Source: a virus
Taxonomy: Duplodnaviria > Heunggongvirae > Uroviricota > Caudoviricetes
IMG/VR virus record: IMGVR_UViG_3300006217_000018
Coordinates: 25,725-89,724 of that record
Strand: one strand, 5' to 3'
Length of the DNA: 64,000 nt
Part shown: positions 1 to 64,000 of the stretch, one piece after another
Layout: each line of letters begins with the position of its first letter
Position numbering within the stretch: position 1 is the first letter of the stretch
Made by a program: the position numbers and the translations under genes
Notes under the pieces: model-generated
Told to the model about the DNA's origin: nothing
The model's database searches: none
What the model saw: the letters and a program-made list of their open reading frames with translations, nothing else

Positions 1-260
1 TAGCATACAATAATAATATAATTCGAAAAGTATTCAAACGGCATACATAATGCGTAAAATACTTATGTTGAGCAATAATATGTTTGAATATAATTTGAAA
101 AAAGAATGACAACCCTATCCCGACCAAAGTTTAGAAGTTGTCATTCATTACATGATTTGAACATAGTCCAAAGTCAATTATATTCTATCGTACTTTCTGG
201 ACTATTTCAAGTCAAATTTTCAAAAAAATGTACATTGACAATTAAATAGTTAGTATCGCA

Positions 261-268
261 TGTATAAT
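261..268 (+). promoter_or_regulatory. extended -10 promoter element TGTATAAT upstream of antirepressor gene
   Basis: TGnTATAAT match at 261-268, about 85 nt upstream of the ATG at 352; the -35 candidate TTGACA at 236-241 is mis-spaced. Confidence 0.35.
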
Positions 269-351
269 TTTGGAAATAATGCTGAAAATTTTGAGAAGTG
301 GTTATTGGAACTATTGATCAGAATTTATTCACAGAAAGGAAATGATAGAAT

Positions 352-1116
352 ATGGAAGAAAAAATTTTAACAGTAATTCAAGAAACTGAAATTCTTGGGA
401 AAAGTATTCAAATGTACAATAGTATTGAAAATCCGTTATTTTTAGCTAAGGATGTTGCAGAATGGATTGATTATTCTATTTCAAACGTAAGTAAGATGCT
501 AAAAACTGTAGACGATGATGAAAAAACCACTCGTAAATTTTGTACGAGCGGTTCAAATTACCAAACAGAAGCATGGTTTCTGACAGAAGATGGATTGTAT
601 GAATGCTGTATGCAATCTAAAAAACCTATCGCAAAGCAGATGAAAAAAGAAATCAAACAATATCTTAAGTCAATCCGCCTAACAGGTGCAGCAATTACAG
701 AAGGACGTGAGGAAGAAATGGTGAGTAAATATTTCCCATCATTTTCAAAGGAAGTTCAGACAGAAATGGTCAATGATCTAATTAGGCAAAATAGGGAATT
801 GAAGCAGTTTTATGATGATTTAATGAATACTGAAGGCCTTATGAGTATCAACACAATGGCAAAAGAGCTTAGAATTGGAGAATATAAATTATTTGCTTTT
901 CTTAGGAATAAGAAAGTATTCTTTTATGACAAAGATATGGTGAATATACCTTATGAGAGATTTAGGAAAGAAGGTAAATTTGTAGTTAAGGAAACACCTT
1001 GCCATGATGGGAAAATCCGCAGCGTTACATATGGAACTAAAATTGGTCTTGATTATGTAAGAAAATTGCTTAGAAAAAGTGGATACTATGAAGACATTAT
1101 TCCAGTGGTAGATTGA
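352..1116 (+). CDS. phage antirepressor, BRO-N-like N-terminus plus KilA-C C-terminal domain
   Basis: N-terminal LFLAKDVAEWIDY is BRO-N-like; C-terminal TMAKELRIGEYKLFAFLRNKKVFF is KilAC-like; RBS AAAGGAAATGA upstream. Confidence 0.55.
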   Translation: MEEKILTVIQETEILGKSIQMYNSIENPLFLAKDVAEWIDYSISNVSKMLKTVDDDEKTTRKFCTSGSNYQTEAWFLTEDGLYECCMQSKKPIAKQMKKEIKQYLKSIRLTGAAITEGREEEMVSKYFPSFSKEVQTEMVNDLIRQNRELKQFYDDLMNTEGLMSINTMAKELRIGEYKLFAFLRNKKVFFYDKDMVNIPYERFRKEGKFVVKETPCHDGKIRSVTYGTKIGLDYVRKLLRKSGYYEDIIPVVD

Positions 1117-1195
1117 TTATGTAAAATGTGGATGGCCAGCATCAGCTTTATTTGCTGGCCAGATTAAATAAGATGTATATAAAAAGGAGACTAAA

Positions 1196-1546
1196 ATGGA
1201 ATATAACGTACATTCAGATTTTTCAGTAGAAAAACATAAAGAAACTTTCATAAATTATTTAGAAGTTATAATAGATGAAAATGGCAAAGTTATGTATGCA
1301 GTTCCATCGCATCAAGAAAAACTCATCACACTTGCATGTGATAAATTAGGTGTTACAAGAGAAGAGTTAAATGACATGTGCCCACGTGAATATATCTTTG
1401 CTTTCATGGAATGGCTTTGTTATATTAGTGGAGCATGTGCCGTTTGGAACAATTTTTTCATTGGAGATAATTTGAATAAGAGGCAAATAGATTCTTTAAG
1501 GATATTAAAAGAAGAAAAATTATATTCTGGTACAATTCCTATATAA
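1196..1546 (+). CDS. hypothetical protein
   Basis: ORF with RBS AAAAGGAGA 8 nt upstream; no recognisable motif. Confidence 0.4.
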   Translation: MEYNVHSDFSVEKHKETFINYLEVIIDENGKVMYAVPSHQEKLITLACDKLGVTREELNDMCPREYIFAFMEWLCYISGACAVWNNFFIGDNLNKRQIDSLRILKEEKLYSGTIPI

Positions 1547-1621
1547 TAGAAATAAATCAATCTATGTGTTGTAGAAATAAAATAAATTTGTTATAATTTA
1601 AAAAAGAAAGGATGTGATAAT

Positions 1622-2176
1622 ATGGGTTTAGCAGAATTTGAAAGAAAAAAAGATGAAAAAATTAATGGTGTCATTTATGATATGTCGCCTGCCCCAGATT
1701 TTAAACATGGAATCATCAATAGTAATATCCATAGGATTATAGCGACTGGGTTGAAAAATAGCCTATGTCTGGTGTTTATGGAAAATTTGGATTTTAAATT
1801 TAGGCCAGATGTAAATGATGATTATGTCTGCCCAGATATTATGGTGATTTGTGACCGTAAACATTTGAAGGGAGGAAGCTATAGCGGAATCCCTAAATTC
1901 ATTGTGGAAACTCTAAGCCCGTCCACTGCAAAGAAAGACAAGACAGAAAAGAAAGAATTTTATGAGAATGCTGGGGTGGAGGAATATTGGATTGTCTCTC
2001 CTCAAGGATCGGTAGAGGTTTACTATTTGGTGGATGGGAAATATGTATTAGAGCATAGTTATATGCTCCAGGATGACAAAGAAGATGATGAGTACAATGC
2101 GGATGAAATAATCTGCTTAAAATCATTTTCGCATATTAAAATGACTTTAGGAGAGATATTTGAAGGAATTAAATAG
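1622..2176 (+). CDS. Uma2-family (DUF820) restriction-endonuclease-like protein
   Basis: PKFIVETLSPSTAKKDK...GVEEYWIVSPQ matches the Uma2 PD-(D/E)xK signature (xVEILSPST...Y...GV.EYWIVDP). Confidence 0.7.
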   Translation: MGLAEFERKKDEKINGVIYDMSPAPDFKHGIINSNIHRIIATGLKNSLCLVFMENLDFKFRPDVNDDYVCPDIMVICDRKHLKGGSYSGIPKFIVETLSPSTAKKDKTEKKEFYENAGVEEYWIVSPQGSVEVYYLVDGKYVLEHSYMLQDDKEDDEYNADEIICLKSFSHIKMTLGEIFEGIK

Positions 2177-2199
2177 AGGTTGGATATGTAAGGCGATAC

Positions 2200-2412
2200 T
2201 TATTTTACAGTATCGCCATTTTCACGCTCTAAAATATCTGATACTTCACAATTTAGAGCATCGCATATTTTGTCAAGCACGTAAAATCGGATCCCGCTTG
2301 TTTTCTGGTTGCAAAGTTTAGATATAGTGGCAGTGGTAATTCCAGTTTGCTTGCTTAACCAGTAAATAGATACATTATTTTTTTTTATGACTTCACGTAA
2401 TTTTACAATCAT
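2200..2412 (-). CDS. XRE/Cro-type HTH transcriptional regulator
   Basis: 70 aa; LSKQTGITTATISKLCNQKT helix-turn-helix; divergent from the downstream + strand gene. Confidence 0.75.
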   Translation of the reverse strand: MIVKLREVIKKNNVSIYWLSKQTGITTATISKLCNQKTSGIRFYVLDKICDALNCEVSDILERENGDTVK

Positions 2413-2466
2413 ATCCTCATCCTTTCATGGTTTATAGATATATATTACCAGAAATATGTATTCTTT

Positions 2467-2537
2467 GCAATAATATTGTTAACAATACGTATTTCATGAG
2501 ATAATATTGTTGACAATACGTATTGTATATGATATGA
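2467..2537. promoter_or_regulatory. tandem palindromic operator sites overlapping a sigma70-like promoter (TTGACA-17-TATGAT)
   Basis: direct repeat ATAATATTGTT(A/G)ACAATACGTATT at about 2468-2493 and 2499-2524, each with internal palindrome ATTGTTAACAAT; -35 TTGACA 2509-2514, 17-nt spacer, -10 TATGAT 2532-2537. Confidence 0.55.
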
Positions 2538-2576
2538 TGTAAAAAGTAAGATACATAAGGAAGGAGGTATCACAAA

Positions 2577-2984
2577 ATGATGAACAGTTTTAACAAGTAT
2601 GATGTGGTGTACGGAATATTTCCAGATAGTGATGGCTCCTCCAAACAATCTGGATACCGACCAGGAATTATCATACAGAATAACATAGGGAATAAGTATT
2701 CTCCAACATTGTTAGCGATCCCACTAACGTCAAGAATAAAAAAGATAAACCAGCCGACACATATGCTGGTGAAAAGTGATCGGAAAAATGGACTTAGAAC
2801 AGACTCAATGTTATTAGCTGAACAGATTACAGCAATAGATAAAGAAAATGTGAAAAAAATTGGGCATATCTCCGATCGGAATGTACAAAGGAATATTTTT
2901 AAATGCTTTATACACAGCGCAGCTTATGGAAATGATGATGATGACTTAAAAGAATTAATGTTAGGAGAGTATAGTTATGGCTAA
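2577..2984 (+). CDS. MazF/PemK-family type II toxin (endoribonuclease)
   Basis: YDVVYGIFPDSDGSSKQSGYRPGIIIQN...LAIPLTS...MLL...ITAIDKENV fits the PemK/MazF fold signature; strong RBS GGAAGGAGGT. Confidence 0.7.
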   Translation: MMNSFNKYDVVYGIFPDSDGSSKQSGYRPGIIIQNNIGNKYSPTLLAIPLTSRIKKINQPTHMLVKSDRKNGLRTDSMLLAEQITAIDKENVKKIGHISDRNVQRNIFKCFIHSAAYGNDDDDLKELMLGEYSYG

Positions 2985-3303
2985 ATTGATGAGAGTAAGT
3001 AAGAAGACGGCTATACAAATTATGGAAGAGAACTTAAAGGTTTTAAAACAGAGTAGCGATTCGGATACGTTTCTTTTAATATCATATGATTTGGAAAACG
3101 AATCGTTTCTGGGGAGAAGGAGAATGGATTATGCTGGGGGAATGAATCTAGTAGACAGAACAAAGACGTTTGTGCTAAATAAGGATATTGACGAAGATCC
3201 GATATCAACATTGTCGATGTATACTCATACCCAAAAAGATATTTTTAATATAATAAAGAAGGGAGAAAAACATGACATGATAATTGTTCCTCAATTAGAA
3301 TAA
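2977..3303 (+). CDS. hypothetical protein (possible cognate antitoxin downstream of MazF)
   Basis: ORF overlapping the MazF stop by 8 nt; no motif. Confidence 0.3.
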   Translation: MAKLMRVSKKTAIQIMEENLKVLKQSSDSDTFLLISYDLENESFLGRRRMDYAGGMNLVDRTKTFVLNKDIDEDPISTLSMYTHTQKDIFNIIKKGEKHDMIIVPQLE

Positions 3304-3346
3304 AATATTATGGGATAAATTGTCGAATATTTGTTCGGTAAAATGC

Positions 3347-3375
3347 TTGACAAATACAAACAGTTGTTCTATAAT
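3347..3375 (+). promoter_or_regulatory. near-consensus sigma70 promoter TTGACA-17-TATAAT
   Basis: TTGACA at 3347-3352, exact 17-nt spacer, TATAAT at 3370-3375; no ORF follows for about 500 nt. Confidence 0.55.
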
Positions 3376-3382
3376 GTGTTTT

Positions 3383-3503
3383 GTTGATAGGAAATGAAAA
3401 TAAAAAGACCTATCCAAATCATACAAACAGTGTTGGCGCACCTTTGATTGGACAGGCCTTAAACGAATTTTGAGCAGAATTGCTCACGCTTGTATTGTAC
3501 TTG
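3383..3503 (+). ncRNA. candidate small RNA transcribed from the consensus promoter
   Basis: non-coding stretch after a consensus promoter; hairpin GAGCAGAATTGCTC (about 3463-3476) and T-run 3494-3501. Confidence 0.25.
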
Positions 3504-3577
3504 TTTTTTTCTAAACAGTCAAGTGTTTTTGGCAATTCTATAAAATTTTCCTACACGAGAAAAACTTAATAATGCGT

Positions 3578-3650
3578 AGGCTCCTAGTTCAACGGTCAGA
3601 CCAATCGCCTCATAAACGATAAGTTTTGGTTCGAATCCCAAAGGAACCTA
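3578..3650 (+). tRNA. tRNA-like gene, anticodon CAU (Met/fMet/Ile2-like), slightly degenerate
   Basis: hand-folded cloverleaf: acceptor AGGCTCC/GGAACCT with one C-A mismatch, U8, D-stem GTTC/GACC (one U-C mismatch), G18G19, anticodon loop CTCATAA, TTCGAAT T-loop (8-nt loop or a stem mismatch). Confidence 0.45.
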
Positions 3651-3904
3651 CGTAATTAAATCAGTGTTTCATTAGATGAAGCATTGGTTTAATTGCCATA
3701 AAAATAAGGGGAAAAGTGTATGCATATATAGGCTTATATGTCATATATGCAATTTTTGTACTCATTTTTACATTTTTTGTACATATCACCGTTTTTTAAA
3801 AAAATGTGTTTTGTGTTTTTGCGAAGTAATTCTCAAATAATCTTGAAGACTATATAATGACCACCATGAATTGGTGAAATATATTATGAAAGGAGTTTTA
3901 AATT

Positions 3905-4597
3905 ATGTTTATTCTTACAGACGGAAAGAATTATATTATGGAGAATCCGGTTTCGAATGGTGTGTATATCAGCACTTCTTCACCTGCGATGGCGAAAAAA
4001 TTTACCTTCAAACAAGCAAGGAATTTGTTGAAGAATAAAAGTAAAAGAATGTCGTGGATCAAAAGTTATTATATGGTTGACCAAGACACTGGGAAAGTGG
4101 CAGAAATGTCACAAAATTACAAAGGTAATAAAGGAATTTATACTGGTGCAAATGACGTTGAATTTGATAAGTCTATTATTGGAGAGATTTATGGTGAGGC
4201 GGAAAAGATTACCAATCTTGCTGGATGGGATATGAATCAGTTGAAAATATATAAAGAAAAACTAAATATAGGGTTGTCGAAGTGTGATTCGGCAGAGTCT
4301 GATGTGAAACATGCCATACAGGAATATAGGAAGAAGAATGATGGGAAGAAGCCTCCTGCACACAAAGCGGCAAAAATAGGGTATATGCTTTTGGGTGTAA
4401 GGGAAAGTCATGAGAATATAAAGCAATGTCTAAAATACATCCAGGTTTTGGAGGATGCGATAAATAACAGCTTTACAATTGAAAAGACGAAGGCTGAACT
4501 TGAGAAGGCAAAATATGCAGAATATCAAGGAAGGACGGAGTATTATCAGTTAGCATTAGAAATATTGGGTTCGGGGGTGAAAAAAGATGTGGTGTAG
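3905..4597 (+). CDS. hypothetical protein
   Basis: 230-aa ORF with RBS AAAGGAG; no motif recognised. Confidence 0.4.
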   Translation: MFILTDGKNYIMENPVSNGVYISTSSPAMAKKFTFKQARNLLKNKSKRMSWIKSYYMVDQDTGKVAEMSQNYKGNKGIYTGANDVEFDKSIIGEIYGEAEKITNLAGWDMNQLKIYKEKLNIGLSKCDSAESDVKHAIQEYRKKNDGKKPPAHKAAKIGYMLLGVRESHENIKQCLKYIQVLEDAINNSFTIEKTKAELEKAKYAEYQGRTEYYQLALEILGSGVKKDVV

Positions 4598-4820
4598 AAG
4601 ATGTAATGTGATAATGGGAATAACTGGGACAACCTATGAGAAAAAGAAAAAAGACAATAGCGGAAATAGCGGAGAAAGTAAGGATATTATACATAAAAGA
4701 TACTGTAAATGCCCTATTTGCCATAACAAAGTTTATAATAATTCTGAAAATTTTCAGGAACTTTTGAAAGAAGAATTGCGAAAGAAGAAAAGTGGAGATA
4801 GTGGAAAGAGAAGAAAGTAA
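4587..4820 (+). CDS. small Cys-containing (zinc-ribbon-like) basic protein
   Basis: CRRC...CKCPICHNK cysteine pairs; Lys-rich tail. Confidence 0.35.
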   Translation: MWCRRCNVIMGITGTTYEKKKKDNSGNSGESKDIIHKRYCKCPICHNKVYNNSENFQELLKEELRKKKSGDSGKRRK

Positions 4821-4835
4821 ATAAGAACAGATTGG

Positions 4836-5510
4836 ATGTGTATTAAAATGGGACATGCATGGAATCCATATTATAATGAAAAAATGGAATATTATTATTC
4901 TGAAAATGCGAAAGAATTACATAATCTTGTCCATCGGATATTGCATAAAAAAATAGGGGGAGTTGTAGATAAAGATTTGGATCACTTTTATTCAATTGCT
5001 AATGATGTGTTTTCTGAAATTGTCTTAAAGGACAGTTACGATCCATCAAAAGGGGATTTCGGAGGTTTTTTGTATAAATCCATTAAGAATAGGATTATAT
5101 CTGATTTTTATAAAACACAGAATGCTGACAAAAGAAAGATGAAAATAGAAGATAGAGATGAGAATGGGAATATAATATTTGAAAATAATGGGAAACCCAA
5201 ACGTGTCCCAATACAAGACATTCGGTTAGATGCGCCAGTTAAAAATGGTGAAGGGATTACATATGGCGAAATAATCCGAGATAAGTTTGATTTAGAAGAA
5301 GAAATATTAAAAAATTTAAAAGAGGAATATAGCGACAAAATGAAGCTGTATTTAGACGGGCTTTCAGATTGCCAAAAAAAAGTTTTATTTCTTATATCAG
5401 ATGGTTATTATCCTCACGAGATAGTAGAAATGTTGGGTATTAGCAAAAAGCAATATTCTAATTGTTATTTGGCGATACATTCATATAGGAATATTTCAAA
5501 ATTAATATAA
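4836..5510 (+). CDS. sigma-70-family (ECF-like) RNA polymerase sigma factor
   Basis: region-2-like DKDLDHFYSIANDVFSEIV...FGGFLYKSIKNRIISDFYK and C-terminal region-4 HTH LSDCQKKVLFLISDGYYPHEIVEMLGISKKQYSN. Confidence 0.6.
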   Translation: MCIKMGHAWNPYYNEKMEYYYSENAKELHNLVHRILHKKIGGVVDKDLDHFYSIANDVFSEIVLKDSYDPSKGDFGGFLYKSIKNRIISDFYKTQNADKRKMKIEDRDENGNIIFENNGKPKRVPIQDIRLDAPVKNGEGITYGEIIRDKFDLEEEILKNLKEEYSDKMKLYLDGLSDCQKKVLFLISDGYYPHEIVEMLGISKKQYSNCYLAIHSYRNISKLI

Positions 5511-5526
5511 TTGGGAGGAATTATCA

Positions 5527-6927
5527 ATGGCGAGACCAAGAAAACAGACTTATACATTAGATATGTATTTGGCAAAGACAAAAGATGGGGATATATGTAA
5601 TGATGCAGACACACAGAGGGATTTTGCGTGGAAGAATGAGCAGATCAATGAATTAATTTATACGGTTTTGACAGATGATTATATCCCGCCAATTATACTT
5701 GGAGAAGAAAATGATTCACAATTACATATTGTAGATGGCGGATGTAGGACAAAGGCATTAGATAAATTTAGATATGGAAACCATAAAATCACATCTACGA
5801 TAGATGATTCTAAGATAGTTTATAAGAAGAAAATAATAAGTGAAGACGGAAAAATCCATTGGGAGGATGGGACGTTTGATATAAAAAATAAAACATATGA
5901 TAAACTTCCAGATGAGTTAAAGAAAAAATTCGATGAATACCAAATAGAGACTGTCATTCATGAAAACTGCGACAGGAAAAGGTTGTCTAAATATGTAAAA
6001 ATATATAACAACCATATTTCAATGAATAGTAATCAGAAAGCATTTACATATTTATATAATTTTGCACCAAATGTTCGTAGAATAACAAATAGTAAATTTT
6101 TTATAGAAAAAAGCGATTTTAAGGAAATAGAAAAAATAAAAGGCGTTATTGAAAGAACAATTGCTGAAACTATCATGTGTTCTGATTATTTAGATGATTG
6201 GAAGAAAAATGCAAAATTAGCATGTAAATATTTGAATAACTGTGCAAAAGATGAGGATTTTGAAAAAGTTGAAAACAACTTACATAGATTGGAAGAAATT
6301 ATTTCTGAAGAAACAAAAATTATTTTTAATAGTAAAGATTCTTTTATATTTTTAACACTGTTTGACAGATTCACTCGTTATGGAATAGAAGATATAAAGT
6401 TTGAGCAGTTCCTGTTAGAGTTTAAAAATAATTTAAGGAATTGTAGAAAGAATAAAAATAATCTTTTATTTGATGAAATAGATAAAGATAAATCAACAAA
6501 GGATAAGACGGTTATTATTGCTAAATTAGACATGTTGGAAGGAATGATGAGAGAATTTTTAGGGATTGACACAGAACCTTGTGACGAAAAAGATGGAAAG
6601 GATACTATTTCTATTAATGAATTTTTAATAGAAAATACAGGGATTGATAAGAAAACAATCAGAGATGATATTGATTATTACAACGATGTCTTAGATGAAC
6701 TTGAAGATAGGACAATAAAATGTGATTCAAAATTATTGCAAGATGAAAACCGTCCATCATTATTAGCAATGGTTGTATACTCGCATCAAGCAGATAAAAA
6801 TTTGGATACATGGATGGAACAATATGCGAAAAGTAATAATACATATTTTAAAGACCAGAAGAAGAATTATCTTCATATGAAAGAAGATTTTATTAAATAT
6901 TGTAAGATACAAGAAAATGCTGCTTAA
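5527..6927 (+). CDS. DUF262 (ParB/Srx-fold, GmrSD N-terminal-like) domain protein, putative nuclease/NTPase
   Basis: QRDFAWKNEQINELIYTVL...IVDGGCRTKAL resembles the DUF262 signature QR.FVW....LIDSIL...IDGQQRLTAL. Confidence 0.55.
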   Translation: MARPRKQTYTLDMYLAKTKDGDICNDADTQRDFAWKNEQINELIYTVLTDDYIPPIILGEENDSQLHIVDGGCRTKALDKFRYGNHKITSTIDDSKIVYKKKIISEDGKIHWEDGTFDIKNKTYDKLPDELKKKFDEYQIETVIHENCDRKRLSKYVKIYNNHISMNSNQKAFTYLYNFAPNVRRITNSKFFIEKSDFKEIEKIKGVIERTIAETIMCSDYLDDWKKNAKLACKYLNNCAKDEDFEKVENNLHRLEEIISEETKIIFNSKDSFIFLTLFDRFTRYGIEDIKFEQFLLEFKNNLRNCRKNKNNLLFDEIDKDKSTKDKTVIIAKLDMLEGMMREFLGIDTEPCDEKDGKDTISINEFLIENTGIDKKTIRDDIDYYNDVLDELEDRTIKCDSKLLQDENRPSLLAMVVYSHQADKNLDTWMEQYAKSNNTYFKDQKKNYLHMKEDFIKYCKIQENAA

Positions 6928-6944
6928 ACTTAAGGAGGATAAAA

Positions 6945-7370
6945 ATGGGAAAAATCGAAGAAGCAATTAGAGTGGCAAGAAAGTTTTATGAAGAAAAGAC
7001 TTTTTATCATGCGATGAGAGTTACTGCGCTTGTAACAGAAAACAATATGATTCCAGAATGCTGTATGGATACATGTGTTATATTGGCGATAATGCATGAC
7101 TTGTTAGAAGACACAGAGTTTGATTACGAAAAAGATACAGAAGACAACAGGTGGGACACACATTTATATCAAAGTTTAAAAATAGTCGCAAGGGATAAAG
7201 AAACCCAAACATATAAAGAGTATTTAGAAAATATAAAGGCTAATTATCTTACCTATCCAGAAGCATATTGGGTTAAGATGGCAGATATAAAAGATCATTT
7301 ATTACAGAGTGAAACATTAACAGATGAACTTAAAAAGAAGTATTTGGAAAATATCCCATATCTATTATAG
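6945..7370 (+). CDS. HD-domain phosphohydrolase (small, 141 aa)
   Basis: H...AIMHDLLEDT motif (His...His-Asp) of HD superfamily metal-dependent phosphohydrolases. Confidence 0.6.
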   Translation: MGKIEEAIRVARKFYEEKTFYHAMRVTALVTENNMIPECCMDTCVILAIMHDLLEDTEFDYEKDTEDNRWDTHLYQSLKIVARDKETQTYKEYLENIKANYLTYPEAYWVKMADIKDHLLQSETLTDELKKKYLENIPYLL

Positions 7371-7621
7371 AAAGACATAATATAGAAACTGTAAAAGACA
7401 GTAAGGATAGGTTAAATATGATGAAACAATATTCACAACACAAAAAGAATCAAAAGGAATTTCGAGAAGATTTTATAAGAGAAATTTGCTGGTTTGAAGA
7501 ATCTATAGGATTGAAGTGTATACAGTGTTCATCAATTACGGAAACAAATTTTTATGGAATAGTTATTGTAAATAGCATTTGAGTCAGTAGAAGGACAGGA
7601 GCGGAAAGATGGTGAATAAAA

Positions 7622-7810
7622 ATGAAGAAAGTAAGTGGATATGTAAGTGCAAGGCCATTAGGGTGTTATGATTTCGAATTTTTTGTTGATGACAATACAA
7701 CAGATGAAGAAATCCAAAAGGAAGTAGATGAAGTTATGCAACTTAGTCATCATTATGATGTGGAAGAAGGATATGAAGAATATACAGAAGTAAAATATAG
7801 AAAGAAGTAA
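7622..7810 (+). CDS. small acidic hypothetical protein
   Basis: 62-aa ORF with RBS. Confidence 0.3.
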   Translation: MKKVSGYVSARPLGCYDFEFFVDDNTTDEEIQKEVDEVMQLSHHYDVEEGYEEYTEVKYRKK

Positions 7811-8154
7811 TGATTGATATTTCTGGTAGCCGTCAATGCATCACTATCTCACCGGATAATGACGCAGGTGCTTACGAACAAATTCCCACCTATTAAAGCG
7901 GAAACGCCAGTAAGCACGCACATGCACCATAGGAATAGTGCATCCCATGTCTCATCACCTCCTTTATGGTTGTAATTTCACCGCTGTTAGAGGTGTGTAT
8001 CAAAAAAATTGAGCAAAGCATGTTTGGCGACTACCATTAATATATATTGTAACTCAATAGTTTTGAAAATGCAATAGAAAGTTTATTTTCATGTTTCCAG
8101 AAGGTATTAACACGAAAATGTGTTGATAAATAAATATAAAAAAGGAGAGATATT

Positions 8155-8733
8155 ATGAAAAATTTAAAAGTGACTTGGAAAGGTATCAGCCCGTTAATCA
8201 TGCATTCTTGCCAGTGTGTAAACCAGCTCCATCCTATTGCGAAGGAGTTAAAGAAATACACAAGCAAGAAAAAGAAGACAGATGAAGATCTTGTTAAGAT
8301 TTCAGATTTAGAATGGGAAGCAGGTGCATATTGGAAGGATGGGTTAGGCTTATATATTCCAGCCGAAAATGTAGAAGCTACAATCCGAAATGGAGCAAAA
8401 GCGAACAAAAAGGGGACAGACATTCAAAAATATGTAAACGTCACAAATTTGTACATTCCTTTCAATTATGGAGAAAATCTTACTAAAGAAGAACTTATTC
8501 AGAAGTATGAATACAGAGACACTAGGGTTATGACTGTGCAACGGTCAAGATTACTTAGGACAAGACCCAGATTTGACCAGTGGTGTATTGAGTTTAACCT
8601 TATCTATGATGAAGGAAAAATTGATCTCGATACTATTGTAAATGCAATGGAATATGCAGGTCAGTATGTTGGGCTTTGTGATTCCCGCCCGAAATATGGG
8701 AAGTTTGTTGCTATAATTGAAGAATTGGATTAG
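8155..8733 (+). CDS. hypothetical protein
   Basis: 192-aa ORF, RBS AAAAGGAGAGA. Confidence 0.4.
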   Translation: MKNLKVTWKGISPLIMHSCQCVNQLHPIAKELKKYTSKKKKTDEDLVKISDLEWEAGAYWKDGLGLYIPAENVEATIRNGAKANKKGTDIQKYVNVTNLYIPFNYGENLTKEELIQKYEYRDTRVMTVQRSRLLRTRPRFDQWCIEFNLIYDEGKIDLDTIVNAMEYAGQYVGLCDSRPKYGKFVAIIEELD

Positions 8734-8767
8734 AGTGATATTTTGAAGTAAAATTTGGAGTGATTTG

Positions 8768-8870
8768 GCTAGGCATTTTGAGTTGAGTTATGTTACGTTT
8801 AGTTGGGTTATGTTATGTTAAGTTCAGTTATGTTAAGTTAAGTTAGGCATTTTAGGCTAAGTAAAACAAA
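8768..8870. repeat. pentanucleotide (NNGTT)n array bounded by AGGCATTTTGAG and AGGCATTTTAGGCTAAGTAAAAC boxes
   Basis: gagtt gagtt atgtt acgtt tagtt gggtt atgtt atgtt aagtt cagtt atgtt aagtt aagtt is strict 5-nt periodicity with invariant GTT, 13 units. Confidence 0.8.
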
Positions 8871-8907
8871 AAAATAATTTTATATCTCAAAAAGGAGGAG
8901 AATAAAA

Positions 8908-9363
8908 ATGAATGAAATTATTGAAAACAGGAAGAAATCAGAGATTTTAGCAGAGGAGTTAAGTAAGTTAAATTATGGAGAATTTATCTCGCATAGAAGA
9001 ATTGCTTCTATAATTGATGAAGAATATCCATCAAATAGATACTCATCTGAAATTTCGAAAGCAAAGAAGATTCTTTTGAAAAAATATCGCAAAACGATGG
9101 AGAGTATTATCGGAGACGGTTATAGGTTGGTTAATCCTGATGAGTATGTGGATCATTCCTTAAAACATTATAAGCGTGGGTTCAAAGAAATGCAGAAAGG
9201 TTACGATGTTCTGGAACATGCTCCAAAAGAGCATATGTCTAAAGAAGGCCTGGATGCTTATAGGAGAGTCCATGACAGGACGACTATATTGGCTGCGAGC
9301 ATGAAGGGTGTAAGTGTAGAATTAAAAATTCTTGGACAGAAGAAACACCCGCTATCAATCTGA
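8908..9363 (+). CDS. hypothetical protein
   Basis: ORF with RBS AAAGGAGGAG. Confidence 0.4.
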   Translation: MNEIIENRKKSEILAEELSKLNYGEFISHRRIASIIDEEYPSNRYSSEISKAKKILLKKYRKTMESIIGDGYRLVNPDEYVDHSLKHYKRGFKEMQKGYDVLEHAPKEHMSKEGLDAYRRVHDRTTILAASMKGVSVELKILGQKKHPLSI

Positions 9364-9452
9364 AAATACATATTGAGCAGAAATTGGCAAGCATAAAATG
9401 CAAGAAAATAGGGCATTTTTGCATACATAAATCTCAATGAAAGGAGTTTATT

Positions 9453-18021: not shown

Positions 18022-19041
18022 ATGAGATTGGAGGATTTGGAAATAAAAATTTTAAGAAATATAAAAGTACCAACTGGAAACATTATGATTGTTGAGGGTG
18101 ACAAGGGAAAACTTGAATGTCTGTCAATCGGAGACTATGGGAAAGAAGCGAACTTAAAGGCTGATTTCATGGGCTTGACAAGGGAGATAGACCATGTAGA
18201 ACATCAGCAAATGTTACCGCTTTCCGAAAAGTGGGTAATCACAATCAGCACACAGTACGGTTGCTCCATGAACTGCAAATTCTGTGATGTGCCGAAAGTC
18301 GGAAAAGGCATAAACGCTACATACGATGATTTGAAAAGTCAGATTGTAACCGGCTTATCATTGCACCCAGAAATCACTCATACAAACCGCTTGAATGTGC
18401 ATTATGCGAGAATGGGAGAGCCTACATGGAATTGGGCGGTTTTGGAGTTTACAAAGAATATGAGAGAAGAATTAAAACCATATATCGGTGACAGCCTTAT
18501 TCATCCCGTTGTTTCCACCATGTTACCGAAGAACAACACAAAATTAGCTGATTATCTTGAAGTGTGGATGGAGATTAAGAACAAAGATTTTTCGGGGGAT
18601 GCCGGATTGCAATTCTCCATCAATTCCACTTCTGACAGCGAAAGAGAGGATATGTTTAGCGGAAATTCTCTGACATTGCAGGAAATTTCAAATATTGGAA
18701 GAAGCCTTGAAATGCCAAAGGGAAGAAAAATTACATTGAATTTTGCGGTTGCTGATTATGAGGTCAATGCAGAGAAGATGAGAGATTTATTCAATCCCGA
18801 AAAATTCCTTGTCAAGTTGACACCTATGCACAAAACACATACCGCCCTTAAAAACGGTATTGAAACAAGCGGAGATTATACAACCATGTATCCATACCGA
18901 CACATTGAAGAGGATTTGAAGAAAGCCGGATTTGATGTGCTTGTGTTTATCGCAAGCGAGTATGAGGACTTGGGGCGCATCACTTGTGGAAATGCAATAT
19001 TGAGCGGAGCATTGCCAGAATGCCCATATGAGGAAGATTAA
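18022..19041 (+). CDS. RlmN/Cfr-family radical-SAM RNA (adenine C2/C8) methyltransferase
   Basis: ISTQYGCSMNCKFCDVPKVG is a CxxxCxxC radical-SAM motif in the RlmN context (E. coli SSQVGCALECKFCST); C-terminal ITCGNA aligns with the conserved C-terminal Cys (AACGQL) of RlmN. Confidence 0.6.
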   Translation: MRLEDLEIKILRNIKVPTGNIMIVEGDKGKLECLSIGDYGKEANLKADFMGLTREIDHVEHQQMLPLSEKWVITISTQYGCSMNCKFCDVPKVGKGINATYDDLKSQIVTGLSLHPEITHTNRLNVHYARMGEPTWNWAVLEFTKNMREELKPYIGDSLIHPVVSTMLPKNNTKLADYLEVWMEIKNKDFSGDAGLQFSINSTSDSEREDMFSGNSLTLQEISNIGRSLEMPKGRKITLNFAVADYEVNAEKMRDLFNPEKFLVKLTPMHKTHTALKNGIETSGDYTTMYPYRHIEEDLKKAGFDVLVFIASEYEDLGRITCGNAILSGALPECPYEED

Positions 19042-19124
19042 AGAGAAAAACTGCTTTGTGATTGTGAATTTAAAAAAGATTATTTGAGAAAGAGATTAAT
19101 GAGTAAAATATGGAGGTATAGATT

Positions 19125-19679
19125 ATGAGTAGTATTTTGGTTGTGGTTGATATGCAAAATGATTTTATTGACGGCTCACTCGGAACAAAGGAAGCAAAAG
19201 ACATTGTTGGAAATGTAGTAGATAAAATAAAAGGGTTTGATGGGAAGATTTTTGCAACATTGGATACACATGATGACAATTATTTAGAAACTTTTGAAGG
19301 GAAGCATTTACCAGTTGCCCATTGTATTAGAATGACTAACGGATGGGTTTTGAATAAGGATGTCCGTGATGTATTAGTGGGAAAGGATTATAAAATTATT
19401 GAGAAAAGAACGTTTGGATCAACCCGCCTTATAAATGAAATAAGAAGGATCTTGGATAGAAAAGAGAGGTTAGAAATTGAAATTGTTGGATTATGTACGG
19501 ACATATGTGTTGTATCAAACGCTTTGCTGTTGAAGGCAAATTTCCCAGATATTGAAATTTCTGTAGATGTGGATTGTTGTGCAGGCACTTCTCCGGATGC
19601 GCATAAAGCAGCATTGCTGACTATGAAAATGTGTCAAATCCATGTAAATAAAAAAACGGTGTGGGAAGAATTAGGATGA
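19125..19679 (+). CDS. pncA: nicotinamidase / isochorismatase-family cysteine hydrolase (PncA-like)
   Basis: VVVDMQNDFIDG (Asp), Lys, and GLCTDICV catalytic Cys region parallel PncA IVDVQNDF...GIATDHCV. Confidence 0.7.
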   Translation: MSSILVVVDMQNDFIDGSLGTKEAKDIVGNVVDKIKGFDGKIFATLDTHDDNYLETFEGKHLPVAHCIRMTNGWVLNKDVRDVLVGKDYKIIEKRTFGSTRLINEIRRILDRKERLEIEIVGLCTDICVVSNALLLKANFPDIEISVDVDCCAGTSPDAHKAALLTMKMCQIHVNKKTVWEELG

Positions 19680-20203
19680 TTAAAATTGTGAATATTTTTA
19701 AGCATTTTAAGAAGGTCTGCGTCCATAAATATTGGGTATTTTACTATTGTTGGAAGATGGGAATCCCTTTACAAGGACTATTCCATGATATGTCAAAATT
19801 TTCTTCTGTAGAATTTTGGGAGGGTGTGAAATATTATCAAGGAAATTCCAGCCCTATTGATGCTTGTAAAAAAGAGAATGGCTGGTCAAAGGCGTGGATG
19901 CATCATAAGGGGAGGAATAAGCATCACTATGAGTACTGGCAGGATAATTTTGATGATGGCGGAATAGCCATTGAGATGCCATTGAAGTATAAAAAAGAAA
20001 TGTTATGCGATTTTCTTGGGGCAGGAAGGGCATATTACGGTAAGGATTTTACATATGAAAAAGAATATATGTGGTGGAAAAATAGGATGAGTAAACCTAT
20101 GGCTATGCATGTAAATGACAAAAATTTTATCAATACATGGATGTTAAAAATAATGAATGAAGACAACAACGCCTTTAATAGATTAAAGAAAGTTGGAGAA
20201 TGA
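19661..20203 (+). CDS. hypothetical protein inside the NAD cluster (His/Trp-rich)
   Basis: 180-aa ORF; no motif recognised. Confidence 0.35.
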   Translation: MGRIRMIKIVNIFKHFKKVCVHKYWVFYYCWKMGIPLQGLFHDMSKFSSVEFWEGVKYYQGNSSPIDACKKENGWSKAWMHHKGRNKHHYEYWQDNFDDGGIAIEMPLKYKKEMLCDFLGAGRAYYGKDFTYEKEYMWWKNRMSKPMAMHVNDKNFINTWMLKIMNEDNNAFNRLKKVGE

Positions 20204-20206
20204 AAT

Positions 20207-21412
20207 ATGGATAGGATTATTAATAGTTTATTGGAGAATGATTTATACAAATTTAGTATGGGGCAAGTCATTCTTCATCAATTTTCGGACTATAAAACTA
20301 CTTGGACGTTTAAATGCCGTAATAAAGATATATTTTTTACGCCTGAAATGGTTCAAGAGATTAAGCGCCAAATTAAATTGTATTGTAGCCTTAAGTTTAC
20401 TGAACAGGAGCTTCAATATTTAAAAAATATTCGTTGGATTAAGGGAAATTATGTGGATTTTTTGCGTTTATGGCAGCCACGTTTTGAGGATTTTGATATA
20501 ACAGTTAATTCAAAATGTGGTCTGGTGATTGAAACTAAAGGTACATGGCTTAACACAAGTATGTATGAGATCCCGGTTTTAGCAATAGTAAATGAAGTGT
20601 ATTTTAAAATGGCACATAATTATAGACATTTGATGGAAGTGTTTACAGAAAAATTGGAGGAGAAAGCGGAATGGCTAGGAATATATCAAGGAAGGTATTA
20701 TCTCTCTTCTTTTAGTGAATTTGGACTTAGGCGCAGGCTTTCTGCCGAAGCTCAAGAAATGGCAGTGCAAAAGTTATCTGGAATCAAATATTGCTGCTCA
20801 GTTTTTGTTGGGACTTCTAACGTTTATTTGGCAATGAAGTATAATTTAATGCCCACAGGAACCCAAGCGCATGAGTTTATTATGTGTGTAGGCCAAGGGA
20901 ACCATAAGCATAATCCTGCTTATTCGAATTGGTATGCGATGGAAGCTTGGGTAAGAGAATATGGGATCCTTAATGGGACGGCTCTTACAGATACCATTGG
21001 GACAGATTGTTTTTTGAAAGATTTTAACCTTACTTATGCCACTTTATTCAGTGGTGTGAGACATGATAGTGGCAGTCCGTATGAATGGGGAGAAAAAATA
21101 ATTAACCATTATAAAGATCTAGGGATAGACCCAAGGAGTAAGACATTGCTTTTTAGTGACAGTTTAAACTTTGAAAAAGCAGATAAAATCTATCATTATT
21201 TTAAAGAAAGGGCAAAGATTGCGTTTGGGATAGGGACTTATATTTCTAATGATACGGATGTGGAGCCGTTGAATATTGTCATGAAAGTTACAAAATGTAA
21301 TGGACAAGATGTGGCAAAGATTTCAGATGATGTTGGGAAAGGAATTTGCAAGAACCTCGATTATGTAAACTATTTGCAGAGATGTATTGACTGGAGATTG
21401 CAGTATGAATAA
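20207..21412 (+). CDS. pncB: nicotinate phosphoribosyltransferase (NAPRTase, PncB-like)
   Basis: 401 aa; N-terminal LLENDLYKFSMGQ matches PncB LDTDAYKLHMQQ; size and order in a PncA-PncB-NMNAT-NadE cluster. Confidence 0.7.
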   Translation: MDRIINSLLENDLYKFSMGQVILHQFSDYKTTWTFKCRNKDIFFTPEMVQEIKRQIKLYCSLKFTEQELQYLKNIRWIKGNYVDFLRLWQPRFEDFDITVNSKCGLVIETKGTWLNTSMYEIPVLAIVNEVYFKMAHNYRHLMEVFTEKLEEKAEWLGIYQGRYYLSSFSEFGLRRRLSAEAQEMAVQKLSGIKYCCSVFVGTSNVYLAMKYNLMPTGTQAHEFIMCVGQGNHKHNPAYSNWYAMEAWVREYGILNGTALTDTIGTDCFLKDFNLTYATLFSGVRHDSGSPYEWGEKIINHYKDLGIDPRSKTLLFSDSLNFEKADKIYHYFKERAKIAFGIGTYISNDTDVEPLNIVMKVTKCNGQDVAKISDDVGKGICKNLDYVNYLQRCIDWRLQYE

Positions 21413-22013
21413 GTCAGTATTGATTTTTGGTGCTTTTAATCCTGTGACAAATGCCCATATAAATATGGGCATTTGTTGCAAGATGGTATATCCATCAGCT
21501 AATATTGTTTTTGTTCCATCTAATGATAAATTTTTAAAAGACTGGAAAAAGTACGGAGATGGGATGGTATTGGATGGAGATAAGAGATTCCTGCTATTAC
21601 ATGAGGCAGTGAAAAAATTCGGTTTTCATGTATCGAACATTGAGATAAATGGGACAGTAGATGGCAAAACATATAATACAATCCAGTATTATAGAAAAAT
21701 GGATCCTATTATATGCATTGGGGCAGACAAACTTTGTGAAATCCACAGATGGTATAAAGCAGAAGAGGTAGTTAGGGATAATAGGTTTTTGGTGATTACT
21801 AGGAATAATGACAATGGGAAATTACATGAATCATTAATGCAATATAATGGTAATTTTAGATATATTGAAGGGGCATATCAAGAAGTATCATCGACACAGA
21901 TAAGGGAGGCGTATGTCAATAACCAGTTAGGCTCGGTTAAGGATTATGTCCCAGAATGTGTTTTTGAGTATCTGGAAAACACAGATAACGTTTATCGCAA
22001 AAGTGGATTTTGA
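21387..22013 (+). CDS. nicotinate/nicotinamide mononucleotide adenylyltransferase (NadD/NMNAT-like cytidylyltransferase fold)
   Basis: VLIFGAFNPVTNAHINMG is the (H/T)xGH nucleotidyltransferase motif near the N-terminus; context. Confidence 0.6.
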   Translation: MTGDCSMNKSVLIFGAFNPVTNAHINMGICCKMVYPSANIVFVPSNDKFLKDWKKYGDGMVLDGDKRFLLLHEAVKKFGFHVSNIEINGTVDGKTYNTIQYYRKMDPIICIGADKLCEIHRWYKAEEVVRDNRFLVITRNNDNGKLHESLMQYNGNFRYIEGAYQEVSSTQIREAYVNNQLGSVKDYVPECVFEYLENTDNVYRKSGF

Positions 22014-22209
22014 ATTGAGGTGATGTAATGGACAAAGAATTGTGCTTTATTATCGAATGAGAAGAATTGTATTTGGAATAAATATTATTTGATTACAATT
22101 GAATCCCAATATTTTTTATATGCATTGAATTAGACATTGTAACTTGTAAGCCTACAGGAAAAAAATGGATATTTCAATATTGCCAGAAGCAAATCTATAT
22201 GTTTGATGA

Positions 22210-22995
22210 TTGGAGGTTAGGACAATGATAGATGATTTTAACGCAGTAGAAGTAAAGAATAAATGCGTAAATTGGATTAAAGGATGCTTTGAGGATAATG
22301 GCAAGGGTTGTAAAGCAGTAATTGGAATTTCAGGTGGAAAAGATAGTTCTGTAGTAGCTGCCCTATGTGCAGAGGCACTTGGTAAAGATAGAGTGTTTGG
22401 CGTTCTTATGCCAAATGGACTTCAGACAGATATTGACTGTAGTTATTTATTATGCAGGTATCTTGGAATTAATTTTGCTTTAGTTCCGATTGGACATACT
22501 TTGAATACTTTAAAGTATGATATTCTCAATGCTTTTGATGATAATGATAGTTTGACAGAACAGGCAGAAATTAATCTTCCTGCTCGTATCCGTATGGCAA
22601 CTTTATATGCTGTAAGCCAAAGTATGGATGGTAGGGTGGCAAATACATGTAATTTGTCAGAGGATTGGATAGGATATAGTACGAGGTATGGGGATTCAGT
22701 TGGAGATTTTAGTCCGCTTTCTAACCTTACGGTTACAGAAATTAAACAGATTGGGAGAGTGTTGGGGTTACCAGACAAATTAATTGATAAAACACCATCT
22801 GATGGGCTTTGCGGAAAGACAGATGAAGAGAATTTTGGCTTTACTTATGAGGTGTTGGATAGATACATCCGTACAGGTGAAATTGAAGACCAAGAAGTAA
22901 AAAAGAAAATTGATACAATGCATAAGAAAAACTTATTCAAATTACAGCTTATGCCAAGTTTTAATCCTGGCATTGGAGTTGGTCTTGTTTCTTAA
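22210..22995 (+). CDS. nadE: NH3-dependent NAD+ synthetase (NadE)
   Basis: GISGGKDSSVVAALC PP-loop, SEDWIGYSTRYGD motif, about 260 aa, typical of single-domain NadE. Confidence 0.8.
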   Translation: MEVRTMIDDFNAVEVKNKCVNWIKGCFEDNGKGCKAVIGISGGKDSSVVAALCAEALGKDRVFGVLMPNGLQTDIDCSYLLCRYLGINFALVPIGHTLNTLKYDILNAFDDNDSLTEQAEINLPARIRMATLYAVSQSMDGRVANTCNLSEDWIGYSTRYGDSVGDFSPLSNLTVTEIKQIGRVLGLPDKLIDKTPSDGLCGKTDEENFGFTYEVLDRYIRTGEIEDQEVKKKIDTMHKKNLFKLQLMPSFNPGIGVGLVS

Positions 22996-23041
22996 TAAAA
23001 GAGACAGGACGATTGTAATTTTATATTAGATTGGAGATTGT

Positions 23042-23569
23042 ATGAATTATTATATTGCAGATACTCATTTTGGACATGAAAATATCCTTAAATTATCAAA
23101 AAGACCATTTGAATCAATAAAAGAAATGGATAAAGCAATTATCGAAAATTGGAATAATAGAGTAACAGACAGTGATAATATTTATATCTTAGGAGATTTT
23201 GCATATAAAAGTCAAGACCCTATTTCATACCTTAAAAAATTGAAAGGGAAGAAACATTTGATTATAGGGAACCATGACAATAAATTATTAAGCAATAAGA
23301 AGTATGAAAAGTATTTCTCATCAGTTACTTTTATAAAAACGGTCAATGACAGTGGAAAACGGATTATATGCTGTCATTATCCTATGGTGGAGTGGGATGG
23401 GTATTATAGAAATACATTGCATTTTTATGGACATATCCACAACAATTTTGAGAATAGCACTAATCAATATATATCAAAAATTAAGAATGCTTATAATGTG
23501 GGAGTGGATATAATTGGATTTATGCCAAAGACTCTAAATGAAATATTGGAAGGAGTTGACAAGCCATGA
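23042..23569 (+). CDS. calcineurin-like metallophosphoesterase
   Basis: DTHFGH, GDF and GNHD metal-binding motifs in canonical order. Confidence 0.7.
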   Translation: MNYYIADTHFGHENILKLSKRPFESIKEMDKAIIENWNNRVTDSDNIYILGDFAYKSQDPISYLKKLKGKKHLIIGNHDNKLLSNKKYEKYFSSVTFIKTVNDSGKRIICCHYPMVEWDGYYRNTLHFYGHIHNNFENSTNQYISKIKNAYNVGVDIIGFMPKTLNEILEGVDKP

Positions 23570-24195
23570 CACAATACAGATGCTATAAAGAAAAAGACAT
23601 TTTAGATAAGTTGGGGAAAGATTTTTATATGACATATAAAGAACAGGATGATATTTTTGCCAGGGTTTTTTCTGAATGCAAGGATATTACCAATTCAAAA
23701 TGTTATATAACAAATAAAAAAGATATAAAAACCATTATAGAGTCAAAAGGGTATTGGAGCGAGGTGATTATTGGATTCTCATCTGGTAGAGAAAACATTG
23801 TATTATACTCTGATAAAGTGAAAATAGGTGATGAATCCGTAGGAAGAATATTAAAAAACAAGTTTTTGTCACCATATTTTTATAAGCAAGGGGAATATAT
23901 TCTGGCAAATAAAGCCCTTGATGCTTGGCTTGTATATAATGGAATTTCAAAAAAAGAATTAAGTAAAATTAGTATTGATGCTGAGAAAGAAGATGTTTAT
24001 TTTTATTATGGATTGAGCGAACCGATTGTTGAAGATGGAAAGTATTCTGGGAATTATGATACAGTCATGAGTCTTTCAGAAACAAATATCACAGATATTA
24101 TAACCAATATAAGGGATGTAGAAGTTGGGTTGAAAGTAGAAAAGATATTAACTTATTTTGGAAAAATCAAATTTGCCAATTTATGTGCTGAGTGA
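23566..24195 (+). CDS. hypothetical protein
   Basis: 209-aa ORF translationally coupled (ATGA) to the phosphoesterase. Confidence 0.4.
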   Translation: MTQYRCYKEKDILDKLGKDFYMTYKEQDDIFARVFSECKDITNSKCYITNKKDIKTIIESKGYWSEVIIGFSSGRENIVLYSDKVKIGDESVGRILKNKFLSPYFYKQGEYILANKALDAWLVYNGISKKELSKISIDAEKEDVYFYYGLSEPIVEDGKYSGNYDTVMSLSETNITDIITNIRDVEVGLKVEKILTYFGKIKFANLCAE

Positions 24196-24228
24196 AGATG
24201 TAAAAAATTGAAAGCAGAGGTGGGATGA

Positions 24229-24423
24229 ATGGGTTACACAATTACAGGGGTGAATGGGATTTGCCATGATGGAGATCCTGATGTTATTTGTTTCAGGGAT
24301 GTAGTAAATGATAGCGTAGTATCTCCTTGGTATGAATGGCAAGGAATATCGCAGAATATTTCAATGAATGATTTTTTACAAGAAGTTGAAGGCTGTAATT
24401 TGAGTGCTGAAAACTTTCGATAA
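24229..24423 (+). CDS. small hypothetical protein
   Basis: 64 aa. Confidence 0.3.
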   Translation: MGYTITGVNGICHDGDPDVICFRDVVNDSVVSPWYEWQGISQNISMNDFLQEVEGCNLSAENFR

Positions 24424-24452
24424 GGGCGTGGGAAGATGAAAACGGGATAATT

Positions 24453-24761
24453 ATGGATTATGGATTACGTCAGCAGTTCTGGATTCCAAGGAAAATAATT
24501 GAAAAAAATGAATGGGATTTAGATAACCTTAGAGTCCCATTAGGGGATAGAGTTTATAAGTTAAATTCAGAAATAAAGAACTGTCTATTTTGTGGCGGAG
24601 TAGCAGAAATTAATGTCTTACAAGAACTAAGGATAGGAGGGGATGAGGGGGTTGTTATTCAATGCACTAAATGTCTTATGAATACTGCATCAATTAACGG
24701 GACTTATTCTTCATCAAGTTCTGGTGTTATTAAGCTATGGAATAGGAGGGTTTTAAAATGA
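24453..24761 (+). CDS. small Cys-containing hypothetical protein
   Basis: CLFCGG...CTKC pairs. Confidence 0.3.
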   Translation: MDYGLRQQFWIPRKIIEKNEWDLDNLRVPLGDRVYKLNSEIKNCLFCGGVAEINVLQELRIGGDEGVVIQCTKCLMNTASINGTYSSSSSGVIKLWNRRVLK

Positions 24762-25060
24762 AGAAACGAATTTTAATTGTGGCATTGGCGGTTGTGATGG
24801 TGATTTGCCTGGTTGGGTGCGGCACTACATATCAAGAGGCGACAGGGCAGACAGAAAGTAATACAAGCGGTGATTTCGGAAATGGGTATTTTACTACAAT
24901 TTCCGAGTGGGGAGATGGAAGTTATGGAACATATAGAATTGTCTATGCAAATGACACGAAAGTAAAATATTTTGTCAATACATCTGGCTACAGAACAGGC
25001 ATTACCCCACTCTACAACGCAGACGGAACATTGCAGATTTATGAAGAAAGAGAGGATTGA
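24758..25060 (+). CDS. lipoprotein
   Basis: signal peptide MKKRILIVALAVVMVICLVGCG with lipobox. Confidence 0.5.
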   Translation: MKKRILIVALAVVMVICLVGCGTTYQEATGQTESNTSGDFGNGYFTTISEWGDGSYGTYRIVYANDTKVKYFVNTSGYRTGITPLYNADGTLQIYEERED

Positions 25061-25063
25061 GGA

Positions 25064-25477
25064 ATGATATTTTGGATTTTTGTAATTTTAACGGTTGCAG
25101 GGGTTACTGGAGGAATAGTTGCTTGCGAGTATGACTTTGATGTGCTTTCTTTATTCGGTTGGATTGTTGGTGTAATCAGCGGAATTGTTGCTGCAATCAT
25201 GTTGATTGTGATTGTCAGTACACATTGTACCGCAGACGCACAAGTTGAGTTATGGAAAGAGCAATACAAGGCACTTACATACAAACTGGAAAGCGGTGCG
25301 TGTCGTGACGAGCTTGGATTGTTAAGCAAAGAAATCATAGACGAAATTCAAGACTGGAATCAAGACGCAGTTTACAACAAGCGTATTCAGAAAGATTTTT
25401 GGATGGGTATATTTTATCCGAATGTCTTTGATGAATTTGAAACGATTGACTACGAGAGGTATCAAAGCAAAGATTAA
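25064..25477 (+). CDS. membrane protein (2 TM)
   Basis: two hydrophobic helices at the N-terminus. Confidence 0.4.
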   Translation: MIFWIFVILTVAGVTGGIVACEYDFDVLSLFGWIVGVISGIVAAIMLIVIVSTHCTADAQVELWKEQYKALTYKLESGACRDELGLLSKEIIDEIQDWNQDAVYNKRIQKDFWMGIFYPNVFDEFETIDYERYQSKD

Positions 25478-25559
25478 CCTCCCCATACACCTTATGGCAT
25501 GGCTTGAGGACGAACAGGAAGCAGAAGAACAGAAAGCACCGTTTTAAGGGAGGGCGAAC

Positions 25560-25775
25560 ATGATTATTGTAAAATTGACAGTTTTAGCGGTTATGGTGAC
25601 TGCATTATACATTTGGATTTGGAGAGCGTGGTTGAAATTCAATCCAGAAGAAACATTGAAGACAGCCTTTAACAGGAATTACCTGCCAAAAAGCGGATAT
25701 CCGATTATCCTTTTCCTTTTACTTGATGTAATCGGCATTTTCGCAAGCGCAATATACCTTTTGTTCTTTAGGTAG
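25560..25775 (+). CDS. small membrane protein (2 TM)
   Basis: 71 aa with two hydrophobic segments. Confidence 0.4.
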   Translation: MIIVKLTVLAVMVTALYIWIWRAWLKFNPEETLKTAFNRNYLPKSGYPIILFLLLDVIGIFASAIYLLFFR

Positions 25776-25846
25776 CCACACAGCGGACTTTCTTTCGTGG
25801 GAAGTCCGCAAATAATAAAAATTTATTTTATAGGAGGAATTTTAAG

Positions 25847-26446
25847 ATGACTAATATGTTAAATGGAATGTTTGGGAAAGTGCAGCCAGGAATGTGTAGG
25901 TTGTCAATGAGTGGCGGCATTGCCGTGAAGACAGCAAACGGCTACAAAAGCTACAATGTAAAATCTGGAAGACTGACGAACTGTGATAGCTTCGTATTCA
26001 ACATTGGGGAGGAATTTTTCTTTGTAATTCCAACCAACAAAGCAGAGGTTGGCGACATTATCTTGGTTGCCGGAAAGCCGAAATGTGTTATTGAGTCCAA
26101 AAAGAATATGCTAACGGTTATCAACTACGAGGATTCAACAGTGGAGAACATTCTGCCAGAGCGTCATGTATTTATGGGCAATACGTACTTCTATGGGAAA
26201 ATCGTTTCCATGTTCGGCAGCGACATGATTAAGGGCAAGAAAGGAACCAACAAAATCATGCAGTACATGATGATGTCAGAAATGATGAAAGGAAATGAGA
26301 ACAGCGGAGAATCCGGAATGAGTGCAATGCTTCCATTTATGATGATGGGCGGCAGCATGGGAAATATGTTTGAGGGAATGTTTGATTTTGACGGCGAAGA
26401 CGAAGAAGAAAATGCCGAAGAATCCGAAGAAAGCGAGGAAGAATAA
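25847..26446 (+). CDS. Met-rich protein with acidic EE-rich tail
   Basis: MMMSEMMKG...MLPFMMMGGSMGNMFEGMF then ...EEENAEESEESEEE. Confidence 0.4.
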   Translation: MTNMLNGMFGKVQPGMCRLSMSGGIAVKTANGYKSYNVKSGRLTNCDSFVFNIGEEFFFVIPTNKAEVGDIILVAGKPKCVIESKKNMLTVINYEDSTVENILPERHVFMGNTYFYGKIVSMFGSDMIKGKKGTNKIMQYMMMSEMMKGNENSGESGMSAMLPFMMMGGSMGNMFEGMFDFDGEDEEENAEESEESEEE

Positions 26447-26447
26447 T

Positions 26448-27320
26448 ATGGGAAGCGGAAGTTGGACGAGGGATAGCTTCAGAAGTTATTCATCAACAAA
26501 GAAAATGAGTGTAGGAACTGACGGGTCTATTTCAGGAGATTATCATGCACAGGATATGTTCAAACAGAGAATGATTGCGCCAGAATTAGACCCAAAGAAT
26601 AAAATGCGTGAGTGTTGCGATTCAACAGAACACCCGAACACCATTCCTGTTATTTTAGGACTTGATGTAACGGGTAGCATGGGTGGCGCGGCAGTTGAAG
26701 TCGCAAAGAAGCTGAATGTAGTTATGACAAGACTTTATGAAAAGGTTGCAGATGTGGAATTTATGATTATGGGCATTGGGGATTTAGCCTATGACAATGC
26801 GCCAATACAGGCTTCACAATTTGAATCAGATATAAGGATTGCAGAGCAGCTTGATAAGATTTACTTCGAGGGAGGCGGTGGAGGAAACTCTTTTGAATCA
26901 TATACGGTGGCATGGTATTTCGGCTTGCGGCATACAAAATTGGATTGCTGGAACCGTGGCAAGAAAGGAATTGTCATTACTATGGGTGATGAGCCACTTA
27001 ATCCTTATTTGCCAAAATCTCCACTTTCCAGAGTGACAGGTGATAATTTGCAGGGCGATGTAGAAACAAAGGATTTATACGAAGAAGCAAGCCGAAAATT
27101 TGATATTTACCACCTTGCAGTTAATGATTCGCAGACTTCATACAGATACCACGAATCTGGTATCAAAGAAACATTCGGAAAATATCTTGACGAAAATCAT
27201 TTGCGTACTGTAAGCATGGATAATATTGCAAACGCCATTGTGGACATCGTAACCAATACAGGAACGTGGGCGACAGAAACAAGAACAGAAGAAAATGCAG
27301 GAGGGATGATTTCGTGGTAA
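26448..27320 (+). CDS. von Willebrand factor A (vWA) domain protein, TerY-like
   Basis: MIDAS-type DVTGSMGG motif; start moved to the ATG at 26448 just after the upstream stop. Confidence 0.55.
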   Translation: MGSGSWTRDSFRSYSSTKKMSVGTDGSISGDYHAQDMFKQRMIAPELDPKNKMRECCDSTEHPNTIPVILGLDVTGSMGGAAVEVAKKLNVVMTRLYEKVADVEFMIMGIGDLAYDNAPIQASQFESDIRIAEQLDKIYFEGGGGGNSFESYTVAWYFGLRHTKLDCWNRGKKGIVITMGDEPLNPYLPKSPLSRVTGDNLQGDVETKDLYEEASRKFDIYHLAVNDSQTSYRYHESGIKETFGKYLDENHLRTVSMDNIANAIVDIVTNTGTWATETRTEENAGGMISW

Positions 27321-28498
27321 AGAAAAACATCAAAGTTGTAATCGGTGCAAACTTTGGTGATGAAGGAAAAGGCTTGGTGGCAGATTATTTTTGCCACCAA
27401 GCCGCCCTACGGGGTGAAAACTGTATTGTAGTGTGCCATAACGGTGGCGCACAAAGAGGGCATACGGTAGACACGGCGGAGGGGTCGCACCATGTGTTCC
27501 ACCATTTTGGTTCCGGGGTTTTTGCAGGAGCAGATACTTATTTATCAAAGGAGTTTATTGTAAATCCCATTTTATTCAGACAAGAATGGGAAGAATTGCA
27601 GAAATTAGGATATGAACCAACAGTATATTTGAATCCTTCGTGCAGAGTAACAACACCATTTGATATGATAATCAATCAGATTTTGGAAGAAAACCGTTCT
27701 AATGGGCGACATGGAAGCTGTGGCATGGGGATTTTTGAAACCATTAAACGTTATGAGGAAAACTATGGTTATCCGGCATGGGTTTTATTGGAGAATTGCG
27801 GCAAGCGGAACAAAGATGCAATCAAAGCCATAAAACATACATATCTGCCAAAACGCTTTAACGAATTGAAAATGCGGTCAAGTAGAGAATGGGAAGAAAT
27901 AATAAATGCTGATGGGTTGATTGAACAGTTTCTTTCAGATTTGGAATTTACGGCAAGTCATGTAACGGTTTGCGGAGATACAAACGCACTCGAAAAATAC
28001 CAGAATATTATTTTCGAGGGAGGGCAAGGACTTCTGTTAGACCAGAATAATAAAGAATATTTTCCTCATTTGACACCAAGCAACACCGGATTAAAGAATC
28101 CGGCGGAAATGATTTTAAGATTGTTTCCAGATTCAAATGTTGAAGTCTGTTATGTCACAAGACCATATCTAACAAGGCACGGGGCGGGCAGGATTGATAA
28201 TGAGTGCGGAAAAGAAGAAATCAATCCAGATATGGAAGATTTGACAAATGTACCGAACCAACATCAAGGGACAATGCGTTATGGGAAAATGAATGTTTCT
28301 GAATTATTAAACAGAATACAAAAAGATTTTTCTAATGGGAAAGGCTGGAAAATTTCTCTTTCCATAACACACAGCAATGAAGTTCCTGGAATATTTGAAT
28401 CGGTTGATAGCTTCGAGGTAAAGGACTTAAAACAGCAATTTGACGTTATTTATCACTCATTCGGAAAGGCAAGGAACGATATAAAGCAAGCTGATTAA
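27314..28498 (+). CDS. adenylosuccinate synthetase homologue (PurA family; candidate PurZ)
   Basis: VVIGANFGDEGKGLVADYF is the P-loop GxxxGDEGKGK; VVCHNGGAQRGHTV corresponds to PurA VVRYQGGHNAGHT; likely GTG start at 27314. Confidence 0.65.
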   Translation: MVKKNIKVVIGANFGDEGKGLVADYFCHQAALRGENCIVVCHNGGAQRGHTVDTAEGSHHVFHHFGSGVFAGADTYLSKEFIVNPILFRQEWEELQKLGYEPTVYLNPSCRVTTPFDMIINQILEENRSNGRHGSCGMGIFETIKRYEENYGYPAWVLLENCGKRNKDAIKAIKHTYLPKRFNELKMRSSREWEEIINADGLIEQFLSDLEFTASHVTVCGDTNALEKYQNIIFEGGQGLLLDQNNKEYFPHLTPSNTGLKNPAEMILRLFPDSNVEVCYVTRPYLTRHGAGRIDNECGKEEINPDMEDLTNVPNQHQGTMRYGKMNVSELLNRIQKDFSNGKGWKISLSITHSNEVPGIFESVDSFEVKDLKQQFDVIYHSFGKARNDIKQAD

Positions 28499-28571
28499 AG
28501 AGAAAAACCGCTTTGTGATTGTTAATTTTGAGAATGTTTATTATTTGGAGAGTTAGGAGGGGGTTGGAGAA

Positions 28572-28823
28572 ATGGAACCTATGAACATTTATTCATTGCA
28601 AAAATACGCGCAAGACAAAGGACATAACACCGGAAGATTTCTTTGTGTAAATGATAAAGGAATTTTCGAAATGCAATGGCTTGATGCTTATTACGGACTT
28701 GTCAAACTGTTGCAACCCGAACAGAAAGAAGATGGGTTTATAACTATAAGACAGTTGATTGAATTGTTCGGGAACGAGCAGAAATATATGCCAACAATCG
28801 GATATGAAAACGAAGATGATTAA
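28572..28823 (+). CDS. hypothetical protein
   Basis: 83 aa. Confidence 0.35.
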   Translation: MEPMNIYSLQKYAQDKGHNTGRFLCVNDKGIFEMQWLDAYYGLVKLLQPEQKEDGFITIRQLIELFGNEQKYMPTIGYENEDD

Positions 28824-28838
28824 GGAGGATTAACCGAT

Positions 28839-29174
28839 ATGAGGATTTTATCGCAGGACGGAAAAATTGATTTTCCATACGAAAAAGTTTGTTTAGAGGT
28901 ATCAGATAGCGGAAAGATATTCGCGCAAGGCGATATATGGGGAGCAGAAGATAATTATATTGAAGTTGCTGCATATGAAAACGAAACCAAAGCAAGAAAG
29001 GCTATGGAGATGTTGAGAGAGGAATACACAGGAATGCCAAGCATCAGAAGAATGGATGATTTGTACGGAAGATTTAAGCACACAGGAAAGAAAGACTTTG
29101 AATTATTTATAGAACACATGGTTTTGAAAAAATGTTATTTCCAATTTCCCGCTGATGACGAAGTGGAGGTATGA
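28839..29174 (+). CDS. hypothetical protein
   Basis: 111 aa, RBS AAGGAGGA. Confidence 0.4.
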   Translation: MRILSQDGKIDFPYEKVCLEVSDSGKIFAQGDIWGAEDNYIEVAAYENETKARKAMEMLREEYTGMPSIRRMDDLYGRFKHTGKKDFELFIEHMVLKKCYFQFPADDEVEV

Positions 29175-29288
29175 CATGAAAACATCCGCATTAGAACAAG
29201 TCCAAAAGGATTTTGAACATGGTGTTTACAACATGACCGACACGGGAAATGTACGGGTTGCGGCAACTGCTGTTCAAATATTCTGCCA

Positions 29289-29573
29289 ATGACAGACAAG
29301 GAAATTGAGGTTATTAGACGGTGCATAAAGAAAAATCACATCAAAGAGTGTAAGCATACAATACCGCTTGCAAATCCGGTTATTGACATGACTTGCCCAT
29401 TCCTCAATACAGATAAGAAAACGGAGAAATGCACGATTTACAGTGTCCGTCCGGCGATATGCAGATGTTTTATCTGTTCTGAACCGAATGGAGCGTTGAA
29501 GAACAAGGAGTTATGGAGTGGGGTTAGAAAGCCTGTGAATGTGAGGGAGACATTTTATGGGGAGGTGTTTTGA
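29289..29573 (+). CDS. YkgJ/UPF0153-like zinc- or iron-chelating Cys-rich protein (start probably further upstream)
   Basis: CPFLNTDKK...CTIYSVRPAICRCFIC matches the family C-terminal half; the same frame upstream reads GKCTGCGNCCSN, the CxxCGxCC motif, so the gene likely starts around 29170-29245. Confidence 0.45.
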   Translation: MTDKEIEVIRRCIKKNHIKECKHTIPLANPVIDMTCPFLNTDKKTEKCTIYSVRPAICRCFICSEPNGALKNKELWSGVRKPVNVRETFYGEVF

Positions 29574-29788
29574 AGATGAACGCATTTACAGCACTAATGC
29601 GCAACGGAAGGTTAATGCAAAAAGCAGAAGATATTATAAACGGTTTTCTTGAAAGTGAAACAGAAAATCACAAGGTAGACTGTTATCTTGTTAATCCAGA
29701 CGGCACAAGAATTGCAATTCAAAAAGGTTTCAAACTTGAGAATTATGAGTATACAATTTGTGCGAATGAAAGCGAGGTATCGAAATGA
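29570..29788 (+). CDS. hypothetical protein
   Basis: 72 aa. Confidence 0.3.
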   Translation: MKMNAFTALMRNGRLMQKAEDIINGFLESETENHKVDCYLVNPDGTRIAIQKGFKLENYEYTICANESEVSK

Positions 29789-30204
29789 CCAAAGAAACAA
29801 AACAAATGAACATAAAAGATTTTAAAGTCGGTCAGACGGTTTATGTTGAACTGACTAGGAACGCAAGCAGAGGAAAGACACCTGAACAGTGCATTGAGGA
29901 ATGGGAGATTACTTCTGTTGGTAGGAAATACATAAAAGCTTGCAAGAAAGAAAGCGGAATATTTCGATTTGAAACTACTTTTGAATTTCAAGATTATAAT
30001 GAAAGATTTGTTGAGAAATCGGCTTACAGCGAAAAAAATTATGTTCTCTATGCCACAAAACAGGAGATTGAGGAAAAACAAGAGAAAAGCAGACTGTTTC
30101 AGGAGATTGAACAGCGGTTCAGTTATGGTTCGCAAAAGGATATTTCCTTAGAGCAGTTGAGGGCAATACATGGGATTTTGGAGGGAGGAAACGAGGGAGA
30201 ATGA
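29785..30204 (+). CDS. hypothetical protein
   Basis: 139 aa. Confidence 0.4.
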   Translation: MTKETKQMNIKDFKVGQTVYVELTRNASRGKTPEQCIEEWEITSVGRKYIKACKKESGIFRFETTFEFQDYNERFVEKSAYSEKNYVLYATKQEIEEKQEKSRLFQEIEQRFSYGSQKDISLEQLRAIHGILEGGNEGE

Positions 30205-30600
30205 AAGAAAGGCTGATTTGTGAATTTATGGTAATACCTGCATTTGTTTATCTCTCATTTGAGTTTGAAAACAAGAGGCTTGAAAAGGTATTGCGTGTAA
30301 TATCGGCAACTTTATTATTGCTTTTAGCCTGTTATTTGGGCGTGGTATTGCCGCAGTAGAAAAGGAAGTGATTTGATTGATTTTGAAGTGTTTGGGGAGG
30401 TTCGGTAGTGTTTGATTTTATCAAAAGATTATTTTGTAAACATGAGTTTGAAGATATATCAGGAGAAATCAGGGTATGGAGCAGCGACAATTTTTATAAA
30501 TATCCAATAGCACTTAGGAGGGTGTTTGTGTGCAAGAAGTGTTTGAAAAAGAAAACTATAAAATATTAAGGAATATGCAGACGAAAGCGAGGTGGTTTAG

Positions 30601-31296
30601 ATGTTCGTTAGATGTATTGGCACTGGTAGTAGCGGAAATTGTTACGCCTTATATGACAATGACGGCAAGATACTTCTCTTAGATTTGGGTTTGGCAAGGA
30701 AAGAAATACTGAAAGGAATTGACTTTAATGTATCTGATGTTGTAGGGGCGTTAGTCAGCCACGGGCACGGCGACCATTCAAAGGCAGTTAATGATTTTGG
30801 GAATATGGGAATACCTGTTTTCAAGCCCTATGATGAAACAAAGGCTTGCCCTCTCAAAATCAGATATGGCAGTTTCAGTATACAGGCGTTCAAAGTTCCG
30901 CATGACGGAGTACCTTGCTATGGATTTTACATAACGGTTGACGGACACAGAATTTTGTATGCTACGGATTATTTACATCTTCCCGTATCGTTCAGGAAAA
31001 AGAGATTAACAAATATGATTGTAGAATGTAACTACCAGAAAGAATATTTGAATAAAGAGTCTCCAAAATACGACCACCAGATAAAAGGTCACTGTTCGCT
31101 TGATACGCTGATTGAAAAGGTCATTAAAGAGAACATGACAAGCGACCTTAGAACGATTGTATTGTGCCATTTAAGTGGTGATAGTGCAAACCCAGAGGAA
31201 TGTCTGTCAGAAGTTCAAAAAGTCGTTGGAGAGGGCGTTAAATGCGCCTGTGCGGCGGCAGGAGAAACGGTTGAATTAAGTTTGTATCCATTTTAA
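30601..31296 (+). CDS. metallo-beta-lactamase-fold hydrolase (RNase Z / PhnP-like size class)
   Basis: LLLDLG...SHGHGDHS is the HxHxDH motif; 231 aa. Confidence 0.6.
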   Translation: MFVRCIGTGSSGNCYALYDNDGKILLLDLGLARKEILKGIDFNVSDVVGALVSHGHGDHSKAVNDFGNMGIPVFKPYDETKACPLKIRYGSFSIQAFKVPHDGVPCYGFYITVDGHRILYATDYLHLPVSFRKKRLTNMIVECNYQKEYLNKESPKYDHQIKGHCSLDTLIEKVIKENMTSDLRTIVLCHLSGDSANPEECLSEVQKVVGEGVKCACAAAGETVELSLYPF

Positions 31297-31308
31297 GGAG
31301 GTTTTTGT

Positions 31309-31620
31309 ATGAAGATAGAATTTGATGAAAAGGATTTGGATTACATAGATACAATCAACAAAAGTTTGGAGAGCGGAGAAAATATACCAATATTTATACC
31401 AGAAAAGGGGAGATATTTTATCGAGTTTACTTGCGAGGATATAGCCAAAGCTAATGCGTTTGCCATGATGTTTATGAACCAGAACGTTGAAAAGGTGAAG
31501 GAATTAAAGGAAAAGTTAGGCATAACCGTAAACTGTATAAGCTATTGCTCGGGCGATTCAAAGCGAAAGGAACTTAAAAGATATTTAGAGAAAATGCTGT
31601 ATGAATTGGAACAGATGTAG
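31309..31620 (+). CDS. hypothetical protein
   Basis: 103 aa. Confidence 0.4.
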   Translation: MKIEFDEKDLDYIDTINKSLESGENIPIFIPEKGRYFIEFTCEDIAKANAFAMMFMNQNVEKVKELKEKLGITVNCISYCSGDSKRKELKRYLEKMLYELEQM

Positions 31621-31647
31621 AAAAGAGGTTGAATTGAAAGAAAGCAG

Positions 31648-32058
31648 GTGTCCATTTTGATAGATTTATACCCTACAAAATGCAATCTATGTGGCGGTGC
31701 GGTAGTCTACATAAGCAATTCTAAAATCTATGGCAGGGAATATGGCAGTGGAAAATGCTATTACTGTACAAGCTGCGGTGCTTATGTCGGAACGCACAAG
31801 CCACGACCAAGAGAAGCATTAGGAATTTTGGGAAACGCTGAAATGCGTGAAATGAAAATGAAGTGCCATGAATTATTCGACCGACAGTGGAAGAACGAGA
31901 AAACGCAAGCGAAAAGGCGAATTGCAAGGAAGAAAGCGTATGCAGATTTGGCGGTTAAGCTGAATATTCCGGTTGAAGAATGTCATTTCGGATATTTTGA
32001 CATGGATATGCTGAATAAGGCTTATGGGATTTTGAAAGGCGGTGAGATTTTTGAGTAA
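31648..32058 (+). CDS. zinc-ribbon protein
   Basis: CNLCGG...CYYCTSCG Cys pairs. Confidence 0.4.
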   Translation: MSILIDLYPTKCNLCGGAVVYISNSKIYGREYGSGKCYYCTSCGAYVGTHKPRPREALGILGNAEMREMKMKCHELFDRQWKNEKTQAKRRIARKKAYADLAVKLNIPVEECHFGYFDMDMLNKAYGILKGGEIFE

Positions 32059-32365
32059 CTACAAGAAATCAGCAAAGGATATAGCTTTTGATAAAGAAAG
32101 AGAAAAATTCCGTTCTGAAATAAGAAAGCAAACAGATGGCTTAAATAAAAAGCAAAAGCAGATTGATGAACTGAATGAAGTCATAAGAGAGAAAGATGTT
32201 GTCATATCCCAACAGAAAGAATGGATTGATAGGCTTCTTGAATATACGGAACTGTCAGAAGATGATATGAAACAGTTGATCGAAAAGGATAAGAAAATCA
32301 ATGAAATTATTGATAATTTTAGAAGTTTGCAACATGTATTCGGACGGTTTGGAAGTTTTGTTTAA
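32042..32365 (+). CDS. hypothetical coiled-coil protein
   Basis: 107 aa. Confidence 0.35.
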   Translation: MRFLSNYKKSAKDIAFDKEREKFRSEIRKQTDGLNKKQKQIDELNEVIREKDVVISQQKEWIDRLLEYTELSEDDMKQLIEKDKKINEIIDNFRSLQHVFGRFGSFV

Positions 32366-32397
32366 TTACATATCGGCAGGATTGCAAAATATCCATT

Positions 32398-32661
32398 TTG
32401 AGAAAGAGAGGGAAATATATGGAAAAGATATTGAAAATCGCAGAACTTTTAGGAGAAGAAAACGCACAGAAAATAAAGGATGAAATTTCAGAAATTCTTT
32501 TGGATTATCTGAAAAGTGACCTTGGTAGTATGTGTGATTACATAATCGACTATGAGGACTTATTTGAAGATGTCCGCAAAGAAGTATTCGCCAATGTCAG
32601 GGATAAGATGGTTAAGAAATATACGGCAGAAATTGAAAAGAAATTTGATGAATTGTTTTAA
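32398..32661 (+). CDS. hypothetical protein
   Basis: 87 aa. Confidence 0.35.
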   Translation: MRKRGKYMEKILKIAELLGEENAQKIKDEISEILLDYLKSDLGSMCDYIIDYEDLFEDVRKEVFANVRDKMVKKYTAEIEKKFDELF

Positions 32662-32794
32662 AGATTTGGAGGGTGAAATCATGGAAAAAATCAAAGAATT
32701 AACGCCACAGGAGTATTTTTAGCAGGTCAAAGAGAGAAAACATAGTATCACAGATGAAGAACTGCTGAAAGTTTATGATAACTGCCTTGAACTT

Positions 32795-33427
32795 TTGAAT
32801 AAGTACAAAATCACAGGGCAGAAAAAGGGCATGAGAAAACTCCTATTTCATCTTGACTGCATAGAGAAAGAGCGTGAGATTGTCAAAATGGGGATAACGA
32901 CTTTTATTTACCGTGATGACATTGAAGAATACATAGATACAGTTGCAAAAGATACTGTGAAAATCATTGAGTTAGAGAATTATGAAAGAGAAATACCAGA
33001 TGAAATTGTGGAGATTATCGGCAGGGTTAGGGATAAATTCGACCAACTGTATATTGTCTTTACGGACTATACGGGCAAGGTTGAAAGGCAAGTGCAGAAA
33101 GAACGGAGGGCGAAAGACCCAATACTTTTCGGAGCATTCCAAAATCAGACAAGCAGGACTGTAATTGACCGTTTCAATTACTTGGGCGACTGGGAAGATG
33201 AATACTGCGATTTGACGCTTGATAAAATGGTAAATGAAACAGAAAAAGCAGGAAAGAGAAACATTGTCAAGACCATTTCAACGCCTGCGGATATTCAAGA
33301 GTTGAAAGAACAGTTAGGAACGCTCGAGAGCAGGAACAATACCTTTATCATCACTCAAAACGAGCCTAAAAAATCATTTTTCTGGAACATCAAGACATTT
33401 CTGAAAGGAAAACGGAATGAAAAATAA
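32795..33427 (+). CDS. hypothetical protein
   Basis: 210 aa. Confidence 0.4.
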   Translation: MNKYKITGQKKGMRKLLFHLDCIEKEREIVKMGITTFIYRDDIEEYIDTVAKDTVKIIELENYEREIPDEIVEIIGRVRDKFDQLYIVFTDYTGKVERQVQKERRAKDPILFGAFQNQTSRTVIDRFNYLGDWEDEYCDLTLDKMVNETEKAGKRNIVKTISTPADIQELKEQLGTLESRNNTFIITQNEPKKSFFWNIKTFLKGKRNEK

Positions 33428-33839
33428 TGTGGATTTGACGGAAAATCAGTTATTCAGCCGTAGCAACTTCTTTCAAGATATGGCATTAGGCGTATTGACA
33501 CTTGGAATGATTACTGGCAGTAAATTTCCGTGGGATTTGAAAGAATTTCGGCAGATAAAATCAGATGATGAATTTGATTTAGGCCATCAAAGAAAATCTT
33601 TAATTGCGGTTGGGGATAAGAAGCAGCGCGCGGAGGTTGCCGAGTTTCGGAAAATGGATAGCGTCAATTACTGCGATTGTTGCGGAGTAAGAATGAATTT
33701 GAAACCGTGGGATAGAGAAATAGGTACTTGCAGGAAGTGTGATGAATATTACGAAAAGAGGGGCAAGCAGAAAATCCCGTGGAACAGAAAACCAGTAGGG
33801 ATTGATGAATTGAGGGTGTCAGTATTTGATTTTAGCTGA
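33417..33839 (+). CDS. hypothetical protein with C-terminal zinc finger
   Basis: CDCCGVRMNLKPWDREIGTCRKCDEYY. Confidence 0.4.
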   Translation: MKNNVDLTENQLFSRSNFFQDMALGVLTLGMITGSKFPWDLKEFRQIKSDDEFDLGHQRKSLIAVGDKKQRAEVAEFRKMDSVNYCDCCGVRMNLKPWDREIGTCRKCDEYYEKRGKQKIPWNRKPVGIDELRVSVFDFS

Positions 33840-33953
33840 TCAACCGCCCAGAAAAGAGAACCTATGGCAGAAAAGAAATTATCAGAGGAATTAAGGCATT
33901 GCTTGGAGGGGAACGGATGTAGCAAGTGCAGTTGTTTTGAAATGTAATCGAAA

Positions 33954-34277
33954 TTGACTTGTCCTAAATTATTAGAAAAGGCATATGAAGCGGTTAAGCG
34001 GTATGAGGAAATGGAGGAGCAGGGGAAAATTCACATCACATCTTTATCTTTTGGACAGGAAGTATATTTAGTAGATGACAGCAGTGTAATTGATAAATAT
34101 AAAGTTGTTGAAATGTCTATTAAGGGTATGGATATTGTTTATATTTCGGTGGCTAAAAACGGAATTTTTAAACTTTTTAACGAAGAAGAAATCAGTATAA
34201 CCGTTTTCCTGACAAAAGAAGCTGCTGAAAAGGCATTAAATGAAATGGAGGATAGGAAGAATGGAGAGATTGACTGA
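33954..34277 (+). CDS. small protein, paralogue of 34380-34649
   Basis: shared C-terminal motif VFLTKEAAEKALNEMEDRK versus VFLTRQEAEDKLAEMEGKK. Confidence 0.4.
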   Translation: MTCPKLLEKAYEAVKRYEEMEEQGKIHITSLSFGQEVYLVDDSSVIDKYKVVEMSIKGMDIVYISVAKNGIFKLFNEEEISITVFLTKEAAEKALNEMEDRKNGEID

Positions 34278-34379
34278 TAAAATTTTAGAATTGGCTTTGA
34301 CGATAGTGATAAACTTCCAAGCTATGTCGCCATTTACGAAAGATTAAGAGATTACGAAAATTTAGAGGAACAAGGGGGA

Positions 34380-34649
34380 ATGCCGAAATTTCCTTGTAAA
34401 GTTGGCGACATGGTCTGGGATATTGATTTTGGCAGACCATGCAGTTATGAGGTTACTGGATTTTCTTTTGGGAGTTTGAATGATGATGATTGGGAAGAAG
34501 AAAAGGTTTTAGACCAAGTTTTTGTTTATTATACAAATTCAAACGGAAGTATTACAGGAACTTTTGCAGTAAGTGAAATCGGTAAAACCGTTTTCCTCAC
34601 ACGCCAAGAAGCCGAGGATAAGCTGGCAGAAATGGAGGGGAAGAAGTGA
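34380..34649 (+). CDS. small protein, paralogue of 33954-34277
   Basis: see paralogue. Confidence 0.4.
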   Translation: MPKFPCKVGDMVWDIDFGRPCSYEVTGFSFGSLNDDDWEEEKVLDQVFVYYTNSNGSITGTFAVSEIGKTVFLTRQEAEDKLAEMEGKK

Positions 34650-35290
34650 GAGAAAAAGATATTAAGGAATTGAGGGCGATAAGTTCTCCGTTAATGCTTG
34701 AAAGGGAAGTTTTGATTAAGCCAACAAAAAGATTTATCAATCTTCTTACATCGGCATTAGATGAAGTTGAAAGCAATGCAAAATCAGAAAATGAAAGCGA
34801 GGAAAAATCAATGTTACATAATGTGACCGTAAAACATGAGGAAAATAAGGTGCTTGAAGAATACTGGCTTATGAGAGCGGTAAATGATATTGAAATTGTG
34901 CCAGGGGGAAAAAGAGGGCAGGTAATGGCAAGAAATAATCAGAAACATATGGTTAGGAAAATATTAAAGAATAATAAAAGAAATAATCTAGTTAAATATA
35001 AAGAAAGTAAAATAGGACTTGAATTAAATTTAATGGATAAAAACGGGAATCGTCTTTCTGTAGGGGATGATATTAGATATGGGGAGTACATTGGTGTGTT
35101 GTTGTATGATAGTTATTGTAGAAAGTATGGGATACATATAAGTAACAGTTTATGTTGTTTTGGAGATAAGTATGACGAGGATTCATATGGGAAATTTATT
35201 GAAATTCCAATGGGTAATGGCGCACGGATGGAAATAGAGAAACTTAATGGGGAGATATATAGACGATATAGCAAGGATACATATGGATAA
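34646..35290 (+). CDS. hypothetical protein
   Basis: 214 aa. Confidence 0.4.
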   Translation: MREKDIKELRAISSPLMLEREVLIKPTKRFINLLTSALDEVESNAKSENESEEKSMLHNVTVKHEENKVLEEYWLMRAVNDIEIVPGGKRGQVMARNNQKHMVRKILKNNKRNNLVKYKESKIGLELNLMDKNGNRLSVGDDIRYGEYIGVLLYDSYCRKYGIHISNSLCCFGDKYDEDSYGKFIEIPMGNGARMEIEKLNGEIYRRYSKDTYG

Positions 35291-35394
35291 TTCCATACCT
35301 AGGCGGGTGTGTAACAACCAGTATGATGGAAATTCATACCTGTCAAACTTAAGAATATTATTTAAATAAGGAGATATTATGAATACAGAACAAT

Positions 35395-35601
35395 TTGAAA
35401 GGGGCGAATGAAATTCAAGAAAGGGTATCCCAATTAAATAGAGTTAAAGAATGTATTGAAGCAAATAAAAATATTTATATTCTTGCAAGTGGTATGCATA
35501 TGTCAGATAGTGTGAAGATTTCTACTGAAGTCGAGAATACTTTATATATGTTATTATTAGGGGAAATTGCAAAATTAAATAAGGAATTTGAAGAATTATA
35601 A
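35395..35601 (+). CDS. small hypothetical protein
   Basis: 68 aa. Confidence 0.3.
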   Translation: MKGANEIQERVSQLNRVKECIEANKNIYILASGMHMSDSVKISTEVENTLYMLLLGEIAKLNKEFEEL

Positions 35602-35741
35602 GAGAAAACATAAGAAAGGACAATACTCTTATGAGGCAAACCTGTGCAGGTACTAAAAAACTATTGAAATTTTAGAATAACGAAAGGAGTAAGGGATTTT
35701 GCTGGCCAGCAAGAAAAGACAGTCTTTTGCTCTAAGAATAA

Positions 35742-37565
35742 TTGGAAGAAAATAAGAAAATAAAATTAACAGTAAACGAATTATTTTCAGGAATAGGATG
35801 TCAAACAAGAGGATTTAGGGACTCAGGAGTATTTGACATTGAAGTAGTAAATACATCAGAAATAAGCAAAGAATCTGTGTTATCATATGCTGCTATCCAT
35901 TGTGGCTTGACGGATGGAATGGTTATTTCATATAAGGGGTATCCGTCCAAGGAAGAGATGGCTCAGCACTTAATGGATATAAATTTGGGCTATGATCCTG
36001 AGAAAGGCAAGAAGTCCGATTGGCTTAAATTAGTGAAGAGAAAGAAGAAGGATCTGGAGAAATATTGGTTGGCTTGTAAACTGACGCATAATTTAGGGGA
36101 TATAAGTAAAATTGAAGAATTGCCATATGCAGATTTATGGACATGTTCTTTTCCTTGCACGGATATCAGCGTTTGCGGAAAAATGAAAGGGTTAAATCCT
36201 GATAGTGGTACAAGAAGTAGCCTGCTATGGGAAAACATAAGATTGCTCAAGAAAGCAAAAGATAGTAATTCCCTTCCAAAATACATAATGTTTGAAAATG
36301 TCAAAAATCTTGTGAGTAAAAAATTTATCAATAATTTTAATGATTTGTTAGGAATATTAGATGGGTTGGGGTTTAATTCTTATTACTCGATAATCAACGG
36401 GAAAAATTGTGGAGTCCCGCAATCAAGAGAAAGGGTTTTTGTAATATCTATTAGGAAAGATATTGATAAAGGTAAATATGTATTTCCTAAACCATTCGAT
36501 ACTGGTATACGCCTAAAAGATATTTTAGAAAAAGAAGTTGATGAAAAATATTATTTACCAGACGAAAAAGTAAAAAAATTTCTAAAAACTATTGATTTAG
36601 AAAAAATTTTCAGGATTGATAATGAACTCCATCAAGTAGGGTATATCAATAATTATAACGGGGATGCAAATAGGGTGTATTCAGATAATATTAGCAGGAC
36701 GTTAAAATCCGAGGCCGGTGGAGGCGGTGCAAAAACTGGATGGTACTTAACAGAAAATAATATTTTGAAAGTTGGAGAGATTAATTCCTCGCAAGACGGA
36801 ATAGTCGTATCACCAGAAGGAATATCACCAACACATACGGCAGGACATGGTAATAATGCTAAAATCATATGTGGAATAGATAAAACAACCAACAACCCTA
36901 AGATAATTGAAAATGCAAATTGTATAACTGCAAGTGAAAATCGGGGATCAAGCAATAGGAAAAAAGAAGGAACGGCTGTTCTTGAAATTCCAGATATTAC
37001 GGTCTTAGTTTCAAATCAAGGGACTAAATCTGAGAAAGAAATAGATTTTGCATGTACATTACTTGCTAGAGATCATAAAGGATTTGGAAATCAACCAACA
37101 AATGCCGTGATTAACGGATTATATAAAACAATTAGAATCCGTAAATTAACTCCGAAAGAATGTTATAAACTCATGGGATTGACTTTCGAAGATTGTGATA
37201 AAGCTGCAGAAATAGGTATTGCGAATACACATCTATATAAACAAGCAGGGAATGGAATAATCACAAATTGCTGTGCGTTATTAGCGGAGCATTTATATAA
37301 GGCTCAATATGATGATACATATATATGTACCGATGAAAAACTCCAAGAAAGTTTTATTCAACAACATGTAGATGAGTCTATTTGTTGTGAACATAAATCA
37401 GCTATATTAGATGGTGTTGGTGCTGCTATGCGTGGAAGGTATAATTCAAATGAAGAAATAAAACAAAAAATAGAAATACGGAATGATGGATTGTCAAATG
37501 CCATCACCACAGCTCCAAAAGATAGTTTAGTTGTAGAAAATTTTCAGAAACTGCCAATGAATTGA
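35742..37565 (+). CDS. DNA (cytosine-5)-methyltransferase with an unusually long variable/TRD region (607 aa)
   Basis: motif I LFSGIGCQ, IV SFPCTDIS, VI MFENVKNL, VIII QSRERVFVIS, IX RVYSDNISRTLKSEAGGGG, X RKLTPKECYKLMGL...AGNGI in canonical order. Confidence 0.8.
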   Translation: MEENKKIKLTVNELFSGIGCQTRGFRDSGVFDIEVVNTSEISKESVLSYAAIHCGLTDGMVISYKGYPSKEEMAQHLMDINLGYDPEKGKKSDWLKLVKRKKKDLEKYWLACKLTHNLGDISKIEELPYADLWTCSFPCTDISVCGKMKGLNPDSGTRSSLLWENIRLLKKAKDSNSLPKYIMFENVKNLVSKKFINNFNDLLGILDGLGFNSYYSIINGKNCGVPQSRERVFVISIRKDIDKGKYVFPKPFDTGIRLKDILEKEVDEKYYLPDEKVKKFLKTIDLEKIFRIDNELHQVGYINNYNGDANRVYSDNISRTLKSEAGGGGAKTGWYLTENNILKVGEINSSQDGIVVSPEGISPTHTAGHGNNAKIICGIDKTTNNPKIIENANCITASENRGSSNRKKEGTAVLEIPDITVLVSNQGTKSEKEIDFACTLLARDHKGFGNQPTNAVINGLYKTIRIRKLTPKECYKLMGLTFEDCDKAAEIGIANTHLYKQAGNGIITNCCALLAEHLYKAQYDDTYICTDEKLQESFIQQHVDESICCEHKSAILDGVGAAMRGRYNSNEEIKQKIEIRNDGLSNAITTAPKDSLVVENFQKLPMN

Positions 37566-37744
37566 TATTTGTTGGCGGGATAGAAAGCAATAAGTGGTTG
37601 GACAATGGGAAGGATTTGTCCAGAAATTATAAACAAGGATATCGTGTGTATGATTCTGATGGAATTGCCTGTGCGTTAACTACACAAGGAGGAGGATTGG
37701 GAGGATATTCAGGTTTGTATTTGATTAAAAACAATAATTTTTAA
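37562..37744 (+). pseudogene. orphan second copy of a C5-MTase motif-IX segment (possible remnant of a second target-recognition module)
   Basis: QGYRVYDSDGIACALTTQGGG parallels the RVYSDNISRTLKSEAGGGG stretch inside the upstream MTase. Confidence 0.35.
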
Positions 37745-37780
37745 AATTAATTATAAATAAAAGAAAATGGAGGAATAGAT

Positions 37781-38311
37781 ATGCAAGAAAATAATTTAAA
37801 CACTCTAAAAGAAACATCAAGATTTGCACCGGCATCGGCTTGTAATGCGTGGAATAAGTTGGTTGGAATAGAACCTATGCCTATTAAAATCACTTTAGAA
37901 AAACTAAGAATAAATATATCAGATGTAAAAATTATTGTTCCTAACAAGGTAGTGGAAGTGACTTTTGCTGATGGGACAAAAGAGAAGGCAGTGTGCGATA
38001 AGACAGATAAATTTAGTTTGGAAATGGCGATTTCTATTTGTATCTCTAAGAAAATTATGGGCGGTACTAATGCTTATAACAAGGCCGTTAGGCAGGGCCT
38101 AAAAGTATACAATAAAAAGATTGAAGAAAGAAACGAAGAAAAGAAGAAGCAGGAAATTATTGAAAGAAAGCGAAAGAAAAAGCGTATTCAAAAAGAAAGA
38201 AGATTAGCTAGAAAAGCCGCTATTGAAAAGGAAAAGCAGATTGAGATTCAAAAAGAAGCGTATATTAGGGCAATGGAATATCTGGAAGAAAAGAAAAATC
38301 AAAATCAGTAA
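37781..38311 (+). CDS. hypothetical protein with Lys/Arg/Glu-rich C-terminal tail
   Basis: 176 aa; KKIEERNEEKKKQEIIERKRKKKRIQKERR. Confidence 0.4.
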   Translation: MQENNLNTLKETSRFAPASACNAWNKLVGIEPMPIKITLEKLRINISDVKIIVPNKVVEVTFADGTKEKAVCDKTDKFSLEMAISICISKKIMGGTNAYNKAVRQGLKVYNKKIEERNEEKKKQEIIERKRKKKRIQKERRLARKAAIEKEKQIEIQKEAYIRAMEYLEEKKNQNQ

Positions 38312-38439
38312 AATCAATTACATAACAAAGGAATGAGTGATAGGTAAAACTGAGGGGCATTACGCCCCTTGGTTTACAGGAGGGTTTTAGTATTATATGA
38401 GGATTGAAAAAATGGTTTCTTAATTGCTTACGCGTACAT

Positions 38440-39188
38440 TCATATATAGATTTTGGTGATTATAATTTTATATTCTGTTGGATGCCTTATGTCAGTTTAT
38501 CGGCAAAGGAAGAAGGGGTCTGATAAATGGAGAGAAGCAAACATGATTATAATAAGGATAAATATTCATGATGACTTTGATGTGGGTTTATATTATAAGA
38601 CAGATGACGAGCATTTTTTATGATTTTCCATGAACTAATTTTGATTCTTGGCTGAGATGGGATGATGAAAAGGCATACAATAGTTTTGGTAATGGATCTG
38701 CTATGAGGTGTTCATATATTGGAGAATATTTTGATACAGAAAAAGAAGTAATAGAATGGGCAACAAAATCAGCAAATTGTACACATAATCATCCTGAAGG
38801 AATCAAAGGAGCTGTCGCAACTTCTATGTGCATTTTCATGGCAAAGACAGGAGCGTCCAAGACGGATATATCCAATTATGCGAAAAAACAATATCCAGTT
38901 GAGTCTTATAAATACAGTGTTGAGTATGGATTAGATGAATATAGAGAAGTGTATAGATGGGATGCTACTTGCCAAGGGAGTGTGCCAGTAGCAATTAGAT
39001 GTTTTTTGGACAGTGAAGACTATGAGTCCTTTTTGCGGAATGTTTATTCACTTCCTTGTGACATGGATACCTTGTGTGCTATTGGTGGTGGGATTGCAGA
39101 AGAATTTTATCATGGTACTGGTTTTGACGAGGAACAGATTTTAAGAAAATATTTAGATGAAGATTTATATAAGATTGCGAGAATGTAG
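38440..39188 (+). pseudogene. ADP-ribosylglycohydrolase (ARH/DraG family), frameshifted or truncated N-terminus
   Basis: intact ORF 38703-39188 carries ARH C-terminal motifs (CTHNHPEG); upstream FGNGSAMR (ARH GNGAAMR) lies in frame but behind a TGA; further upstream YYKTDDEHFL (ARH TDDT-like) in the same frame before its own TGA. Confidence 0.45.
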
Positions 39189-39334
39189 GATGATAGGGGA
39201 AAAGATATGGAAGATATCAATATTATTATCAGAAACGCTTTTGGAAGGGAAATCAAAGCAAGTACAGAACAGATTGAAGAAGATGTGCTACAGATGAGGA
39301 TGGGATTAAAACTACAAAAACAGGATGGGGAATA

Positions 39335-39751
39335 ATGAAAGAATTAAGAGTAGTAATTGCTGGTAGTAGAGATTTTGACGATTTGCCAAAACTTATAAGT
39401 AGCTGTGCGAATATATTATCAGATATTATAAATAGAAGAAATGATTTGGACAAGATTAGGGTTGTCAGTGGTACAGCTAAAGGAGCAGATCAATTAGGAG
39501 AACAATATGCAAAGATTGCCGGATATGAAGTAACAAAATTCTATCCTGACTGGAATGGATTAGGGAAGAAGGCAGGCTATGTAAGAAATACAGAAATGGC
39601 GAAATATGCTGTGGCGAATGGAAATTATGGCGTGTTAATTGCGTTTTGGGATGGCAAAAGCAAAGGTACAAAACACATGATTGATTTGGCAAAAAAGAAC
39701 AATCTGGAAGTATATATTGTGAGGTTTGATGATGAAGAAATTAGAGAATAG
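39335..39751 (+). CDS. DUF2493 / SLOG-family (DprA/LOG-like Rossmann) protein
   Basis: VVIAGSRDF...VVSGTAKGADQLGEQYA...LIAFWDGKSKGTKHMI pattern. Confidence 0.5.
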   Translation: MKELRVVIAGSRDFDDLPKLISSCANILSDIINRRNDLDKIRVVSGTAKGADQLGEQYAKIAGYEVTKFYPDWNGLGKKAGYVRNTEMAKYAVANGNYGVLIAFWDGKSKGTKHMIDLAKKNNLEVYIVRFDDEEIRE

Positions 39752-40385
39752 TACATTGCAGAAATTTTTAGATAATTTTGTTGAGCATTTAAAATATGAA
39801 AATGAAAATAGAAAACTATATAACGAAAAAGAAATAGATATCCCTTTTATTATTTCAAGCTTATACCAGAGTTTTCATAAAGAAATAAGCAAATACAGTG
39901 ATTTTATCAGTGATCTAGAGCATTCTACAGACTACTGGTTTGATATTTCGGATGGTAAAAAAGAATGTGAATGTAATGGGATTATTGATGTTGATATAAT
40001 TTTGAAGATAAGTCATGACTATCAATTGCAATTTACATATGATACAAGGAATTATGGTTATTGCGAGTGTACACCAGATATGGCAGATTATAGAAAAGAC
40101 AAGGATTGCTGCGGGCATGGATGCGATGCAGATTTTTGTAGATTTTCTCTACACAAAGTTTTACATATCGTTTCTGGTTCTTGGCAAGGTGATGAGCATG
40201 ATTATTGGGATTTTGAAGATGAATTCTATAAGAGCGATAAAGAACTTGCAGAGAAAAAAGAAAGGGAAGATAAAGAAAAAGAAATTAAGGAATTAAAAAG
40301 TAGAATTGAAACGGCTCAGAAACGATTGAATGAACTAGGAATGGAAACAAAATTGATGCAGGTGCGCCATATGAAGACGTTATAG
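39726..40385 (+). CDS. hypothetical Cys/His-containing protein
   Basis: 219 aa. Confidence 0.4.
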   Translation: MMMKKLENSTLQKFLDNFVEHLKYENENRKLYNEKEIDIPFIISSLYQSFHKEISKYSDFISDLEHSTDYWFDISDGKKECECNGIIDVDIILKISHDYQLQFTYDTRNYGYCECTPDMADYRKDKDCCGHGCDADFCRFSLHKVLHIVSGSWQGDEHDYWDFEDEFYKSDKELAEKKEREDKEKEIKELKSRIETAQKRLNELGMETKLMQVRHMKTL

Positions 40386-40446
40386 AATTATTAGAAAGAG
40401 AACAGACTTATCCATAATCTGGCAAAGAAGAATTTGAGGGTAAAAA

Positions 40447-41472
40447 ATGAACATTGGGCAAATAAAAGAAAAAATAAAATCAGATGAGTATGCTTTTTTG
40501 AAGAAAGATAAAAATTTAGGTAGCAATATTATTCTTTTAACAGTAGGAGGAAGCCATGCTTATGGGATGGAAAAGGAAGGGTCTGATTTGGATGTAAGAG
40601 GGATTGCGTTAAATTCTAAGAAAGATATCCTATTGGGGACTGATTTTGGGCAGGTTGTAGATACAGAAACAGATACCGTGATGTATTCATTTAATAAAAT
40701 GATTGAGCTACTTACAAAATGCAACCCTAATGTAATCGAATGTTTGGGTTCCCTTCCGGAACATTATCTATATTTATCTGATATTGGGAAAGAACTTCTA
40801 GGTAACAAAAGAATGTTTCTTTCCAAAATCTGCATCCATACATTCGGCGGGTATGCCCAGTCCCAGCTCCGTAGGTTGGGCAATAAATCGGCCAGGTTAG
40901 TAGGGCAGGCACAAAATGAAGCATATATCCTTAAAAGCATAAAAAATGCGAAGTATGATTTTAAGAATAGGTATTACCCGCAAAGCAACAGCAGGGTGAA
41001 ACTTTATATTGATAAATCAGAACATGAAGGGTACGATAGTGAAATTTTCATTGATGCAAGGTTAAGGCATTATCCGTTGAGGGACTGGGCAGGAATGTGT
41101 AACGAGATGAAGGCCATTGTAAGCAGTTATAATAAAATTGGGAAGCGAAATGAAAAAGCGATATCACATGATAAATTAGGGAAACATTCAGCACATTTGA
41201 TCCGGCTTTACATGATGTGCATTGACATTCTCGAAAAAGAAGAAATCATCACATATAGAGCAGACGAGCATGATTTACTTATGAGAATTAGGAATGGTGA
41301 ATTTCTTGATGAGAATAGGCAGCCTACATCTGCGTTTTATGATTTACTGGATGGGTATGAGAAGAAGTTTGAATATGCAAAAAACAACACATCTCTTCCA
41401 GATTTTCCAGACTATAAGAAAATCAATGAGTTCAAAATGTATGTAAATGAGCGAATTGTGAAAGGAGTTTAA
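40447..41472 (+). CDS. pol-beta-superfamily nucleotidyltransferase
   Basis: LLTVGGSHAYGMEKEGSDLDVRGI is the G[GS]-x9-13-DxD minimal NTase motif; 341 aa with a helical C-terminal domain. Confidence 0.55.
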   Translation: MNIGQIKEKIKSDEYAFLKKDKNLGSNIILLTVGGSHAYGMEKEGSDLDVRGIALNSKKDILLGTDFGQVVDTETDTVMYSFNKMIELLTKCNPNVIECLGSLPEHYLYLSDIGKELLGNKRMFLSKICIHTFGGYAQSQLRRLGNKSARLVGQAQNEAYILKSIKNAKYDFKNRYYPQSNSRVKLYIDKSEHEGYDSEIFIDARLRHYPLRDWAGMCNEMKAIVSSYNKIGKRNEKAISHDKLGKHSAHLIRLYMMCIDILEKEEIITYRADEHDLLMRIRNGEFLDENRQPTSAFYDLLDGYEKKFEYAKNNTSLPDFPDYKKINEFKMYVNERIVKGV

Positions 41473-41473
41473 T

Positions 41474-42442
41474 GTGGAAGTTTCTCTCAAGGCTAAAGAA
41501 AGATTTTGCAAAGATTGCAACATTCCAATTAGGTTGTTCCAAGAACCATATTTTTTAGACAGAATATTGCTATATGACAGATTTTACGGGACTTCTAAAA
41601 AATGGCGTAAATATTTGAACGAAATGCAGAAATATAGGTGTGAACAGGATTATTTTGAAGAATATAACAGTATAAAAGATAATGCTATTTCAAGAATTAA
41701 AAATACTGAAGCATATCAAGACTTTAATAATGAGGACATGAATAAGTTTACCGTTTCCCATATGGGGCTGCCAAACAAGGATATATTTAAAGAATCTAAT
41801 GACGGGAAATTTTTTATTAGCATAGATATGAGAAAGGCAAATTTTTCGTCATTATATCATTACAGTCAGGATATTTTTGGCAAGGCAAAAACTTGGGAGG
41901 AGTTTATTGAGAATTTCACAGACAATAGGCATATTATTGAAAGTAAGTATATTAGGCAGGTCATTTTAGGGAACTGTAATCCGAAGAGACACATTACATA
42001 TGAAAAATACATTATGGATGGAGTTTTATCATATTTAGAAGAGACGATTATTTCAACAAAAAGAGTTGTATTTTTTTCTAATGATGAAATTGTGATTGAT
42101 GTATCAGATATGGATAAAGAGAAAAGGAAATGGCTTGTGTGTGAAATTTCTTTTGGTATGGAAAACATGCCTATTCCATTAAAAACAGAGTTATTTTCGC
42201 TCCATAAGATTTTTGGGACTGACGGATACTGCAAAGAAATCATAAGGCATGACAAAAATAATAAAATTGAGTTCAAATGTTTAGATAATTATATGCTGCC
42301 ATTTGTAATGAGAAAGTTTTTAGGTGAAGAAATTACTGATAATGACAAGGTATTTTATCACGAAGGGTTGCTTTCGAAATTTATTGAGATACCTAAAATA
42401 GAAGTGAATATGGATGTAAAAACTTTGAAGGACATAGTATAA
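41474..42442 (+). CDS. hypothetical protein coupled to the nucleotidyltransferase
   Basis: 322 aa; start 2 nt after the upstream stop. Confidence 0.4.
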   Translation: MEVSLKAKERFCKDCNIPIRLFQEPYFLDRILLYDRFYGTSKKWRKYLNEMQKYRCEQDYFEEYNSIKDNAISRIKNTEAYQDFNNEDMNKFTVSHMGLPNKDIFKESNDGKFFISIDMRKANFSSLYHYSQDIFGKAKTWEEFIENFTDNRHIIESKYIRQVILGNCNPKRHITYEKYIMDGVLSYLEETIISTKRVVFFSNDEIVIDVSDMDKEKRKWLVCEISFGMENMPIPLKTELFSLHKIFGTDGYCKEIIRHDKNNKIEFKCLDNYMLPFVMRKFLGEEITDNDKVFYHEGLLSKFIEIPKIEVNMDVKTLKDIV

Positions 42443-42848
42443 GAAAGTAAAAAATTATTATTTTGGAGGAAAAATGTTTGGACATTTTAAGAGATTTAAA
42501 AGAACTTATGTATGATGATAGAGAACACCATTTAAAAGTGGAAGTATCTTATGAGGGTGTTAAGATATACTTAGATTATGACCCAAATCAAGAGCATAGG
42601 AAGGCTTGTATTATTCCAATTTTTTATGAAGCATCAGAAGATCTCATATATTCCAGATAATGAATTGAAAGATGGGTTCAGGACGCAAGAATTTGGGATT
42701 ACATTGGGAGAGATTGTTTTAATTAAAAGAATCATGGAATATCTGGAAATCCATAAGCCAGAAATATATGAAATTTGTTATGGGTATAACTGCGAAGATA
42801 GAAGAAATGTAGAATAATTATCTAAATTGATAGGGAGGGATATGGGTA

Positions 42849-43556
42849 ATGGGAAGAAAAGCACTAACAAATCGGTTTAGGGGACTGAGATTTAATTATA
42901 GGGTTCAAAAAAGGACAGAAGCCCTCATGGATAAATTTCCAACGATAATAGATTTTTTGGAAACTGATTTCCCCAAAAATAATAACTCATTGTCTCCTAC
43001 ATACGATACTGAAATTTTTAATGTGACTTGGAATTGGTATGTTGCTGACATAAATAAAAATGTAAAAACCATTTCAGATTTGAAGAAAATCCTATTAGGA
43101 GAATGCTTAATTACAAGCAATAATATTACTGTTGGTAATCCACATAAAAGTAAGAAAACACATCAGAAATATGAAAGAAAATCAATCCATTCTATAGATG
43201 AAATAAGAGAATTAACGAAAGATGTGTTATTTGAAAAATTTAAGCAAAATGCAAAAGTAGAGTTAGATGGAGATTTGATAAAAGGGAATTCTAAAAGATA
43301 TCAATTGTTTTTTACAAAAGGGATGAAATGTGTATCCTGTGGAATTGAGGGGAAATATTTTGCGAAAGAAAGAACAGAAGGTGATATATCGTATCATTTG
43401 AACTTATATGGTATAGATAATAACGGAAATGAAGTGTTAATGACAAAAGACCATATAATCCCAACGAGCAAAGGCGGGAAAAATAAATTGGAAAATTTTC
43501 AGACAATGTGTGTTTGTTGTAACCAAGAAAAAGGAAATACAGTTTATATTCGTTAA
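42849..43556 (+). CDS. HNH endonuclease
   Basis: C-terminal CVSCG...TKDHIIPTSKGGKNKLENFQTMCVCCNQEKGN is the HNH motif with flanking Cys pairs. Confidence 0.7.
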   Translation: MGRKALTNRFRGLRFNYRVQKRTEALMDKFPTIIDFLETDFPKNNNSLSPTYDTEIFNVTWNWYVADINKNVKTISDLKKILLGECLITSNNITVGNPHKSKKTHQKYERKSIHSIDEIRELTKDVLFEKFKQNAKVELDGDLIKGNSKRYQLFFTKGMKCVSCGIEGKYFAKERTEGDISYHLNLYGIDNNGNEVLMTKDHIIPTSKGGKNKLENFQTMCVCCNQEKGNTVYIR

Positions 43557-43661
43557 TCCGAAGTAGGCTACCAGGCTAAGATAACGTAAACAATCAAGTT
43601 TCATAAGTACTAGTGAAGCGAATGAAACAATAGTTGCAATATCTGCTACTATAGGCAACAC
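43437..43661 (-). CDS. small hydrophobic minus-strand protein (TTG start behind a strong RBS)
   Basis: AAAGGAGGTG RBS on the minus strand then TTG; MLPIVADIATIVSFASLVLM hydrophobic N-terminus. Confidence 0.3.
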   Translation of the reverse strand: MLPIVADIATIVSFASLVLMKLDCLRYLSLVAYFGLTNINCISFFLVTTNTHCLKIFQFIFPAFARWDYMVFCH

Positions 43662-43791
43662 CTCCTTTACGAATAGTGAATAAAATGTCCCATGATGCTA
43701 TCACTATCTCTATTTGGATCTTTGCCTGGTGTCTACCAAGGGACAAAAACAGTATATAATATAGATAAAGTCAAGAAAATGGAGGGGAATT

Positions 43792-44070
43792 ATGGGTATG
43801 TATTCTTATATACAGGGATTAAAACCAAAAACAGAAGAATATGAAAAGAAATTACATATTTGGAAAGCATGTGAAGAAATTGGCATATCTCAACCTAAAG
43901 AACTATTAAGTTTCTTTGATGGAGAAATATGCGAAGATGGAATTGTAGCGGAATTGCCAAAAGAAGCGATTAGAGAATACTCTGACGATAGCTGTAGAGA
44001 ATATTTTGAGGTAGATTTGACCAAAATTCCATCAGATATAACGAAAATCAGATTTCTGAATTCATATTAA
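43792..44070 (+). CDS. hypothetical protein
   Basis: 92 aa, RBS GGAGGGG. Confidence 0.4.
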   Translation: MGMYSYIQGLKPKTEEYEKKLHIWKACEEIGISQPKELLSFFDGEICEDGIVAELPKEAIREYSDDSCREYFEVDLTKIPSDITKIRFLNSY

Positions 44071-44121
44071 AAAAGAAAGGAAAAATCGGAAGTTCCTATA
44101 GGTGAAAAGTGCGCACGGCTT

Positions 44122-44418
44122 ATGATGGTAAGCGAAATGGAACAGAATATTATCAATGGGTATTGTGGATACATAACAACAATTAAAGAACTTAGAAAGC
44201 ATAGTAATGCAGATAGGTTGTTATGCGCAACAGTTTTTGGAAATAACGTAATCGTAGATTTATCGTATAAAGAAGGACAAAGAGTAGTCTATTTCCCTGT
44301 AGATGGGCAGTTAAGTGAAGAATTTGCCATTGAGAATAATCTTGTCAGGTTAAAAGATGAGATGGGAATAATGTTGGTGGTTATCTTGACCCCAACAAAA
44401 GGAATATTACTGCTTTAA
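44122..44418 (+). CDS. upstream ORF, possibly the N-terminal part of the RNA ligase gene
   Basis: 98-aa ORF ending 27 nt before the ligase ORF. Confidence 0.3.
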   Translation: MMVSEMEQNIINGYCGYITTIKELRKHSNADRLLCATVFGNNVIVDLSYKEGQRVVYFPVDGQLSEEFAIENNLVRLKDEMGIMLVVILTPTKGILLL

Positions 44419-44444
44419 AATTAAGGGGTGAGAAATCAGATGGA

Positions 44445-45461
44445 TTGGTATTGCCAATCGAAAGGTTGGGAAAATATGTGGATATTGAAACCTTATCTGA
44501 CGGTGATAAAGTTTCTGTCCTGAATGGACATGAGATTTGCAGGAAGTATATTCCAAAGACAAATAGAAGAAGTAATGCCACACACGATAACAAGAAAAAG
44601 AAGAGAAAAGATGAAAAGGAAATAATTTCGTATCCATTCTTTAAAGAACATAGCGACACAGAGCAACTTGCATATAATAAAAATGCATTCAAGCCAGGAG
44701 ATACTTGCTATATAACGCTGAAGATGCATGGAACATCGAATCGCACGGCGAATGCTATTGAGGTGAAAAAAAGAAAAAGAAATCTTTTCCTAAAAAAAGT
44801 ATTCAAACTGAATGATAAAGAAATTCGTAAGTTTAAGATTGTTAGCGGAACTAGAAGGAAAGTTTTAAAAGATTATAATGGTGGATTTTATGGGAGTAAT
44901 AAATTCAGGGAAAAATATCAGAATTTCTTCAAAGACAAGCTTCCCAAGGGAGTAGAAATATTCTATGAAATTGTTGGGTATACAGAAGGCGACCAAACAA
45001 TAATGGGAAGATGTTCCAATAAAAAAGTAAAAGATAAGGAATTTGAGAAGAAGTATGGGAAAGAAACGGTATTTTCATATGGATGTAAGCCAGGAGAAAA
45101 CGATATTTATGTGTATCGTATGACTATGACAGGAGAAGATGGGTTTACTGTAGAAATTCCATGGGAACAAGTTCAAATTGAATGTGAGAAATTAGGAGTT
45201 AAATGCGTTCCCACATTTGAAAAGTTTGTCTTTACTACATGGGAAGATTTAATGGAACGTGTAGAAAAATATTATGATGGGGAAGACCCGATTGGAAAGA
45301 CACATGTAAGGGAAGGTGTTGTAGTGAGGATTGACAATAGGGAAACATTTAAGGCATATAAACATAAAAATTTTAGCTTTAAAGTCCTTGAAGGAATTAT
45401 TAAAGACAGTGCAGATGCCCCAGATATGGAAGAAGCGGAGGAGTTGATTATAAATGAATGA
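44445..45461 (+). CDS. ATP-dependent RNA ligase, Rnl2-like (KxHGxN nucleotidyltransferase)
   Basis: motif I LKMHGTSN (T4 Rnl2 KIHGTN), III IFYEIVGY, IV EGVVVRID, V FKAYKHKNFSFK in order. Confidence 0.6.
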   Translation: MVLPIERLGKYVDIETLSDGDKVSVLNGHEICRKYIPKTNRRSNATHDNKKKKRKDEKEIISYPFFKEHSDTEQLAYNKNAFKPGDTCYITLKMHGTSNRTANAIEVKKRKRNLFLKKVFKLNDKEIRKFKIVSGTRRKVLKDYNGGFYGSNKFREKYQNFFKDKLPKGVEIFYEIVGYTEGDQTIMGRCSNKKVKDKEFEKKYGKETVFSYGCKPGENDIYVYRMTMTGEDGFTVEIPWEQVQIECEKLGVKCVPTFEKFVFTTWEDLMERVEKYYDGEDPIGKTHVREGVVVRIDNRETFKAYKHKNFSFKVLEGIIKDSADAPDMEEAEELIINE

Positions 45462-46368
45462 CGTAAAACCAACTTTTATCATGATGGTAGGTTTGCCAGG
45501 TTCTGGTAAATCTACCTATGCAGAAAAAATAGCAGAAGAATCGGATGCAATAATCTGTAGTTCGGATATGATTAGGAAAGAATTATATGGGGATGTAAAT
45601 TCTCAGGATAAAAATGTGGTTGTATTCTTAACATTACATAGGAGGATTAAGGAACATTTAAGTAATGGGCGTAATGTAATATATGATGCCACAAATATTA
45701 GTTCAAAAAGGCGTAGGGCATTCCTCAAAGAATTAGAGAGGATTGTATGCATTAAAAAATGTGTAATTATGGCCACTCCATTTGAAGAATGTCTTGAAAA
45801 GAATAAACAAAGAGACAGGGTGATTCCAGAAGATGTTATTTGTAAGATGTATAAAAACTGGAACACACCATATTGGTTTGAAGGGTGGAATGAGATTAAA
45901 ATTGTATTTAACAAAAGACAAGAATGGAGGAATATTGAAGATTGGGTTGAAAAATATTCAAATTATGACCAGAATAATCCACATCATTCAATGGCTCTTG
46001 GGGAACATTGTAAAGCAGTTGAGAGCAAAATCGGAAGCGATAAGGAACTAAAATATGCTGCCCTTTTACATGACTGTGGAAAACCATTTACAAAATCATA
46101 TTTGAATTGTAAAGGAGAAGAAACAGAAATAGCGCATTATTATCAACATCATTGTGTGGGAGCGTATGAAAGCCTGTTCTATTCTTATCCAGAAAATATT
46201 GATAGGCTTTATGTTTCAACTCTGGTTAATTTGCATATGTTCCCATATTTTTGGGAAAATGATAAGAAATACGGTGTAAAGACAATGAGTAAATGGATGC
46301 ATATTTGGGGAGTTAAGCTGTGGTCGGATGTAATGCTGATGCATTATGCTGATAAAATGTCGAATTAA
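45454..46368 (+). CDS. polynucleotide kinase (P-loop) fused to HD-domain phosphohydrolase; RNA end-healing enzyme
   Basis: MMVGLPGSGKST Walker A as in T4 Pnk (GCPGSGKST); C-terminal H...LLHDCGK HD motif. Confidence 0.6.
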   Translation: MNDVKPTFIMMVGLPGSGKSTYAEKIAEESDAIICSSDMIRKELYGDVNSQDKNVVVFLTLHRRIKEHLSNGRNVIYDATNISSKRRRAFLKELERIVCIKKCVIMATPFEECLEKNKQRDRVIPEDVICKMYKNWNTPYWFEGWNEIKIVFNKRQEWRNIEDWVEKYSNYDQNNPHHSMALGEHCKAVESKIGSDKELKYAALLHDCGKPFTKSYLNCKGEETEIAHYYQHHCVGAYESLFYSYPENIDRLYVSTLVNLHMFPYFWENDKKYGVKTMSKWMHIWGVKLWSDVMLMHYADKMSN

Positions 46369-46667
46369 CATAGTGGAAGTATAATACATTTTTTATTGAC
46401 GTGACAGATAAAAATAAAGTAAATTTCATTGTGGAAAGCGGGGATATTAAGTGAAATTCTTAGAAAAATTGTATTTTTGGATTTTTGGATCTGTATGTCT
46501 GATTTGTGTATTTATATGGAGTATTTGTTGGTTTAGTAAGGAGTTGTTCGTTGCAGTAATTGATAATATAAAAAATGTTGGAGATTGAAAGTGGACATGG
46601 TTAATAAACAGGTAAAAAAAGGAAGTATATAGCAGTGATTATATAGGGATAAAGGTTTAGTAAAAAG

Positions 46668-46871
46668 GTGGTTATAGTATATATGGCATGGTATGCATTA
46701 TGGAAATGGTATTTTCCGTGGAGTAAACGAGACTACCCAGATATAAACAGTTATTGTTCTTGTATAATTCACCCAGAAAAGAAAGTTTACTGGAGAATAA
46801 TTACAATTGATGAATATGCTGCTGGTTTTTATGATAAGTATGGGTATATGAAATATTATAGTCATAATTAA
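46668..46871 (+). CDS. small hypothetical protein
   Basis: 67 aa. Confidence 0.3.
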   Translation: MVIVYMAWYALWKWYFPWSKRDYPDINSYCSCIIHPEKKVYWRIITIDEYAAGFYDKYGYMKYYSHN

Positions 46872-47583
46872 GTAGAAGGTGGGATGGAAATGGATAAAAA
46901 AGTAAGTATGGATATTTTAGATGAATGTATTAGTTGGCTGCAAAATGCATCAGATGTTCAAATTGAAACAATGAGAGATATTTATAGAGAAGAAAAGAAA
47001 GTATTCATCCCAAAGGAAGAGGATTTAGAAATTTTATTGCCATCTCAAATGAAATAGAATTGATAAAGAGGAATATATGAATAAGATAATTGTCATTTAT
47101 TGTATTTTATTCGAAATAAGTATGTTTTTGATAATAATATATTCAGCACTATGCGAAGAAAAATAAGTGAGGTCAATGTGCCAGACCTTATTAAATTTGG
47201 CACTTTATTGTTATATATGTTCTATATAAGATCAATAGAAAGGAGGGAAATATGGCTGTAGCAATAACAATTATCTTGGTAGTTGCAATTATATGTGTAT
47301 CAATGTTGATTGGGGGATATGTTTGCTTGTTGGGACGATGGAATAAAAATGTTTTCAGGTTCTAAATATGATGAACGCATATCGCGACTAGAGAAAGAAA
47401 TGAAAGAGTTAAAGGAGGGAAAATGAATCCAGTACTTATATTTTTGATTTTTGCTGTAGCAGGTGTTTTATGGTTCTTATTGTCATTCGCATTCTTTCCG
47501 TTTGGGAAATTTGTACATAGGATATGGAAAGATGCGGTTGATGAAATGAATAAAGAAGAAAAAAATGAAAAGGAGAAAAAAGA

Positions 47584-48510
47584 ATGAAAAAAGGGTTTTT
47601 AGGTTCAGTTGTTTTAGGTATTTTGATTTTTGGAGGCATTATTTTATGGATTGTGTGCATGAAGCGAGTGCCAGCAGGATATGCAGGAGTACTTTACAAT
47701 ATGAACGGAGGAATTGAGAAAGACACGCTTGATAACGGATGGCATTTTGTCCCACCAACAAAGAAGCTTACAGTTTATTCTGTTGGAATTGAACAGTCAT
47801 ATTTAACATCTGAAGATAAAGGGGACTCACCTAAAGATGAAAGTTTCTCAACCCCTACAGCAGACGGTAAGTCATTAACAGTAGACCTTGAATTTTCTTA
47901 TATGTTTGACAGGAATAAGATTTCGGACACTTTTGTAAAATTTAAGGGACAAGATGGAAAGACCGTAAAGGACACATTTATTAAACCTAAAATGAAAGCC
48001 TGGACACAAGAAGTCACAGCAAAATATCCTGTAACAGATGTATTTGGAGATAAGAGGCAAGAACTCAACGAAGAACTTGATATATATCTTAAGGGGAAAT
48101 TTAAGCCATATGGGATTGTCATTGATACTGTAAATTTTACAAATATTGATACAGACAAAGAGACTAAGGCGGCCATCCAGAAGAAAGTAACTGCACAGCA
48201 GGAAAAGGAACTGGCTCAGATTGAAGCAAACACAGCGAAGATCAATGCAGAAAAGGACAAGCAGGTTGCTTTGATTGAAGCGGAAAAGAATAGGGAAACA
48301 GCCAAGATCAAAGCAGAACAGGCAAAGATTAAGGCACAGGGCGAAGCAGATGCTAAAAAGATTAGTGCGAATGCAGAGGCAAAAGCGAATAGAAAGATTG
48401 CAGAGTCGTTGACTCCAGAATTAATTCAAAAAATCAAGTATGAAAAATGGAACGGAAAAGTACCAAAAGTCGAAGGGACAGCGACTCCAATCATTAGCAT
48501 GGGAGAATAA
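47584..48510 (+). CDS. SPFH/band-7 (prohibitin/flotillin-like) membrane protein
   Basis: N-terminal TM helix then VPAGYAGVLYNMNGGIEKDTLDNGWHFVPP SPFH core; Ala/Lys/Glu coiled-coil C-terminus. Confidence 0.7.
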   Translation: MKKGFLGSVVLGILIFGGIILWIVCMKRVPAGYAGVLYNMNGGIEKDTLDNGWHFVPPTKKLTVYSVGIEQSYLTSEDKGDSPKDESFSTPTADGKSLTVDLEFSYMFDRNKISDTFVKFKGQDGKTVKDTFIKPKMKAWTQEVTAKYPVTDVFGDKRQELNEELDIYLKGKFKPYGIVIDTVNFTNIDTDKETKAAIQKKVTAQQEKELAQIEANTAKINAEKDKQVALIEAEKNRETAKIKAEQAKIKAQGEADAKKISANAEAKANRKIAESLTPELIQKIKYEKWNGKVPKVEGTATPIISMGE

Positions 48511-48571
48511 CTTATATTTATTATACACTGCGTAGGCTGATATCTGCGCAGTGTATGGAAAGGAAAGAATT

Positions 48572-49309
48572 ATGGGATTATTTAACAAATTATTTGATAA
48601 AACAGTGAAAAACAAAAATGGTGAAGATAATAGTGCCAGTAAAAGCGGCGTTGATTTGAAAAAAGCAGATCAGGAATTAGAAAAAGTATTCGTAAGTTTA
48701 TCAAAGCCTGGAAAAGTTGATCTGTTAAAACATACTGCAAAAGTAGCGTTTGCAATGGATTATTCTGGCTCTATGGATTGGTTATGTCAAAACGGGACAG
48801 TTCAGGATACTATTACAAGGCTTTTGCCAATTGCATTAAGGTTTGACGATGATGGTGAACTGGAAACTTGGATTTTTTCAGATGGAAAAGAAAAGTTAAA
48901 GGCAGTTAATCTTTATAATTATAAGAATTATGTGAAGGAAGTTATGTTAAAAGCAAAGATGCGTATGGGTGGTACAAATTATGCGCCAGCATTGAAGGAT
49001 ATTGCTAATTATTATAAAAAGTCTAGTAAGATTCCGGCATTTATTATTTTTGTTACGGATGGAGAAAATTTTGACAAAACTGATACGGACAAGATTATAA
49101 TAGAACTTTCAGAATATAATATGTTTATTCAGTTTGTAGGGATCGGGAATGAAAGATTTAGTTATCTCCGTTCATTGGATGATATGAAGGGAAGGAAACA
49201 CGATAACACAGGATTTATTTCAATTAAGGATATAAATGAGATGAATGATGAAGATTTATATACAGAACTTCTTAAGCAATATATAAACTGGCTCAACGGG
49301 AAGCAATAA
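48572..49309 (+). CDS. vWA domain protein (TerY/TerF-like)
   Basis: VAFAMDYSGSMD MIDAS motif; likely start at MGLFNKL (48572). Confidence 0.55.
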   Translation: MGLFNKLFDKTVKNKNGEDNSASKSGVDLKKADQELEKVFVSLSKPGKVDLLKHTAKVAFAMDYSGSMDWLCQNGTVQDTITRLLPIALRFDDDGELETWIFSDGKEKLKAVNLYNYKNYVKEVMLKAKMRMGGTNYAPALKDIANYYKKSSKIPAFIIFVTDGENFDKTDTDKIIIELSEYNMFIQFVGIGNERFSYLRSLDDMKGRKHDNTGFISIKDINEMNDEDLYTELLKQYINWLNGKQ

Positions 49310-49336
49310 AATATTTTGTAAGGAGAACAGATAGCG

Positions 49337-49756
49337 ATGATTTACACGAGTTATTTTGCAAAATTAAAAGAGTTAGAAAAAAATGGTATTGTACCAATTT
49401 CAATCTGTGCCAAAGCTCCTGATTGGTATAAAGGATTACAGTATAAGAAACTGGCTCCGAAATACTGGTTCTTTATGGAGTGGAAGAAAACCCATGACAA
49501 TGAATATTATATAAAGCATTACAAAGCAGAGGTTCTGGAATATTTGAACGTTATTAAGACACTGACAGAACTGCAAATGCTACTTCCGTATGAAATTAAA
49601 GAAAGAATGCAGGATGAGTTTTATAATAGTGCAGAACATCATGTCGCCTTACTCTGTTATGAAAAGCCGTCTGATTTTTGCCACAGGCATTTAGTGTCTG
49701 AATGGCTGAACGAAAATGGATACAAATGCAAAGAATGGGGGACAGGAGAAGCCTGA
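49337..49756 (+). CDS. hypothetical protein
   Basis: 139 aa. Confidence 0.4.
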   Translation: MIYTSYFAKLKELEKNGIVPISICAKAPDWYKGLQYKKLAPKYWFFMEWKKTHDNEYYIKHYKAEVLEYLNVIKTLTELQMLLPYEIKERMQDEFYNSAEHHVALLCYEKPSDFCHRHLVSEWLNENGYKCKEWGTGEA

Positions 49757-49809
49757 AAACATATTTGTGGAAACTGTAACTCTGGTACATTGGACAGGAG
49801 GATACATAA

Positions 49810-50580
49810 TTGAAAATAAGAGGAGATTTTGTAACGAACAGCTCTAGCAGTAGCTTTATAATAGGCAAAAAAGATGATGAGTATGTGACGATAGAATCCG
49901 TATTTCAACGGGTAAAGAGACTGTACCTAGGGTATCTTTCTAACCGTGATAAACTTATAAAATATGCTTTAGGAAACCAAAATTTGGGCATTGCCTATGA
50001 TGAGACAAATCCTGAGTATAATTGCTTTATATTCACAAGAGACAATACTTGGGATGAAAAGGAGGCTTTAAACAGGAGTATTGAAAAATCTTTTGGGGTT
50101 TCCTTATGGGATGCCTTTGATAAAGATTATGGATGGCTGGAATGTAGCACTTATGAGGATTATGAGGAATACTGGTTGAAAAAGTTTGGAGATGACGAGT
50201 ACAAGGGACATGCCCCATTTACAATTGCAGATTTTATTGAGCAGAAAACTATTAAATGGCTGCATTTTAAGCCTATTGGGGGAAATGAACAGGAACATGA
50301 AATAGGAACTGAATCATATGTTTTCCAGTGGTACTTTGAGTTTTATGAAGAAGCGTTTGAGAACTCTTGCGACACATGTAAGAAATCAGAATGCTGGTGT
50401 GATAAAGAAGAATGTGAATTACAAAGAGATCTCATAAAACTGAAAAATCCTCCTGCAGATAAAGCCTGTCTATTTATGTTAGGACGTGTCTGTATTTATT
50501 CAGAATGTGGGTATATACCAAGTTATGTTGTAAATAGGCTTGTAAGTATTTCGGAATATTCGTGCAATCATATGGGATGA
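49810..50580 (+). CDS. DFVTNSSSSSF-family paralogue A (256 aa) with Cys-rich C-terminal region
   Basis: N-terminal MKIRGDFVTNSSSSSFII shared with two downstream paralogues; eight Cys in the last 70 aa. Confidence 0.45.
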   Translation: MKIRGDFVTNSSSSSFIIGKKDDEYVTIESVFQRVKRLYLGYLSNRDKLIKYALGNQNLGIAYDETNPEYNCFIFTRDNTWDEKEALNRSIEKSFGVSLWDAFDKDYGWLECSTYEDYEEYWLKKFGDDEYKGHAPFTIADFIEQKTIKWLHFKPIGGNEQEHEIGTESYVFQWYFEFYEEAFENSCDTCKKSECWCDKEECELQRDLIKLKNPPADKACLFMLGRVCIYSECGYIPSYVVNRLVSISEYSCNHMG

Positions 50581-50633
50581 TTGATGGCTTCTTAAAAATT
50601 ATGCACAACTAAATTAAGGATGGGGCTGAGAAA

Positions 50634-51710
50634 ATGATAAGAAAAATAGATAAGAAGAATAAATTTATATCTTTGTTTAATCCGAATACAGGATTTTACA
50701 TGAGAAGTGGAGTTATTGAAGATGGCAAAGACACAGGAAAAGATCCTTTTATGGCTTCATTTCCAGAATTATTAGATATCGGAATAATGGGAAGCTGCAG
50801 GCATGGGCAAAATGGGTTATGTATTAAAGCAGGGGTTCAGTGCTATCAGAACGGCTTGGAGACAAAATATCCGAATATGTCTTTCGAAAATTTTAAAAGA
50901 ATTGTGGATGAGTGCAAAGGGAAGACTTTTCAGTTTAGTTTAGGTGGGCGAGGCGATGTAGACCAACATGAGGATTTTGAGAAGATACTAAGATATTGCA
51001 GAGAAAATGGTATTGTGCCAAACTTTACATCATCTGGTCTTGGGTTTAATGAGAAAATTGTTTCACTTTGTAAGGAGTTTTGCGGAGCAGTGGCCATCAG
51101 CTGGTATCGCCAGGAACATACATATAAAGCAATTCAAATGCTACTGGACGCAGGAGGCAAAACGAATATTCATTATGTGTTGGGGAATAACTCGATTGAT
51201 GAGGCAATTGAACGATTAAAAAATAACGATTTTCCTAAAGGTATCAATGCAATTATATTTCTTTTGCATAAACCTGTAGGGTTAGGGCAGCAATCAAACG
51301 TATTGAAATATGACGATGATAGGCTGAAGGAGTTTTTTGATATTATTGATTCGGGGGAGTTTGATTTTAAGATTGGTTTTGATTCATGCACAGTTCCGGC
51401 ACTTATCAACTTTACACACAATATCAATGAGGATAGTTTTGATACTTGTGAGGGCGGCAGATGGAGCATGTATATTACATCCGATATGAAAGCATTACCT
51501 TGTAGTTTTGATAACCAGGAAATGAAATGGGCTTATGACATATCTAATGATACTATTCAAAATGCATGGGATAGTGAACAGTTTGATGACTTTAGAAACC
51601 ATTTTAGAAAATCATGTCCTGGATGCACAAGGCAGGCAGAGTGTCGTGGTGGCTGTCCTATTAGGAGAGAGATTGTTTTATGTAATAGTGATAAAAAAGA
51701 ATTATTGTAA
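50634..51710 (+). CDS. radical-SAM/SPASM-like protein with non-canonical N-terminal Cys triad
   Basis: C-terminal CPGCTRQAECRGGCPIRRE is a SPASM/twitch-type auxiliary cluster motif; TIM-barrel-like FQFSLGGRGDVDQ...FTSSG; N-terminal Cys pattern Cx7Cx6C instead of CxxxCxxC. Confidence 0.45.
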   Translation: MIRKIDKKNKFISLFNPNTGFYMRSGVIEDGKDTGKDPFMASFPELLDIGIMGSCRHGQNGLCIKAGVQCYQNGLETKYPNMSFENFKRIVDECKGKTFQFSLGGRGDVDQHEDFEKILRYCRENGIVPNFTSSGLGFNEKIVSLCKEFCGAVAISWYRQEHTYKAIQMLLDAGGKTNIHYVLGNNSIDEAIERLKNNDFPKGINAIIFLLHKPVGLGQQSNVLKYDDDRLKEFFDIIDSGEFDFKIGFDSCTVPALINFTHNINEDSFDTCEGGRWSMYITSDMKALPCSFDNQEMKWAYDISNDTIQNAWDSEQFDDFRNHFRKSCPGCTRQAECRGGCPIRREIVLCNSDKKELL

Positions 51711-51735
51711 AAGAATTGGAAATGGCGGTGTTAAA

Positions 51736-52161
51736 ATGAAAGTTAGACAAGATTTTGTAACAAACAGTTCTTCATCCAGTTTCTTAATTTGTAAGAAAAA
51801 TTTGAGCGAAGAACAAATAGAAGCAATAAGAGAAAACCGAGAGATGGGGGAGCGTCTTGGGCTGTCTTGGGTTGATGATTCATGGCAGATAGATGAAAAT
51901 GATACATTTATCTCCGGTTATACATCAATGGATAATTATAGTATTGGTGAGCTTTTTAATATCATTGGAGTAAATGCTTCTGCTATAACATGGGGTGAAT
52001 ATCCATTCAACATAGGAAGTATTATTGATGATAGTGAAGAACCAATACAGAACAACAAGAATTGGCAAAAAATATTGGAAGATATAAAAAATGGTGTTCC
52101 AAATTGTAACAATGAAGATGATGAGTTAGATAAACTTATTGAAGGGATTGGAGATGATTAA
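51736..52161 (+). CDS. DFVTNSSSSSF-family paralogue B (about 141 aa)
   Basis: MKVRQDFVTNSSSSSFLI at an internal Met of track ORF 51535-52161. Confidence 0.45.
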   Translation: MKVRQDFVTNSSSSSFLICKKNLSEEQIEAIRENREMGERLGLSWVDDSWQIDENDTFISGYTSMDNYSIGELFNIIGVNASAITWGEYPFNIGSIIDDSEEPIQNNKNWQKILEDIKNGVPNCNNEDDELDKLIEGIGDD

Positions 52162-52305
52162 ATGAAAGTGAGAAATGACTTTGTAACAAATTCGAGCAGT
52201 AGCAGCTTTATTATTGCAAGGCATCAAGATTGCAGTTATGAAGAAGTAAAAAATAGTGTCGAAAGACAAAAGGAAAAGATAAAAATCTTCTTGACAGAGA
52301 TATAA
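52162..52305 (+). CDS. DFVTNSSSSSF-family paralogue C (47 aa, possibly truncated)
   Basis: MKVRNDFVTNSSSSSFII...; short, so absent from the supplied track. Confidence 0.35.
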   Translation: MKVRNDFVTNSSSSSFIIARHQDCSYEEVKNSVERQKEKIKIFLTEI

Positions 52306-52556
52306 GACATATTTATACATACAATGAAGAAATCATATCAGAATATATTTCTGGAGATAAGGAGAAGGCAGTTGAGTTAGCGATTGAAGAAATTATAGAT
52401 TGCTTATGTACGTTTAAAGGTAAAACAAATATGGATTTAGGAGAATAGCCTATAACTGCAGAAGAAATGGGGACAGAAAATGGGGAATTTTTTCTGGTGT
52501 CATGTATGAATTTGGCATTTGTTTACAAGTGAGTACCTTAAAATAGGATAATTTTT

Positions 52557-53409
52557 TTGCAAATAAATATAAATAAAAAACATATAGAAAGGGGAAATAC
52601 GTTAAATTTGATAGATATATACAAAATAATGGATGAAAGCGAGGTGCCTAATAATACGGATTTCTGTGATAATATATTGATATGTGGAGATTGTCTAAAT
52701 GTCATGGGTTATATCCCAGACAAATCTATAGATTGTATTATTACCGATCTTCCGTATGGTTAGCACTACACGATGTAAGTGGGATATAGTTATTCCATTT
52801 GATTCCTTATGGAAACAATATAACAAGATTATCAAAGACAATGGAGCAATAGTATTATTTGGGACAGAACCATTTTCAAGCCATTTGAGATTAAGCAATC
52901 TGAAAAATTACAAATACGATTGGATATGGGACAAAGTAAAAGGAACAGGATTTCTCAATGCTAAAAAACAGCCAATGAGGAATCATGAGTTAATTAGTGT
53001 TTTTTATAAAAGGCAATGTAGATATAATCCCCAAAAAACATATGGGCATAAGTTGAAAAAATCTTATCGTAGTAAAAAGTTACAAACTGAGGTATATAAT
53101 GAAATGAAAAATGATTGTATGTATGAGTCTACAGAACGATACCCCAGGAGTATTCAAGTGTTTTCCGCTGATACTCAAAACTCATCATTGCATCCCACCC
53201 AGAAGCCAGTGTCATTGATTGAATATTTGATTAAAACCTATACAAATGAGAATGAAATAATACTTGATTCATGTGCTGGTAGCATGACGACTGCTATAGC
53301 TGCAATTAATACAAATAGGAAAGCAATTTGCATAGAGAAGGATAAAGATTTATTTAATATTGGGAAGAAAAGGATTATGGATTATATGAAGAAAAAGAAT
53401 GAGAATTAA
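52557..53409 (+). pseudogene. beta-class N6-adenine/N4-cytosine DNA methyltransferase interrupted by a +1 frameshift after the DPPY-type motif
   Basis: ORF 52557-52763 ends IITDLPYG-TAG (motif IV); ORF 52756-53409 in the +1 frame continues MTase-like and ends with motif I ILDSCAGSMTTAIAA. Confidence 0.6.
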
Positions 53410-53601
53410 AAGATAATTCGCTTGGAGGTATAACATGACAAATTTGAATAAAACAAGGGAAGAAATTATCTATGAGTTGTTAATATCTTTAAATCAAGGG
53501 GATTGTGGGTATTTATGGGTTGGTAAAGAAGCAACTCCAAAAATAGATTTAGCAATAGCTCAGTATGATGCGCTAGTAAAAAGAGGGGTAATAAAGGAAG
53601 T

Positions 53602-53991
53602 ATGAATTATAAAATTTTAATACTTATTGGGATGGTATTTTGTCATATAGTAGATGACTATTATTTGCAAGGATTTCTGGCATCTGCAAAACAAAAAGAA
53701 TGGTGGGTAAAAAATTATCCAGATTCTTTATATAGATATGACTATATAGCTGCTTTATTTATGCATAGCTTTAGTTGGACAACTAGTATTTTTGTTCTGC
53801 CAGCATTGTATAATTTATTTCTTAACAGAGAATCATCTTTAATGATTTTTGTTGGAGTTTTTATTTCTAACATATTAATTCATATGTTTGTGGATAATTT
53901 AAAGGCTAACAAAAAGAAAATAAATTTGTTACAAGATCAGATTATACATATTATTCAAGTTATAATTACATGGATATTGTTTGTATTTTAA
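53602..53991 (+). CDS. integral membrane protein (about 4 TM)
   Basis: hydrophobic 129-aa ORF. Confidence 0.4.
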   Translation: MNYKILILIGMVFCHIVDDYYLQGFLASAKQKEWWVKNYPDSLYRYDYIAALFMHSFSWTTSIFVLPALYNLFLNRESSLMIFVGVFISNILIHMFVDNLKANKKKINLLQDQIIHIIQVIITWILFVF

Positions 53992-54080
53992 TATTAAATC
54001 AAAACTAGATGATTTATAGGGAGACGTCCCAATCAAATAAAATAATAGAAAGGATTACATAAAGTAACCGGTTATTATGC

Positions 54081-55127
54081 GTGTACACGCCTTATGGAAT
54101 GATAAGGATGGGAAATAAACGCAAAATAATCGGGGGGGGGTATAATTATTCTGATAATTTACCTTCTTCCGAAAAAGAAACAGAAAAAAATGATACCTAT
54201 ACAAATGAAGACTTAAAAATAATGCAAGGTTGGAGTTTGGATAGGAAGATACAGGTATCACAGGCAAAAGTTTTAGAATGGTATAAGAAATGGGAAGGGC
54301 AGATATATGTCTCGTATTCTGGAGGCAAGGACAGCACTGTTTTGCTTCATTTAGTAAGAAGAGTACTCCCAGATGCAGAAGCTGTTTTTGTAGATACAGG
54401 GCTTGAATATCCGGAATTAAGGGAACATGTAAAAACAGTTGATAATGTCACTTGGTTAAAACCTAAAATGAATTTTAAAGAAGTAATAAAGAAATATGGG
54501 TATCCACTTATATCAAAAGAAGTATCTCAACAAATTTATGAAATAAAGCACACAAAATCAGATTATCTTAGAAATAAAAGATTATATGGAGATGAAAAAA
54601 GAAAATGCGGAAAGTTACCAAATAAATATAAATATTTATTAGAAGCCCCATTTGAGGTGTCCAGTTCATGCTGTGAAGTAATGAAAAAATCTCCATTGTT
54701 TTCATATGAAAGGAAAAGCGGCTGTCATCCATATGTGGGAACTATGGCTGTAGAATCAAGATTACGCAAGCAAAGTTGGATAAAATATGGATGTAATGCA
54801 TTTGATTTAACACATCCCAAATCAAGACCGCTATCTTTTTGGAATGAACAAGATGTTTTAGAATACATACTTCGTTATAATTTATCTATTCCGCCTGTGT
54901 ATGGAGATATTAAGAAAGATAATAACGGGAATTTGTTTACTACCAAATGTCAAAGGACAGGATGTGTTTTCTGTGCATATGGGTGTCATTTAGAGAAAGA
55001 GCCAAATAGATTTCAAAGACTGAAAGAAACCCATCCGAAATTGTGGGAATATTGTATGAAACCTTGGGATGAGGGTGGATTGGGGATGAGGGAAGTTCTT
55101 GAGTATATAGGGGTTAATATTGAATAA
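54081..55127 (+). CDS. PAPS-reductase-family PP-loop ATPase (phage-type)
   Basis: VSYSGGKDSTVLLHLV PP-loop; Cys clusters SSCCEV and CVFCAYGC. Confidence 0.65.
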   Translation: MYTPYGMIRMGNKRKIIGGGYNYSDNLPSSEKETEKNDTYTNEDLKIMQGWSLDRKIQVSQAKVLEWYKKWEGQIYVSYSGGKDSTVLLHLVRRVLPDAEAVFVDTGLEYPELREHVKTVDNVTWLKPKMNFKEVIKKYGYPLISKEVSQQIYEIKHTKSDYLRNKRLYGDEKRKCGKLPNKYKYLLEAPFEVSSSCCEVMKKSPLFSYERKSGCHPYVGTMAVESRLRKQSWIKYGCNAFDLTHPKSRPLSFWNEQDVLEYILRYNLSIPPVYGDIKKDNNGNLFTTKCQRTGCVFCAYGCHLEKEPNRFQRLKETHPKLWEYCMKPWDEGGLGMREVLEYIGVNIE

Positions 55128-55229
55128 TTTAGAATAAATAGAGGAGGGATGAGGTTTGGTATACCAGTTAAATGCGCATTTACTCCTAAATCATATATGG
55201 GAAATGAATATATAAAATCGCCGTAAACT

Positions 55230-55502
55230 ATGTTGGTGGAAAATACAAGTTATTGTCTCAAATTATGCCGCTATAATGAGAATAATCAATGGAATGAGAA
55301 AAATGAACAGGAACTTTTAAAATTATTAGATTTTCTTAATACTAAGAGGGTTAAATTTGCATTAAGTAATAATTTAAAGTATTATAACCCAATATTAGAG
55401 CAATGGAAGGAGAAATACCATGTTTATTATTTGAATGGAAATTATGGAAATTGTAATTACCAGAAGAAAGACAAAAGCAATGATATAGAAGTTTGGATTT
55501 AG
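55230..55502 (+). pseudogene. probable C-terminal fragment of a Dam-like methyltransferase
   Basis: ...KRVKFALSNN...HVYYLNGNYGNCNY...IEVWI resembles the Dam C-terminus; no N-terminal catalytic part adjacent. Confidence 0.3.
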
Positions 55503-55882
55503 ATAAAGATATTGAAGATGTAGAAGAGTATTTAAAAAATGTTGACTCATATGTAGAAATTTGTATTAAAACAAAGAAAAGTAATGTAGATAAAATCAAG
55601 GAATATGCAGAAAGTTTAGAACGGAAATAGTATTGAAACCGATATGAAGAATCTCCATATAGAGGTACATATATAAATCTAGCTGCATGGTGTAATCAAC
55701 CATCTGCATTTAAGAAGAAGTCATATAAAGAATTTGTTAAATATCAACAGTCAAGGCACCAAAAAGAATGTTCCGAAATGAGATATTTGAAACAAGTTGA
55801 AAAAGATATTCCTGAGTTGGCAAAGAAATATTTTGATATGAAATTTATGGATTTTGAATGATCAGATATTGGAGGAAAAATT

Positions 55883-56362
55883 ATGAGAGTGCAACAGATT
55901 CCGAATTATGAATTAATTATAAAGACAAACAGTTATACGGGAAATTTTGAAAGAGAACTAATAAGTTATGCCTTGGGAACGCTTGATAATGTCCAGATGG
56001 AAATGGGTAATTTTCATGGCGATTATGAAATGGATTTGTTTTGGGAAGAGGAATTCAGTTCTAAAAGAAAAGATTACTATGATGATTATGAGTTAAAAGA
56101 CGAATATTTAATGGAAACATATCAAGATGTTGATGATTGGGAACAGATGACATTTTATCATATGACAGATGAGTGTAATTCATTAGCAATTCAGTTGGTA
56201 AAACCCTTAAATGAGTACTGGGAAGAAATTGTTATTAGAAGAATCAAAAAGTTTTTTGATGAGCGTCCATGCAGATATAACTATACATTGTCTGAAGGCA
56301 CAAAATTGGTAGATTTATATCTGATTGATTCAAATGAAAATAGAATCAAAGATTATATGTGA
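55883..56362 (+). CDS. hypothetical acidic protein
   Basis: 159 aa. Confidence 0.4.
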   Translation: MRVQQIPNYELIIKTNSYTGNFERELISYALGTLDNVQMEMGNFHGDYEMDLFWEEEFSSKRKDYYDDYELKDEYLMETYQDVDDWEQMTFYHMTDECNSLAIQLVKPLNEYWEEIVIRRIKKFFDERPCRYNYTLSEGTKLVDLYLIDSNENRIKDYM

Positions 56363-56508
56363 GGTAACAAAACCAGAGATTCATCGGTAAATTAGAAAAA
56401 TTTTAAGGAGGAAAAGAGATTTGACATGTCGTAAAGTATACTTTGCTCCTGATAAATTTGATAGAACTGAAGAGAGAAAAGAAATCTGATAAAGATGTGC
56501 AATATTTA

Positions 56509-57000
56509 ATGTCTATTCATTATTCACATCCAAAAGGATTTGTAGGTAGACAGTTAATTTATAATATTTTTGACGAAAATGAATTTGTTGGTGTTATTGT
56601 TGGTGGATCAGCAACATTACACTTACCAAACAGAAATGAGTTTTTTGAAGAAGATTATTACATAAATGGAATTATTAATAACAATTTCTTTCATTTGATA
56701 GACAATCATGGAGATAGAAATTTAGGAACAAAGGTGTTATCTAAATGGAGAAAACAAGTAGTACTTGATTGGGAGGAGAGGTATAAAGATAAAGTAATTG
56801 GTTTTGAAAGTCTTGTAGAATTGCCAAGGACGGGTGCTATATACAAAGCTGATAACTGGACTTTAATAGGACAGACTAAGGGGTTTACATGTAGGAGGGT
56901 TCCAGGACATGAGATAGGTGTATTTACTGGTGGGAAAAGAGTGTGGAATACAAAGCCGGATGAATTAAAACCCAAGTTGGTGTTCTGTAAAAGGCTTTGA
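56509..57000 (+). CDS. hypothetical protein
   Basis: likely start at MSIHYSHPKGFVGRQLIY (ATG 56509) within track ORF 56443-57000. Confidence 0.4.
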   Translation: MSIHYSHPKGFVGRQLIYNIFDENEFVGVIVGGSATLHLPNRNEFFEEDYYINGIINNNFFHLIDNHGDRNLGTKVLSKWRKQVVLDWEERYKDKVIGFESLVELPRTGAIYKADNWTLIGQTKGFTCRRVPGHEIGVFTGGKRVWNTKPDELKPKLVFCKRL

Positions 57001-57072
57001 AAGGTTAATTTCAACAGGACAACTTATTAAAAAAGAATATAAAATCAGAAAGGAAAACAAAGTGTAGCTACT

Positions 57073-57834
57073 GTGAACCATATGGACTTTCTGGTGAACA
57101 AAATAAAATACGTTGGTAGTAAAAATAGATTAGCAAAACATTTAGTGCCGATTATCCAATCTTATATTACAGAAGATACAAAAGGATATTTAGAACCATT
57201 CGTAGGCGGTGCTAATATGATTGATAAAATTCAATGTAATCATAAGATTGGCACAGATATCCATAAATATTTAATTGCAGTTTTAAAAAAAATAGAAAGA
57301 GGCTGGATCCCTCCAAAGGAATTTACAGAAGAGGAATATAGAGAAATACAATTTAACAAAGAGAAATATCCAGATTATTTAGTTGGTTACGTAGGATTTC
57401 AATTATCATATGGCAGCAAATGGTTTGGAGGTTATCGAAGGGATAAAACTGGGAAAAGAAATTATTCTTTAGAAGCATATAATAATACGATAAAACAGAT
57501 TCCGAATTTAAAAGGCATAAAATTTGGACAATGTGATTTTAAAGATTTGCCTTTAGAGAAGATAAAAGACTATGTTATTTATTGCGATATTCCTTATCGT
57601 GGAACCACGAAATATAAAACAGAAATATTTTCATACGAAGAATTTTATGACTGGGTTAAATCGGCGAGTGAAAATAATGTTGTATTGATAAGCGAATATT
57701 CAATGCCAGAGGAATTTACCTGTATCTGGTCTAAAGAAACAAAGACCCTTTTAGACTGCAATAAAAGTAAATCGGATGATGCCAATATTAGGATGGAAAA
57801 ACTGTTTACATATAACAAAGGCAGGTTGCTCTAA
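57073..57834 (+). CDS. Dam-family N6-adenine DNA methyltransferase (alpha class)
   Basis: KYVGSKNRLAKHL...YLEPFVGGANM (motif I) followed by DIPYRG (motif IV). Confidence 0.75.
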   Translation: MNHMDFLVNKIKYVGSKNRLAKHLVPIIQSYITEDTKGYLEPFVGGANMIDKIQCNHKIGTDIHKYLIAVLKKIERGWIPPKEFTEEEYREIQFNKEKYPDYLVGYVGFQLSYGSKWFGGYRRDKTGKRNYSLEAYNNTIKQIPNLKGIKFGQCDFKDLPLEKIKDYVIYCDIPYRGTTKYKTEIFSYEEFYDWVKSASENNVVLISEYSMPEEFTCIWSKETKTLLDCNKSKSDDANIRMEKLFTYNKGRLL

Positions 57835-58661
57835 GATTGTTTTATTCCAAAACGGAGGGAAAATATGTTGTAATGGGAAATAAAAGAATGTAGATTTGAA
57901 GAAGGAACATTTAAAATTGGTCATACAATATATTTAGAGGATAATATACAACACCACTTTGGTTTTCATAGAAAATGTGGATATTGCGATAATACAGGAG
58001 AGATTTTGTATAGATATAAAAAGTTTACTTGTCCTGAATGTAAAGGTGAATTTGAACATAAAGAAGTTATAGAAAAAATAGTTAGCAAACCTATAAAGAT
58101 TGGAGCCAGTATACGTTTAAAAAATAGTAAAAATCATTAGAAATATATACAACTGACGATGATGGCTACGGATTAATAATCAATAAGAACCCTGGCATAG
58201 GTGTTTTTGCAAACAAAAAGGAAGCCCAAGAGTCGTGTGATAAATATAATAAGGAACATAACGTGAGTTTTCTATTAGAGAAATACAACCTTCAAAAAGA
58301 AATGGAAAATAGCTAACAGGGGAGGCAATAATTTGGATAAGATATATGTGATTGTGGTGATGGAAAATTTGAAAATTAACGAAAAATGAAGATTCCTGAG
58401 TTCGGATGCTCCTAGGTTGTTGGATGGTATCAAAATTTTGAGAACGCTTATTCATCAGTTACAGAAAATTGCTGTGATATAAATGAGAGATGCTATAATT
58501 ATGCGCTTATAGAAGAAGTCTATGAAGGATTATATAATCCAGCAGTAAATAGATGGTGGTTTAAATTTGATTGGACAAAAGAAGAATATATAGAGATTAA
58601 AGATCCTGAATTTGTAAAAGAAACTTGTGGCTTCACAATTTTGCGATAAAAGGAGGAAATC

Positions 58662-59234
58662 ATGAAATTATTTTTTGATACAGAATTTACAGGACTGTAT
58701 AAGGGAACAACCCTTGTCAGCCTGGGAATTATTGCAGAGGATGGCAAGAAATTTTATGCAGAATTTACAGACTACGATAAAACTCAATGTGATGATTGGA
58801 TTAAGAAAAATGTAATAACCAATACAGTGATTGGCGGGAATAATACTCTTTATGAGTTGCATCAAAACATGAAAAATCTTATTGTTTCGGTCGGAACAAA
58901 AAAACAAATTCGTAGCGAACTATTAAAATGGCTGCAACAGTATGCAGATATTCAGTTTCTGTCCGATGTGAGTCACTATGATTTTGTCTTACTGATTGAT
59001 ATTTTCGGCGGTGCGTTTGATTTACCTGGGAATGTGTCAGCGGCTTGCCATGATATCAATCAGGACATTGCAAAGCATTATGGTATTTCTGACAGAGAAG
59101 CCTTTGATAAGAGCAGAGAAGATATTGTTTCCGAACTGTGCGGGCAACAAATTGAGGGAGAAAAACATAATGCCCTTTATGACGCAGAGGTTATCAAGGC
59201 AATTTATGAAGAATTATATAAAATAATGGATTAG
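58662..59234 (+). CDS. DEDDh 3'-5' exonuclease (DnaQ/oligoribonuclease-like)
   Basis: FFDTEFTGL (Exo I), HNALYDAEV (Exo III H-x4-D). Confidence 0.65.
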   Translation: MKLFFDTEFTGLYKGTTLVSLGIIAEDGKKFYAEFTDYDKTQCDDWIKKNVITNTVIGGNNTLYELHQNMKNLIVSVGTKKQIRSELLKWLQQYADIQFLSDVSHYDFVLLIDIFGGAFDLPGNVSAACHDINQDIAKHYGISDREAFDKSREDIVSELCGQQIEGEKHNALYDAEVIKAIYEELYKIMD

Positions 59235-59443
59235 GAGAGACATATGGTAAAGTATTTTTGTGATTTTTGCAAGAAAAATTCTAAGACAGAAAGCATTGAA
59301 CTTCCAACCTTAGAGTGTAGGGGGATTGGATTTTTACAATGAGTCTGTTTTTGATGTTACAATAAAGAAATTTGATATTTGTATAGAATGTTTAGAGTAA
59401 ATAGCAAAAGAAGTTTATAAGAAAACAGAATCGAGGTAAAAAT

Positions 59444-59737
59444 ATGGTCGAATCGTTAAAAATAAGTGAACTAAAAAATGTAATAGAAGGACTATTAGAA
59501 AAATGTAATCCGAGAGGGGAAGTTGCTGTCATTTCTTCCCAATATGGAATAGATGTGTTTTCCGAATTAGAAGAGGAACTTGGTGATAACTACATATTTG
59601 AAAAGTTGGCAGTACCAGAAAATTATCTTTGTGGCAACGATACTATTATCTTTGTTCCCAGCAATAAAATAAAATATACAAATAAAAGTGAAACTGTAGA
59701 CAATTTTCCCCTAAAAAGTCAATTAAGAGAAAAATAA
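59444..59737 (+). CDS. hypothetical protein
   Basis: 97 aa. Confidence 0.35.
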   Translation: MVESLKISELKNVIEGLLEKCNPRGEVAVISSQYGIDVFSELEEELGDNYIFEKLAVPENYLCGNDTIIFVPSNKIKYTNKSETVDNFPLKSQLREK

Positions 59738-59739
59738 TT

Positions 59740-60363
59740 ATGAGATATAAATATCCAAGAACTTATCATTTGCCATATTCAAAAGGGCATACAAGTGATG
59801 ATAAGGTATTGAAAAATGATAACCAATTCCGTGGGAAAGAAGTAGTGATAACAGAAAAAATGGATGGCGAGAATACGACTATCTATAAAGATTATTATCA
59901 TGCAAGAAGTATAGAATCATCACATAAAGACTACCATTCTTGGCTCTTAAATTATATAAGATATTTTCAGTATTTAATTCCAGAGGGATATAGGATATGT
60001 GGAGAATATCTGTATGCACAGCATTCGATAAAATATATTGATTTAAAATCGTTTTTTCTGGTGTTTTCAGTGTGGGAAAGCAATAGATGCTTATCATGGG
60101 ATGATACAGAAAAATTTTGCGATATGATAGGGGTTGAAACAGTTCCTGTATTATATAAAGGTATTTATGACATAGAAAAAACAGTTGGAATTGCAAGAGA
60201 AATTGTCAAACAAGGGGGTGAGGGGATAGTGGTTAGAAATACAGACTCTTTTATGTATAACGACTTTTGTAATAATGTTGCAAAATATGTTAGAGAAAAC
60301 CATATCCAAACAGATGAGCATTGGGATGTGCAAACGACAAAGAAAAATAAATTAAAAAAATGA
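59740..60363 (+). CDS. minimal ATP-dependent RNA ligase (PF09414-type nucleotidyltransferase)
   Basis: PRTYHLPYSKGHTSDDKVL, motif I EKMDGENTTIY (KxDGxN), III GEYLYAQHS, IV EGIVVRN, V AKYVRENH. Confidence 0.6.
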   Translation: MRYKYPRTYHLPYSKGHTSDDKVLKNDNQFRGKEVVITEKMDGENTTIYKDYYHARSIESSHKDYHSWLLNYIRYFQYLIPEGYRICGEYLYAQHSIKYIDLKSFFLVFSVWESNRCLSWDDTEKFCDMIGVETVPVLYKGIYDIEKTVGIAREIVKQGGEGIVVRNTDSFMYNDFCNNVAKYVRENHIQTDEHWDVQTTKKNKLKK

Positions 60364-60617
60364 CAAGGAATTTTATGCGGTGGAGGAATAGACATCTATG
60401 TAAACAGATGGTAAAAAGAAACAGATAGAGTGCTGCTTCATGATCCGAAGTGAGCGAGATATCAGCTAATAATTAGGCGTTTCTTAATTGTAGACTCTAG
60501 GGAAAGGTTCTGTAGTAGCCGAAGGGTGAATCTGGTATAGGAAAGTGAGTAGTGTGGCAGAACTATGTGAAGTGCAAATCTTCACCCGCATAATTCTATG
60601 AAAGGAGTGTTAGTATT
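60364..60617 (+). ncRNA. GC-richer structured non-coding region (candidate leader/sRNA)
   Basis: 254-nt ORF-free gap; hairpin GTGAAGTGCAAATCTTCAC; ends in RBS AAAGGAG for the next gene. Confidence 0.2.
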
Positions 60618-60821
60618 ATGGCATTAACGAAAAAACAGGAGAAGCAAATAAATAGAGAAATTAAATCAACTTTAGAAGAAGTCCGTTTTCAAGAATTAAA
60701 AGCTGGTGCTGCAGGTATTCTTGGAGCAGTCCTCGATATGTGTAATAGCGGTAAGATGAATGAAGATATCGTTAAAGATATTAGGGACTTCTGTGAAAAA
60801 TTTTTTGGTATAAAAAGTTGA
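60618..60821 (+). CDS. small hypothetical protein
   Basis: 67 aa. Confidence 0.35.
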   Translation: MALTKKQEKQINREIKSTLEEVRFQELKAGAAGILGAVLDMCNSGKMNEDIVKDIRDFCEKFFGIKS

Positions 60822-60831
60822 AATAAAGGAG

Positions 60832-61761
60832 ATGGATTGTTTGGTTAAAGTATTTACACATACAGATTTAGACGGCATTGGATGTGCAATATTAGCAAAA
60901 TTAGCTTTTCGGGGTAATGTTGATGTCGAATATTGCAATTATGATGAAATCAATGAGAAGATATCGGATTATATAAGTAACAACGATAATAAAAATTTAA
61001 TTTACATTACAGATATCAGCGTAAATGAAGAAGTGGCAAAACTATTAGATAAAAGAGGTAATGCTCAATTATTAGATCATCATCCAACAGCGTTGGACTT
61101 AAATAAATATAGTTGGTGTAGAGTGACAGTAGAAGAGCCTGGCGGATTGAAGACATCAGGGACAAAAATGTTTTATCATTGGTTAGGCATGAATGGATGC
61201 TTCAATGATGAATTAGAAAATAATAAATTATTAGATGTATTTGTAGAATTGGTTAGAAATTATGATACGTGGAGATGGGCAGAACTTGGTGATGAAGGAA
61301 TTTTGTGTAAGCAGGTAAATGATTTATTGTACTTATATGGAAGAGAAAAATTTATTTCTTGGTGTATATCGAAAATATTCTGTGGTGATTCTTTCAATTT
61401 GGATGATACAGATAAACTCCTCTTAAACATTATACAGAAAGAAATTGACGATTATATAGAAAAAAAGGATAAACAGCTATTTACATTGCCAATATGTGGT
61501 TGGATTGCAGGATGTGTATTTGCAGAAAAGTATTTTAGCGAACTTGGGAATAGGTTATGTAAGATGCATCCTGAAATTGATTTTATTGCAATGATTGATA
61601 TGGACGGGACTGTATCATATAGAACTATTAGAGAAGACTTGAATTTAGGGCAAACAATTGCTAAACAATTTGGAGGAGGAGGGCATCCTAAAGCAGCAGG
61701 ATCTCAATTCCCAAAAGAAATATTACTAAAAACGATCAAAGAAATTTTTAATAGGGAGTGA
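60832..61761 (+). CDS. DHH-DHHA1 phosphoesterase (NrnA-like nanoRNase / pAp phosphatase)
   Basis: N-terminal FTHTDLDGIGCA (DHH motif I-II) and C-terminal GGGGHPKAAG (DHHA1 GGGH motif). Confidence 0.65.
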   Translation: MDCLVKVFTHTDLDGIGCAILAKLAFRGNVDVEYCNYDEINEKISDYISNNDNKNLIYITDISVNEEVAKLLDKRGNAQLLDHHPTALDLNKYSWCRVTVEEPGGLKTSGTKMFYHWLGMNGCFNDELENNKLLDVFVELVRNYDTWRWAELGDEGILCKQVNDLLYLYGREKFISWCISKIFCGDSFNLDDTDKLLLNIIQKEIDDYIEKKDKQLFTLPICGWIAGCVFAEKYFSELGNRLCKMHPEIDFIAMIDMDGTVSYRTIREDLNLGQTIAKQFGGGGHPKAAGSQFPKEILLKTIKEIFNRE

Positions 61762-62130
61762 ATGAAAAATATGGAAGATAAAGATGTGGTTTTAGTAGGA
61801 TTTGATATTTATAGTTATGTGAAAGAAATTTTTGAAAACTTTGCATTAGGGGATAAGCCAGGTATGAGTAGTGAAGAAAAAGTAGCTTATAAATTAGGCG
61901 CAGACAGCGTATTGAGTTTGCTTTCTCAGGTCTTAAATGAAATGACGGGTAAAAATGATGATTTGTATACAGATGCGAATTATATTGCCGTCCATGTGCC
62001 AGGACTAAAGACAATGGAAGAGTTTTCTGTAATTGATGAAATTCTTTCAGAGAAACTATCAAATCCTAATAGGGGCAAAAGAGGAAAAACAAAAATATTA
62101 GAGCAACGCATAAATGGAGAATATAATTAA
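61762..62130 (+). CDS. hypothetical protein
   Basis: 122 aa. Confidence 0.4.
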   Translation: MKNMEDKDVVLVGFDIYSYVKEIFENFALGDKPGMSSEEKVAYKLGADSVLSLLSQVLNEMTGKNDDLYTDANYIAVHVPGLKTMEEFSVIDEILSEKLSNPNRGKRGKTKILEQRINGEYN

Positions 62131-62157
62131 AAAATCAGAGAGAGGAACAGTAATATA

Positions 62158-62559
62158 TTGAAGAAGAAATTAGTTGGATTATTATTTGCGGGATGCCTAG
62201 GGTGTGGTCTGTTTGCTGGATGTAATACTGAAGCACAAAGAGTAGAATACAACATTTCTCAGGAGGCAGATAATTTTAATATAGTCCGCCAATTGACAGT
62301 AATTAATTGTATTGGCGGAGACATATTATTTCAGATGTCTGGAAGGATGTCAATTAAAGCGGATAGGTCTGATAATCAGCTTGAAATAATCGTAGAAAAT
62401 GGCGGCACATATACAAAACATTTTGTGGGATTAAGTGACAATGTTACATATGTGATTGAAGATTTGAATTTAGGAGCAAACGCAGTTTCTAAATATAAGT
62501 ACACACTGAATTTTAACCCAAATATGTGGATTCCTGTGAATGTAAAAAGGATTGATTAA
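62158..62559 (+). CDS. lipoprotein
   Basis: MKKKLVGLLFAGCLGCGLFAGC signal peptide with lipobox. Confidence 0.5.
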   Translation: MKKKLVGLLFAGCLGCGLFAGCNTEAQRVEYNISQEADNFNIVRQLTVINCIGGDILFQMSGRMSIKADRSDNQLEIIVENGGTYTKHFVGLSDNVTYVIEDLNLGANAVSKYKYTLNFNPNMWIPVNVKRID

Positions 62560-62623
62560 AAAAAGAGTAATGTGAATTTTAATAAGGTTATTCCAAAACA
62601 TATTGTTACTGAAAGAACGATAA

Positions 62624-62944
62624 TTGCTTTGGAATAACGAAAGCACGATTTCCTTGGGTGTCGGAGGTGAAAATATGTATAAAGTGAAACGAGCAATTAG
62701 TGATTTCAATAAACATTATTCGGATAGAAAAGTTGCAAAACGAGTAATGAACAAAATTAGGTATAATATTGTGAATCACATTTATGATCAAAGCTCTGTA
62801 GGAACGTGGTTTAATGGTTTGACAAAAGGAACAATTAAAATATTAAAAGATAATGGATATATTATAAGAAAATCTGCAAGTGAATCAAATCAATATGCAG
62901 TTTTGTTTAAACAATCAGATATCGGACTATCGTTGGATGAATAG
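62624..62944 (+). CDS. hypothetical protein
   Basis: 106 aa. Confidence 0.35.
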   Translation: MLWNNESTISLGVGGENMYKVKRAISDFNKHYSDRKVAKRVMNKIRYNIVNHIYDQSSVGTWFNGLTKGTIKILKDNGYIIRKSASESNQYAVLFKQSDIGLSLDE

Positions 62945-62982
62945 ATGTTTATTAAATATTAGCATAGAAGGAGAATGTGTAA

Positions 62983-63303
62983 ATGGATTGTAAATATCCG
63001 GTTGAAAATAGAAGTTATAAAACATGTATATTGTGTTCTGAGAAAAATATCTGCGAAAATTCAACTATCGTAAATGATACGGCAACATTATTATCCGCAG
63101 GTGAAGCACATAAAAAGACAGTAGATAATATTAAAGATTGTTCAACAAAAGAGTTGGCAGAAATCAGTAAAAGAATTAGTGATGCTATCGCAAATGGTAA
63201 GTTTTTTATTAGTGGTGATGGCTATTTACAAGATGAAACAACTCAAAGATTAGAAGAACTTAGTTATAAAATTCAGCAGTATTGGAGTATTAGTTGGAAA
63301 TAA
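62983..63303 (+). CDS. hypothetical protein
   Basis: 106 aa. Confidence 0.35.
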   Translation: MDCKYPVENRSYKTCILCSEKNICENSTIVNDTATLLSAGEAHKKTVDNIKDCSTKELAEISKRISDAIANGKFFISGDGYLQDETTQRLEELSYKIQQYWSISWK

Positions 63304-63353
63304 TATTCGAAACTGGATTTCATGGTTGATTGAAGGAACGGAGGTAAGTTTAT

Positions 63354-64000
63354 TTGGCAGTAGAATTAAAAGTGAATGTGATAAATTAACTTAAATTGCT
63401 TCGCCAAAGCACATTTAAAGATATATATTGTTTCCTTGATGAAGATGTACAGAATGCTCAGAGAGCAAAAGCAACAGAAGTAAAGGTTACTGTTGATAGA
63501 TGGGGAGAAGGAAGCGTTACTATTGAGAACAATGGTAATATACTTACTAATCCACAGGCATTATTCTCTATTGCAGAAAGCGATTGGGATGAAGAAGTAA
63601 GAAATAGTGAAAATCCTTTTGGTATGGGATTCTTTAGCAACATTACTGTCAGTAATCTTATCAATGTTCATTCAGGAAACACATATATCACATTTGATGT
63701 AGAAGATATGATTTCTACCAACAATACAGAAATCAAACTAGAAGAAATAGATGAATATTATGATGGATTTAAACTAATTCTTAGAAATTTTGATTTTAAT
63801 ATAGCGAGTGAATATGATATACAGGAGCGTGTAGAAGTTCTCGGAAAATATATTCATGAGTTAGGCATTTATTATAATGGAGAACCAATTGAAGAAAAGG
63901 AACTGACAGAGGGTGATGGCAGCAAGTATCAATTTTCTGTAGATGATGAAAATTGCAAAGGTTGGATTGCATTAGGAAATAATTACTCTTGGGGAAATAA
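63354..64000 (+). CDS. GHKL-type (HATPase_c-like) ATPase, partial at window end, with an in-frame TAA near its start
   Basis: N-box-like DEDVQNAQRA, G1-like ENNGNIL, G2-like NPFGMGFFS; RBS GGAGG then TTG at 63354, 11 codons, TAA at 63387-63389, then the open frame runs to the window end with no ATG. Confidence 0.4.

What the first reader, a model, noticed from the sequence alone, without database searches (positions are those of the whole stretch)
8768..8870. (NNGTT)13 pentanucleotide array with conserved flanking boxes in the leader of gene 8908
There is strict 5-nt periodicity with an invariant GTT, preceded by AGGCATTTTGAG and followed by AGGCATTTTAGGCTAAGTAAAACAAAAAAATAATTTT, ending at the RBS. 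Half-turn periodicity with a fixed trinucleotide is typical of a cooperative protein-binding array. It could also be a phase-variable tract, since the unit number differs between the two copies.
Basis: seen in the sequence. Interest (0 to 1): 0.55.

Follow-up and report, generated by a model that had tools for sequence, protein, structure and literature searches.

The report
Phage VIPR guide-RNA repeat array
The (NNGTT)13 tract is very probably a guide-RNA gene of a phage VIPR system, a CRISPR-like RNA-guided DNA-silencing system first described in 2026 preprints; it uses a G-U-U repeat signature instead of the published G-G-Y.

Summary
Window 8780-8844 holds 13 perfect NNGTT units on the + strand only, bracketed by AGGCATTTT boxes. 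A second locus at 10160-10329 holds two more modules of 12 and 11 units.

The gene just upstream (8155-8733) is a homologue of the solved SUSP1 Vipr protein (PDB 36pp, E=7e-28). The gene just downstream (8908-9363) falls in the same PHROG family as the accessory gene that follows vipr in Felix-O1-like phages.

VIPR systems were described in two bioRxiv preprints in 2026. Vipr protomers bind one per 5-nt repeat of a "vrRNA", hide the conserved trinucleotide and expose the variable NN pairs. Those pairs read double-stranded DNA in an xNN register and silence competing phages.

So the tract is a guide-RNA array. It is not a DNA operator, a phase-variable tract or a translational leader.

Two things differ from the published systems. 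The repeat is G-U-U rather than G-G-Y, and the Trp that stacks on G2 in SUSP1 is Ser here. The modules are also contiguous, separated only by a 9-nt box, with no pseudoknot tail.

No convincing target was found for guide A/B2, and guide B1 has one weak candidate. A guide from a close relative spells a primase Toprim motif in the wobble register.

Verdict: new member of a known kind, with a variant repeat.

The parts
8155..8733 (+). vipr gene (192 aa), a RAMP-family RNA-binding protein of the VIPR system
   Evidence: phmmer against PDB 36pp_D 'SUSP1 Vipr protein' gives E=6.9e-28 over residues 3-186; a family profile gives E=4.5e-36. It matches phrog_4652 at E=4e-52, the same PHROG as Felixounavirus VpaE1 vipr at 8e-97. 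It was the only protein family shared by loci retrieved purely by the NNGTT DNA pattern.
8734..8769 (+). Spacer between the vipr stop codon and the first box. It holds a degenerate box-like GAGTGATATTTT and about 5 decayed pentamers, possibly the remnant of an older module.
   Evidence: Read directly from the sequence. In relatives the first box starts 3 nt after the vipr stop codon.
8770..8779 (+). 5' punctuation box TAGGCATTTT (core AGGCATTTT, 9 nt)
   Evidence: Exact copies at 8771, 8845, 10229 and 10293. Relatives use RRGCAUUUU-like boxes between all modules.
8780..8844 (+). vrRNA guide A: 13 x NN-GUU. NN string: GA GA AT AC TA GG AT AT AA CA AT AA AA.
   Evidence: The length lies within the 9-16 repeats reported for vrRNAs (bioRxiv 10.64898/2026.04.26.720920, read).
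8845..8881 (+). 3' box AGGCATTTT plus a 28-nt terminal tail, AGGCTAAGTAAAACAAAAAAATAATTTT
   Evidence: The tail is 100% identical to 10293-10329. No stable RNA fold and no Rfam match.
8908..9363 (+). vap1-like accessory gene (151 aa), a putative winged-helix DNA-binding protein
   Evidence: It matches phrog_5926 at E=1e-8. The gene immediately 3' of vipr in Felixounavirus VpaE1 matches phrog_5926 at E=7e-76. Pairwise BLASTP gives E=0.001 and shares GDGYRLVNP / GVGYRVVEP. A 67%-identical gene sits in the same position in L121, and a 156-159 aa gene is called in the same position in L123-L132.
10159..10168 (+). Variant box TAGGTATTAT that opens the second array
10169..10228 (+). vrRNA guide B1: 12 units, two of them GCU. 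NN string: GA AA AT GA GT CT GG AA CA GT TA AA.
   Evidence: One candidate target under the 1-nt skip rule lies in L122.
10229..10237 (+). Box AGGCATTTT between guides B1 and B2
10238..10292 (+). vrRNA guide B2: 11 units, a duplicate of guide A units 1-10 followed by CA
10293..10329 (+). Box plus a terminal tail identical to 8845-8881

Best explanation
The tract is one of three guide-RNA (vrRNA) modules of a VIPR (Viral Interference Programmable Repeat) system carried by this phage.

Proposed mechanism, with each step marked as shown or inferred:

1. The arrays are transcribed on the + strand, probably together with vipr and the vap1-like gene (inferred).
2. Vipr protomers polymerise along the RNA, one per pentamer. 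They bury G1, U2 and U3 and expose each NN dinucleotide. This is inferred by homology with the SUSP1 cryo-EM structures.
3. The 9-nt AGGCAUUUU boxes break the 5-nt register. They would delimit filaments of 11-13 protomers and mark where the RNA is trimmed (inferred).
4. The ribonucleoprotein reads double-stranded DNA with the NN pairs in an xNN register, skipping one target base per unit, and blocks transcription of a competing phage or mobile element. The Vap1-like DNA-binding protein assists. This was shown experimentally for SUSP1 in the preprints. For this clade it rests only on in-silico matches.

Two features differ from the published type II systems. The conserved trinucleotide is G-U-U instead of G-G-Y. 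The modules are contiguous with minimal punctuation instead of a hairpin leader and a pseudoknot tail.
For: Protein partner:
- Window 8155-8733 matches the solved SUSP1 Vipr over its full length (E=6.9e-28; profile E=4.5e-36). A weak Csm5/RAMP hit also appears.
- Residues that contact G1 in SUSP1 (H17, D177) and the pyrimidine-pocket residues E71 and R179 are conserved here as H17, D176, E71 and R178. The thumb R138 is R137 here, and K33 is K33.
- The Trp that stacks on G2 (W178) is Ser177 here. The D-S-R triad is present in 117 of 120 close homologues.

Genomic association, found independently of the protein:
- A blind scan of IMG/VR for (GTTNN)x7 returned 119 loci.
- 8 of the 19 loci with variable NN carry a Vipr homologue (E<=1e-50) in the fetched fragment, against 0 of 100 simple-repeat loci. 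My Fisher exact arithmetic on those counts gives about 1e-7.
- Arrays abut that gene on the same strand.

Architecture:
- Modules hold 9-14 units and each body is an exact multiple of 5 nt.
- The clade logo over 253 units is N N G(0.89) U(0.69)/A(0.21) Y(0.99). The positions match G1, a relaxed position 2 and a strict pyrimidine at position 3.
- NN content and module number differ between contigs that encode an identical Vipr.

Accessory gene: 8908-9363 is in phrog_5926, like the gene after vipr in a Felixounavirus whose locus has canonical (NNGGT)n vrRNAs.

Code:
- A 14-unit guide from a relative (L125 module 3) matches two independent phage primase genes at 24/28 and 25/28 NN positions.
- The matches are in frame, with the skipped base at the codon third position, on the Toprim motif (F/I)ICEGQIDA(I/M)S.
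- Window guide B1 matches L122 at 22/24, also in the wobble register.

Other:
- No self-target was found in the window, as the preprint reports for its systems.
- The leaders fold no better than shuffles (z = 0.12 and +1.68), as expected for protein-coated single-stranded guides.
Against: - There are no expression data. Transcription, processing and Vipr binding of these RNAs are all inferred.
- The repeat is GUU, not the GGY that defines the characterised systems. The text of the preprint names only NNNGG, YNNNG and NNNNG as alternatives, so use of the same 1-nt skip code here is an extrapolation.
- Guide A/B2 had no 10-unit perfect match in the wobble register in IMG/VR. It also had no match to the 11-unit pattern in GTDB genomes or JGI metagenomes. 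Its only hit (L134/L135, 22/26) is out of the wobble register and is probably chance.
- The B1 hit is a single match. By my own estimate, chance would give a few tenths of a hit per scan. The target contig's host is unknown.
- The Trp-to-Ser correlation has an exception: L042 has E-W-R with GTT repeats.
- There is no structured 3' tail like the SUSP1 pseudoknot.
Confidence: 0.9

Rival explanations
1. DNA-level operator: a phage DNA-binding protein polymerises on duplex DNA at half-turn spacing upstream of genes 8908 and 10355 to regulate their promoters.
For: The arrays lie immediately 5' of two genes and end about 25 nt before their RBS. A putative DNA-binding protein, the vap1-like product, is encoded next door.
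Against: - The arrays are strictly strand-specific and co-oriented with vipr in every locus examined. That is expected for an RNA, not for a duplex site.
- Successive 5-bp sites would face opposite sides of the helix.
- The associated conserved protein is a RAMP RNA-binding protein with a solved RNP structure at one protomer per 5-nt RNA repeat.
- In relatives the array grows to 8 modules (about 580 bp) with hypervariable NN, which is unlike an operator.
- No sigma-70-like promoter was predicted within the intergenic regions.
Confidence: 0.03
2. Phase-variable tract: slipped-strand changes in unit number switch expression of the downstream gene.
For: The two duplicated copies differ by exactly two units (10 nt).
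Against: - Units differ in their NN positions, so the tract is not a homogeneous microsatellite.
- The tract is non-coding and lies upstream of the RBS, so unit number cannot shift a reading frame.
- Relatives differ by whole modules with unrelated NN strings, each bounded by boxes, not by unit-count polymorphism.
- Module bodies are always multiples of 5 nt.
Confidence: 0.02
3. RNA leader bound by some other oligomeric RNA-binding protein (TRAP-like ring, SSB-like autoregulation), or acting as an unstructured translational enhancer for 8908 and 10355, independently of Vipr.
For: The 5-nt register resembles TRAP's triplet-plus-2-nt spacing (from my own knowledge of TRAP). The leader is unstructured. 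The modules of 11-13 units first suggested a ring.
Against: - No TRAP-like or Hfq-like protein was detected among the neighbours.
- The invariant bases are G-U-U, not the xAG triplet.
- In relatives the arrays sit only between vipr and vap. Across unrelated phages the only co-occurring gene is vipr.
- A dual role is not excluded: vrRNA processing could influence vap expression.
Confidence: 0.03
4. Decayed or inactive VIPR remnant: the system is recognisable, but the window's reduced array (1+2 modules against 3-8 in relatives) no longer functions.
For: - The window has fewer modules than relatives.
- A degenerate module remnant lies at 8734-8769.
- No target was found for guide A/B2.
Against: - GUU is perfect in 34 of 36 units, cleaner than in the relatives.
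- vipr is intact and 82-96% identical to more than 100 homologues, with the key residues conserved.
- Guide A has been recently duplicated and kept.
Confidence: 0.05

Closest known systems
Type II VIPR system of Escherichia phage SUSP1 and other Felixounaviruses (bioRxiv 10.64898/2026.04.26.720920 and 10.64898/2026.04.26.720927; PDB 36pp)
   Same: - Homologous Vipr protein, about 31% identical over the full length, with the G1-contact and Y3-pocket residues E71 and R179, the thumb Arg and K33 conserved.
- A vap1-like gene (phrog_5926) immediately downstream.
- vrRNAs built of 9-16 pentamers with a conserved trinucleotide and a hypervariable NN.
- Arrays flank the two genes on the same strand.
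- Phage-encoded.
- No self-targeting.
- A relative's guide matches a coding sequence with the skipped base at the wobble position.
   Different: - The repeat is G-U-U, not G-G-Y, and the G2-stacking Trp178 is Ser.
- There is no ~40-nt hairpin leader and no pseudoknot tail. Compare VpaE1: (NNGGT)n followed by ATGGGTAGTTAATCGGAGCTAC...
- Modules are contiguous and separated only by a 9-nt RRGCAUUUU box that shifts the register by -1.
- One vrRNA lies between vipr and vap.
- The host is probably a gut Clostridia-type bacterium: GC is 34%, and an 82%-identical homologue occurs in Clostridium sp. WB02_MRS01.
'Staggered' vrRNA arrays mentioned in the VIPR preprint (fig. S18 legend)
   Same: vrRNAs are contiguous, and the end of one marks the start of the next with a 1-nt offset. 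Here each 9-nt box produces a -1 register shift between modules.
   Different: I could read only the figure legend. The repeat consensus and VIPR type of those arrays are unknown to me, so equivalence is not established.
Class 1 CRISPR Cas7-crRNA backbone filaments (Cascade, Csm/Cmr)
   Same: A RAMP fold with thumb and G-loop. One protomer binds per fixed RNA interval and flips out bases periodically. The guide is displayed for target pairing. A weak Csm5 hit appears at E=0.15.
   Different: - The period is 5 nt with 3 of 5 bases sequestered, against 6 nt with 1 of 6.
- The guide code is non-contiguous.
- There are no CRISPR repeats and no cas1/cas2 acquisition genes.
- It is phage-encoded.
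- The action is repression rather than cleavage, in the type II VIPR.
TRAP-trp leader RNA of Bacillus (11 x (G/U)AG with 2-3 nt spacers)
   Same: An oligomeric protein reads a short conserved motif repeated about every 5 nt on an unstructured RNA.
   Different: The protein fold is unrelated, the motif differs, and the purpose is attenuation. The variable positions carry no information in TRAP. This was considered early and rejected.

Membership tests
VIPR system | Encodes a Vipr protein: a minimal RAMP with RRM core, G-loop and thumb | tested here: met
   Full-length sequence match to the solved SUSP1 Vipr (E=6.9e-28; profile E=4.5e-36). The G-loop AGxxxGLxDSRPxYGxF and the thumb RTRP are aligned. 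A 3D model was not computed.
VIPR system | Intergenic tandem pentanucleotide repeats (9-16 units) flanking vipr on the same strand, with a conserved trinucleotide alternating with a hypervariable NN | tested here: met
   Modules of 13, 12 and 11 units in the window and 9-14 units in relatives. Logo: G 0.89, Y 0.99, NN near-random with 16 dinucleotides seen. NN content differs between contigs with an identical Vipr.
VIPR system | Repeat consensus GGY/NN (YNNGG) | tested here: not met
   The repeat is GUU/NN: 34 of 36 units are GTT and 2 are GCT. The preprint allows 'a related consensus' and names NNNGG, YNNNG and NNNNG. In that register GUU/NN reads YNNGU, which is not named in the text. I could not view fig. 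S17.
VIPR system | Residues that read the conserved bases (SUSP1 H17 and D177 for G1; R138 and W178 for G2; E71, M72, R179 for Y3) | tested here: inconclusive
   H17, D176, R137, E71 and R178 are conserved. W178 is S177 and M72 is N72. This is consistent with retained G1 and Y3 and an altered position 2. The link is correlative only, and L042 is an exception.
VIPR system | Invariant structured 3' tail capping each vrRNA (a pseudoknot in the SUSP1 clade) | tested here: not met
   Only a 9-nt box separates the modules. The 28-nt terminal tail is conserved between the two loci but has no stable fold and no Rfam hit, hammerhead included.
VIPR system | Adjacent vap accessory gene | tested here: met
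   Window 8908-9363 matches phrog_5926 at 1e-8. The VpaE1 gene 3' of vipr matches phrog_5926 at 7e-76. BLASTP between them gives E=0.001. That the VpaE1 gene equals the preprint's vap1 is inferred from synteny.
VIPR system | vrRNAs are expressed as discrete small RNAs and co-purify with Vipr | not testable with these tools
   This needs small-RNA sequencing or a pull-down.
VIPR system | NN dinucleotides specify dsDNA targets by the 1-nt skip (xNN) rule, typically in other phages or mobile elements, with no self-targets | tested here: inconclusive
   - No self-target in the window.
- Guide B1: one hit at 22/24 in the wobble register.
- Guide A: no credible hit.
- Relative's guide L125_3: two primase Toprim hits at 24/28 and 25/28 in the wobble register.
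- Local skip 0/1/2/4 controls on 1.2 Mb showed no enrichment, because the database was too small.
CRISPR-Cas | Direct repeats of 25-40 nt separated by unique spacers, with cas1/cas2 or effector cas genes | tested here: not met
   No such repeats and no cas domains in the neighbourhood.
TRAP-type attenuation leader | MtrB/TRAP protein and (G/U)AG triplet repeats | tested here: not met
   Only 5 of 13 triplets in guide A are (G/U)AG-type. No TRAP-like Pfam or PHROG hit among the neighbouring genes.

The most novel reading that the evidence does not exclude
The G-U-U repeat, together with replacement of the G2-stacking Trp by Ser, Asn, Leu or Phe, may define a distinct repeat-recognition class. 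The class is widespread: at least five divergent Vipr clades in IMG/VR, all found here by DNA pattern alone.

If so, the 'handle' trinucleotide of VIPR guides would be evolvable and would pair specifically with its own protein. Co-infecting phages could then keep their guide RNAs from being loaded by, or hijacked by, a rival's Vipr. This would also give a second, orthogonal programmable DNA-binding scaffold.

It also remains possible that this class reads targets with a rule other than the 1-nt skip. That would explain why guide A found no target.
Probability: 0.3. Interest if true: 0.6.

Novelty: new member of a known kind. Interest (0 to 1): 0.45.

Why it matters
VIPR is a very recently described RNA-guided DNA-recognition system, proposed by its discoverers to predate CRISPR.

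- **Reach.** This locus suggests the system is present and abundant in large, low-GC phages that appear to come from gut samples. More than 1000 homologues were found at E<=0.001, and the 120 best listed (protein clusters at 90% identity) are 81-96% identical to the window protein.
- **Evolvable handle.** The conserved trinucleotide can be G-U-U rather than G-G-Y, with a matching change in the base-reading G-loop.
- **Compact arrays.** The arrays can be reduced to contiguous modules with a 9-nt punctuation.
- **Practical uses.** NNGTT arrays could serve as a DNA-level marker for finding VIPR loci. The NN strings record which genes rival phages are attacked at; in a relative, one guide spells a primase Toprim motif. 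The variant handle may offer an orthogonal tool.

Tried and rejected
- **TRAP-like or ring-protein RNA leader and T4-type primase GTT sites.** Both were early ideas prompted by the 5-nt register. I dropped them once the only co-occurring gene proved to be a Vipr homologue.
- **Stable RNA structure or a known RNA family.** Folds were no better than shuffles. Rfam gave nothing at gathering or E<=1 thresholds, so there is no hammerhead between modules.
- **Promoter or terminator inside the intergenic regions.** There was no enrichment. The one weak terminator-like hairpin, at 10196-10212, is formed by the two GCU units of guide B1.
- **Close phage relatives in INPHARED.** Megablast found none. 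The nearest hit for the neighbouring 705-aa gene, MT835874.1, has no array.
- **Self-targeting in the window.** None found under skip 0-2.
- **Target scans under the 1-nt skip rule.**
  - Guide A units 1-10: 0 hits.
  - Guide A units 4-13: L134/L135 only, out of the codon-wobble register.
  - Guides A/B2, 11 units, in GTDB genomes and JGI metagenomes: 0 hits.
  - Guide B1, 22-nt pattern, in genomes and metagenomes: 0 hits.
  - Relatives' guides L130_4 and L125_7: 0 hits.
- **Local skip-rule comparison.** Run on 1.2 Mb of fetched loci, it was uninformative.
- **Placing the B1 candidate target (L122).** Host and phage family could not be assigned.
- **Supplementary data of the preprint.** The type table and logos are not held, so the VIPR type could not be assigned formally.
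- **Structure prediction.** I did not run it, because the sequence match to a solved Vipr made it unnecessary.

Full report
**1. Observation**

Window 8770-8881 reads TAGGCATTTT, then 13 units of NNGTT (8780-8844), then AGGCATTTT, then AGGCTAAGTAAAACAAAAAAATAATTTT. The RBS and the ATG at 8908 follow. Tandem Repeats Finder reports period 5 and 13.0 copies.

A second locus at 10159-10329 has this layout:

| Element | Coordinates |
|---|---|
| Variant box TAGGTATTAT | 10159-10168 |
| 12 units (two are GCT) | 10169-10228 |
| Box AGGCATTTT | 10229-10237 |
| 11 units | 10238-10292 |
| Box plus the same 28-nt tail | 10293-10329 |

Period-5 GTT runs of five or more units occur nowhere else in the 64 kb and never on the - strand. 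In 200 first-order Markov simulations the longest period-5 run of any trinucleotide was 3-5, against 13 observed.

Locus A and the 3' module of locus B are a recent duplication. They are identical except for a two-unit indel and one substitution.

**2. How the identification was reached**

The window looks like part of a large phage. Nearly all long ORFs are on the + strand, GC is 34%, it carries a tRNA-Met, and it has no close relative in INPHARED. Neither leader folds better than shuffled sequence, and Rfam finds nothing there.

I scanned IMG/VR for the bare pattern (GTTNN)x7, which returned 119 loci. Most were simple microsatellites or telomere-like TTAGG repeats. About 19 had variable NN positions, often several arrays per contig, lying just upstream of genes on the same strand.

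An all-against-all comparison covered ten array-bearing sequences: the window, eight pattern-derived loci, and L121, which had been fetched by homology to the 8908 gene. Exactly one protein family was shared, present in nine of the ten. It is the homologue of window 8155-8733 (phrog_4652), the gene that ends 37 nt before the first box.

A profile search made this quantitative. A homologue with E<=1e-50 occurs in 8 of 19 variable-NN loci and in 0 of 100 low-diversity loci. My Fisher exact arithmetic on those counts gives about 1e-7.

**3. Identity of the protein**

The family profile hits PDB 36pp chain D, 'SUSP1 Vipr protein', at E=4.5e-36, with a weak Csm5 (RAMP) hit behind it. The window protein alone gives E=6.9e-28 over residues 3-186.

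Two bioRxiv preprints from 2026 describe VIPR systems (10.64898/2026.04.26.720920 and 10.64898/2026.04.26.720927). Their main points:

- VIPR systems are mostly phage-encoded.
- A minimal RAMP protein, Vipr, polymerises on a vrRNA made of 9-16 pentamers, one protomer per repeat. In each pentamer a conserved GGY alternates with a hypervariable NN.
- The GGY bases are sequestered. G1 is read by H17 and D177. G2 is held by R138 and W178. Y3 sits in a purine-excluding pocket formed by E71, M72 and R179.
- The NN pairs base-pair with double-stranded DNA, skipping one target base per unit (the xNN register), and form an R-loop triplex that represses transcription.
- Natural targets are competing phages, satellites and prophages. 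They are mostly coding sequences with the skipped base at the codon wobble position.
- No self-targets were found.
- Loci usually contain vipr plus one accessory gene, vap.

**4. Fit of the window locus**

*Key residues.* The table compares SUSP1 residues with their window equivalents.

| SUSP1 | Window | Role in SUSP1 |
|---|---|---|
| H17 | H17 | reads G1 |
| D177 | D176 | reads G1 |
| R138 | R137 | thumb, holds G2 |
| W178 | S177 | stacks on G2 |
| E71 | E71 | Y3 pocket |
| M72 | N72 | Y3 pocket |
| R179 | R178 | Y3 pocket |
| K33 | K33 | contacts target backbone |

The D-S-R triad is present in 117 of 120 close homologues.

*Repeat logo.* Over 253 units from 22 distinct guides of this clade the logo is N N G(0.89) U(0.69)/A(0.21) U/C(0.99). 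That is a kept G1, a relaxed position 2 and a strict pyrimidine at position 3. This supports the register G1-U2-U3-N4-N5.

*G-loop residue across other loci.* The table covers the further systems inspected, beyond the window's D-S-R.

| Repeat type | Triad at the W178 position |
|---|---|
| GGY or NNNGG | DWR, DWR, DWR, EYR, DYR |
| GUU | RFR, TFR, ELR, ELR, DNR, DNR, EWR |

The correlation is suggestive. It is not corrected for phylogeny, and L042 (EWR with GTT repeats) is an exception.

*Accessory gene.* Window 8908-9363 matches phrog_5926 at 1e-8. In Felixounavirus VpaE1, whose Vipr is nearly identical to SUSP1's, the gene right after vipr is phrog_5926 at 7e-76. The two proteins align at E=0.001 and share a GxGYRxVxP wing-like motif. 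So the window has the two-gene, type-II-like core. The formal VIPR type could not be assigned, because the supplementary data are not held.

**5. Array architecture in the clade**

Ten contigs encode the same Vipr protein, which is 86% identical to the window's. They carry 3-8 contiguous modules between the vipr stop codon and vap.

Each module is a 9-nt box (RRGCAUUUU-like) followed by 9-14 pentamers, and each body is an exact multiple of 5 nt. The box therefore shifts the register by -1 from one module to the next. This resembles the 'staggered arrays' named in the preprint, which I could not inspect.

Module content differs between contigs with an identical Vipr, through gain and loss of whole cassettes. 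There is no hairpin leader and no pseudoknot tail, unlike VpaE1.

The window has a reduced set of three guides (A, B1, B2), but its GUU is unusually clean at 34 of 36 units.

**6. Targets**

No self-target exists in the window. I scanned collections with 10-unit xNN patterns.

| Guide and units | Collection | Result |
|---|---|---|
| A, units 1-10 | IMG/VR | 0 hits |
| A, units 4-13 | IMG/VR | 2 related jumbo-phage contigs, 22/26, skipped base not at wobble position |
| A/B2, 11 units | GTDB genomes, JGI metagenomes | 0 hits |
| B1, units 1-10 | IMG/VR | 1 hit (L122), 22/24 over 12 units |
| B1, 22-nt pattern | genomes, metagenomes | 0 hits |
| L125 module 3 (relative, 14 units), units 3-12 | IMG/VR | 2 unrelated contigs, 24/28 and 25/28 |
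| L130_4 and L125_7 (relatives) | IMG/VR | 0 hits |

The guide A hit in L134/L135 is probably chance, because it is out of the wobble register.

The guide B1 hit is in frame, with the skipped base at every codon third position (peptide EKIDVLGKHVLK). It lies in a small ORF between a UvsX-like recombinase gene and an exonuclease gene. By my own estimate chance would give a few tenths of a hit per scan, so this is only a candidate. Its phage could not be placed.

The L125 module 3 hits are both in frame and in the wobble register. They fall on the Toprim motif (F/I)ICEGQIDA(I/M)S of T7-gp4-like primase or primase-helicase genes. The guide's NN string spells V-[F/L]-[I/M]-C-[D/E]-G-[H/Q]-[I/M]-[D/E]-A-[I/M]-S-[F/L]-[D/E], which is the canonical Toprim signature.

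This is the best in-silico support that the GUU clade uses the same 1-nt skip code and aims at essential replication genes of rival phages.

**7. Verdict**

Its central intuition, a cooperative protein-binding array, is right in spirit. But the array acts as RNA, the variable dinucleotides are the information, and phase variation is not supported.

The feature is a vrRNA array of a VIPR system, a kind known since 2026. I file it as a new member. It has two notable variant traits: a G-U-U handle with Trp replaced by Ser in the G-loop, and minimal 9-nt punctuation without a structured tail.

Expression, processing, the binding specificity of the variant handle and the targets of guides A and B2 remain untested.

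Noticed in passing
window 11079-11438 and 13600-13879 (TTCCTTCT starts at 11123, 11207, 11296, 11431, 13644, 13718, 13789, 13872); also L120 1749-1997: A bipartite motif, GGCTAT-N9-TTCCTTCT, occurs 8 times on the + strand in two clusters that flank gene 11502-13619 (phrog_33734). TTCCTTCT occurs 13 times in the window against 5.8 +/- 2.2 in shuffles. The same motif occurs 4 times upstream of the homologous gene in the faecal phage MT835874.1. It could be a phage-specific promoter or another small-RNA array.
   Followed up: partly
window 19036-19071 and 28493-28528; 17978-18022 and 25773-25817: Two pairs of near-identical intergenic repeats. The first is a 36-nt pair (94% identical), GATTAAAGAGAAAAACYGCTTTGTGATTGT.AATTT. 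The second is a 45-nt pair (93% identical) containing a GCGGACTT...AAGTCCGC hairpin. They look like shared regulatory or terminator elements in the structural-gene region.
   Followed up: no
window 2453-2524: A 31-nt tandem repeat (2.3 copies) with TTGTTAACAATA-type palindromes lies just upstream of gene 2577-2984 and looks like an operator.
   Followed up: no
window 3578-3651 and about 11320-11360: A tRNA-Met gene lies at 3578-3651. A tRNA-like fragment, GGGTCATCGGTTCGAGTCCGATTATTCCCAAC, sits in the 11065-11501 intergenic region and was not called by ARAGORN. The homologous region of MT835874.1 seemed, from reading the sequence, to carry several tRNA-like stretches (not checked with ARAGORN).
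   Followed up: no
window 4836-7370; L123-L132 around vipr: VIPR sits in a variable accessory region. The window has a sigma-like gene (4836-5510), a GmrSD_N-like gene (5527-6927) and an HD-domain gene (6945-7370) upstream. Relatives with an identical Vipr carry different cargo next to vap: Abi_alpha, SIR2, DUF8224 and PP2C/protein kinase. This looks like a defence or counter-defence hot spot.
   Followed up: partly
L014 7960-11108; L054; L015, L055, L096: Other variable (NNGTT)n arrays in IMG/VR have no Vipr homologue within the fetched fragment. L014 has five arrays, several ending in AAGTTAAGGTGTAGTTTTT or a close variant. L054 has an array next to a T7-like promoter, TCACTATAGGG. L015, L055 and L096 have arrays next to TTGGTTGCCAAA-type iterons. 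The vipr gene may lie outside the fragment, or these may be a different element.
   Followed up: partly
window 9453-9731: A 92-aa ORF between the vap1-like gene and the second array has a weak, sub-threshold match to the T4 gp33-type late-transcription coactivator (PF16805, E=0.0035).
   Followed up: no
L139 (Listonella phage phiHSIC) about 2236-2390: Next to its Vipr homologue (G-loop D-F-R), the period-5 signal reads G-C-A/NN rather than GGY or GUU. This may be yet another handle variant. It overlaps an annotated - strand ORF (ORF21) that may be spurious.
   Followed up: no

What the first reader, a model, noticed from the sequence alone, without database searches (positions are those of the whole stretch)
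18022..19041. RlmN/Cfr-family radical-SAM RNA methyltransferase encoded by the phage
The CxxxCxxC motif sits in the RlmN-specific context GCSMNCKFC, and there is a conserved C-terminal Cys (ITCGNA) as needed for the ping-pong methyl transfer. RlmN methylates C2 of A2503 in 23S rRNA and A37 in tRNA, and Cfr methylates C8, which causes multi-antibiotic resistance. A phage copy could modify host ribosomes or tRNAs during infection. It is next to the NAD cluster and the Thg1-like gene.
Basis: partly seen in the sequence, partly recalled or inferred. Interest (0 to 1): 0.6.

Follow-up and report, generated by a model that had tools for sequence, protein, structure and literature searches.

The report
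Phage RlmN-like radical SAM enzyme, atypical
The gene is real and encodes a radical-SAM enzyme with the fold of the RNA methylases RlmN and Cfr. It belongs to a large, uncharacterised, mostly phage-borne sister family that lacks one of the two catalytic cysteines and the N-terminal domain, so it should not be called a ribosome methylase or an antibiotic-resistance gene.

Summary
The cluster motif is C81-x3-C85-x2-C88 and the late cysteine is C322 in 'ITCGNA'.

It is a true but distant homologue of RlmN/Cfr:
- Family profile against PDB: RlmN E=3e-20, Cfr E=9e-20.
- hhalign against E. coli RlmN: 98.9% probability.
- C322 aligns with the methyl-carrying Cys355 of RlmN.

It fails membership:
- It scores 33 bits against a cutoff of 290 for RlmN, and 26 against 530 for Cfr.
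- The resolving Cys118 is Thr74 here, and is never Cys in 220 relatives.
- The N-terminal accessory domain of RlmN has no counterpart.
- None of seven Cfr-signature residues matches.

It belongs to PHROG 24834 (function unknown), with more than 7,000 relatives. The gene moves alone between unrelated phages, into accessory islands rich in NAD-salvage and tRNA-repair genes. Cellular relatives sit in operons with, or are fused to, an isochorismatase-like hydrolase, a flavoprotein, a QueT-type transporter domain and MTA/SAH nucleosidase.

RlmN-like chemistry is likely. The substrate is unknown, and A2503 methylation or PhLOPSA resistance is unsupported.

The parts
18022..19041 (+). ORF of 339 aa: radical-SAM enzyme of the RlmN/Cfr-like fold, member of PHROG 24834
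18115..18117 (+). Glu32, invariant in the family. It aligns with the conserved 'VETV' Glu of Cfr (E91). Its equivalence to RlmN E105 is by eye.
18130..18219 (+). Residues 37-66 (GDYGKEANLKADFMGL...). An insertion between the N-terminal beta-hairpin and the core that RlmN lacks. It is conserved among the phage-type members I examined by eye.
18241..18243 (+). Thr74, at the position of the resolving Cys118 of RlmN (Cys105 of Cfr). Never Cys in 220 relatives.
18262..18288 (+). C81-x3-C85-x2-C88 [4Fe-4S]/SAM motif, followed by the family-specific Asp89 (Asp in 210 of 221 relatives)
18409..18423 (+). R130-M-G-E-P134, equivalent to RlmN 'GMGEP' (SAM-binding 'GGE' motif). His127 and Arg130 stand where RlmN has Val174 and Gly177, close to the base pocket.
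18979..18996 (+). 'ITCGNA' loop. Cys322 aligns with the methyl-carrying Cys355 of RlmN (Cys338 of Cfr). The motif is kept in 162 of 171 full-length relatives.
17988..18014 (+). 8-bp hairpin (GCGGACTT / AAGTCCGC, 11-nt loop) in the 53-nt gap upstream of the start, with no T-run. Role unknown. No terminator-like site was found on the + strand in 16800-20400, so this gene and its neighbours are probably co-transcribed.

Best explanation
The ORF encodes a stand-alone, horizontally mobile phage accessory enzyme. It belongs to a large uncharacterised sister family of the class-A radical-SAM methylases RlmN and Cfr.

Shown by sequence and model:
- It has the RlmN/Cfr core fold.
- It has the CxxxCxxC site for a [4Fe-4S] cluster that binds and cleaves SAM.
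- It has the RlmN-type SAM motifs.
- It keeps the conserved Glu of the 'VETV' strand.
- It keeps the C-terminal 'CG(Q/N)' loop, whose Cys aligns with the methyl-carrying Cys355.

Inferred mechanism. One SAM methylates Cys322. A second SAM is cleaved to a 5'-deoxyadenosyl radical, which abstracts H from the S-methyl group. The resulting thiomethylene radical adds to an electron-poor sp2 carbon of an adenine-like heterocycle.

The resolving cysteine is missing in the whole family. The covalent enzyme-substrate adduct therefore cannot be released by the intramolecular disulfide used by RlmN and Cfr. Release must use something else: a base such as the family-specific Asp89, His127 or Glu32 together with an external thiol or reductant. 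Alternatively the outcome of the reaction differs.

The substrate is not established. 23S rRNA A2503 is unlikely. My single most likely guess, about one in three, is an RNA adenine, for example in tRNA, modified as part of the phage's counter-defence or host-takeover gene set. An adenine- or purine-type small molecule is nearly as likely.
For: Homology and fold:
- Family profile against PDB: RlmN 3e-20, Cfr 9e-20, over the whole core including the CGQ loop.
- hhalign against E. coli RlmN: probability 98.9%, E=3.4e-17, query 62-327 to RlmN 108-365, with C322 on C355 and T74 on C118.
- AF2 model: pLDDT 93.4, pTM 0.92.
- Foldseek: top hits RlmN 2.5e-11 and Cfr 4.6e-6.

Family conservation:
- Invariant C81, C85, C88, E32, G132, P134; near-invariant C322-G323, D89, R130, K70, K265.
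- 0 of 220 have Cys at -7 from the cluster; 162 of 171 keep the C-terminal CG[QN]; 210 of 221 have Asp after the third Cys.

Distinct family: PHROG 24834, function unknown, E=3e-135. It is below all curated RlmN and Cfr cut-offs.

Mobility and stand-alone nature:
- 84 IMG/VR loci show no conserved partner.
- The 84-85% identical copies in 108-394 kb contigs share nothing else with the 64-kb window.
- 13 relatives of this phage keep the NAD block but have no such gene within 10 kb.

Counter-defence setting. Neighbours in different lineages are:
- Thg1-like genes (window; L035).
- Tpt1/KptA (L206, L209).
- NAD-salvage operons (window, L021/L030/L033, L050, L013, L037).
- Metallophosphoesterases.
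The window also carries RlaP, RNA ligase and a PNK-like gene.

The mechanism of the reference enzymes is taken from PMC4689488.
Against: - No biochemical data exist for any member.
- Without the resolving Cys, the RlmN mechanism as known would end in a dead-end crosslink, as in the C118A RlmN-tRNA crosslink of PDB 5hr7. Methyl transfer is therefore an extrapolation.
- RlmN residues 1-107 have no aligned counterpart. I recall the first ~85 of them as an accessory RNA-binding domain.
- The basic stretch R344-K345-T346-R347 next to the base pocket of RlmN aligns with F309-I310-A311...Y314 and is followed by acidic residues.
- Cellular relatives point to small-molecule metabolism: fusions to a QueT-type ECF S-component and to MTA/SAH nucleosidase, fusions to or operons with an isochorismatase-like cysteine hydrolase, and an FNR/TrxR-like flavoprotein.
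- Gene neighbourhood in phage accessory islands is weak evidence for a shared pathway.
Confidence: 0.6

Rival explanations
1. One reading: a bona fide RlmN/Cfr orthologue that methylates C2 or C8 of A2503 in 23S rRNA (and A37 of tRNA). It would reprogramme host ribosomes and possibly give PhLOPSA resistance.
For: - RlmN and Cfr are the best hits in NCBIfam, PDB and the fold searches.
- The methyl-carrying Cys is conserved.
- JGI's pipeline names close relatives '23S rRNA (adenine2503-C2)-methyltransferase'.
Against: - Scores are 33 vs 290 (RlmN) and 26.5 vs 530 (Cfr).
- The Cys118/105 equivalent is absent in all 220 relatives.
- RlmN residues 1-107 have no aligned counterpart.
- 0 of 7 Cfr-signature residues match.
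- Identity to RlmN is about 18-19%.
- A separate phage clade that does keep both cysteines exists, in Stenotrophomonas phage ANB28 inside a tRNA gene cluster. Loss of the Cys here is therefore a family trait and not an alignment artefact.
Confidence: 0.08
2. The family acts on a free small molecule rather than on a nucleic acid. Candidates are a purine or pyridine base, a nucleoside or nucleotide, or a cofactor such as an adenine nucleotide, an NAD-related compound or a 7-deazapurine. The phage copy would alter a host metabolite pool, possibly linked to NAD salvage.
For: - Relatives 36-40% identical are fused N-terminally to a QueT-family ECF S-component. This passes Pfam's cut-off in P0152 and P0163. 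They are fused C-terminally to a bona fide MTA/SAH nucleosidase (224 vs 169 bits).
- Relatives 31-39% identical in many phyla lie in a tight three-gene operon: isochorismatase-like hydrolase, then FNR/TrxR-like flavoprotein, then the radical-SAM gene. This holds in 29 of about 35 loci. In others the protein is fused to the hydrolase or the flavoprotein.
- The phage-type gene sits inside NAD-salvage operons in independent arrangements. One is NAPRT, nicotinamidase-like, rSAM, NadE, DUF5662, NrtR-Nudix in L021/L030/L033. Another is isochorismatase, NAPRT, Nudix, rSAM, NadE in L050. It also sits next to the NAD block in the window.
- In 28 gut-phage loci a DUF4406 (nucleoside deoxyribosyltransferase-like) gene follows directly.
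- The RNA-contacting basic residues and the N-terminal domain are lost.
Against: - The window's isochorismatase looks like a metal-site nicotinamidase and is not the subfamily found in the cellular operon.
- The NAD block exists without the rSAM gene in 13 related phages.
- Most rSAM copies have no NAD genes nearby.
- MTA/SAH nucleosidase would help any radical-SAM enzyme by removing 5'-dA and SAH.
- No preQ1, cobalamin or other riboswitch lies upstream of the fused or operonic genes.
- No class-A enzyme is known to use a small molecule (my own knowledge).
Confidence: 0.3
3. It modifies phage or host DNA, for example C-methylation of adenine, as an anti-restriction hypermodification.
For: - In temperate Bacteroides-type phages the gene lies in the replication/recombination module, among ParB-like, resolvase and nuclease genes.
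- DNA methylase genes recur nearby in prophage loci.
- The window phage invests in DNA modification: a PurZ-like gene, a C5 methylase and a PAPS-reductase-like gene.
Against: - I know of no C2- or C8-methyladenine in DNA (my own knowledge).
- No DNA-binding domain is present.
- The location argument is weak.
- The cellular relatives' partners do not suggest DNA.
Confidence: 0.07
4. The enzyme is not a methylase. The conserved C-terminal Cys serves as a hydrogen-atom donor or redox residue, as the active-site Cys does in spore photoproduct lyase. The reaction would be a radical lyase, isomerase or repair reaction.
For: - The family-wide absence of the resolving Cys argues against the canonical ping-pong methyl transfer.
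- Spore photoproduct lyase and queuine lyase appear among the weaker fold matches.
Against: - The match includes the very loop and Glu that serve methyl transfer.
- Fusion to SAH/MTA nucleosidase fits production of SAH.
Confidence: 0.15

Closest known systems
RlmN (dual-specificity 23S rRNA m2A2503 / tRNA m2A37 radical-SAM methyltransferase; COG0820, TIGR00048; PDB 3rfa, 5hr7, 6fz6)
   Same: - 'Q-x-G-C-x3-C-x-F-C' cluster context and 'MGEP' motif.
- The 'S-x-(N/H)-(S/A)' and 'P-x-N-P' strands align.
- The conserved Glu of the beta-hairpin.
- The C-terminal 'CGQ/N' loop with the methyl-carrying Cys.

   Different: - About 18% identity; 33 bits against a 290-bit cut-off.
- No Cys118 equivalent (Thr74).
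- No counterpart of RlmN residues 1-107.
- A 30-residue insert at residues 37-66.
- Asp after the third cluster Cys; His127 and Arg130 near the base pocket.
- The basic R344-R347 stretch is not conserved.
- Encoded as a mobile phage cargo gene.

Cfr (23S rRNA m8A2503 methyltransferase, PhLOPSA resistance; TIGR04432, NF000424; PDB 9p0p)
   Different: - 24-26 bits against 530-550 bit cut-offs.
- Cys105 equivalent absent.
- None of Y97, W101, S103, S151, S153, Q329, F330 is matched. The aligned residues are L67, K70, V72, N125, H127, A311 and Y314.

RlmN-like genes of large tRNA-rich phages, for example Stenotrophomonas phage ANB28 (annotated 'ribosomal RNA large subunit methyltransferase N')
   Same: Phage-borne, short N-terminus, same fold family, C-terminal CGQ.
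   Different: Only about 25% identical. This clade keeps a Cys at the Cys118 position ('VICCSTQSGC') and lies inside a tRNA gene cluster. It looks like a truer RlmN analogue than the window's gene.
Queuine salvage set of Clostridioides difficile: ECF S-component QrtT, nucleosidase QueK and radical-SAM queuine lyase QueL (Yuan et al. 2019, as summarised in PMC11130926 and 10.1101/2023.12.05.570228)
   Same: Relatives of the window protein combine, in one polypeptide, a QueT-type S-component, a radical-SAM domain and a nucleosidase domain. This is the same three kinds of parts.
   Different: - The nucleosidase domain scores as ordinary MTA/SAH nucleosidase.
- No preQ1 riboswitch was found.
- The phage protein has none of the fused domains.

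Membership tests
Radical SAM superfamily | CxxxCxxC cluster motif, partial TIM-barrel core and a SAM-binding glycine-rich motif | tested here: met
   - C81/C85/C88 are invariant and 'RMGEP' is present.
- The Pfam PF04055 score of 21.8 is below its 29.5 cut-off.
RlmN (TIGR00048 / COG0820) | Score at or above the curated equivalog cut-off | tested here: not met
   33 bits against 290, and only residues 64-182 aligned. Other RlmN models score 13-19 bits against 420-630.
RlmN / Cfr (class A radical-SAM methylases) | Overall fold of the core plus the C-terminal loop | tested here: met
   [not shown]
RlmN / Cfr (class A radical-SAM methylases) | Methyl-carrying cysteine in the C-terminal loop (RlmN Cys355, Cfr Cys338) | tested here: met
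   C322 aligns with C355 and C338 in hmmsearch and hhalign. The motif is present in 162 of 171 full-length relatives.
RlmN / Cfr (class A radical-SAM methylases) | Second cysteine that resolves the covalent adduct by disulfide formation (RlmN Cys118, Cfr Cys105), seven residues before the first cluster Cys | tested here: not met
   The position is Thr74. Across 220 relatives it is T 172, I 16, N 9, V 7, M 5, A 4, S 3, L 2, E 1, F 1, and never Cys. No other cysteine is conserved across the family. Its role is taken from PMC4689488.
RlmN / Cfr (class A radical-SAM methylases) | N-terminal alpha-helical accessory domain (my recollection: about residues 1-85 of E. coli RlmN) | tested here: not met
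   - hhalign covers RlmN 108-365 only.
- The query has 61 residues before that point. These are predicted as beta-strands plus an insert, with no helical domain.

RlmN / Cfr (class A radical-SAM methylases) | Conserved Glu of the 'VETV' strand (RlmN E105, Cfr E91) | tested here: met
   E32 is invariant in the 43-sequence alignment. It aligns with Cfr E91 in the profile alignment.
Cfr (TIGR04432 / NF000424) | Curated cut-off and the Cfr-signature residues Y97, W101, S103, S151, S153, Q329, F330 | tested here: not met
   Scores are 24.5-26.5 bits against 530-550. The aligned residues are L67, K70, V72, N125, H127, A311 and Y314, so 0 of 7 match. The loop alignments are uncertain at this distance.
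RlmN / Cfr | Methylation of C2 or C8 of A2503 (23S rRNA) or of A37 (tRNA) | not testable with these tools
   This needs enzyme assays or RNA mass spectrometry.
PHROG 24834 (phage proteins of unknown function) | Full-length match to the family profile | tested here: met
   E=3.1e-135, 451 bits, residues 9-338 against profile positions 2-333 of 336.
QueL (queuine lyase) | Sequence or fold membership of the QueL radical-SAM subgroup | tested here: not met
   [not shown]
Known anti-phage defence proteins (PADLOC-DB) | Match to any defence-system model | tested here: not met
   No hit for the window protein or for the rSAM-isochorismatase fusion P0207. The other two fusions tested gave only weak hits outside the rSAM domain (P0232 E=0.0028; P0163 nucleosidase region).

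The most novel reading that the evidence does not exclude
PHROG 24834 and its cellular relatives would be a new functional branch of the class-A radical-SAM methylases. The branch has dispensed with the resolving cysteine and the RNA-binding domain. It would act on a free adenine-, purine- or pyridine-type metabolite, such as an adenine nucleotide, an NAD-related compound or a 7-deazapurine, or on tRNA by a new resolution chemistry. Phages would spread it as a stand-alone counter-defence or host-takeover gene alongside NAD-reconstitution and tRNA-repair genes.
Probability: 0.3. Interest if true: 0.8.

Novelty: new variant of a known kind. Interest (0 to 1): 0.55.

Why it matters
Annotation risk. 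Automated pipelines already name members of this family '23S rRNA (adenine2503-C2)-methyltransferase'. A reader could go further and flag a phage-borne Cfr-like resistance gene. The evidence here says that label is unsafe.

Enzymology. The family has thousands of members in gut and environmental phages. All keep the methyl-carrying Cys and all lack its partner. Either the textbook two-cysteine mechanism has a second solution, or the scaffold has been turned to different chemistry or a different substrate. Both are directly testable with one recombinant protein.

Phage biology. The gene travels alone into accessory islands that hold NAD-salvage and tRNA-repair genes. That makes it a candidate counter-defence function.

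Tried and rejected
1. Rosetta-stone link between the rSAM gene and the isochorismatase gene downstream. Relatives are indeed fused to an isochorismatase domain. However, the window's isochorismatase aligns better with metal-site nicotinamidases and is a different subfamily from the fused or operonic one. The link is kept only as a weak hint.

2. The rSAM as an obligatory part of the NAD-salvage module. This is rejected. Thirteen related phages keep PncA-DUF5662-NAPRT-NadD-NadE with no such gene within 10 kb. The closest rSAM copies (84-85% identical) sit in unrelated neighbourhoods.

3. The family as a non-orthologous queuine lyase. No preQ1 or other riboswitch lies upstream of the QueT-fused genes, and no tgt or que genes are nearby. 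QueL is only a generic fold match. The nucleosidase domain is ordinary MTA/SAH nucleosidase.

4. A cobamide lower-ligand (2-methyladenine) link. This was my own idea. No cobalamin riboswitch was found in 11 loci of cellular relatives. It remains untested speculation.

5. A resolving Cys supplied in trans by the TrxR-like partner. That partner has no conserved cysteine.

6. Protein charge as an argument against RNA binding. The query has pI 5.3 and net charge -13. E. coli RlmN is near neutral, and the two-cysteine phage homologue is -10. Charge is therefore not discriminating.

7. Other searches that found nothing:
- No near-identical DNA among the deposited phage records.
- No PADLOC hit for the window protein.
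- No PDB relatives for the 692-aa neighbour or for the QueT-like domain.
- No paper describing this family.
- The afdb50 fold library was unavailable.
Full report
OBSERVATION. The ORF 18022-19041 (+) is present as described: ATG start, 339 aa. It contains 'STQYGCSMNCKFCDV', giving C81, C85 and C88, and 'GRITCGNA', giving C322 (nt coordinates). It is a real, widely conserved gene:
- It matches PHROG 24834 (function unknown) at E=3e-135 over its full length.
- It has 7,353 homologues with E<=1e-3 among the 8,000 candidates scored, the nearest 95% identical.
- It has 625 cluster-50 representatives.

The exact protein occurs on JGI contigs of up to 243 kb. No + strand terminator-like site was found in 16800-20400, so the gene is probably co-transcribed with its neighbours in a long + strand array.

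RELATION TO RlmN/Cfr: WHAT IS THE SAME. As a single sequence the protein hits only weakly:
- Pfam Radical_SAM 21.8 bits, below the 29.5 cut-off.
- NCBIfam RlmN 33 bits against 290, and Cfr 26.5 against 530.
- PDB RlmN 6fz6 at E=6.5e-5, over the N-terminal half only.

A profile of 43 diverse family members (alignment A1) matches across the whole core, through the C-terminal 'CGQ' loop. It gives RlmN 6fz6 at 3e-20, Cfr 9p0p at 9e-20 and E. coli RlmN at about 1e-18. hhalign of A1 against E. coli RlmN gives 98.9% probability, with query 62-327 aligned to RlmN 108-365. C322 lies on Cys355.

The AlphaFold2 model is confident, with pLDDT 93.4 and pTM 0.92. Its best PDB matches are RlmN and Cfr:
- Foldseek: 2.5e-11 and 4.6e-6.

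The invariant E32 aligns with the 'VETV' Glu of Cfr. Homology to the class-A methylases, and conservation of the methyl-carrier loop, are therefore well supported.

RELATION TO RlmN/Cfr: WHAT IS DIFFERENT. In RlmN and Cfr the covalent enzyme-RNA adduct is resolved by disulfide formation with a second cysteine, Cys118 or Cys105 (PMC4689488). That residue lies seven positions before the first cluster Cys. Here it is Thr74. Among 220 relatives carrying the motif it is never Cys: T 172, I 16, N 9, V 7, M 5, A 4, S 3, L 2, E 1, F 1. The C-terminal CG[QN] is kept in 162 of 171 full-length members. No other cysteine is conserved across the family.

Further differences:
- RlmN residues 1-107 lie outside the hhalign match. 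I recall the first ~85 of them as a helical accessory domain, and it has no counterpart here. The query has only a beta-hairpin plus a 30-residue insert (residues 37-66) before the core.
- Family-specific residues appear at or near the active site. These are Asp89 after the third cluster Cys (210 of 221), His127 and Arg130 before 'MGEP', and K70 and K265.
- The basic R344-K345-T346-R347 stretch, which flanks the substrate base in RlmN, aligns with F309-I310-A311 and Y314.
- None of the seven residues reported as Cfr signatures is matched.

A different phage clade does keep both cysteines. Stenotrophomonas phage ANB28 has one such gene inside a tRNA gene cluster. The loss seen here is therefore a trait of this family.

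WHAT THE RELATIVES SAY. I distinguish three tiers.

Tier 1, phage-type proteins, 46-95% identical. These occur in at least 589 IMG/VR hits and in many MAG or prophage contigs. Clustering the neighbours in 84 viral loci finds no conserved partner. The commonest neighbour is a DUF4406 (nucleoside-deoxyribosyltransferase-like) gene. It belongs to one lineage of gut phages related to Bacteroides phage Versailles. The closest copies are 84-85% identical and lie on contigs of 108-394 kb. There the order is Tpt1/KptA, then an M50 peptidase, then a 210-aa ORF, then the rSAM gene, then a metallophosphoesterase. In tblastn of the 19 genes around that copy, only the rSAM gene matches the 64-kb window. 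Conversely, 13 IMG/VR phages carry the window's NAD block (PncA-like, DUF5662, NAPRT, NadD, NadE) at 47-78% identity for four of the genes and about 30% for NadD, with no rSAM gene within 10 kb. The gene is therefore a self-sufficient, horizontally mobile cargo gene.

Even so, it lands repeatedly in the same kind of island:
- NAD-salvage operons in independent arrangements: L021/L030/L033, L050, L013, L037 and the window.
- Next to Thg1-like genes: L035 and the window.
- Next to Tpt1.
- Next to metallophosphoesterases.

Tier 2, relatives 36-40% identical. These are fused to a QueT-family ECF S-component and to a bona fide MTA/SAH nucleosidase. They stand alone in their genomes, with no riboswitch upstream.

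Tier 3, relatives 31-39% identical. These occur in Elusimicrobia, Myxococcota, Aminicenantes, Thermotogae, Planctomycetota and Thermoplasmata, among others. They lie in a compact operon: isochorismatase-like cysteine hydrolase, then an FNR/TrxR-like flavoprotein with no conserved Cys, then the rSAM gene. In some the parts are fused.

These partners suit small-molecule metabolism better than RNA modification. They are, however, attached to distant relatives and not to the phage protein. The window's own isochorismatase is a nicotinamidase-like subfamily, different from the operonic one.

MECHANISM. Shown: a radical-SAM site, an RlmN-type SAM-binding core and the methyl-carrier loop.

Inferred from established RlmN/Cfr chemistry: Cys322 is methylated by one SAM. 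A 5'-deoxyadenosyl radical from a second SAM makes the S-CH2 radical. This adds to an electron-poor sp2 carbon of an adenine-like ring.

The adduct cannot then be released by the canonical intramolecular disulfide. The plausible alternatives are base catalysis by Asp89, His127 or Glu32 with an external thiol or reductant, a different product, or no methyl transfer at all.

Substrate, by inference only, with rough probabilities:
- RNA, most plausibly tRNA, given the counter-defence and tRNA-repair setting: about 0.35.
- A purine- or pyridine-type small molecule: about 0.3.
- DNA: under 0.1.
- 23S A2503 as in RlmN or Cfr: under 0.1.

COMPARISON AND NOVELTY. The protein works like a class-A radical-SAM methylase in architecture. 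It is not a member of the RlmN or Cfr families by curated thresholds, nor by two of their defining features. Public names are generic ('radical SAM protein', 'Fe-S oxidoreductase') or automated ('23S rRNA (adenine2503-C2)-methyltransferase'). PHROGs lists the function as unknown. I found no paper on the family. I class it as a new variant of a known kind.

It is of moderate interest. It gives no support for a phage-borne resistance gene. It is a large, testable enzyme family that breaks the two-cysteine rule.

LIMITS.
- All functional statements beyond fold and motifs are inference.
- Loop alignments at about 18% identity are uncertain.
- Neighbourhood statistics come from capped samples of 80 loci per scan, many from related phages.
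- I could not inspect model coordinates. The distances from C322 to SAM and the pocket shape were therefore not checked.

Noticed in passing
window 19125-22995 (and 23042-23569): A complete deamidating NAD salvage block: nicotinamidase-like isochorismatase, DUF5662, NAPRTase, NadD-like, NadE, then a metallophosphoesterase. The same five-gene order recurs in 13 IMG/VR phage contigs (47-78% identity for four genes, about 30% for NadD). DUF5662 is an integral, uncharacterised member: PncA is adjacent in 16 of 34 DUF5662 loci. The route is none of the NARP1, NARP2 or NARP3 pathways described in the papers read.
   Followed up: partly
window 27266-28498: An adenylosuccinate-synthetase-like gene matches phrog_1211, annotated '2-aminooxy adenylosuccinate synthetase' (PurZ-type), and Pfam Adenylsucc_synt. 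The phage may make 2-aminoadenine (Z) DNA. I did not look for MazZ, DatZ or DpoZ.
   Followed up: no
window 13974-14825; 40447-41472; 44445-45461; 45454-46368: An RNA/tRNA repair set spread over the window: a Thg1-like 3'-5' polymerase, an RlaP nucleotidyltransferase, an RNA ligase, and an AAA_33 kinase with an HD domain (PNK-like).
   Followed up: partly
L037 2440-4725 (Candidatus Woesebacteria MAG contig LBWB01000022.1): The homologous rSAM gene is 'fractured'. The N-part carries an N-intein-like extension starting 'CSPAG'. A free-standing HNH endonuclease ORF follows in another frame. The C-part opens with a C-intein ending '...ALLHN|CDVP'. The split lies exactly before the third cluster cysteine. 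This looks like a split intein with a homing endonuclease.
   Followed up: partly
L048-L083 (e.g. L067 4385-6849; L056 5042-7479): A conserved three-gene operon in many bacterial and archaeal phyla: isochorismatase-like cysteine hydrolase, then an FNR/TrxR-like flavoprotein (no CxxC), then an RlmN-like rSAM. Some parts are fused. I know of no described function.
   Followed up: partly
P0152, P0163 (L168 8001-10445; L170 3423-5885): Proteins of about 815 aa fuse a QueT-family membrane S-component, the RlmN-like rSAM domain and MTA/SAH nucleosidase. They stand alone in their genomes with no riboswitch upstream.
   Followed up: partly
window 14857-16935: A 692-aa protein of phrog_1735 (function unknown; Cys-rich N-terminus; no Pfam, PDB or PADLOC hit). 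It recurs within a few kb of the rSAM gene in L093 and L096, and near the NAD block in L177 and L180.
   Followed up: partly
window 47584-49309: An SPFH/Band-7 gene followed by a vWA-TerF-like gene. Distant RlmN-like genes of other phages also sit near SPFH or Ter genes: Kehishuvirus 'tikkala' (SPFH) and Yersinia phage P778 (TerC, TerD).
   Followed up: no
window 50634-51710; 54081-55127; 35742-37565; 5527-6927: Further accessory genes: a second radical-SAM/SPASM protein (phrog_7293, function unknown), a PAPS-reductase-like protein, a 607-aa C5 cytosine DNA methylase, and a GmrSD_N-domain protein.
   Followed up: no
window 17988-18014 and 18022-18045: An 8-bp GC-rich hairpin with no T-run lies just upstream of the ORF. 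A GGAGGA lies inside codons 3-5, while homologues start at the equivalent of residue 8, which is ATA here. The annotated ATG may not be the true start.
   Followed up: no
window 1-64000: The long ORFs lie on the + strand, and the few - strand ORFs of 110 aa or more overlap them. GC skew is uniformly positive (+0.18 to +0.39) and GC content is 30-41%. The only RNA gene found is tRNA-Met at 3578-3651. There is no near-identical DNA among the 50,697 deposited phage records.
   Followed up: no
L035 4651-6906 (Dysosmobacter segnis BX15 contig, apparently a prophage): A Thg1-like gene (51% identical to the window's) lies directly upstream of an rSAM homologue, with a DNA methylase gene nearby. This is a second, independent Thg1-rSAM adjacency.
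   Followed up: partly

Follow-up and report, generated by a model that had tools for sequence, protein, structure and literature searches.

The analysed window, a stretch of 64,000 nucleotides of viral DNA, carries between positions 19125 and 22995 of its + strand five consecutive genes encoding, in this order, PncA, a DUF5662 protein, PncB, NadD and an NH3-dependent NadE. As judged from the sequence, and with a probability of about 0.7, this cluster would constitute a phage-borne, operon-like NAD+ salvage module providing a complete deamidating route and keeping NAD+ available in the presence of NADases. The route from nicotinamide through nicotinate, NaMN and NaAD to NAD+, proposed in the initial annotation, is borne out by gene content, by the identities and family scores of the genes, and by the intact catalytic residues and the recurring synteny established here; its presentation as a third solution was not upheld, and a phosphoesterase and orf209 did not prove to be conserved members of the module. 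The four enzymes would very likely form a working pathway from nicotinamide or nicotinate to NAD+. The features of the region are the following:

19125..19679, + strand: PncA-type nicotinamidase, 184 aa (PF00857 Isochorismatase, 7e-24)
19676..20203, + strand: DUF5662 protein, 175 aa (PF18907 DUF5662, 4e-30)
20207..21412, + strand: PncB nicotinate phosphoribosyltransferase, 401 aa (NAPRTase_N + NAPRTase)
21405..22013, + strand: NadD-type nicotinate-mononucleotide adenylyltransferase, 202 aa (CTP_transf_like, 1.7e-9)
22014..22224: AT-rich intergenic gap of 211 nt before NadE
22225..22995, + strand: NadE NH3-dependent NAD+ synthetase, 256 aa, single domain (NAD_synthase PF02540, 8.6e-51)
23042..23569, + strand: small calcineurin-like metallophosphoesterase, 175 aa (Metallophos PF00149, 29 bits)
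23566..24195, + strand: orf209, an ORFan whose start overlaps the phosphoesterase gene by 4 nt

All the open reading frames of the initial annotation were recovered in place and on the + strand, and HMM searches returned the families it had named for PncA, PncB, the adenylyltransferase and NadE. Better start codons were defined at ATG 19676 (DUF5662), ATG 21405 (NadD) and ATG 22225 (NadE), as in the gene predictions of public contigs with the same sequence. The junctions between the PncA, DUF5662, PncB and NadD genes are either overlapping or spaced by 3 nt, the NadD start overlapping the PncB stop by 8 nt, and this tight arrangement suggests co-translation. The gap at 22014..22224 displays no real-looking ORF of at least 20 aa, no Rfam match and an RNA fold z-score of -0.46; a GGAGG ribosome-binding site precedes the NadE ATG at 22225.

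The same combination of genes recurs across phages. All four functions are found within 6 kb in 27 of 35 PncB-anchored IMG/VR loci, a proportion of 19 out of 23 lineages upon dereplication at 90% PncB identity, and the DUF5662-anchored loci hold them together in 76 of 80 cases; chance falls far short of explaining such clustering. Of the 35 PncB-anchored loci, 30 contain PncA and five lack it nearby. The adenylyltransferase slot is occupied by a NadD-type enzyme in 9 loci and by a NadM-type enzyme in 18, and further variants among the related loci include NadD-NadE fusions (two) and a Gln-dependent NadE (three). Such a non-orthologous replacement in one slot argues for selection acting on the pathway and not on single genes. 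PncA as the constant first step of a phage cluster seems not to have been described before.

Comparison with known systems defines what is new in this locus. Clusters of pncB, nadD and nadE were reported on gut jumbo phages such as Kuafu_71, with a suggested role in counter-defence (Li et al., Microbiome 2024, PMC11662467). The likeness to these NAD-jumbo phages is close, as the three genes are clustered on large gut phage genomes and autonomous NAD+ synthesis is predicted. In the present case, the three genes lie contiguously in a phage-like region, and the DUF5662 and orf209 proteins recur identically on a contig of 243,188 bp, above the 200 kb that defines the published group. The published clusters, however, comprise three genes starting from nicotinate and were annotated by KEGG and BLAST only, whereas the present cluster adds PncA as a constant first step and an embedded DUF5662 gene. 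The novelty initially claimed for Preiss-Handler genes on a phage is therefore withdrawn, since the clustered pncB-nadD-nadE genes, a phage pncA and the counter-defence idea are all in that publication (PMC11662467). Similar phage clusters and their counter-defence interpretation having thus been published in 2024, the window is a further case in a large gut phage.

Three phage routes of NAD+ reconstitution are to be distinguished from the present one. NARP1 consists of Adps and Namat, to which NARP1-AP adds the Macro-domain phosphatase Adpp. It is likewise a phage operon for NAD+ resynthesis, but it recycles ADP-ribose through ADPR-PP, and no PRPS-like (Adps) or Namat-like domain was detected in the cluster genes with Pfam and NCBIfam. 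With NARP1-AP there is already an example of an accessory hydrolase built into an NAD+ operon; its accessory protein has a Macro domain, that of the present cluster a putative HD fold. NARP2, exemplified by NadV/NatV of Vibrio phage KVP40, consists of Nampt and Nmnat and is experimentally validated (Osterman et al. 2024). NARP2 shares with the present route its starting substrates, nicotinamide and PRPP, its independence from ADP-ribose and the capacity to restore NAD+ however it was cleaved; NARP2 does so in two amidated steps via NMN, against four here via nicotinate, NaMN and NaAD. The cluster contains no Nampt, since its phosphoribosyltransferase passes the NAPRTase equivalog models. NARP3, composed of the PnuC transporter and NadR, counters Sir2-HerA (PMC13464706) and also restores NAD+ from phage genes, but it imports nicotinamide riboside and relies on a bifunctional kinase/adenylyltransferase; the cluster and the scanned ORFs of the window showed no PnuC or NadR domain. 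As NARP3 is already the third validated route, the designation of the present cluster as a distinct third solution cannot be kept. The bacterial PncA-PncB-NadD-NadE pathway, especially that of Bacillota, involves the same four families and the same predicted chemistry, and the NadD and PncA of the window are nearest to bacterial and archaeal enzymes. The bacterial genes are however usually scattered or arranged in small operons, whereas here they form one compact phage cluster that includes DUF5662.

During infection, the module would raise or restore the NAD+ pool of the host from free nicotinamide or from gut niacin. The likeliest benefit would be to keep NAD+ available while NADase defences (SIR2, TIR, SEFIR and similar) destroy it, and these defences release nicotinamide. 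The logic resembles that of NARP2 because it is PRPP-dependent and does not reuse ADP-ribose. It speaks against the proposal that the probable hosts, which appear to be Bacillota-like, usually own the same pathway and would thus gain additional flux, not a function they lack. Precedent is provided by NARP1, NARP2 and NARP3, in which phage NAD+ resynthesis defeats NADase defences. Several further observations run against the proposal: the route costs PRPP and several ATP per NAD+, four enzymes are needed where NARP2 uses two, PncA and NadD score under the NCBIfam equivalog cut-offs, and PncB occurs without a nearby PncA in 5 of 35 loci. Counter-defence is a plausible role, and the chances that it is the main selected function are put slightly below even.

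A serious alternative is that the cluster acts as a general auxiliary metabolic module, unrelated to counter-defence, boosting NAD+ from gut niacin or nicotinamide for the NAD+-consuming enzymes of the large phage and for the heavy redox and ligation demand that replication imposes, or to complement NAD-limited hosts. It is consistent with the report by Li et al. (2024, PMC11662467) that jumbo phages with NAD pathways carry numerous NAD+-consuming enzymes as well and frequently complement the pathways of their hosts, with the identical sequence being found on contigs as long as 243 kb, with the description of NARP2 itself as constitutive over-synthesis, and with the isolated occurrence of PncB on some contigs, very large ones among them (L014, 394 kb; L017, 416 kb; L013, 15.5 kb with PncB only). 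In the 64-kb window, however, no NAD+-dependent ligase, sirtuin or ADP-ribosyltransferase was detected, and the frequent presence of PncA (30/35) points to nicotinamide, the product of NADases, as the entry substrate. The neighbouring genes are moreover mostly of an anti-defence type: the accessory region holds Lar, several DNA methyltransferases, Mom/DruA-like and PurZ-like genes, RNA ligase and kinase/HD tRNA-repair genes, and an ADP-ribosylglycohydrolase fragment beside a SLOG gene. This context is guilt by association. The purely metabolic explanation is regarded as somewhat improbable, and the NADase-related salvage module is retained as the preferred reading.

The individual enzymes were examined for family membership and catalytic residues. 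PncB displays the two-domain NAPRTase_N + NAPRTase architecture and exceeds the cut-offs of both NF003704 (474.7 bits for 379) and TIGR01514 (408.9 bits for 269.55), and it matches the structure of PncB2 (PDB 1YIR, 5e-87 over 392 residues). The GTxAHE motif is kept as GTQAHE (G218-E223), opposite GTMAHE in 1YIR and GTQAHE in 3OS4, and its histidine (His222) corresponds to the site of ATP-coupled autophosphorylation of PncB. PncB would perform the second step, converting nicotinate and PRPP (with ATP) to NaMN. The catalytic residues of PncB and of the adenylyltransferase, whose loss would argue against the pathway, are intact. The motifs quoted in the initial annotation are present, save that the (H/T)xGH signature of the adenylyltransferase reads T-N-A-H within GAFNPVTNAH (9-18), an Ala replacing the Gly. 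This version resembles the H-T-A-H of Staphylococcus aureus NadD, which is also the best PDB match of the single sequence (2H29, 4.7e-8). SSTQIR is found at positions 162-167, and residues G9, F11, H18, S162 and S163 are invariant in an alignment of 9 sequences whose profile places Bacillota NadD first (2H29 at 1.1e-38). The score against the TIGR00482 equivalog is 84.9 bits, under the cut-off of 112.45. In the third step, NadD would convert NaMN and ATP to NaAD.

NadE passes TIGR00552 (177 bits for a cut-off of 63.65), carries the SGGKDS P-loop (PP-loop) at residues 36-41 and is best matched in the PDB by 2E18 (3.7e-32) and 3FIU (9.4e-28). PF02540 is the sole domain of the protein, which lacks a glutaminase domain. 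In the fourth step, NadE would produce NAD+ from NaAD, ATP and NH3, and may reuse the NH3 from the first one. This order of the last two steps, from NaMN to NaAD to NAD+, is the one predicted from the sequence. They could instead follow the order of Francisella, in which NadD is replaced by NadM together with a NadE acting as NMN synthetase (PMC3376133), so that NadE would convert NaMN to NMN and the adenylyltransferase NMN to NAD+. The short single-domain NadE of the window is indeed similar over its full length to the Francisella enzyme 3FIU, its second-best solved relative, and many related phage loci combine such a NadE with a NadM-type enzyme, found instead of NadD in 18 of 35. Unlike the PncB, NadE* and NadM route of Francisella tularensis, however, the window has a NadD-type adenylyltransferase for which Bacillota NadD ranks first; the NadE itself has its best relative in a conventional enzyme, 2E18 of P. 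horikoshii, and in archaea a NadE that works alongside NadM is a genuine NAD synthetase. The Francisella order is consequently considered very unlikely.

PncA would catalyze the first step, from nicotinamide to nicotinate and NH3. Its triad D9/K94/C128 and its metal ligands D47/H49/H66 (LDTH ... AHC) are invariant in an alignment of 24 phage homologues. In P. horikoshii PncA (1IM5), D10 and C133 stand opposite residues D9 and C128, and D52/H54/H71 opposite D47/H49/H66. In the pairwise alignment with 1IM5, K87 and not K94 stands opposite K94 of that enzyme; the catalytic lysine is taken as K94 because of its invariance and of the alignment with 6KUA. Solved nicotinamidases rank first when the profile of the phage homologues is compared to the PDB (1IM5 at 1.4e-20, then 2H0R, 5ZN8, 3PL1, 3S2S and 3O90), the top eight matches being nicotinamidases or isochorismatase-family hydrolases, all above the carbamoylsarcosine amidase-related 3EEF. 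The protein passes PF00857 (85 bits for 27) and reaches only 25.5 bits for a cut-off of 174 with the NCBIfam equivalog PRK11609, which models the longer E. coli-type nicotinamidase. This low score, the about equally high score of a biuret amidohydrolase model and the diverse functions of the isochorismatase superfamily leave room for a gene that is not a nicotinamidase, the module being then a three-step Preiss-Handler pathway that begins at nicotinate and has an unrelated cysteine hydrolase as its neighbour. The invariance of the nicotinamidase-specific metal site and of the D/K/C triad, the ranking of nicotinamidase and isochorismatase-family structures above 3EEF and the synteny with PncB in 30 of 35 loci make this highly unlikely. 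A bacterial chromosomal origin, or the capture of host genes by a prophage, might be suspected from the four ordinary bacterial housekeeping families, and is extremely unlikely given that all ORFs of the 64-kb window lie on one strand among phage-type genes (Bro/ANT, Lar, PHROG families, phage VG64), that ribosomal genes and the rest of the bacterial core are absent, and that the relatives lie on viral contigs of IMG/VR, the longest measuring 416 kb.

The phosphoesterase downstream of NadE is a doubtful member of the module. Its translation contains the motifs DTH (7-9), GD (51-52), GNHD (76-79) and GHIH (130-133), it scores 29 bits against PF00149 (cut-off 21.5) and 3.9e-45 against the 'phosphoesterase' family phrog_547, and its nearest structure is Aquifex aq_1665 (1XM7). 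Its homologues, found in 1,208 phage records from many hosts, define a generic phage family, which is missing from 34 of the 35 PncB-anchored and from all 80 DUF5662-anchored loci, L030 and MT835470.1 being the only cases in which it lies close to NAD genes. The orf209 gene is translationally coupled to the phosphoesterase by its 4-nt overlap. It has no Pfam, NCBIfam or PHROG match, the identical sequence alone was found among 5.8 billion proteins, and its single-sequence AF2 model (pLDDT 32) is unusable. Neither gene is conserved with the NAD module in the related loci.

The DUF5662 gene, located between PncA and PncB and encoding a putative HD-superfamily fold, is by contrast a conserved fifth, accessory component of the phage cluster. 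Of 80 viral loci, 78 have it inside the NAD cluster, whose gene order takes several forms, whereas bacterial DUF5662 genes show no linkage to NAD genes; the identical protein is found, along with an identical orf209 product, on the 243,188-bp contig. Its presence within phage NAD clusters seems not to have been described before. Its probable activity is that of a metal-dependent phosphohydrolase with a pyridine- or ADP-ribose-type nucleotide as substrate. A bolder and unlikely interpretation would make PncA-DUF5662-PncB-NadD-NadE a fourth, deamidating phage pathway of NAD+ reconstitution that beats NADase immunity, with DUF5662 as its dedicated accessory phosphohydrolase. The latter may then degrade an ADP-ribose-derived product or an immune signal, or may instead feed ribose phosphate or remove pyrophosphate for the pathway, and would be the counterpart of Adpp in NARP1-AP. 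If this interpretation is true, it would provide a first function for the uncharacterised family DUF5662.

The seven genes considered here follow one another at window positions 19125-24195 (+), within 64 kb of about 33% G+C in which every substantial ORF lies on the + strand. The gene starts adopted are those of the gene calls made on identical public contigs.

19125-19679, +: isochorismatase-family gene (PncA); PF00857, 7e-24
19676-20203, +: DUF5662 gene; PF18907, 4e-30
20207-21412, +: PncB gene; NF003704, 474.7 bits (cut-off 379); TIGR01514, 408.9 bits (cut-off 269.6)
21405-22013, +: HIGH-motif adenylyltransferase (NadD); TIGR00482, 84.9 bits, under the cut-off of 112.5
22225-22995, +: single-domain NadE; TIGR00552, 177 bits (cut-off 63.7)
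23042-23569, +: small calcineurin-like phosphoesterase
23566-24195, +: orf209, without family match

The PncA and DUF5662 genes share an ATGA overlap, and the PncB gene follows after 3 nt and overlaps the NadD gene by 8 nt. An AT-rich gap of 211 nt lies directly 5' of NadE, and the phosphoesterase and orf209 genes constitute a separate overlapping pair 3' of it. No Rfam match to a riboswitch or regulatory RNA was obtained in this gap or in the rest of the cluster, the RNA fold z-score was -0.46, and promoter and terminator scans returned numbers no different from those of shuffled sequence. The four NAD genes named in the initial annotation are all present on the + strand, with family scores that agree.

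The best-supported reading of these genes, as judged from protein homology, is a deamidating salvage route leading from nicotinamide (Nam) through nicotinate (NA), NaMN and NaAD to NAD+. PncA would convert Nam to NA with release of NH3, PncB would form NaMN from NA with PRPP and ATP, NadD would convert NaMN to NaAD, and NadE would consume NH3 in order to produce NAD+ from NaAD. The chemistry of these four steps is established for the respective families. Across 24 aligned phage homologues, neither the residues of the PncA triad (D9, K94, C128) nor those of the metal site typical of nicotinamidases (D47, H49, H66) vary. Pairwise alignment places D10, D52, H54, H71 and C133 of the Pyrococcus horikoshii enzyme on phage D9, D47, H49, H66 and C128; its catalytic K94 is paired with phage K87 rather than K94, but the catalytic role was assigned to phage K94 on account of its invariance. 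Solved nicotinamidases are the top matches of the PncA profile, led by 1IM5 (1.4e-20), with yeast Pnc1 and M. tuberculosis PncA among those that follow. The initial annotation had made its reading depend on the catalytic residues of PncB and of the adenylyltransferase, and these are in place. PncB, which aligns with P. aeruginosa PncB2 across 392 residues (5e-87), keeps the GTxAHE histidine as H222, and the adenylyltransferase displays both GAFNPVTNAH and SSTQIR. NadE carries the PP-loop SGGKDS, is devoid of a glutaminase domain and has P. horikoshii and Francisella NadE as closest solved structures. A Francisella-type order, in which NaMN would be converted to NMN and then to NAD+, is improbable in the window and more plausible at the related loci carrying a NadM-type adenylyltransferase. 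The resemblance of GAFNPVTNAH to human GSFNPITNMH suggested a eukaryote-like NMNAT, a reading dropped because the nearest relatives are Bacillota NadD, both by single sequence (2H29, 4.7e-8) and by profile, which matches them first (1.1e-38).

The recurrence of the deamidating route was surveyed with an IMG/VR scan anchored on PncB, which yielded 35 loci whose contigs reach 416 kb. PncA is found in 30 of them, NadE in 28, and all four functions are gathered inside 6 kb in 27. Dereplication at 90% PncB identity leaves 23 lineages, 19 of which carry PncA and NadE. The adenylyltransferase slot is occupied by a NadD-type enzyme at 9 loci and by a NadM-type enzyme at 18, and further variants are distributed as follows.

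L002, L007-L010, L012, L016, L018-L024, L026-L028, L030-L032: NadM-type or fused adenylyltransferase
L026, L032: NadD-NadE fusions, 440-486 aa
L007, L008, L010: glutamine-dependent NadE, 652 aa

Such non-orthologous replacement inside a fixed module provides the strongest computational sign that selection acts on the predicted pathway as a whole and not on any single gene. A distant human-gut phage (MT835470.1, 14000-31000; PncB identity 35%) displays the order ThyX, metallophosphoesterase, second metallophosphoesterase, isochorismatase, PncB, NadE, AAA ATPase, NMNAT-like and Nudix, which by its gene content is read as an independent version of the module with phosphoesterases alongside. More than 100 IMG/VR contigs with a Preiss-Handler-type route were retrieved altogether; this route is common among large gut phages and known by annotation alone. 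Among 668 gut jumbo phages, 174 are reported to encode complete salvage or Preiss-Handler pathways (Li et al., Microbiome 2024, PMC11662467). The cluster is a new member of this already described kind of phage system. Three phage NAD+ routes have been validated, namely NARP1 (Adps and Namat), NARP2 (Nampt and Nmnat) and NARP3 (PnuC and NadR; PMC13464706), and the defining genes of all three are missing here. The claim of a distinct third solution was thus overtaken both by NARP3 and by the published phage Preiss-Handler pathways. The NARP1/2 and NARP3 papers contain no discussion of the Preiss-Handler route, and no experimentally tested phage version of it, or 'NARP4', was found in the literature.

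Two features appear not to have been described before, namely PncA as a constant first step and a gene inside the cluster for DUF5662, a predicted HD-fold protein. The DUF5662 pattern H...HD...HH...HH...D is kept in phage copies 35-46% identical and in bacterial copies. When viral loci were retrieved through DUF5662, the gene was located inside the NAD cluster in 78 of 80, with the order PncA-DUF5662-PncB-NadD-NadE in 73; among the PncB-anchored loci it occurs in three gene orders and in 9 of the 23 dereplicated lineages. In bacteria, NAD genes are not near DUF5662 in 77 of 80 genome loci, and the neighbours vary and are uninformative. The family occurs in no fewer than 595 bacterial species genomes and includes thousands of metagenomic proteins, with bacterial copies mostly in Clostridia and Selenomonadales. 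It has no sequence relatives in the PDB and no significant match in BFVD, and no publication on it was found in the literature. Six NAD clusters without DUF5662 contain a Nudix gene, as does the distant phage MT835470.1 (L200), and none of the DUF5662-containing loci does.

L007, L008, L010: Nudix gene at 3972-4793
L012, L016, L022: Nudix gene at about 7950-8545
L200: Nudix gene at 13873-14427

This distribution hints that DUF5662 and Nudix proteins could be functionally equivalent. Alternatively, the 273-aa Nudix proteins may be NrtR-like regulators. A Nudix motif scan of the 64-kb window found none.

The phosphoesterase, initially regarded as a companion of the pathway, was mostly rejected as a module component: it belongs to a generic phage family (phrog_547; 1,208 phage records, spread over many hosts, hold homologues) and is absent from almost every related locus. 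Metallophosphoesterases do occur near NAD genes in two distant lineages. The adjoining orf209 had no homologue among 5.8 billion proteins, and its single-sequence AF2 model (pLDDT 32) was unusable.

The window has phage-type content, including Bro/ANT, Lar, many PHROG families, DNA methyltransferases, a PurZ-like enzyme and RNA-ligase/kinase repair genes, and identical proteins are found on contigs as long as 243 kb. The NadD relatives, the phage matches of the DUF8224 protein and the bacterial DUF5662 distribution hint at a Bacillota host. Other features observed in the window are listed below.

14857-16935, +: DUF8224/phrog_1735 protein, 692 aa; homologues in 557 phage records; 62% identical to Bacillus Herelleviridae-type and Clostridioides phage proteins
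13974-14825 and 3578-3651, +: Thg1-like tRNA-His guanylyltransferase (phrog_4717, 1.8e-89) and tRNA-Met (CAT)
18022-19041 and 50634-51710, +: two radical-SAM-type proteins
27266-28498, +: adenylosuccinate-synthetase-like gene; PF00709, 1.6e-33; phrog_1211, 1.8e-66
38703-39188 and 39335-39751, +: ADP-ribose-related pair (ADP-ribosylglycohydrolase fragment and adjoining YAcAr/SLOG-family gene)
44445-46368 and 59740-60363, +: two RNA ligase genes and a kinase (AAA_33)-HD fusion
24453-24761, 35742-37565, 52756-53409, 56443-57000 and 57073-57834, +: Lar restriction-alleviation protein (immediately 3' of the cluster), three DNA methyltransferases, one DruA/Mom-like protein
47584-49309, 58662-59234 and 60832-61761, +: SPFH/Band-7 protein adjoining a TerF-like vWA protein, Rv2179c-like 3'-5' exoribonuclease and DHH/DHHA1 phosphoesterase

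The radical-SAM-type protein directly upstream of PncA (CxxxCxxC; weak RlmN/Cfr similarity, strong phrog_24834 match) was seen beside the NAD cluster at just 1 of 80 related loci. Since phrog_1211 carries the annotation of a PurZ-type enzyme from 2-aminoadenine (Z-base) phages, a modified phage genome is a possibility. The ADP-ribose-related pair lies 15 kb downstream of the NAD cluster; in its 161-aa glycohydrolase ORF the match is confined to the C-terminal half of the family (PF03747 positions 127-275). Truncation or interruption of this gene is possible, because a GNGSAMR motif lies in frame just 5' of the ATG and the N-terminal half was looked for and not found. The RNA ligase and kinase-HD genes resemble the tRNA-repair sets with which phages respond to anticodon nucleases, and the Lar, methyltransferase and DruA/Mom-like genes are a dense anti-restriction repertoire. 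For the DHH/DHHA1 protein, possible identities are a nanoRNase and a phosphodiesterase of cyclic nucleotides.

NAD+ depletion is among the commonest anti-phage strategies of bacteria, and nicotinamide is a released product of NADase defences. We infer that the cluster may serve to counter such defences, counting toward this the nearly constant presence of PncA in related clusters; the genes around the cluster also look like anti-defence genes, and the ADP-ribose-related pair farther downstream is counted with them. Simply supplying a large phage with NAD+ would be just as natural a role. The initial interpretation is retained for gene content and for the predicted four-step route, abandoned for novelty and mostly abandoned for phosphoesterase membership. 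The cluster constitutes a good and cheap experimental candidate for a fourth NAD+ reconstitution pathway, and the conserved DUF5662 gene offers a cheap, concrete way to a first function for its family. If the counter-defence role is true, phages would have repurposed the ordinary four-step salvage chemistry of their hosts, could recycle a wider range of NADase products, and the system would be relevant for phage engineering against NADase-armed gut bacteria.
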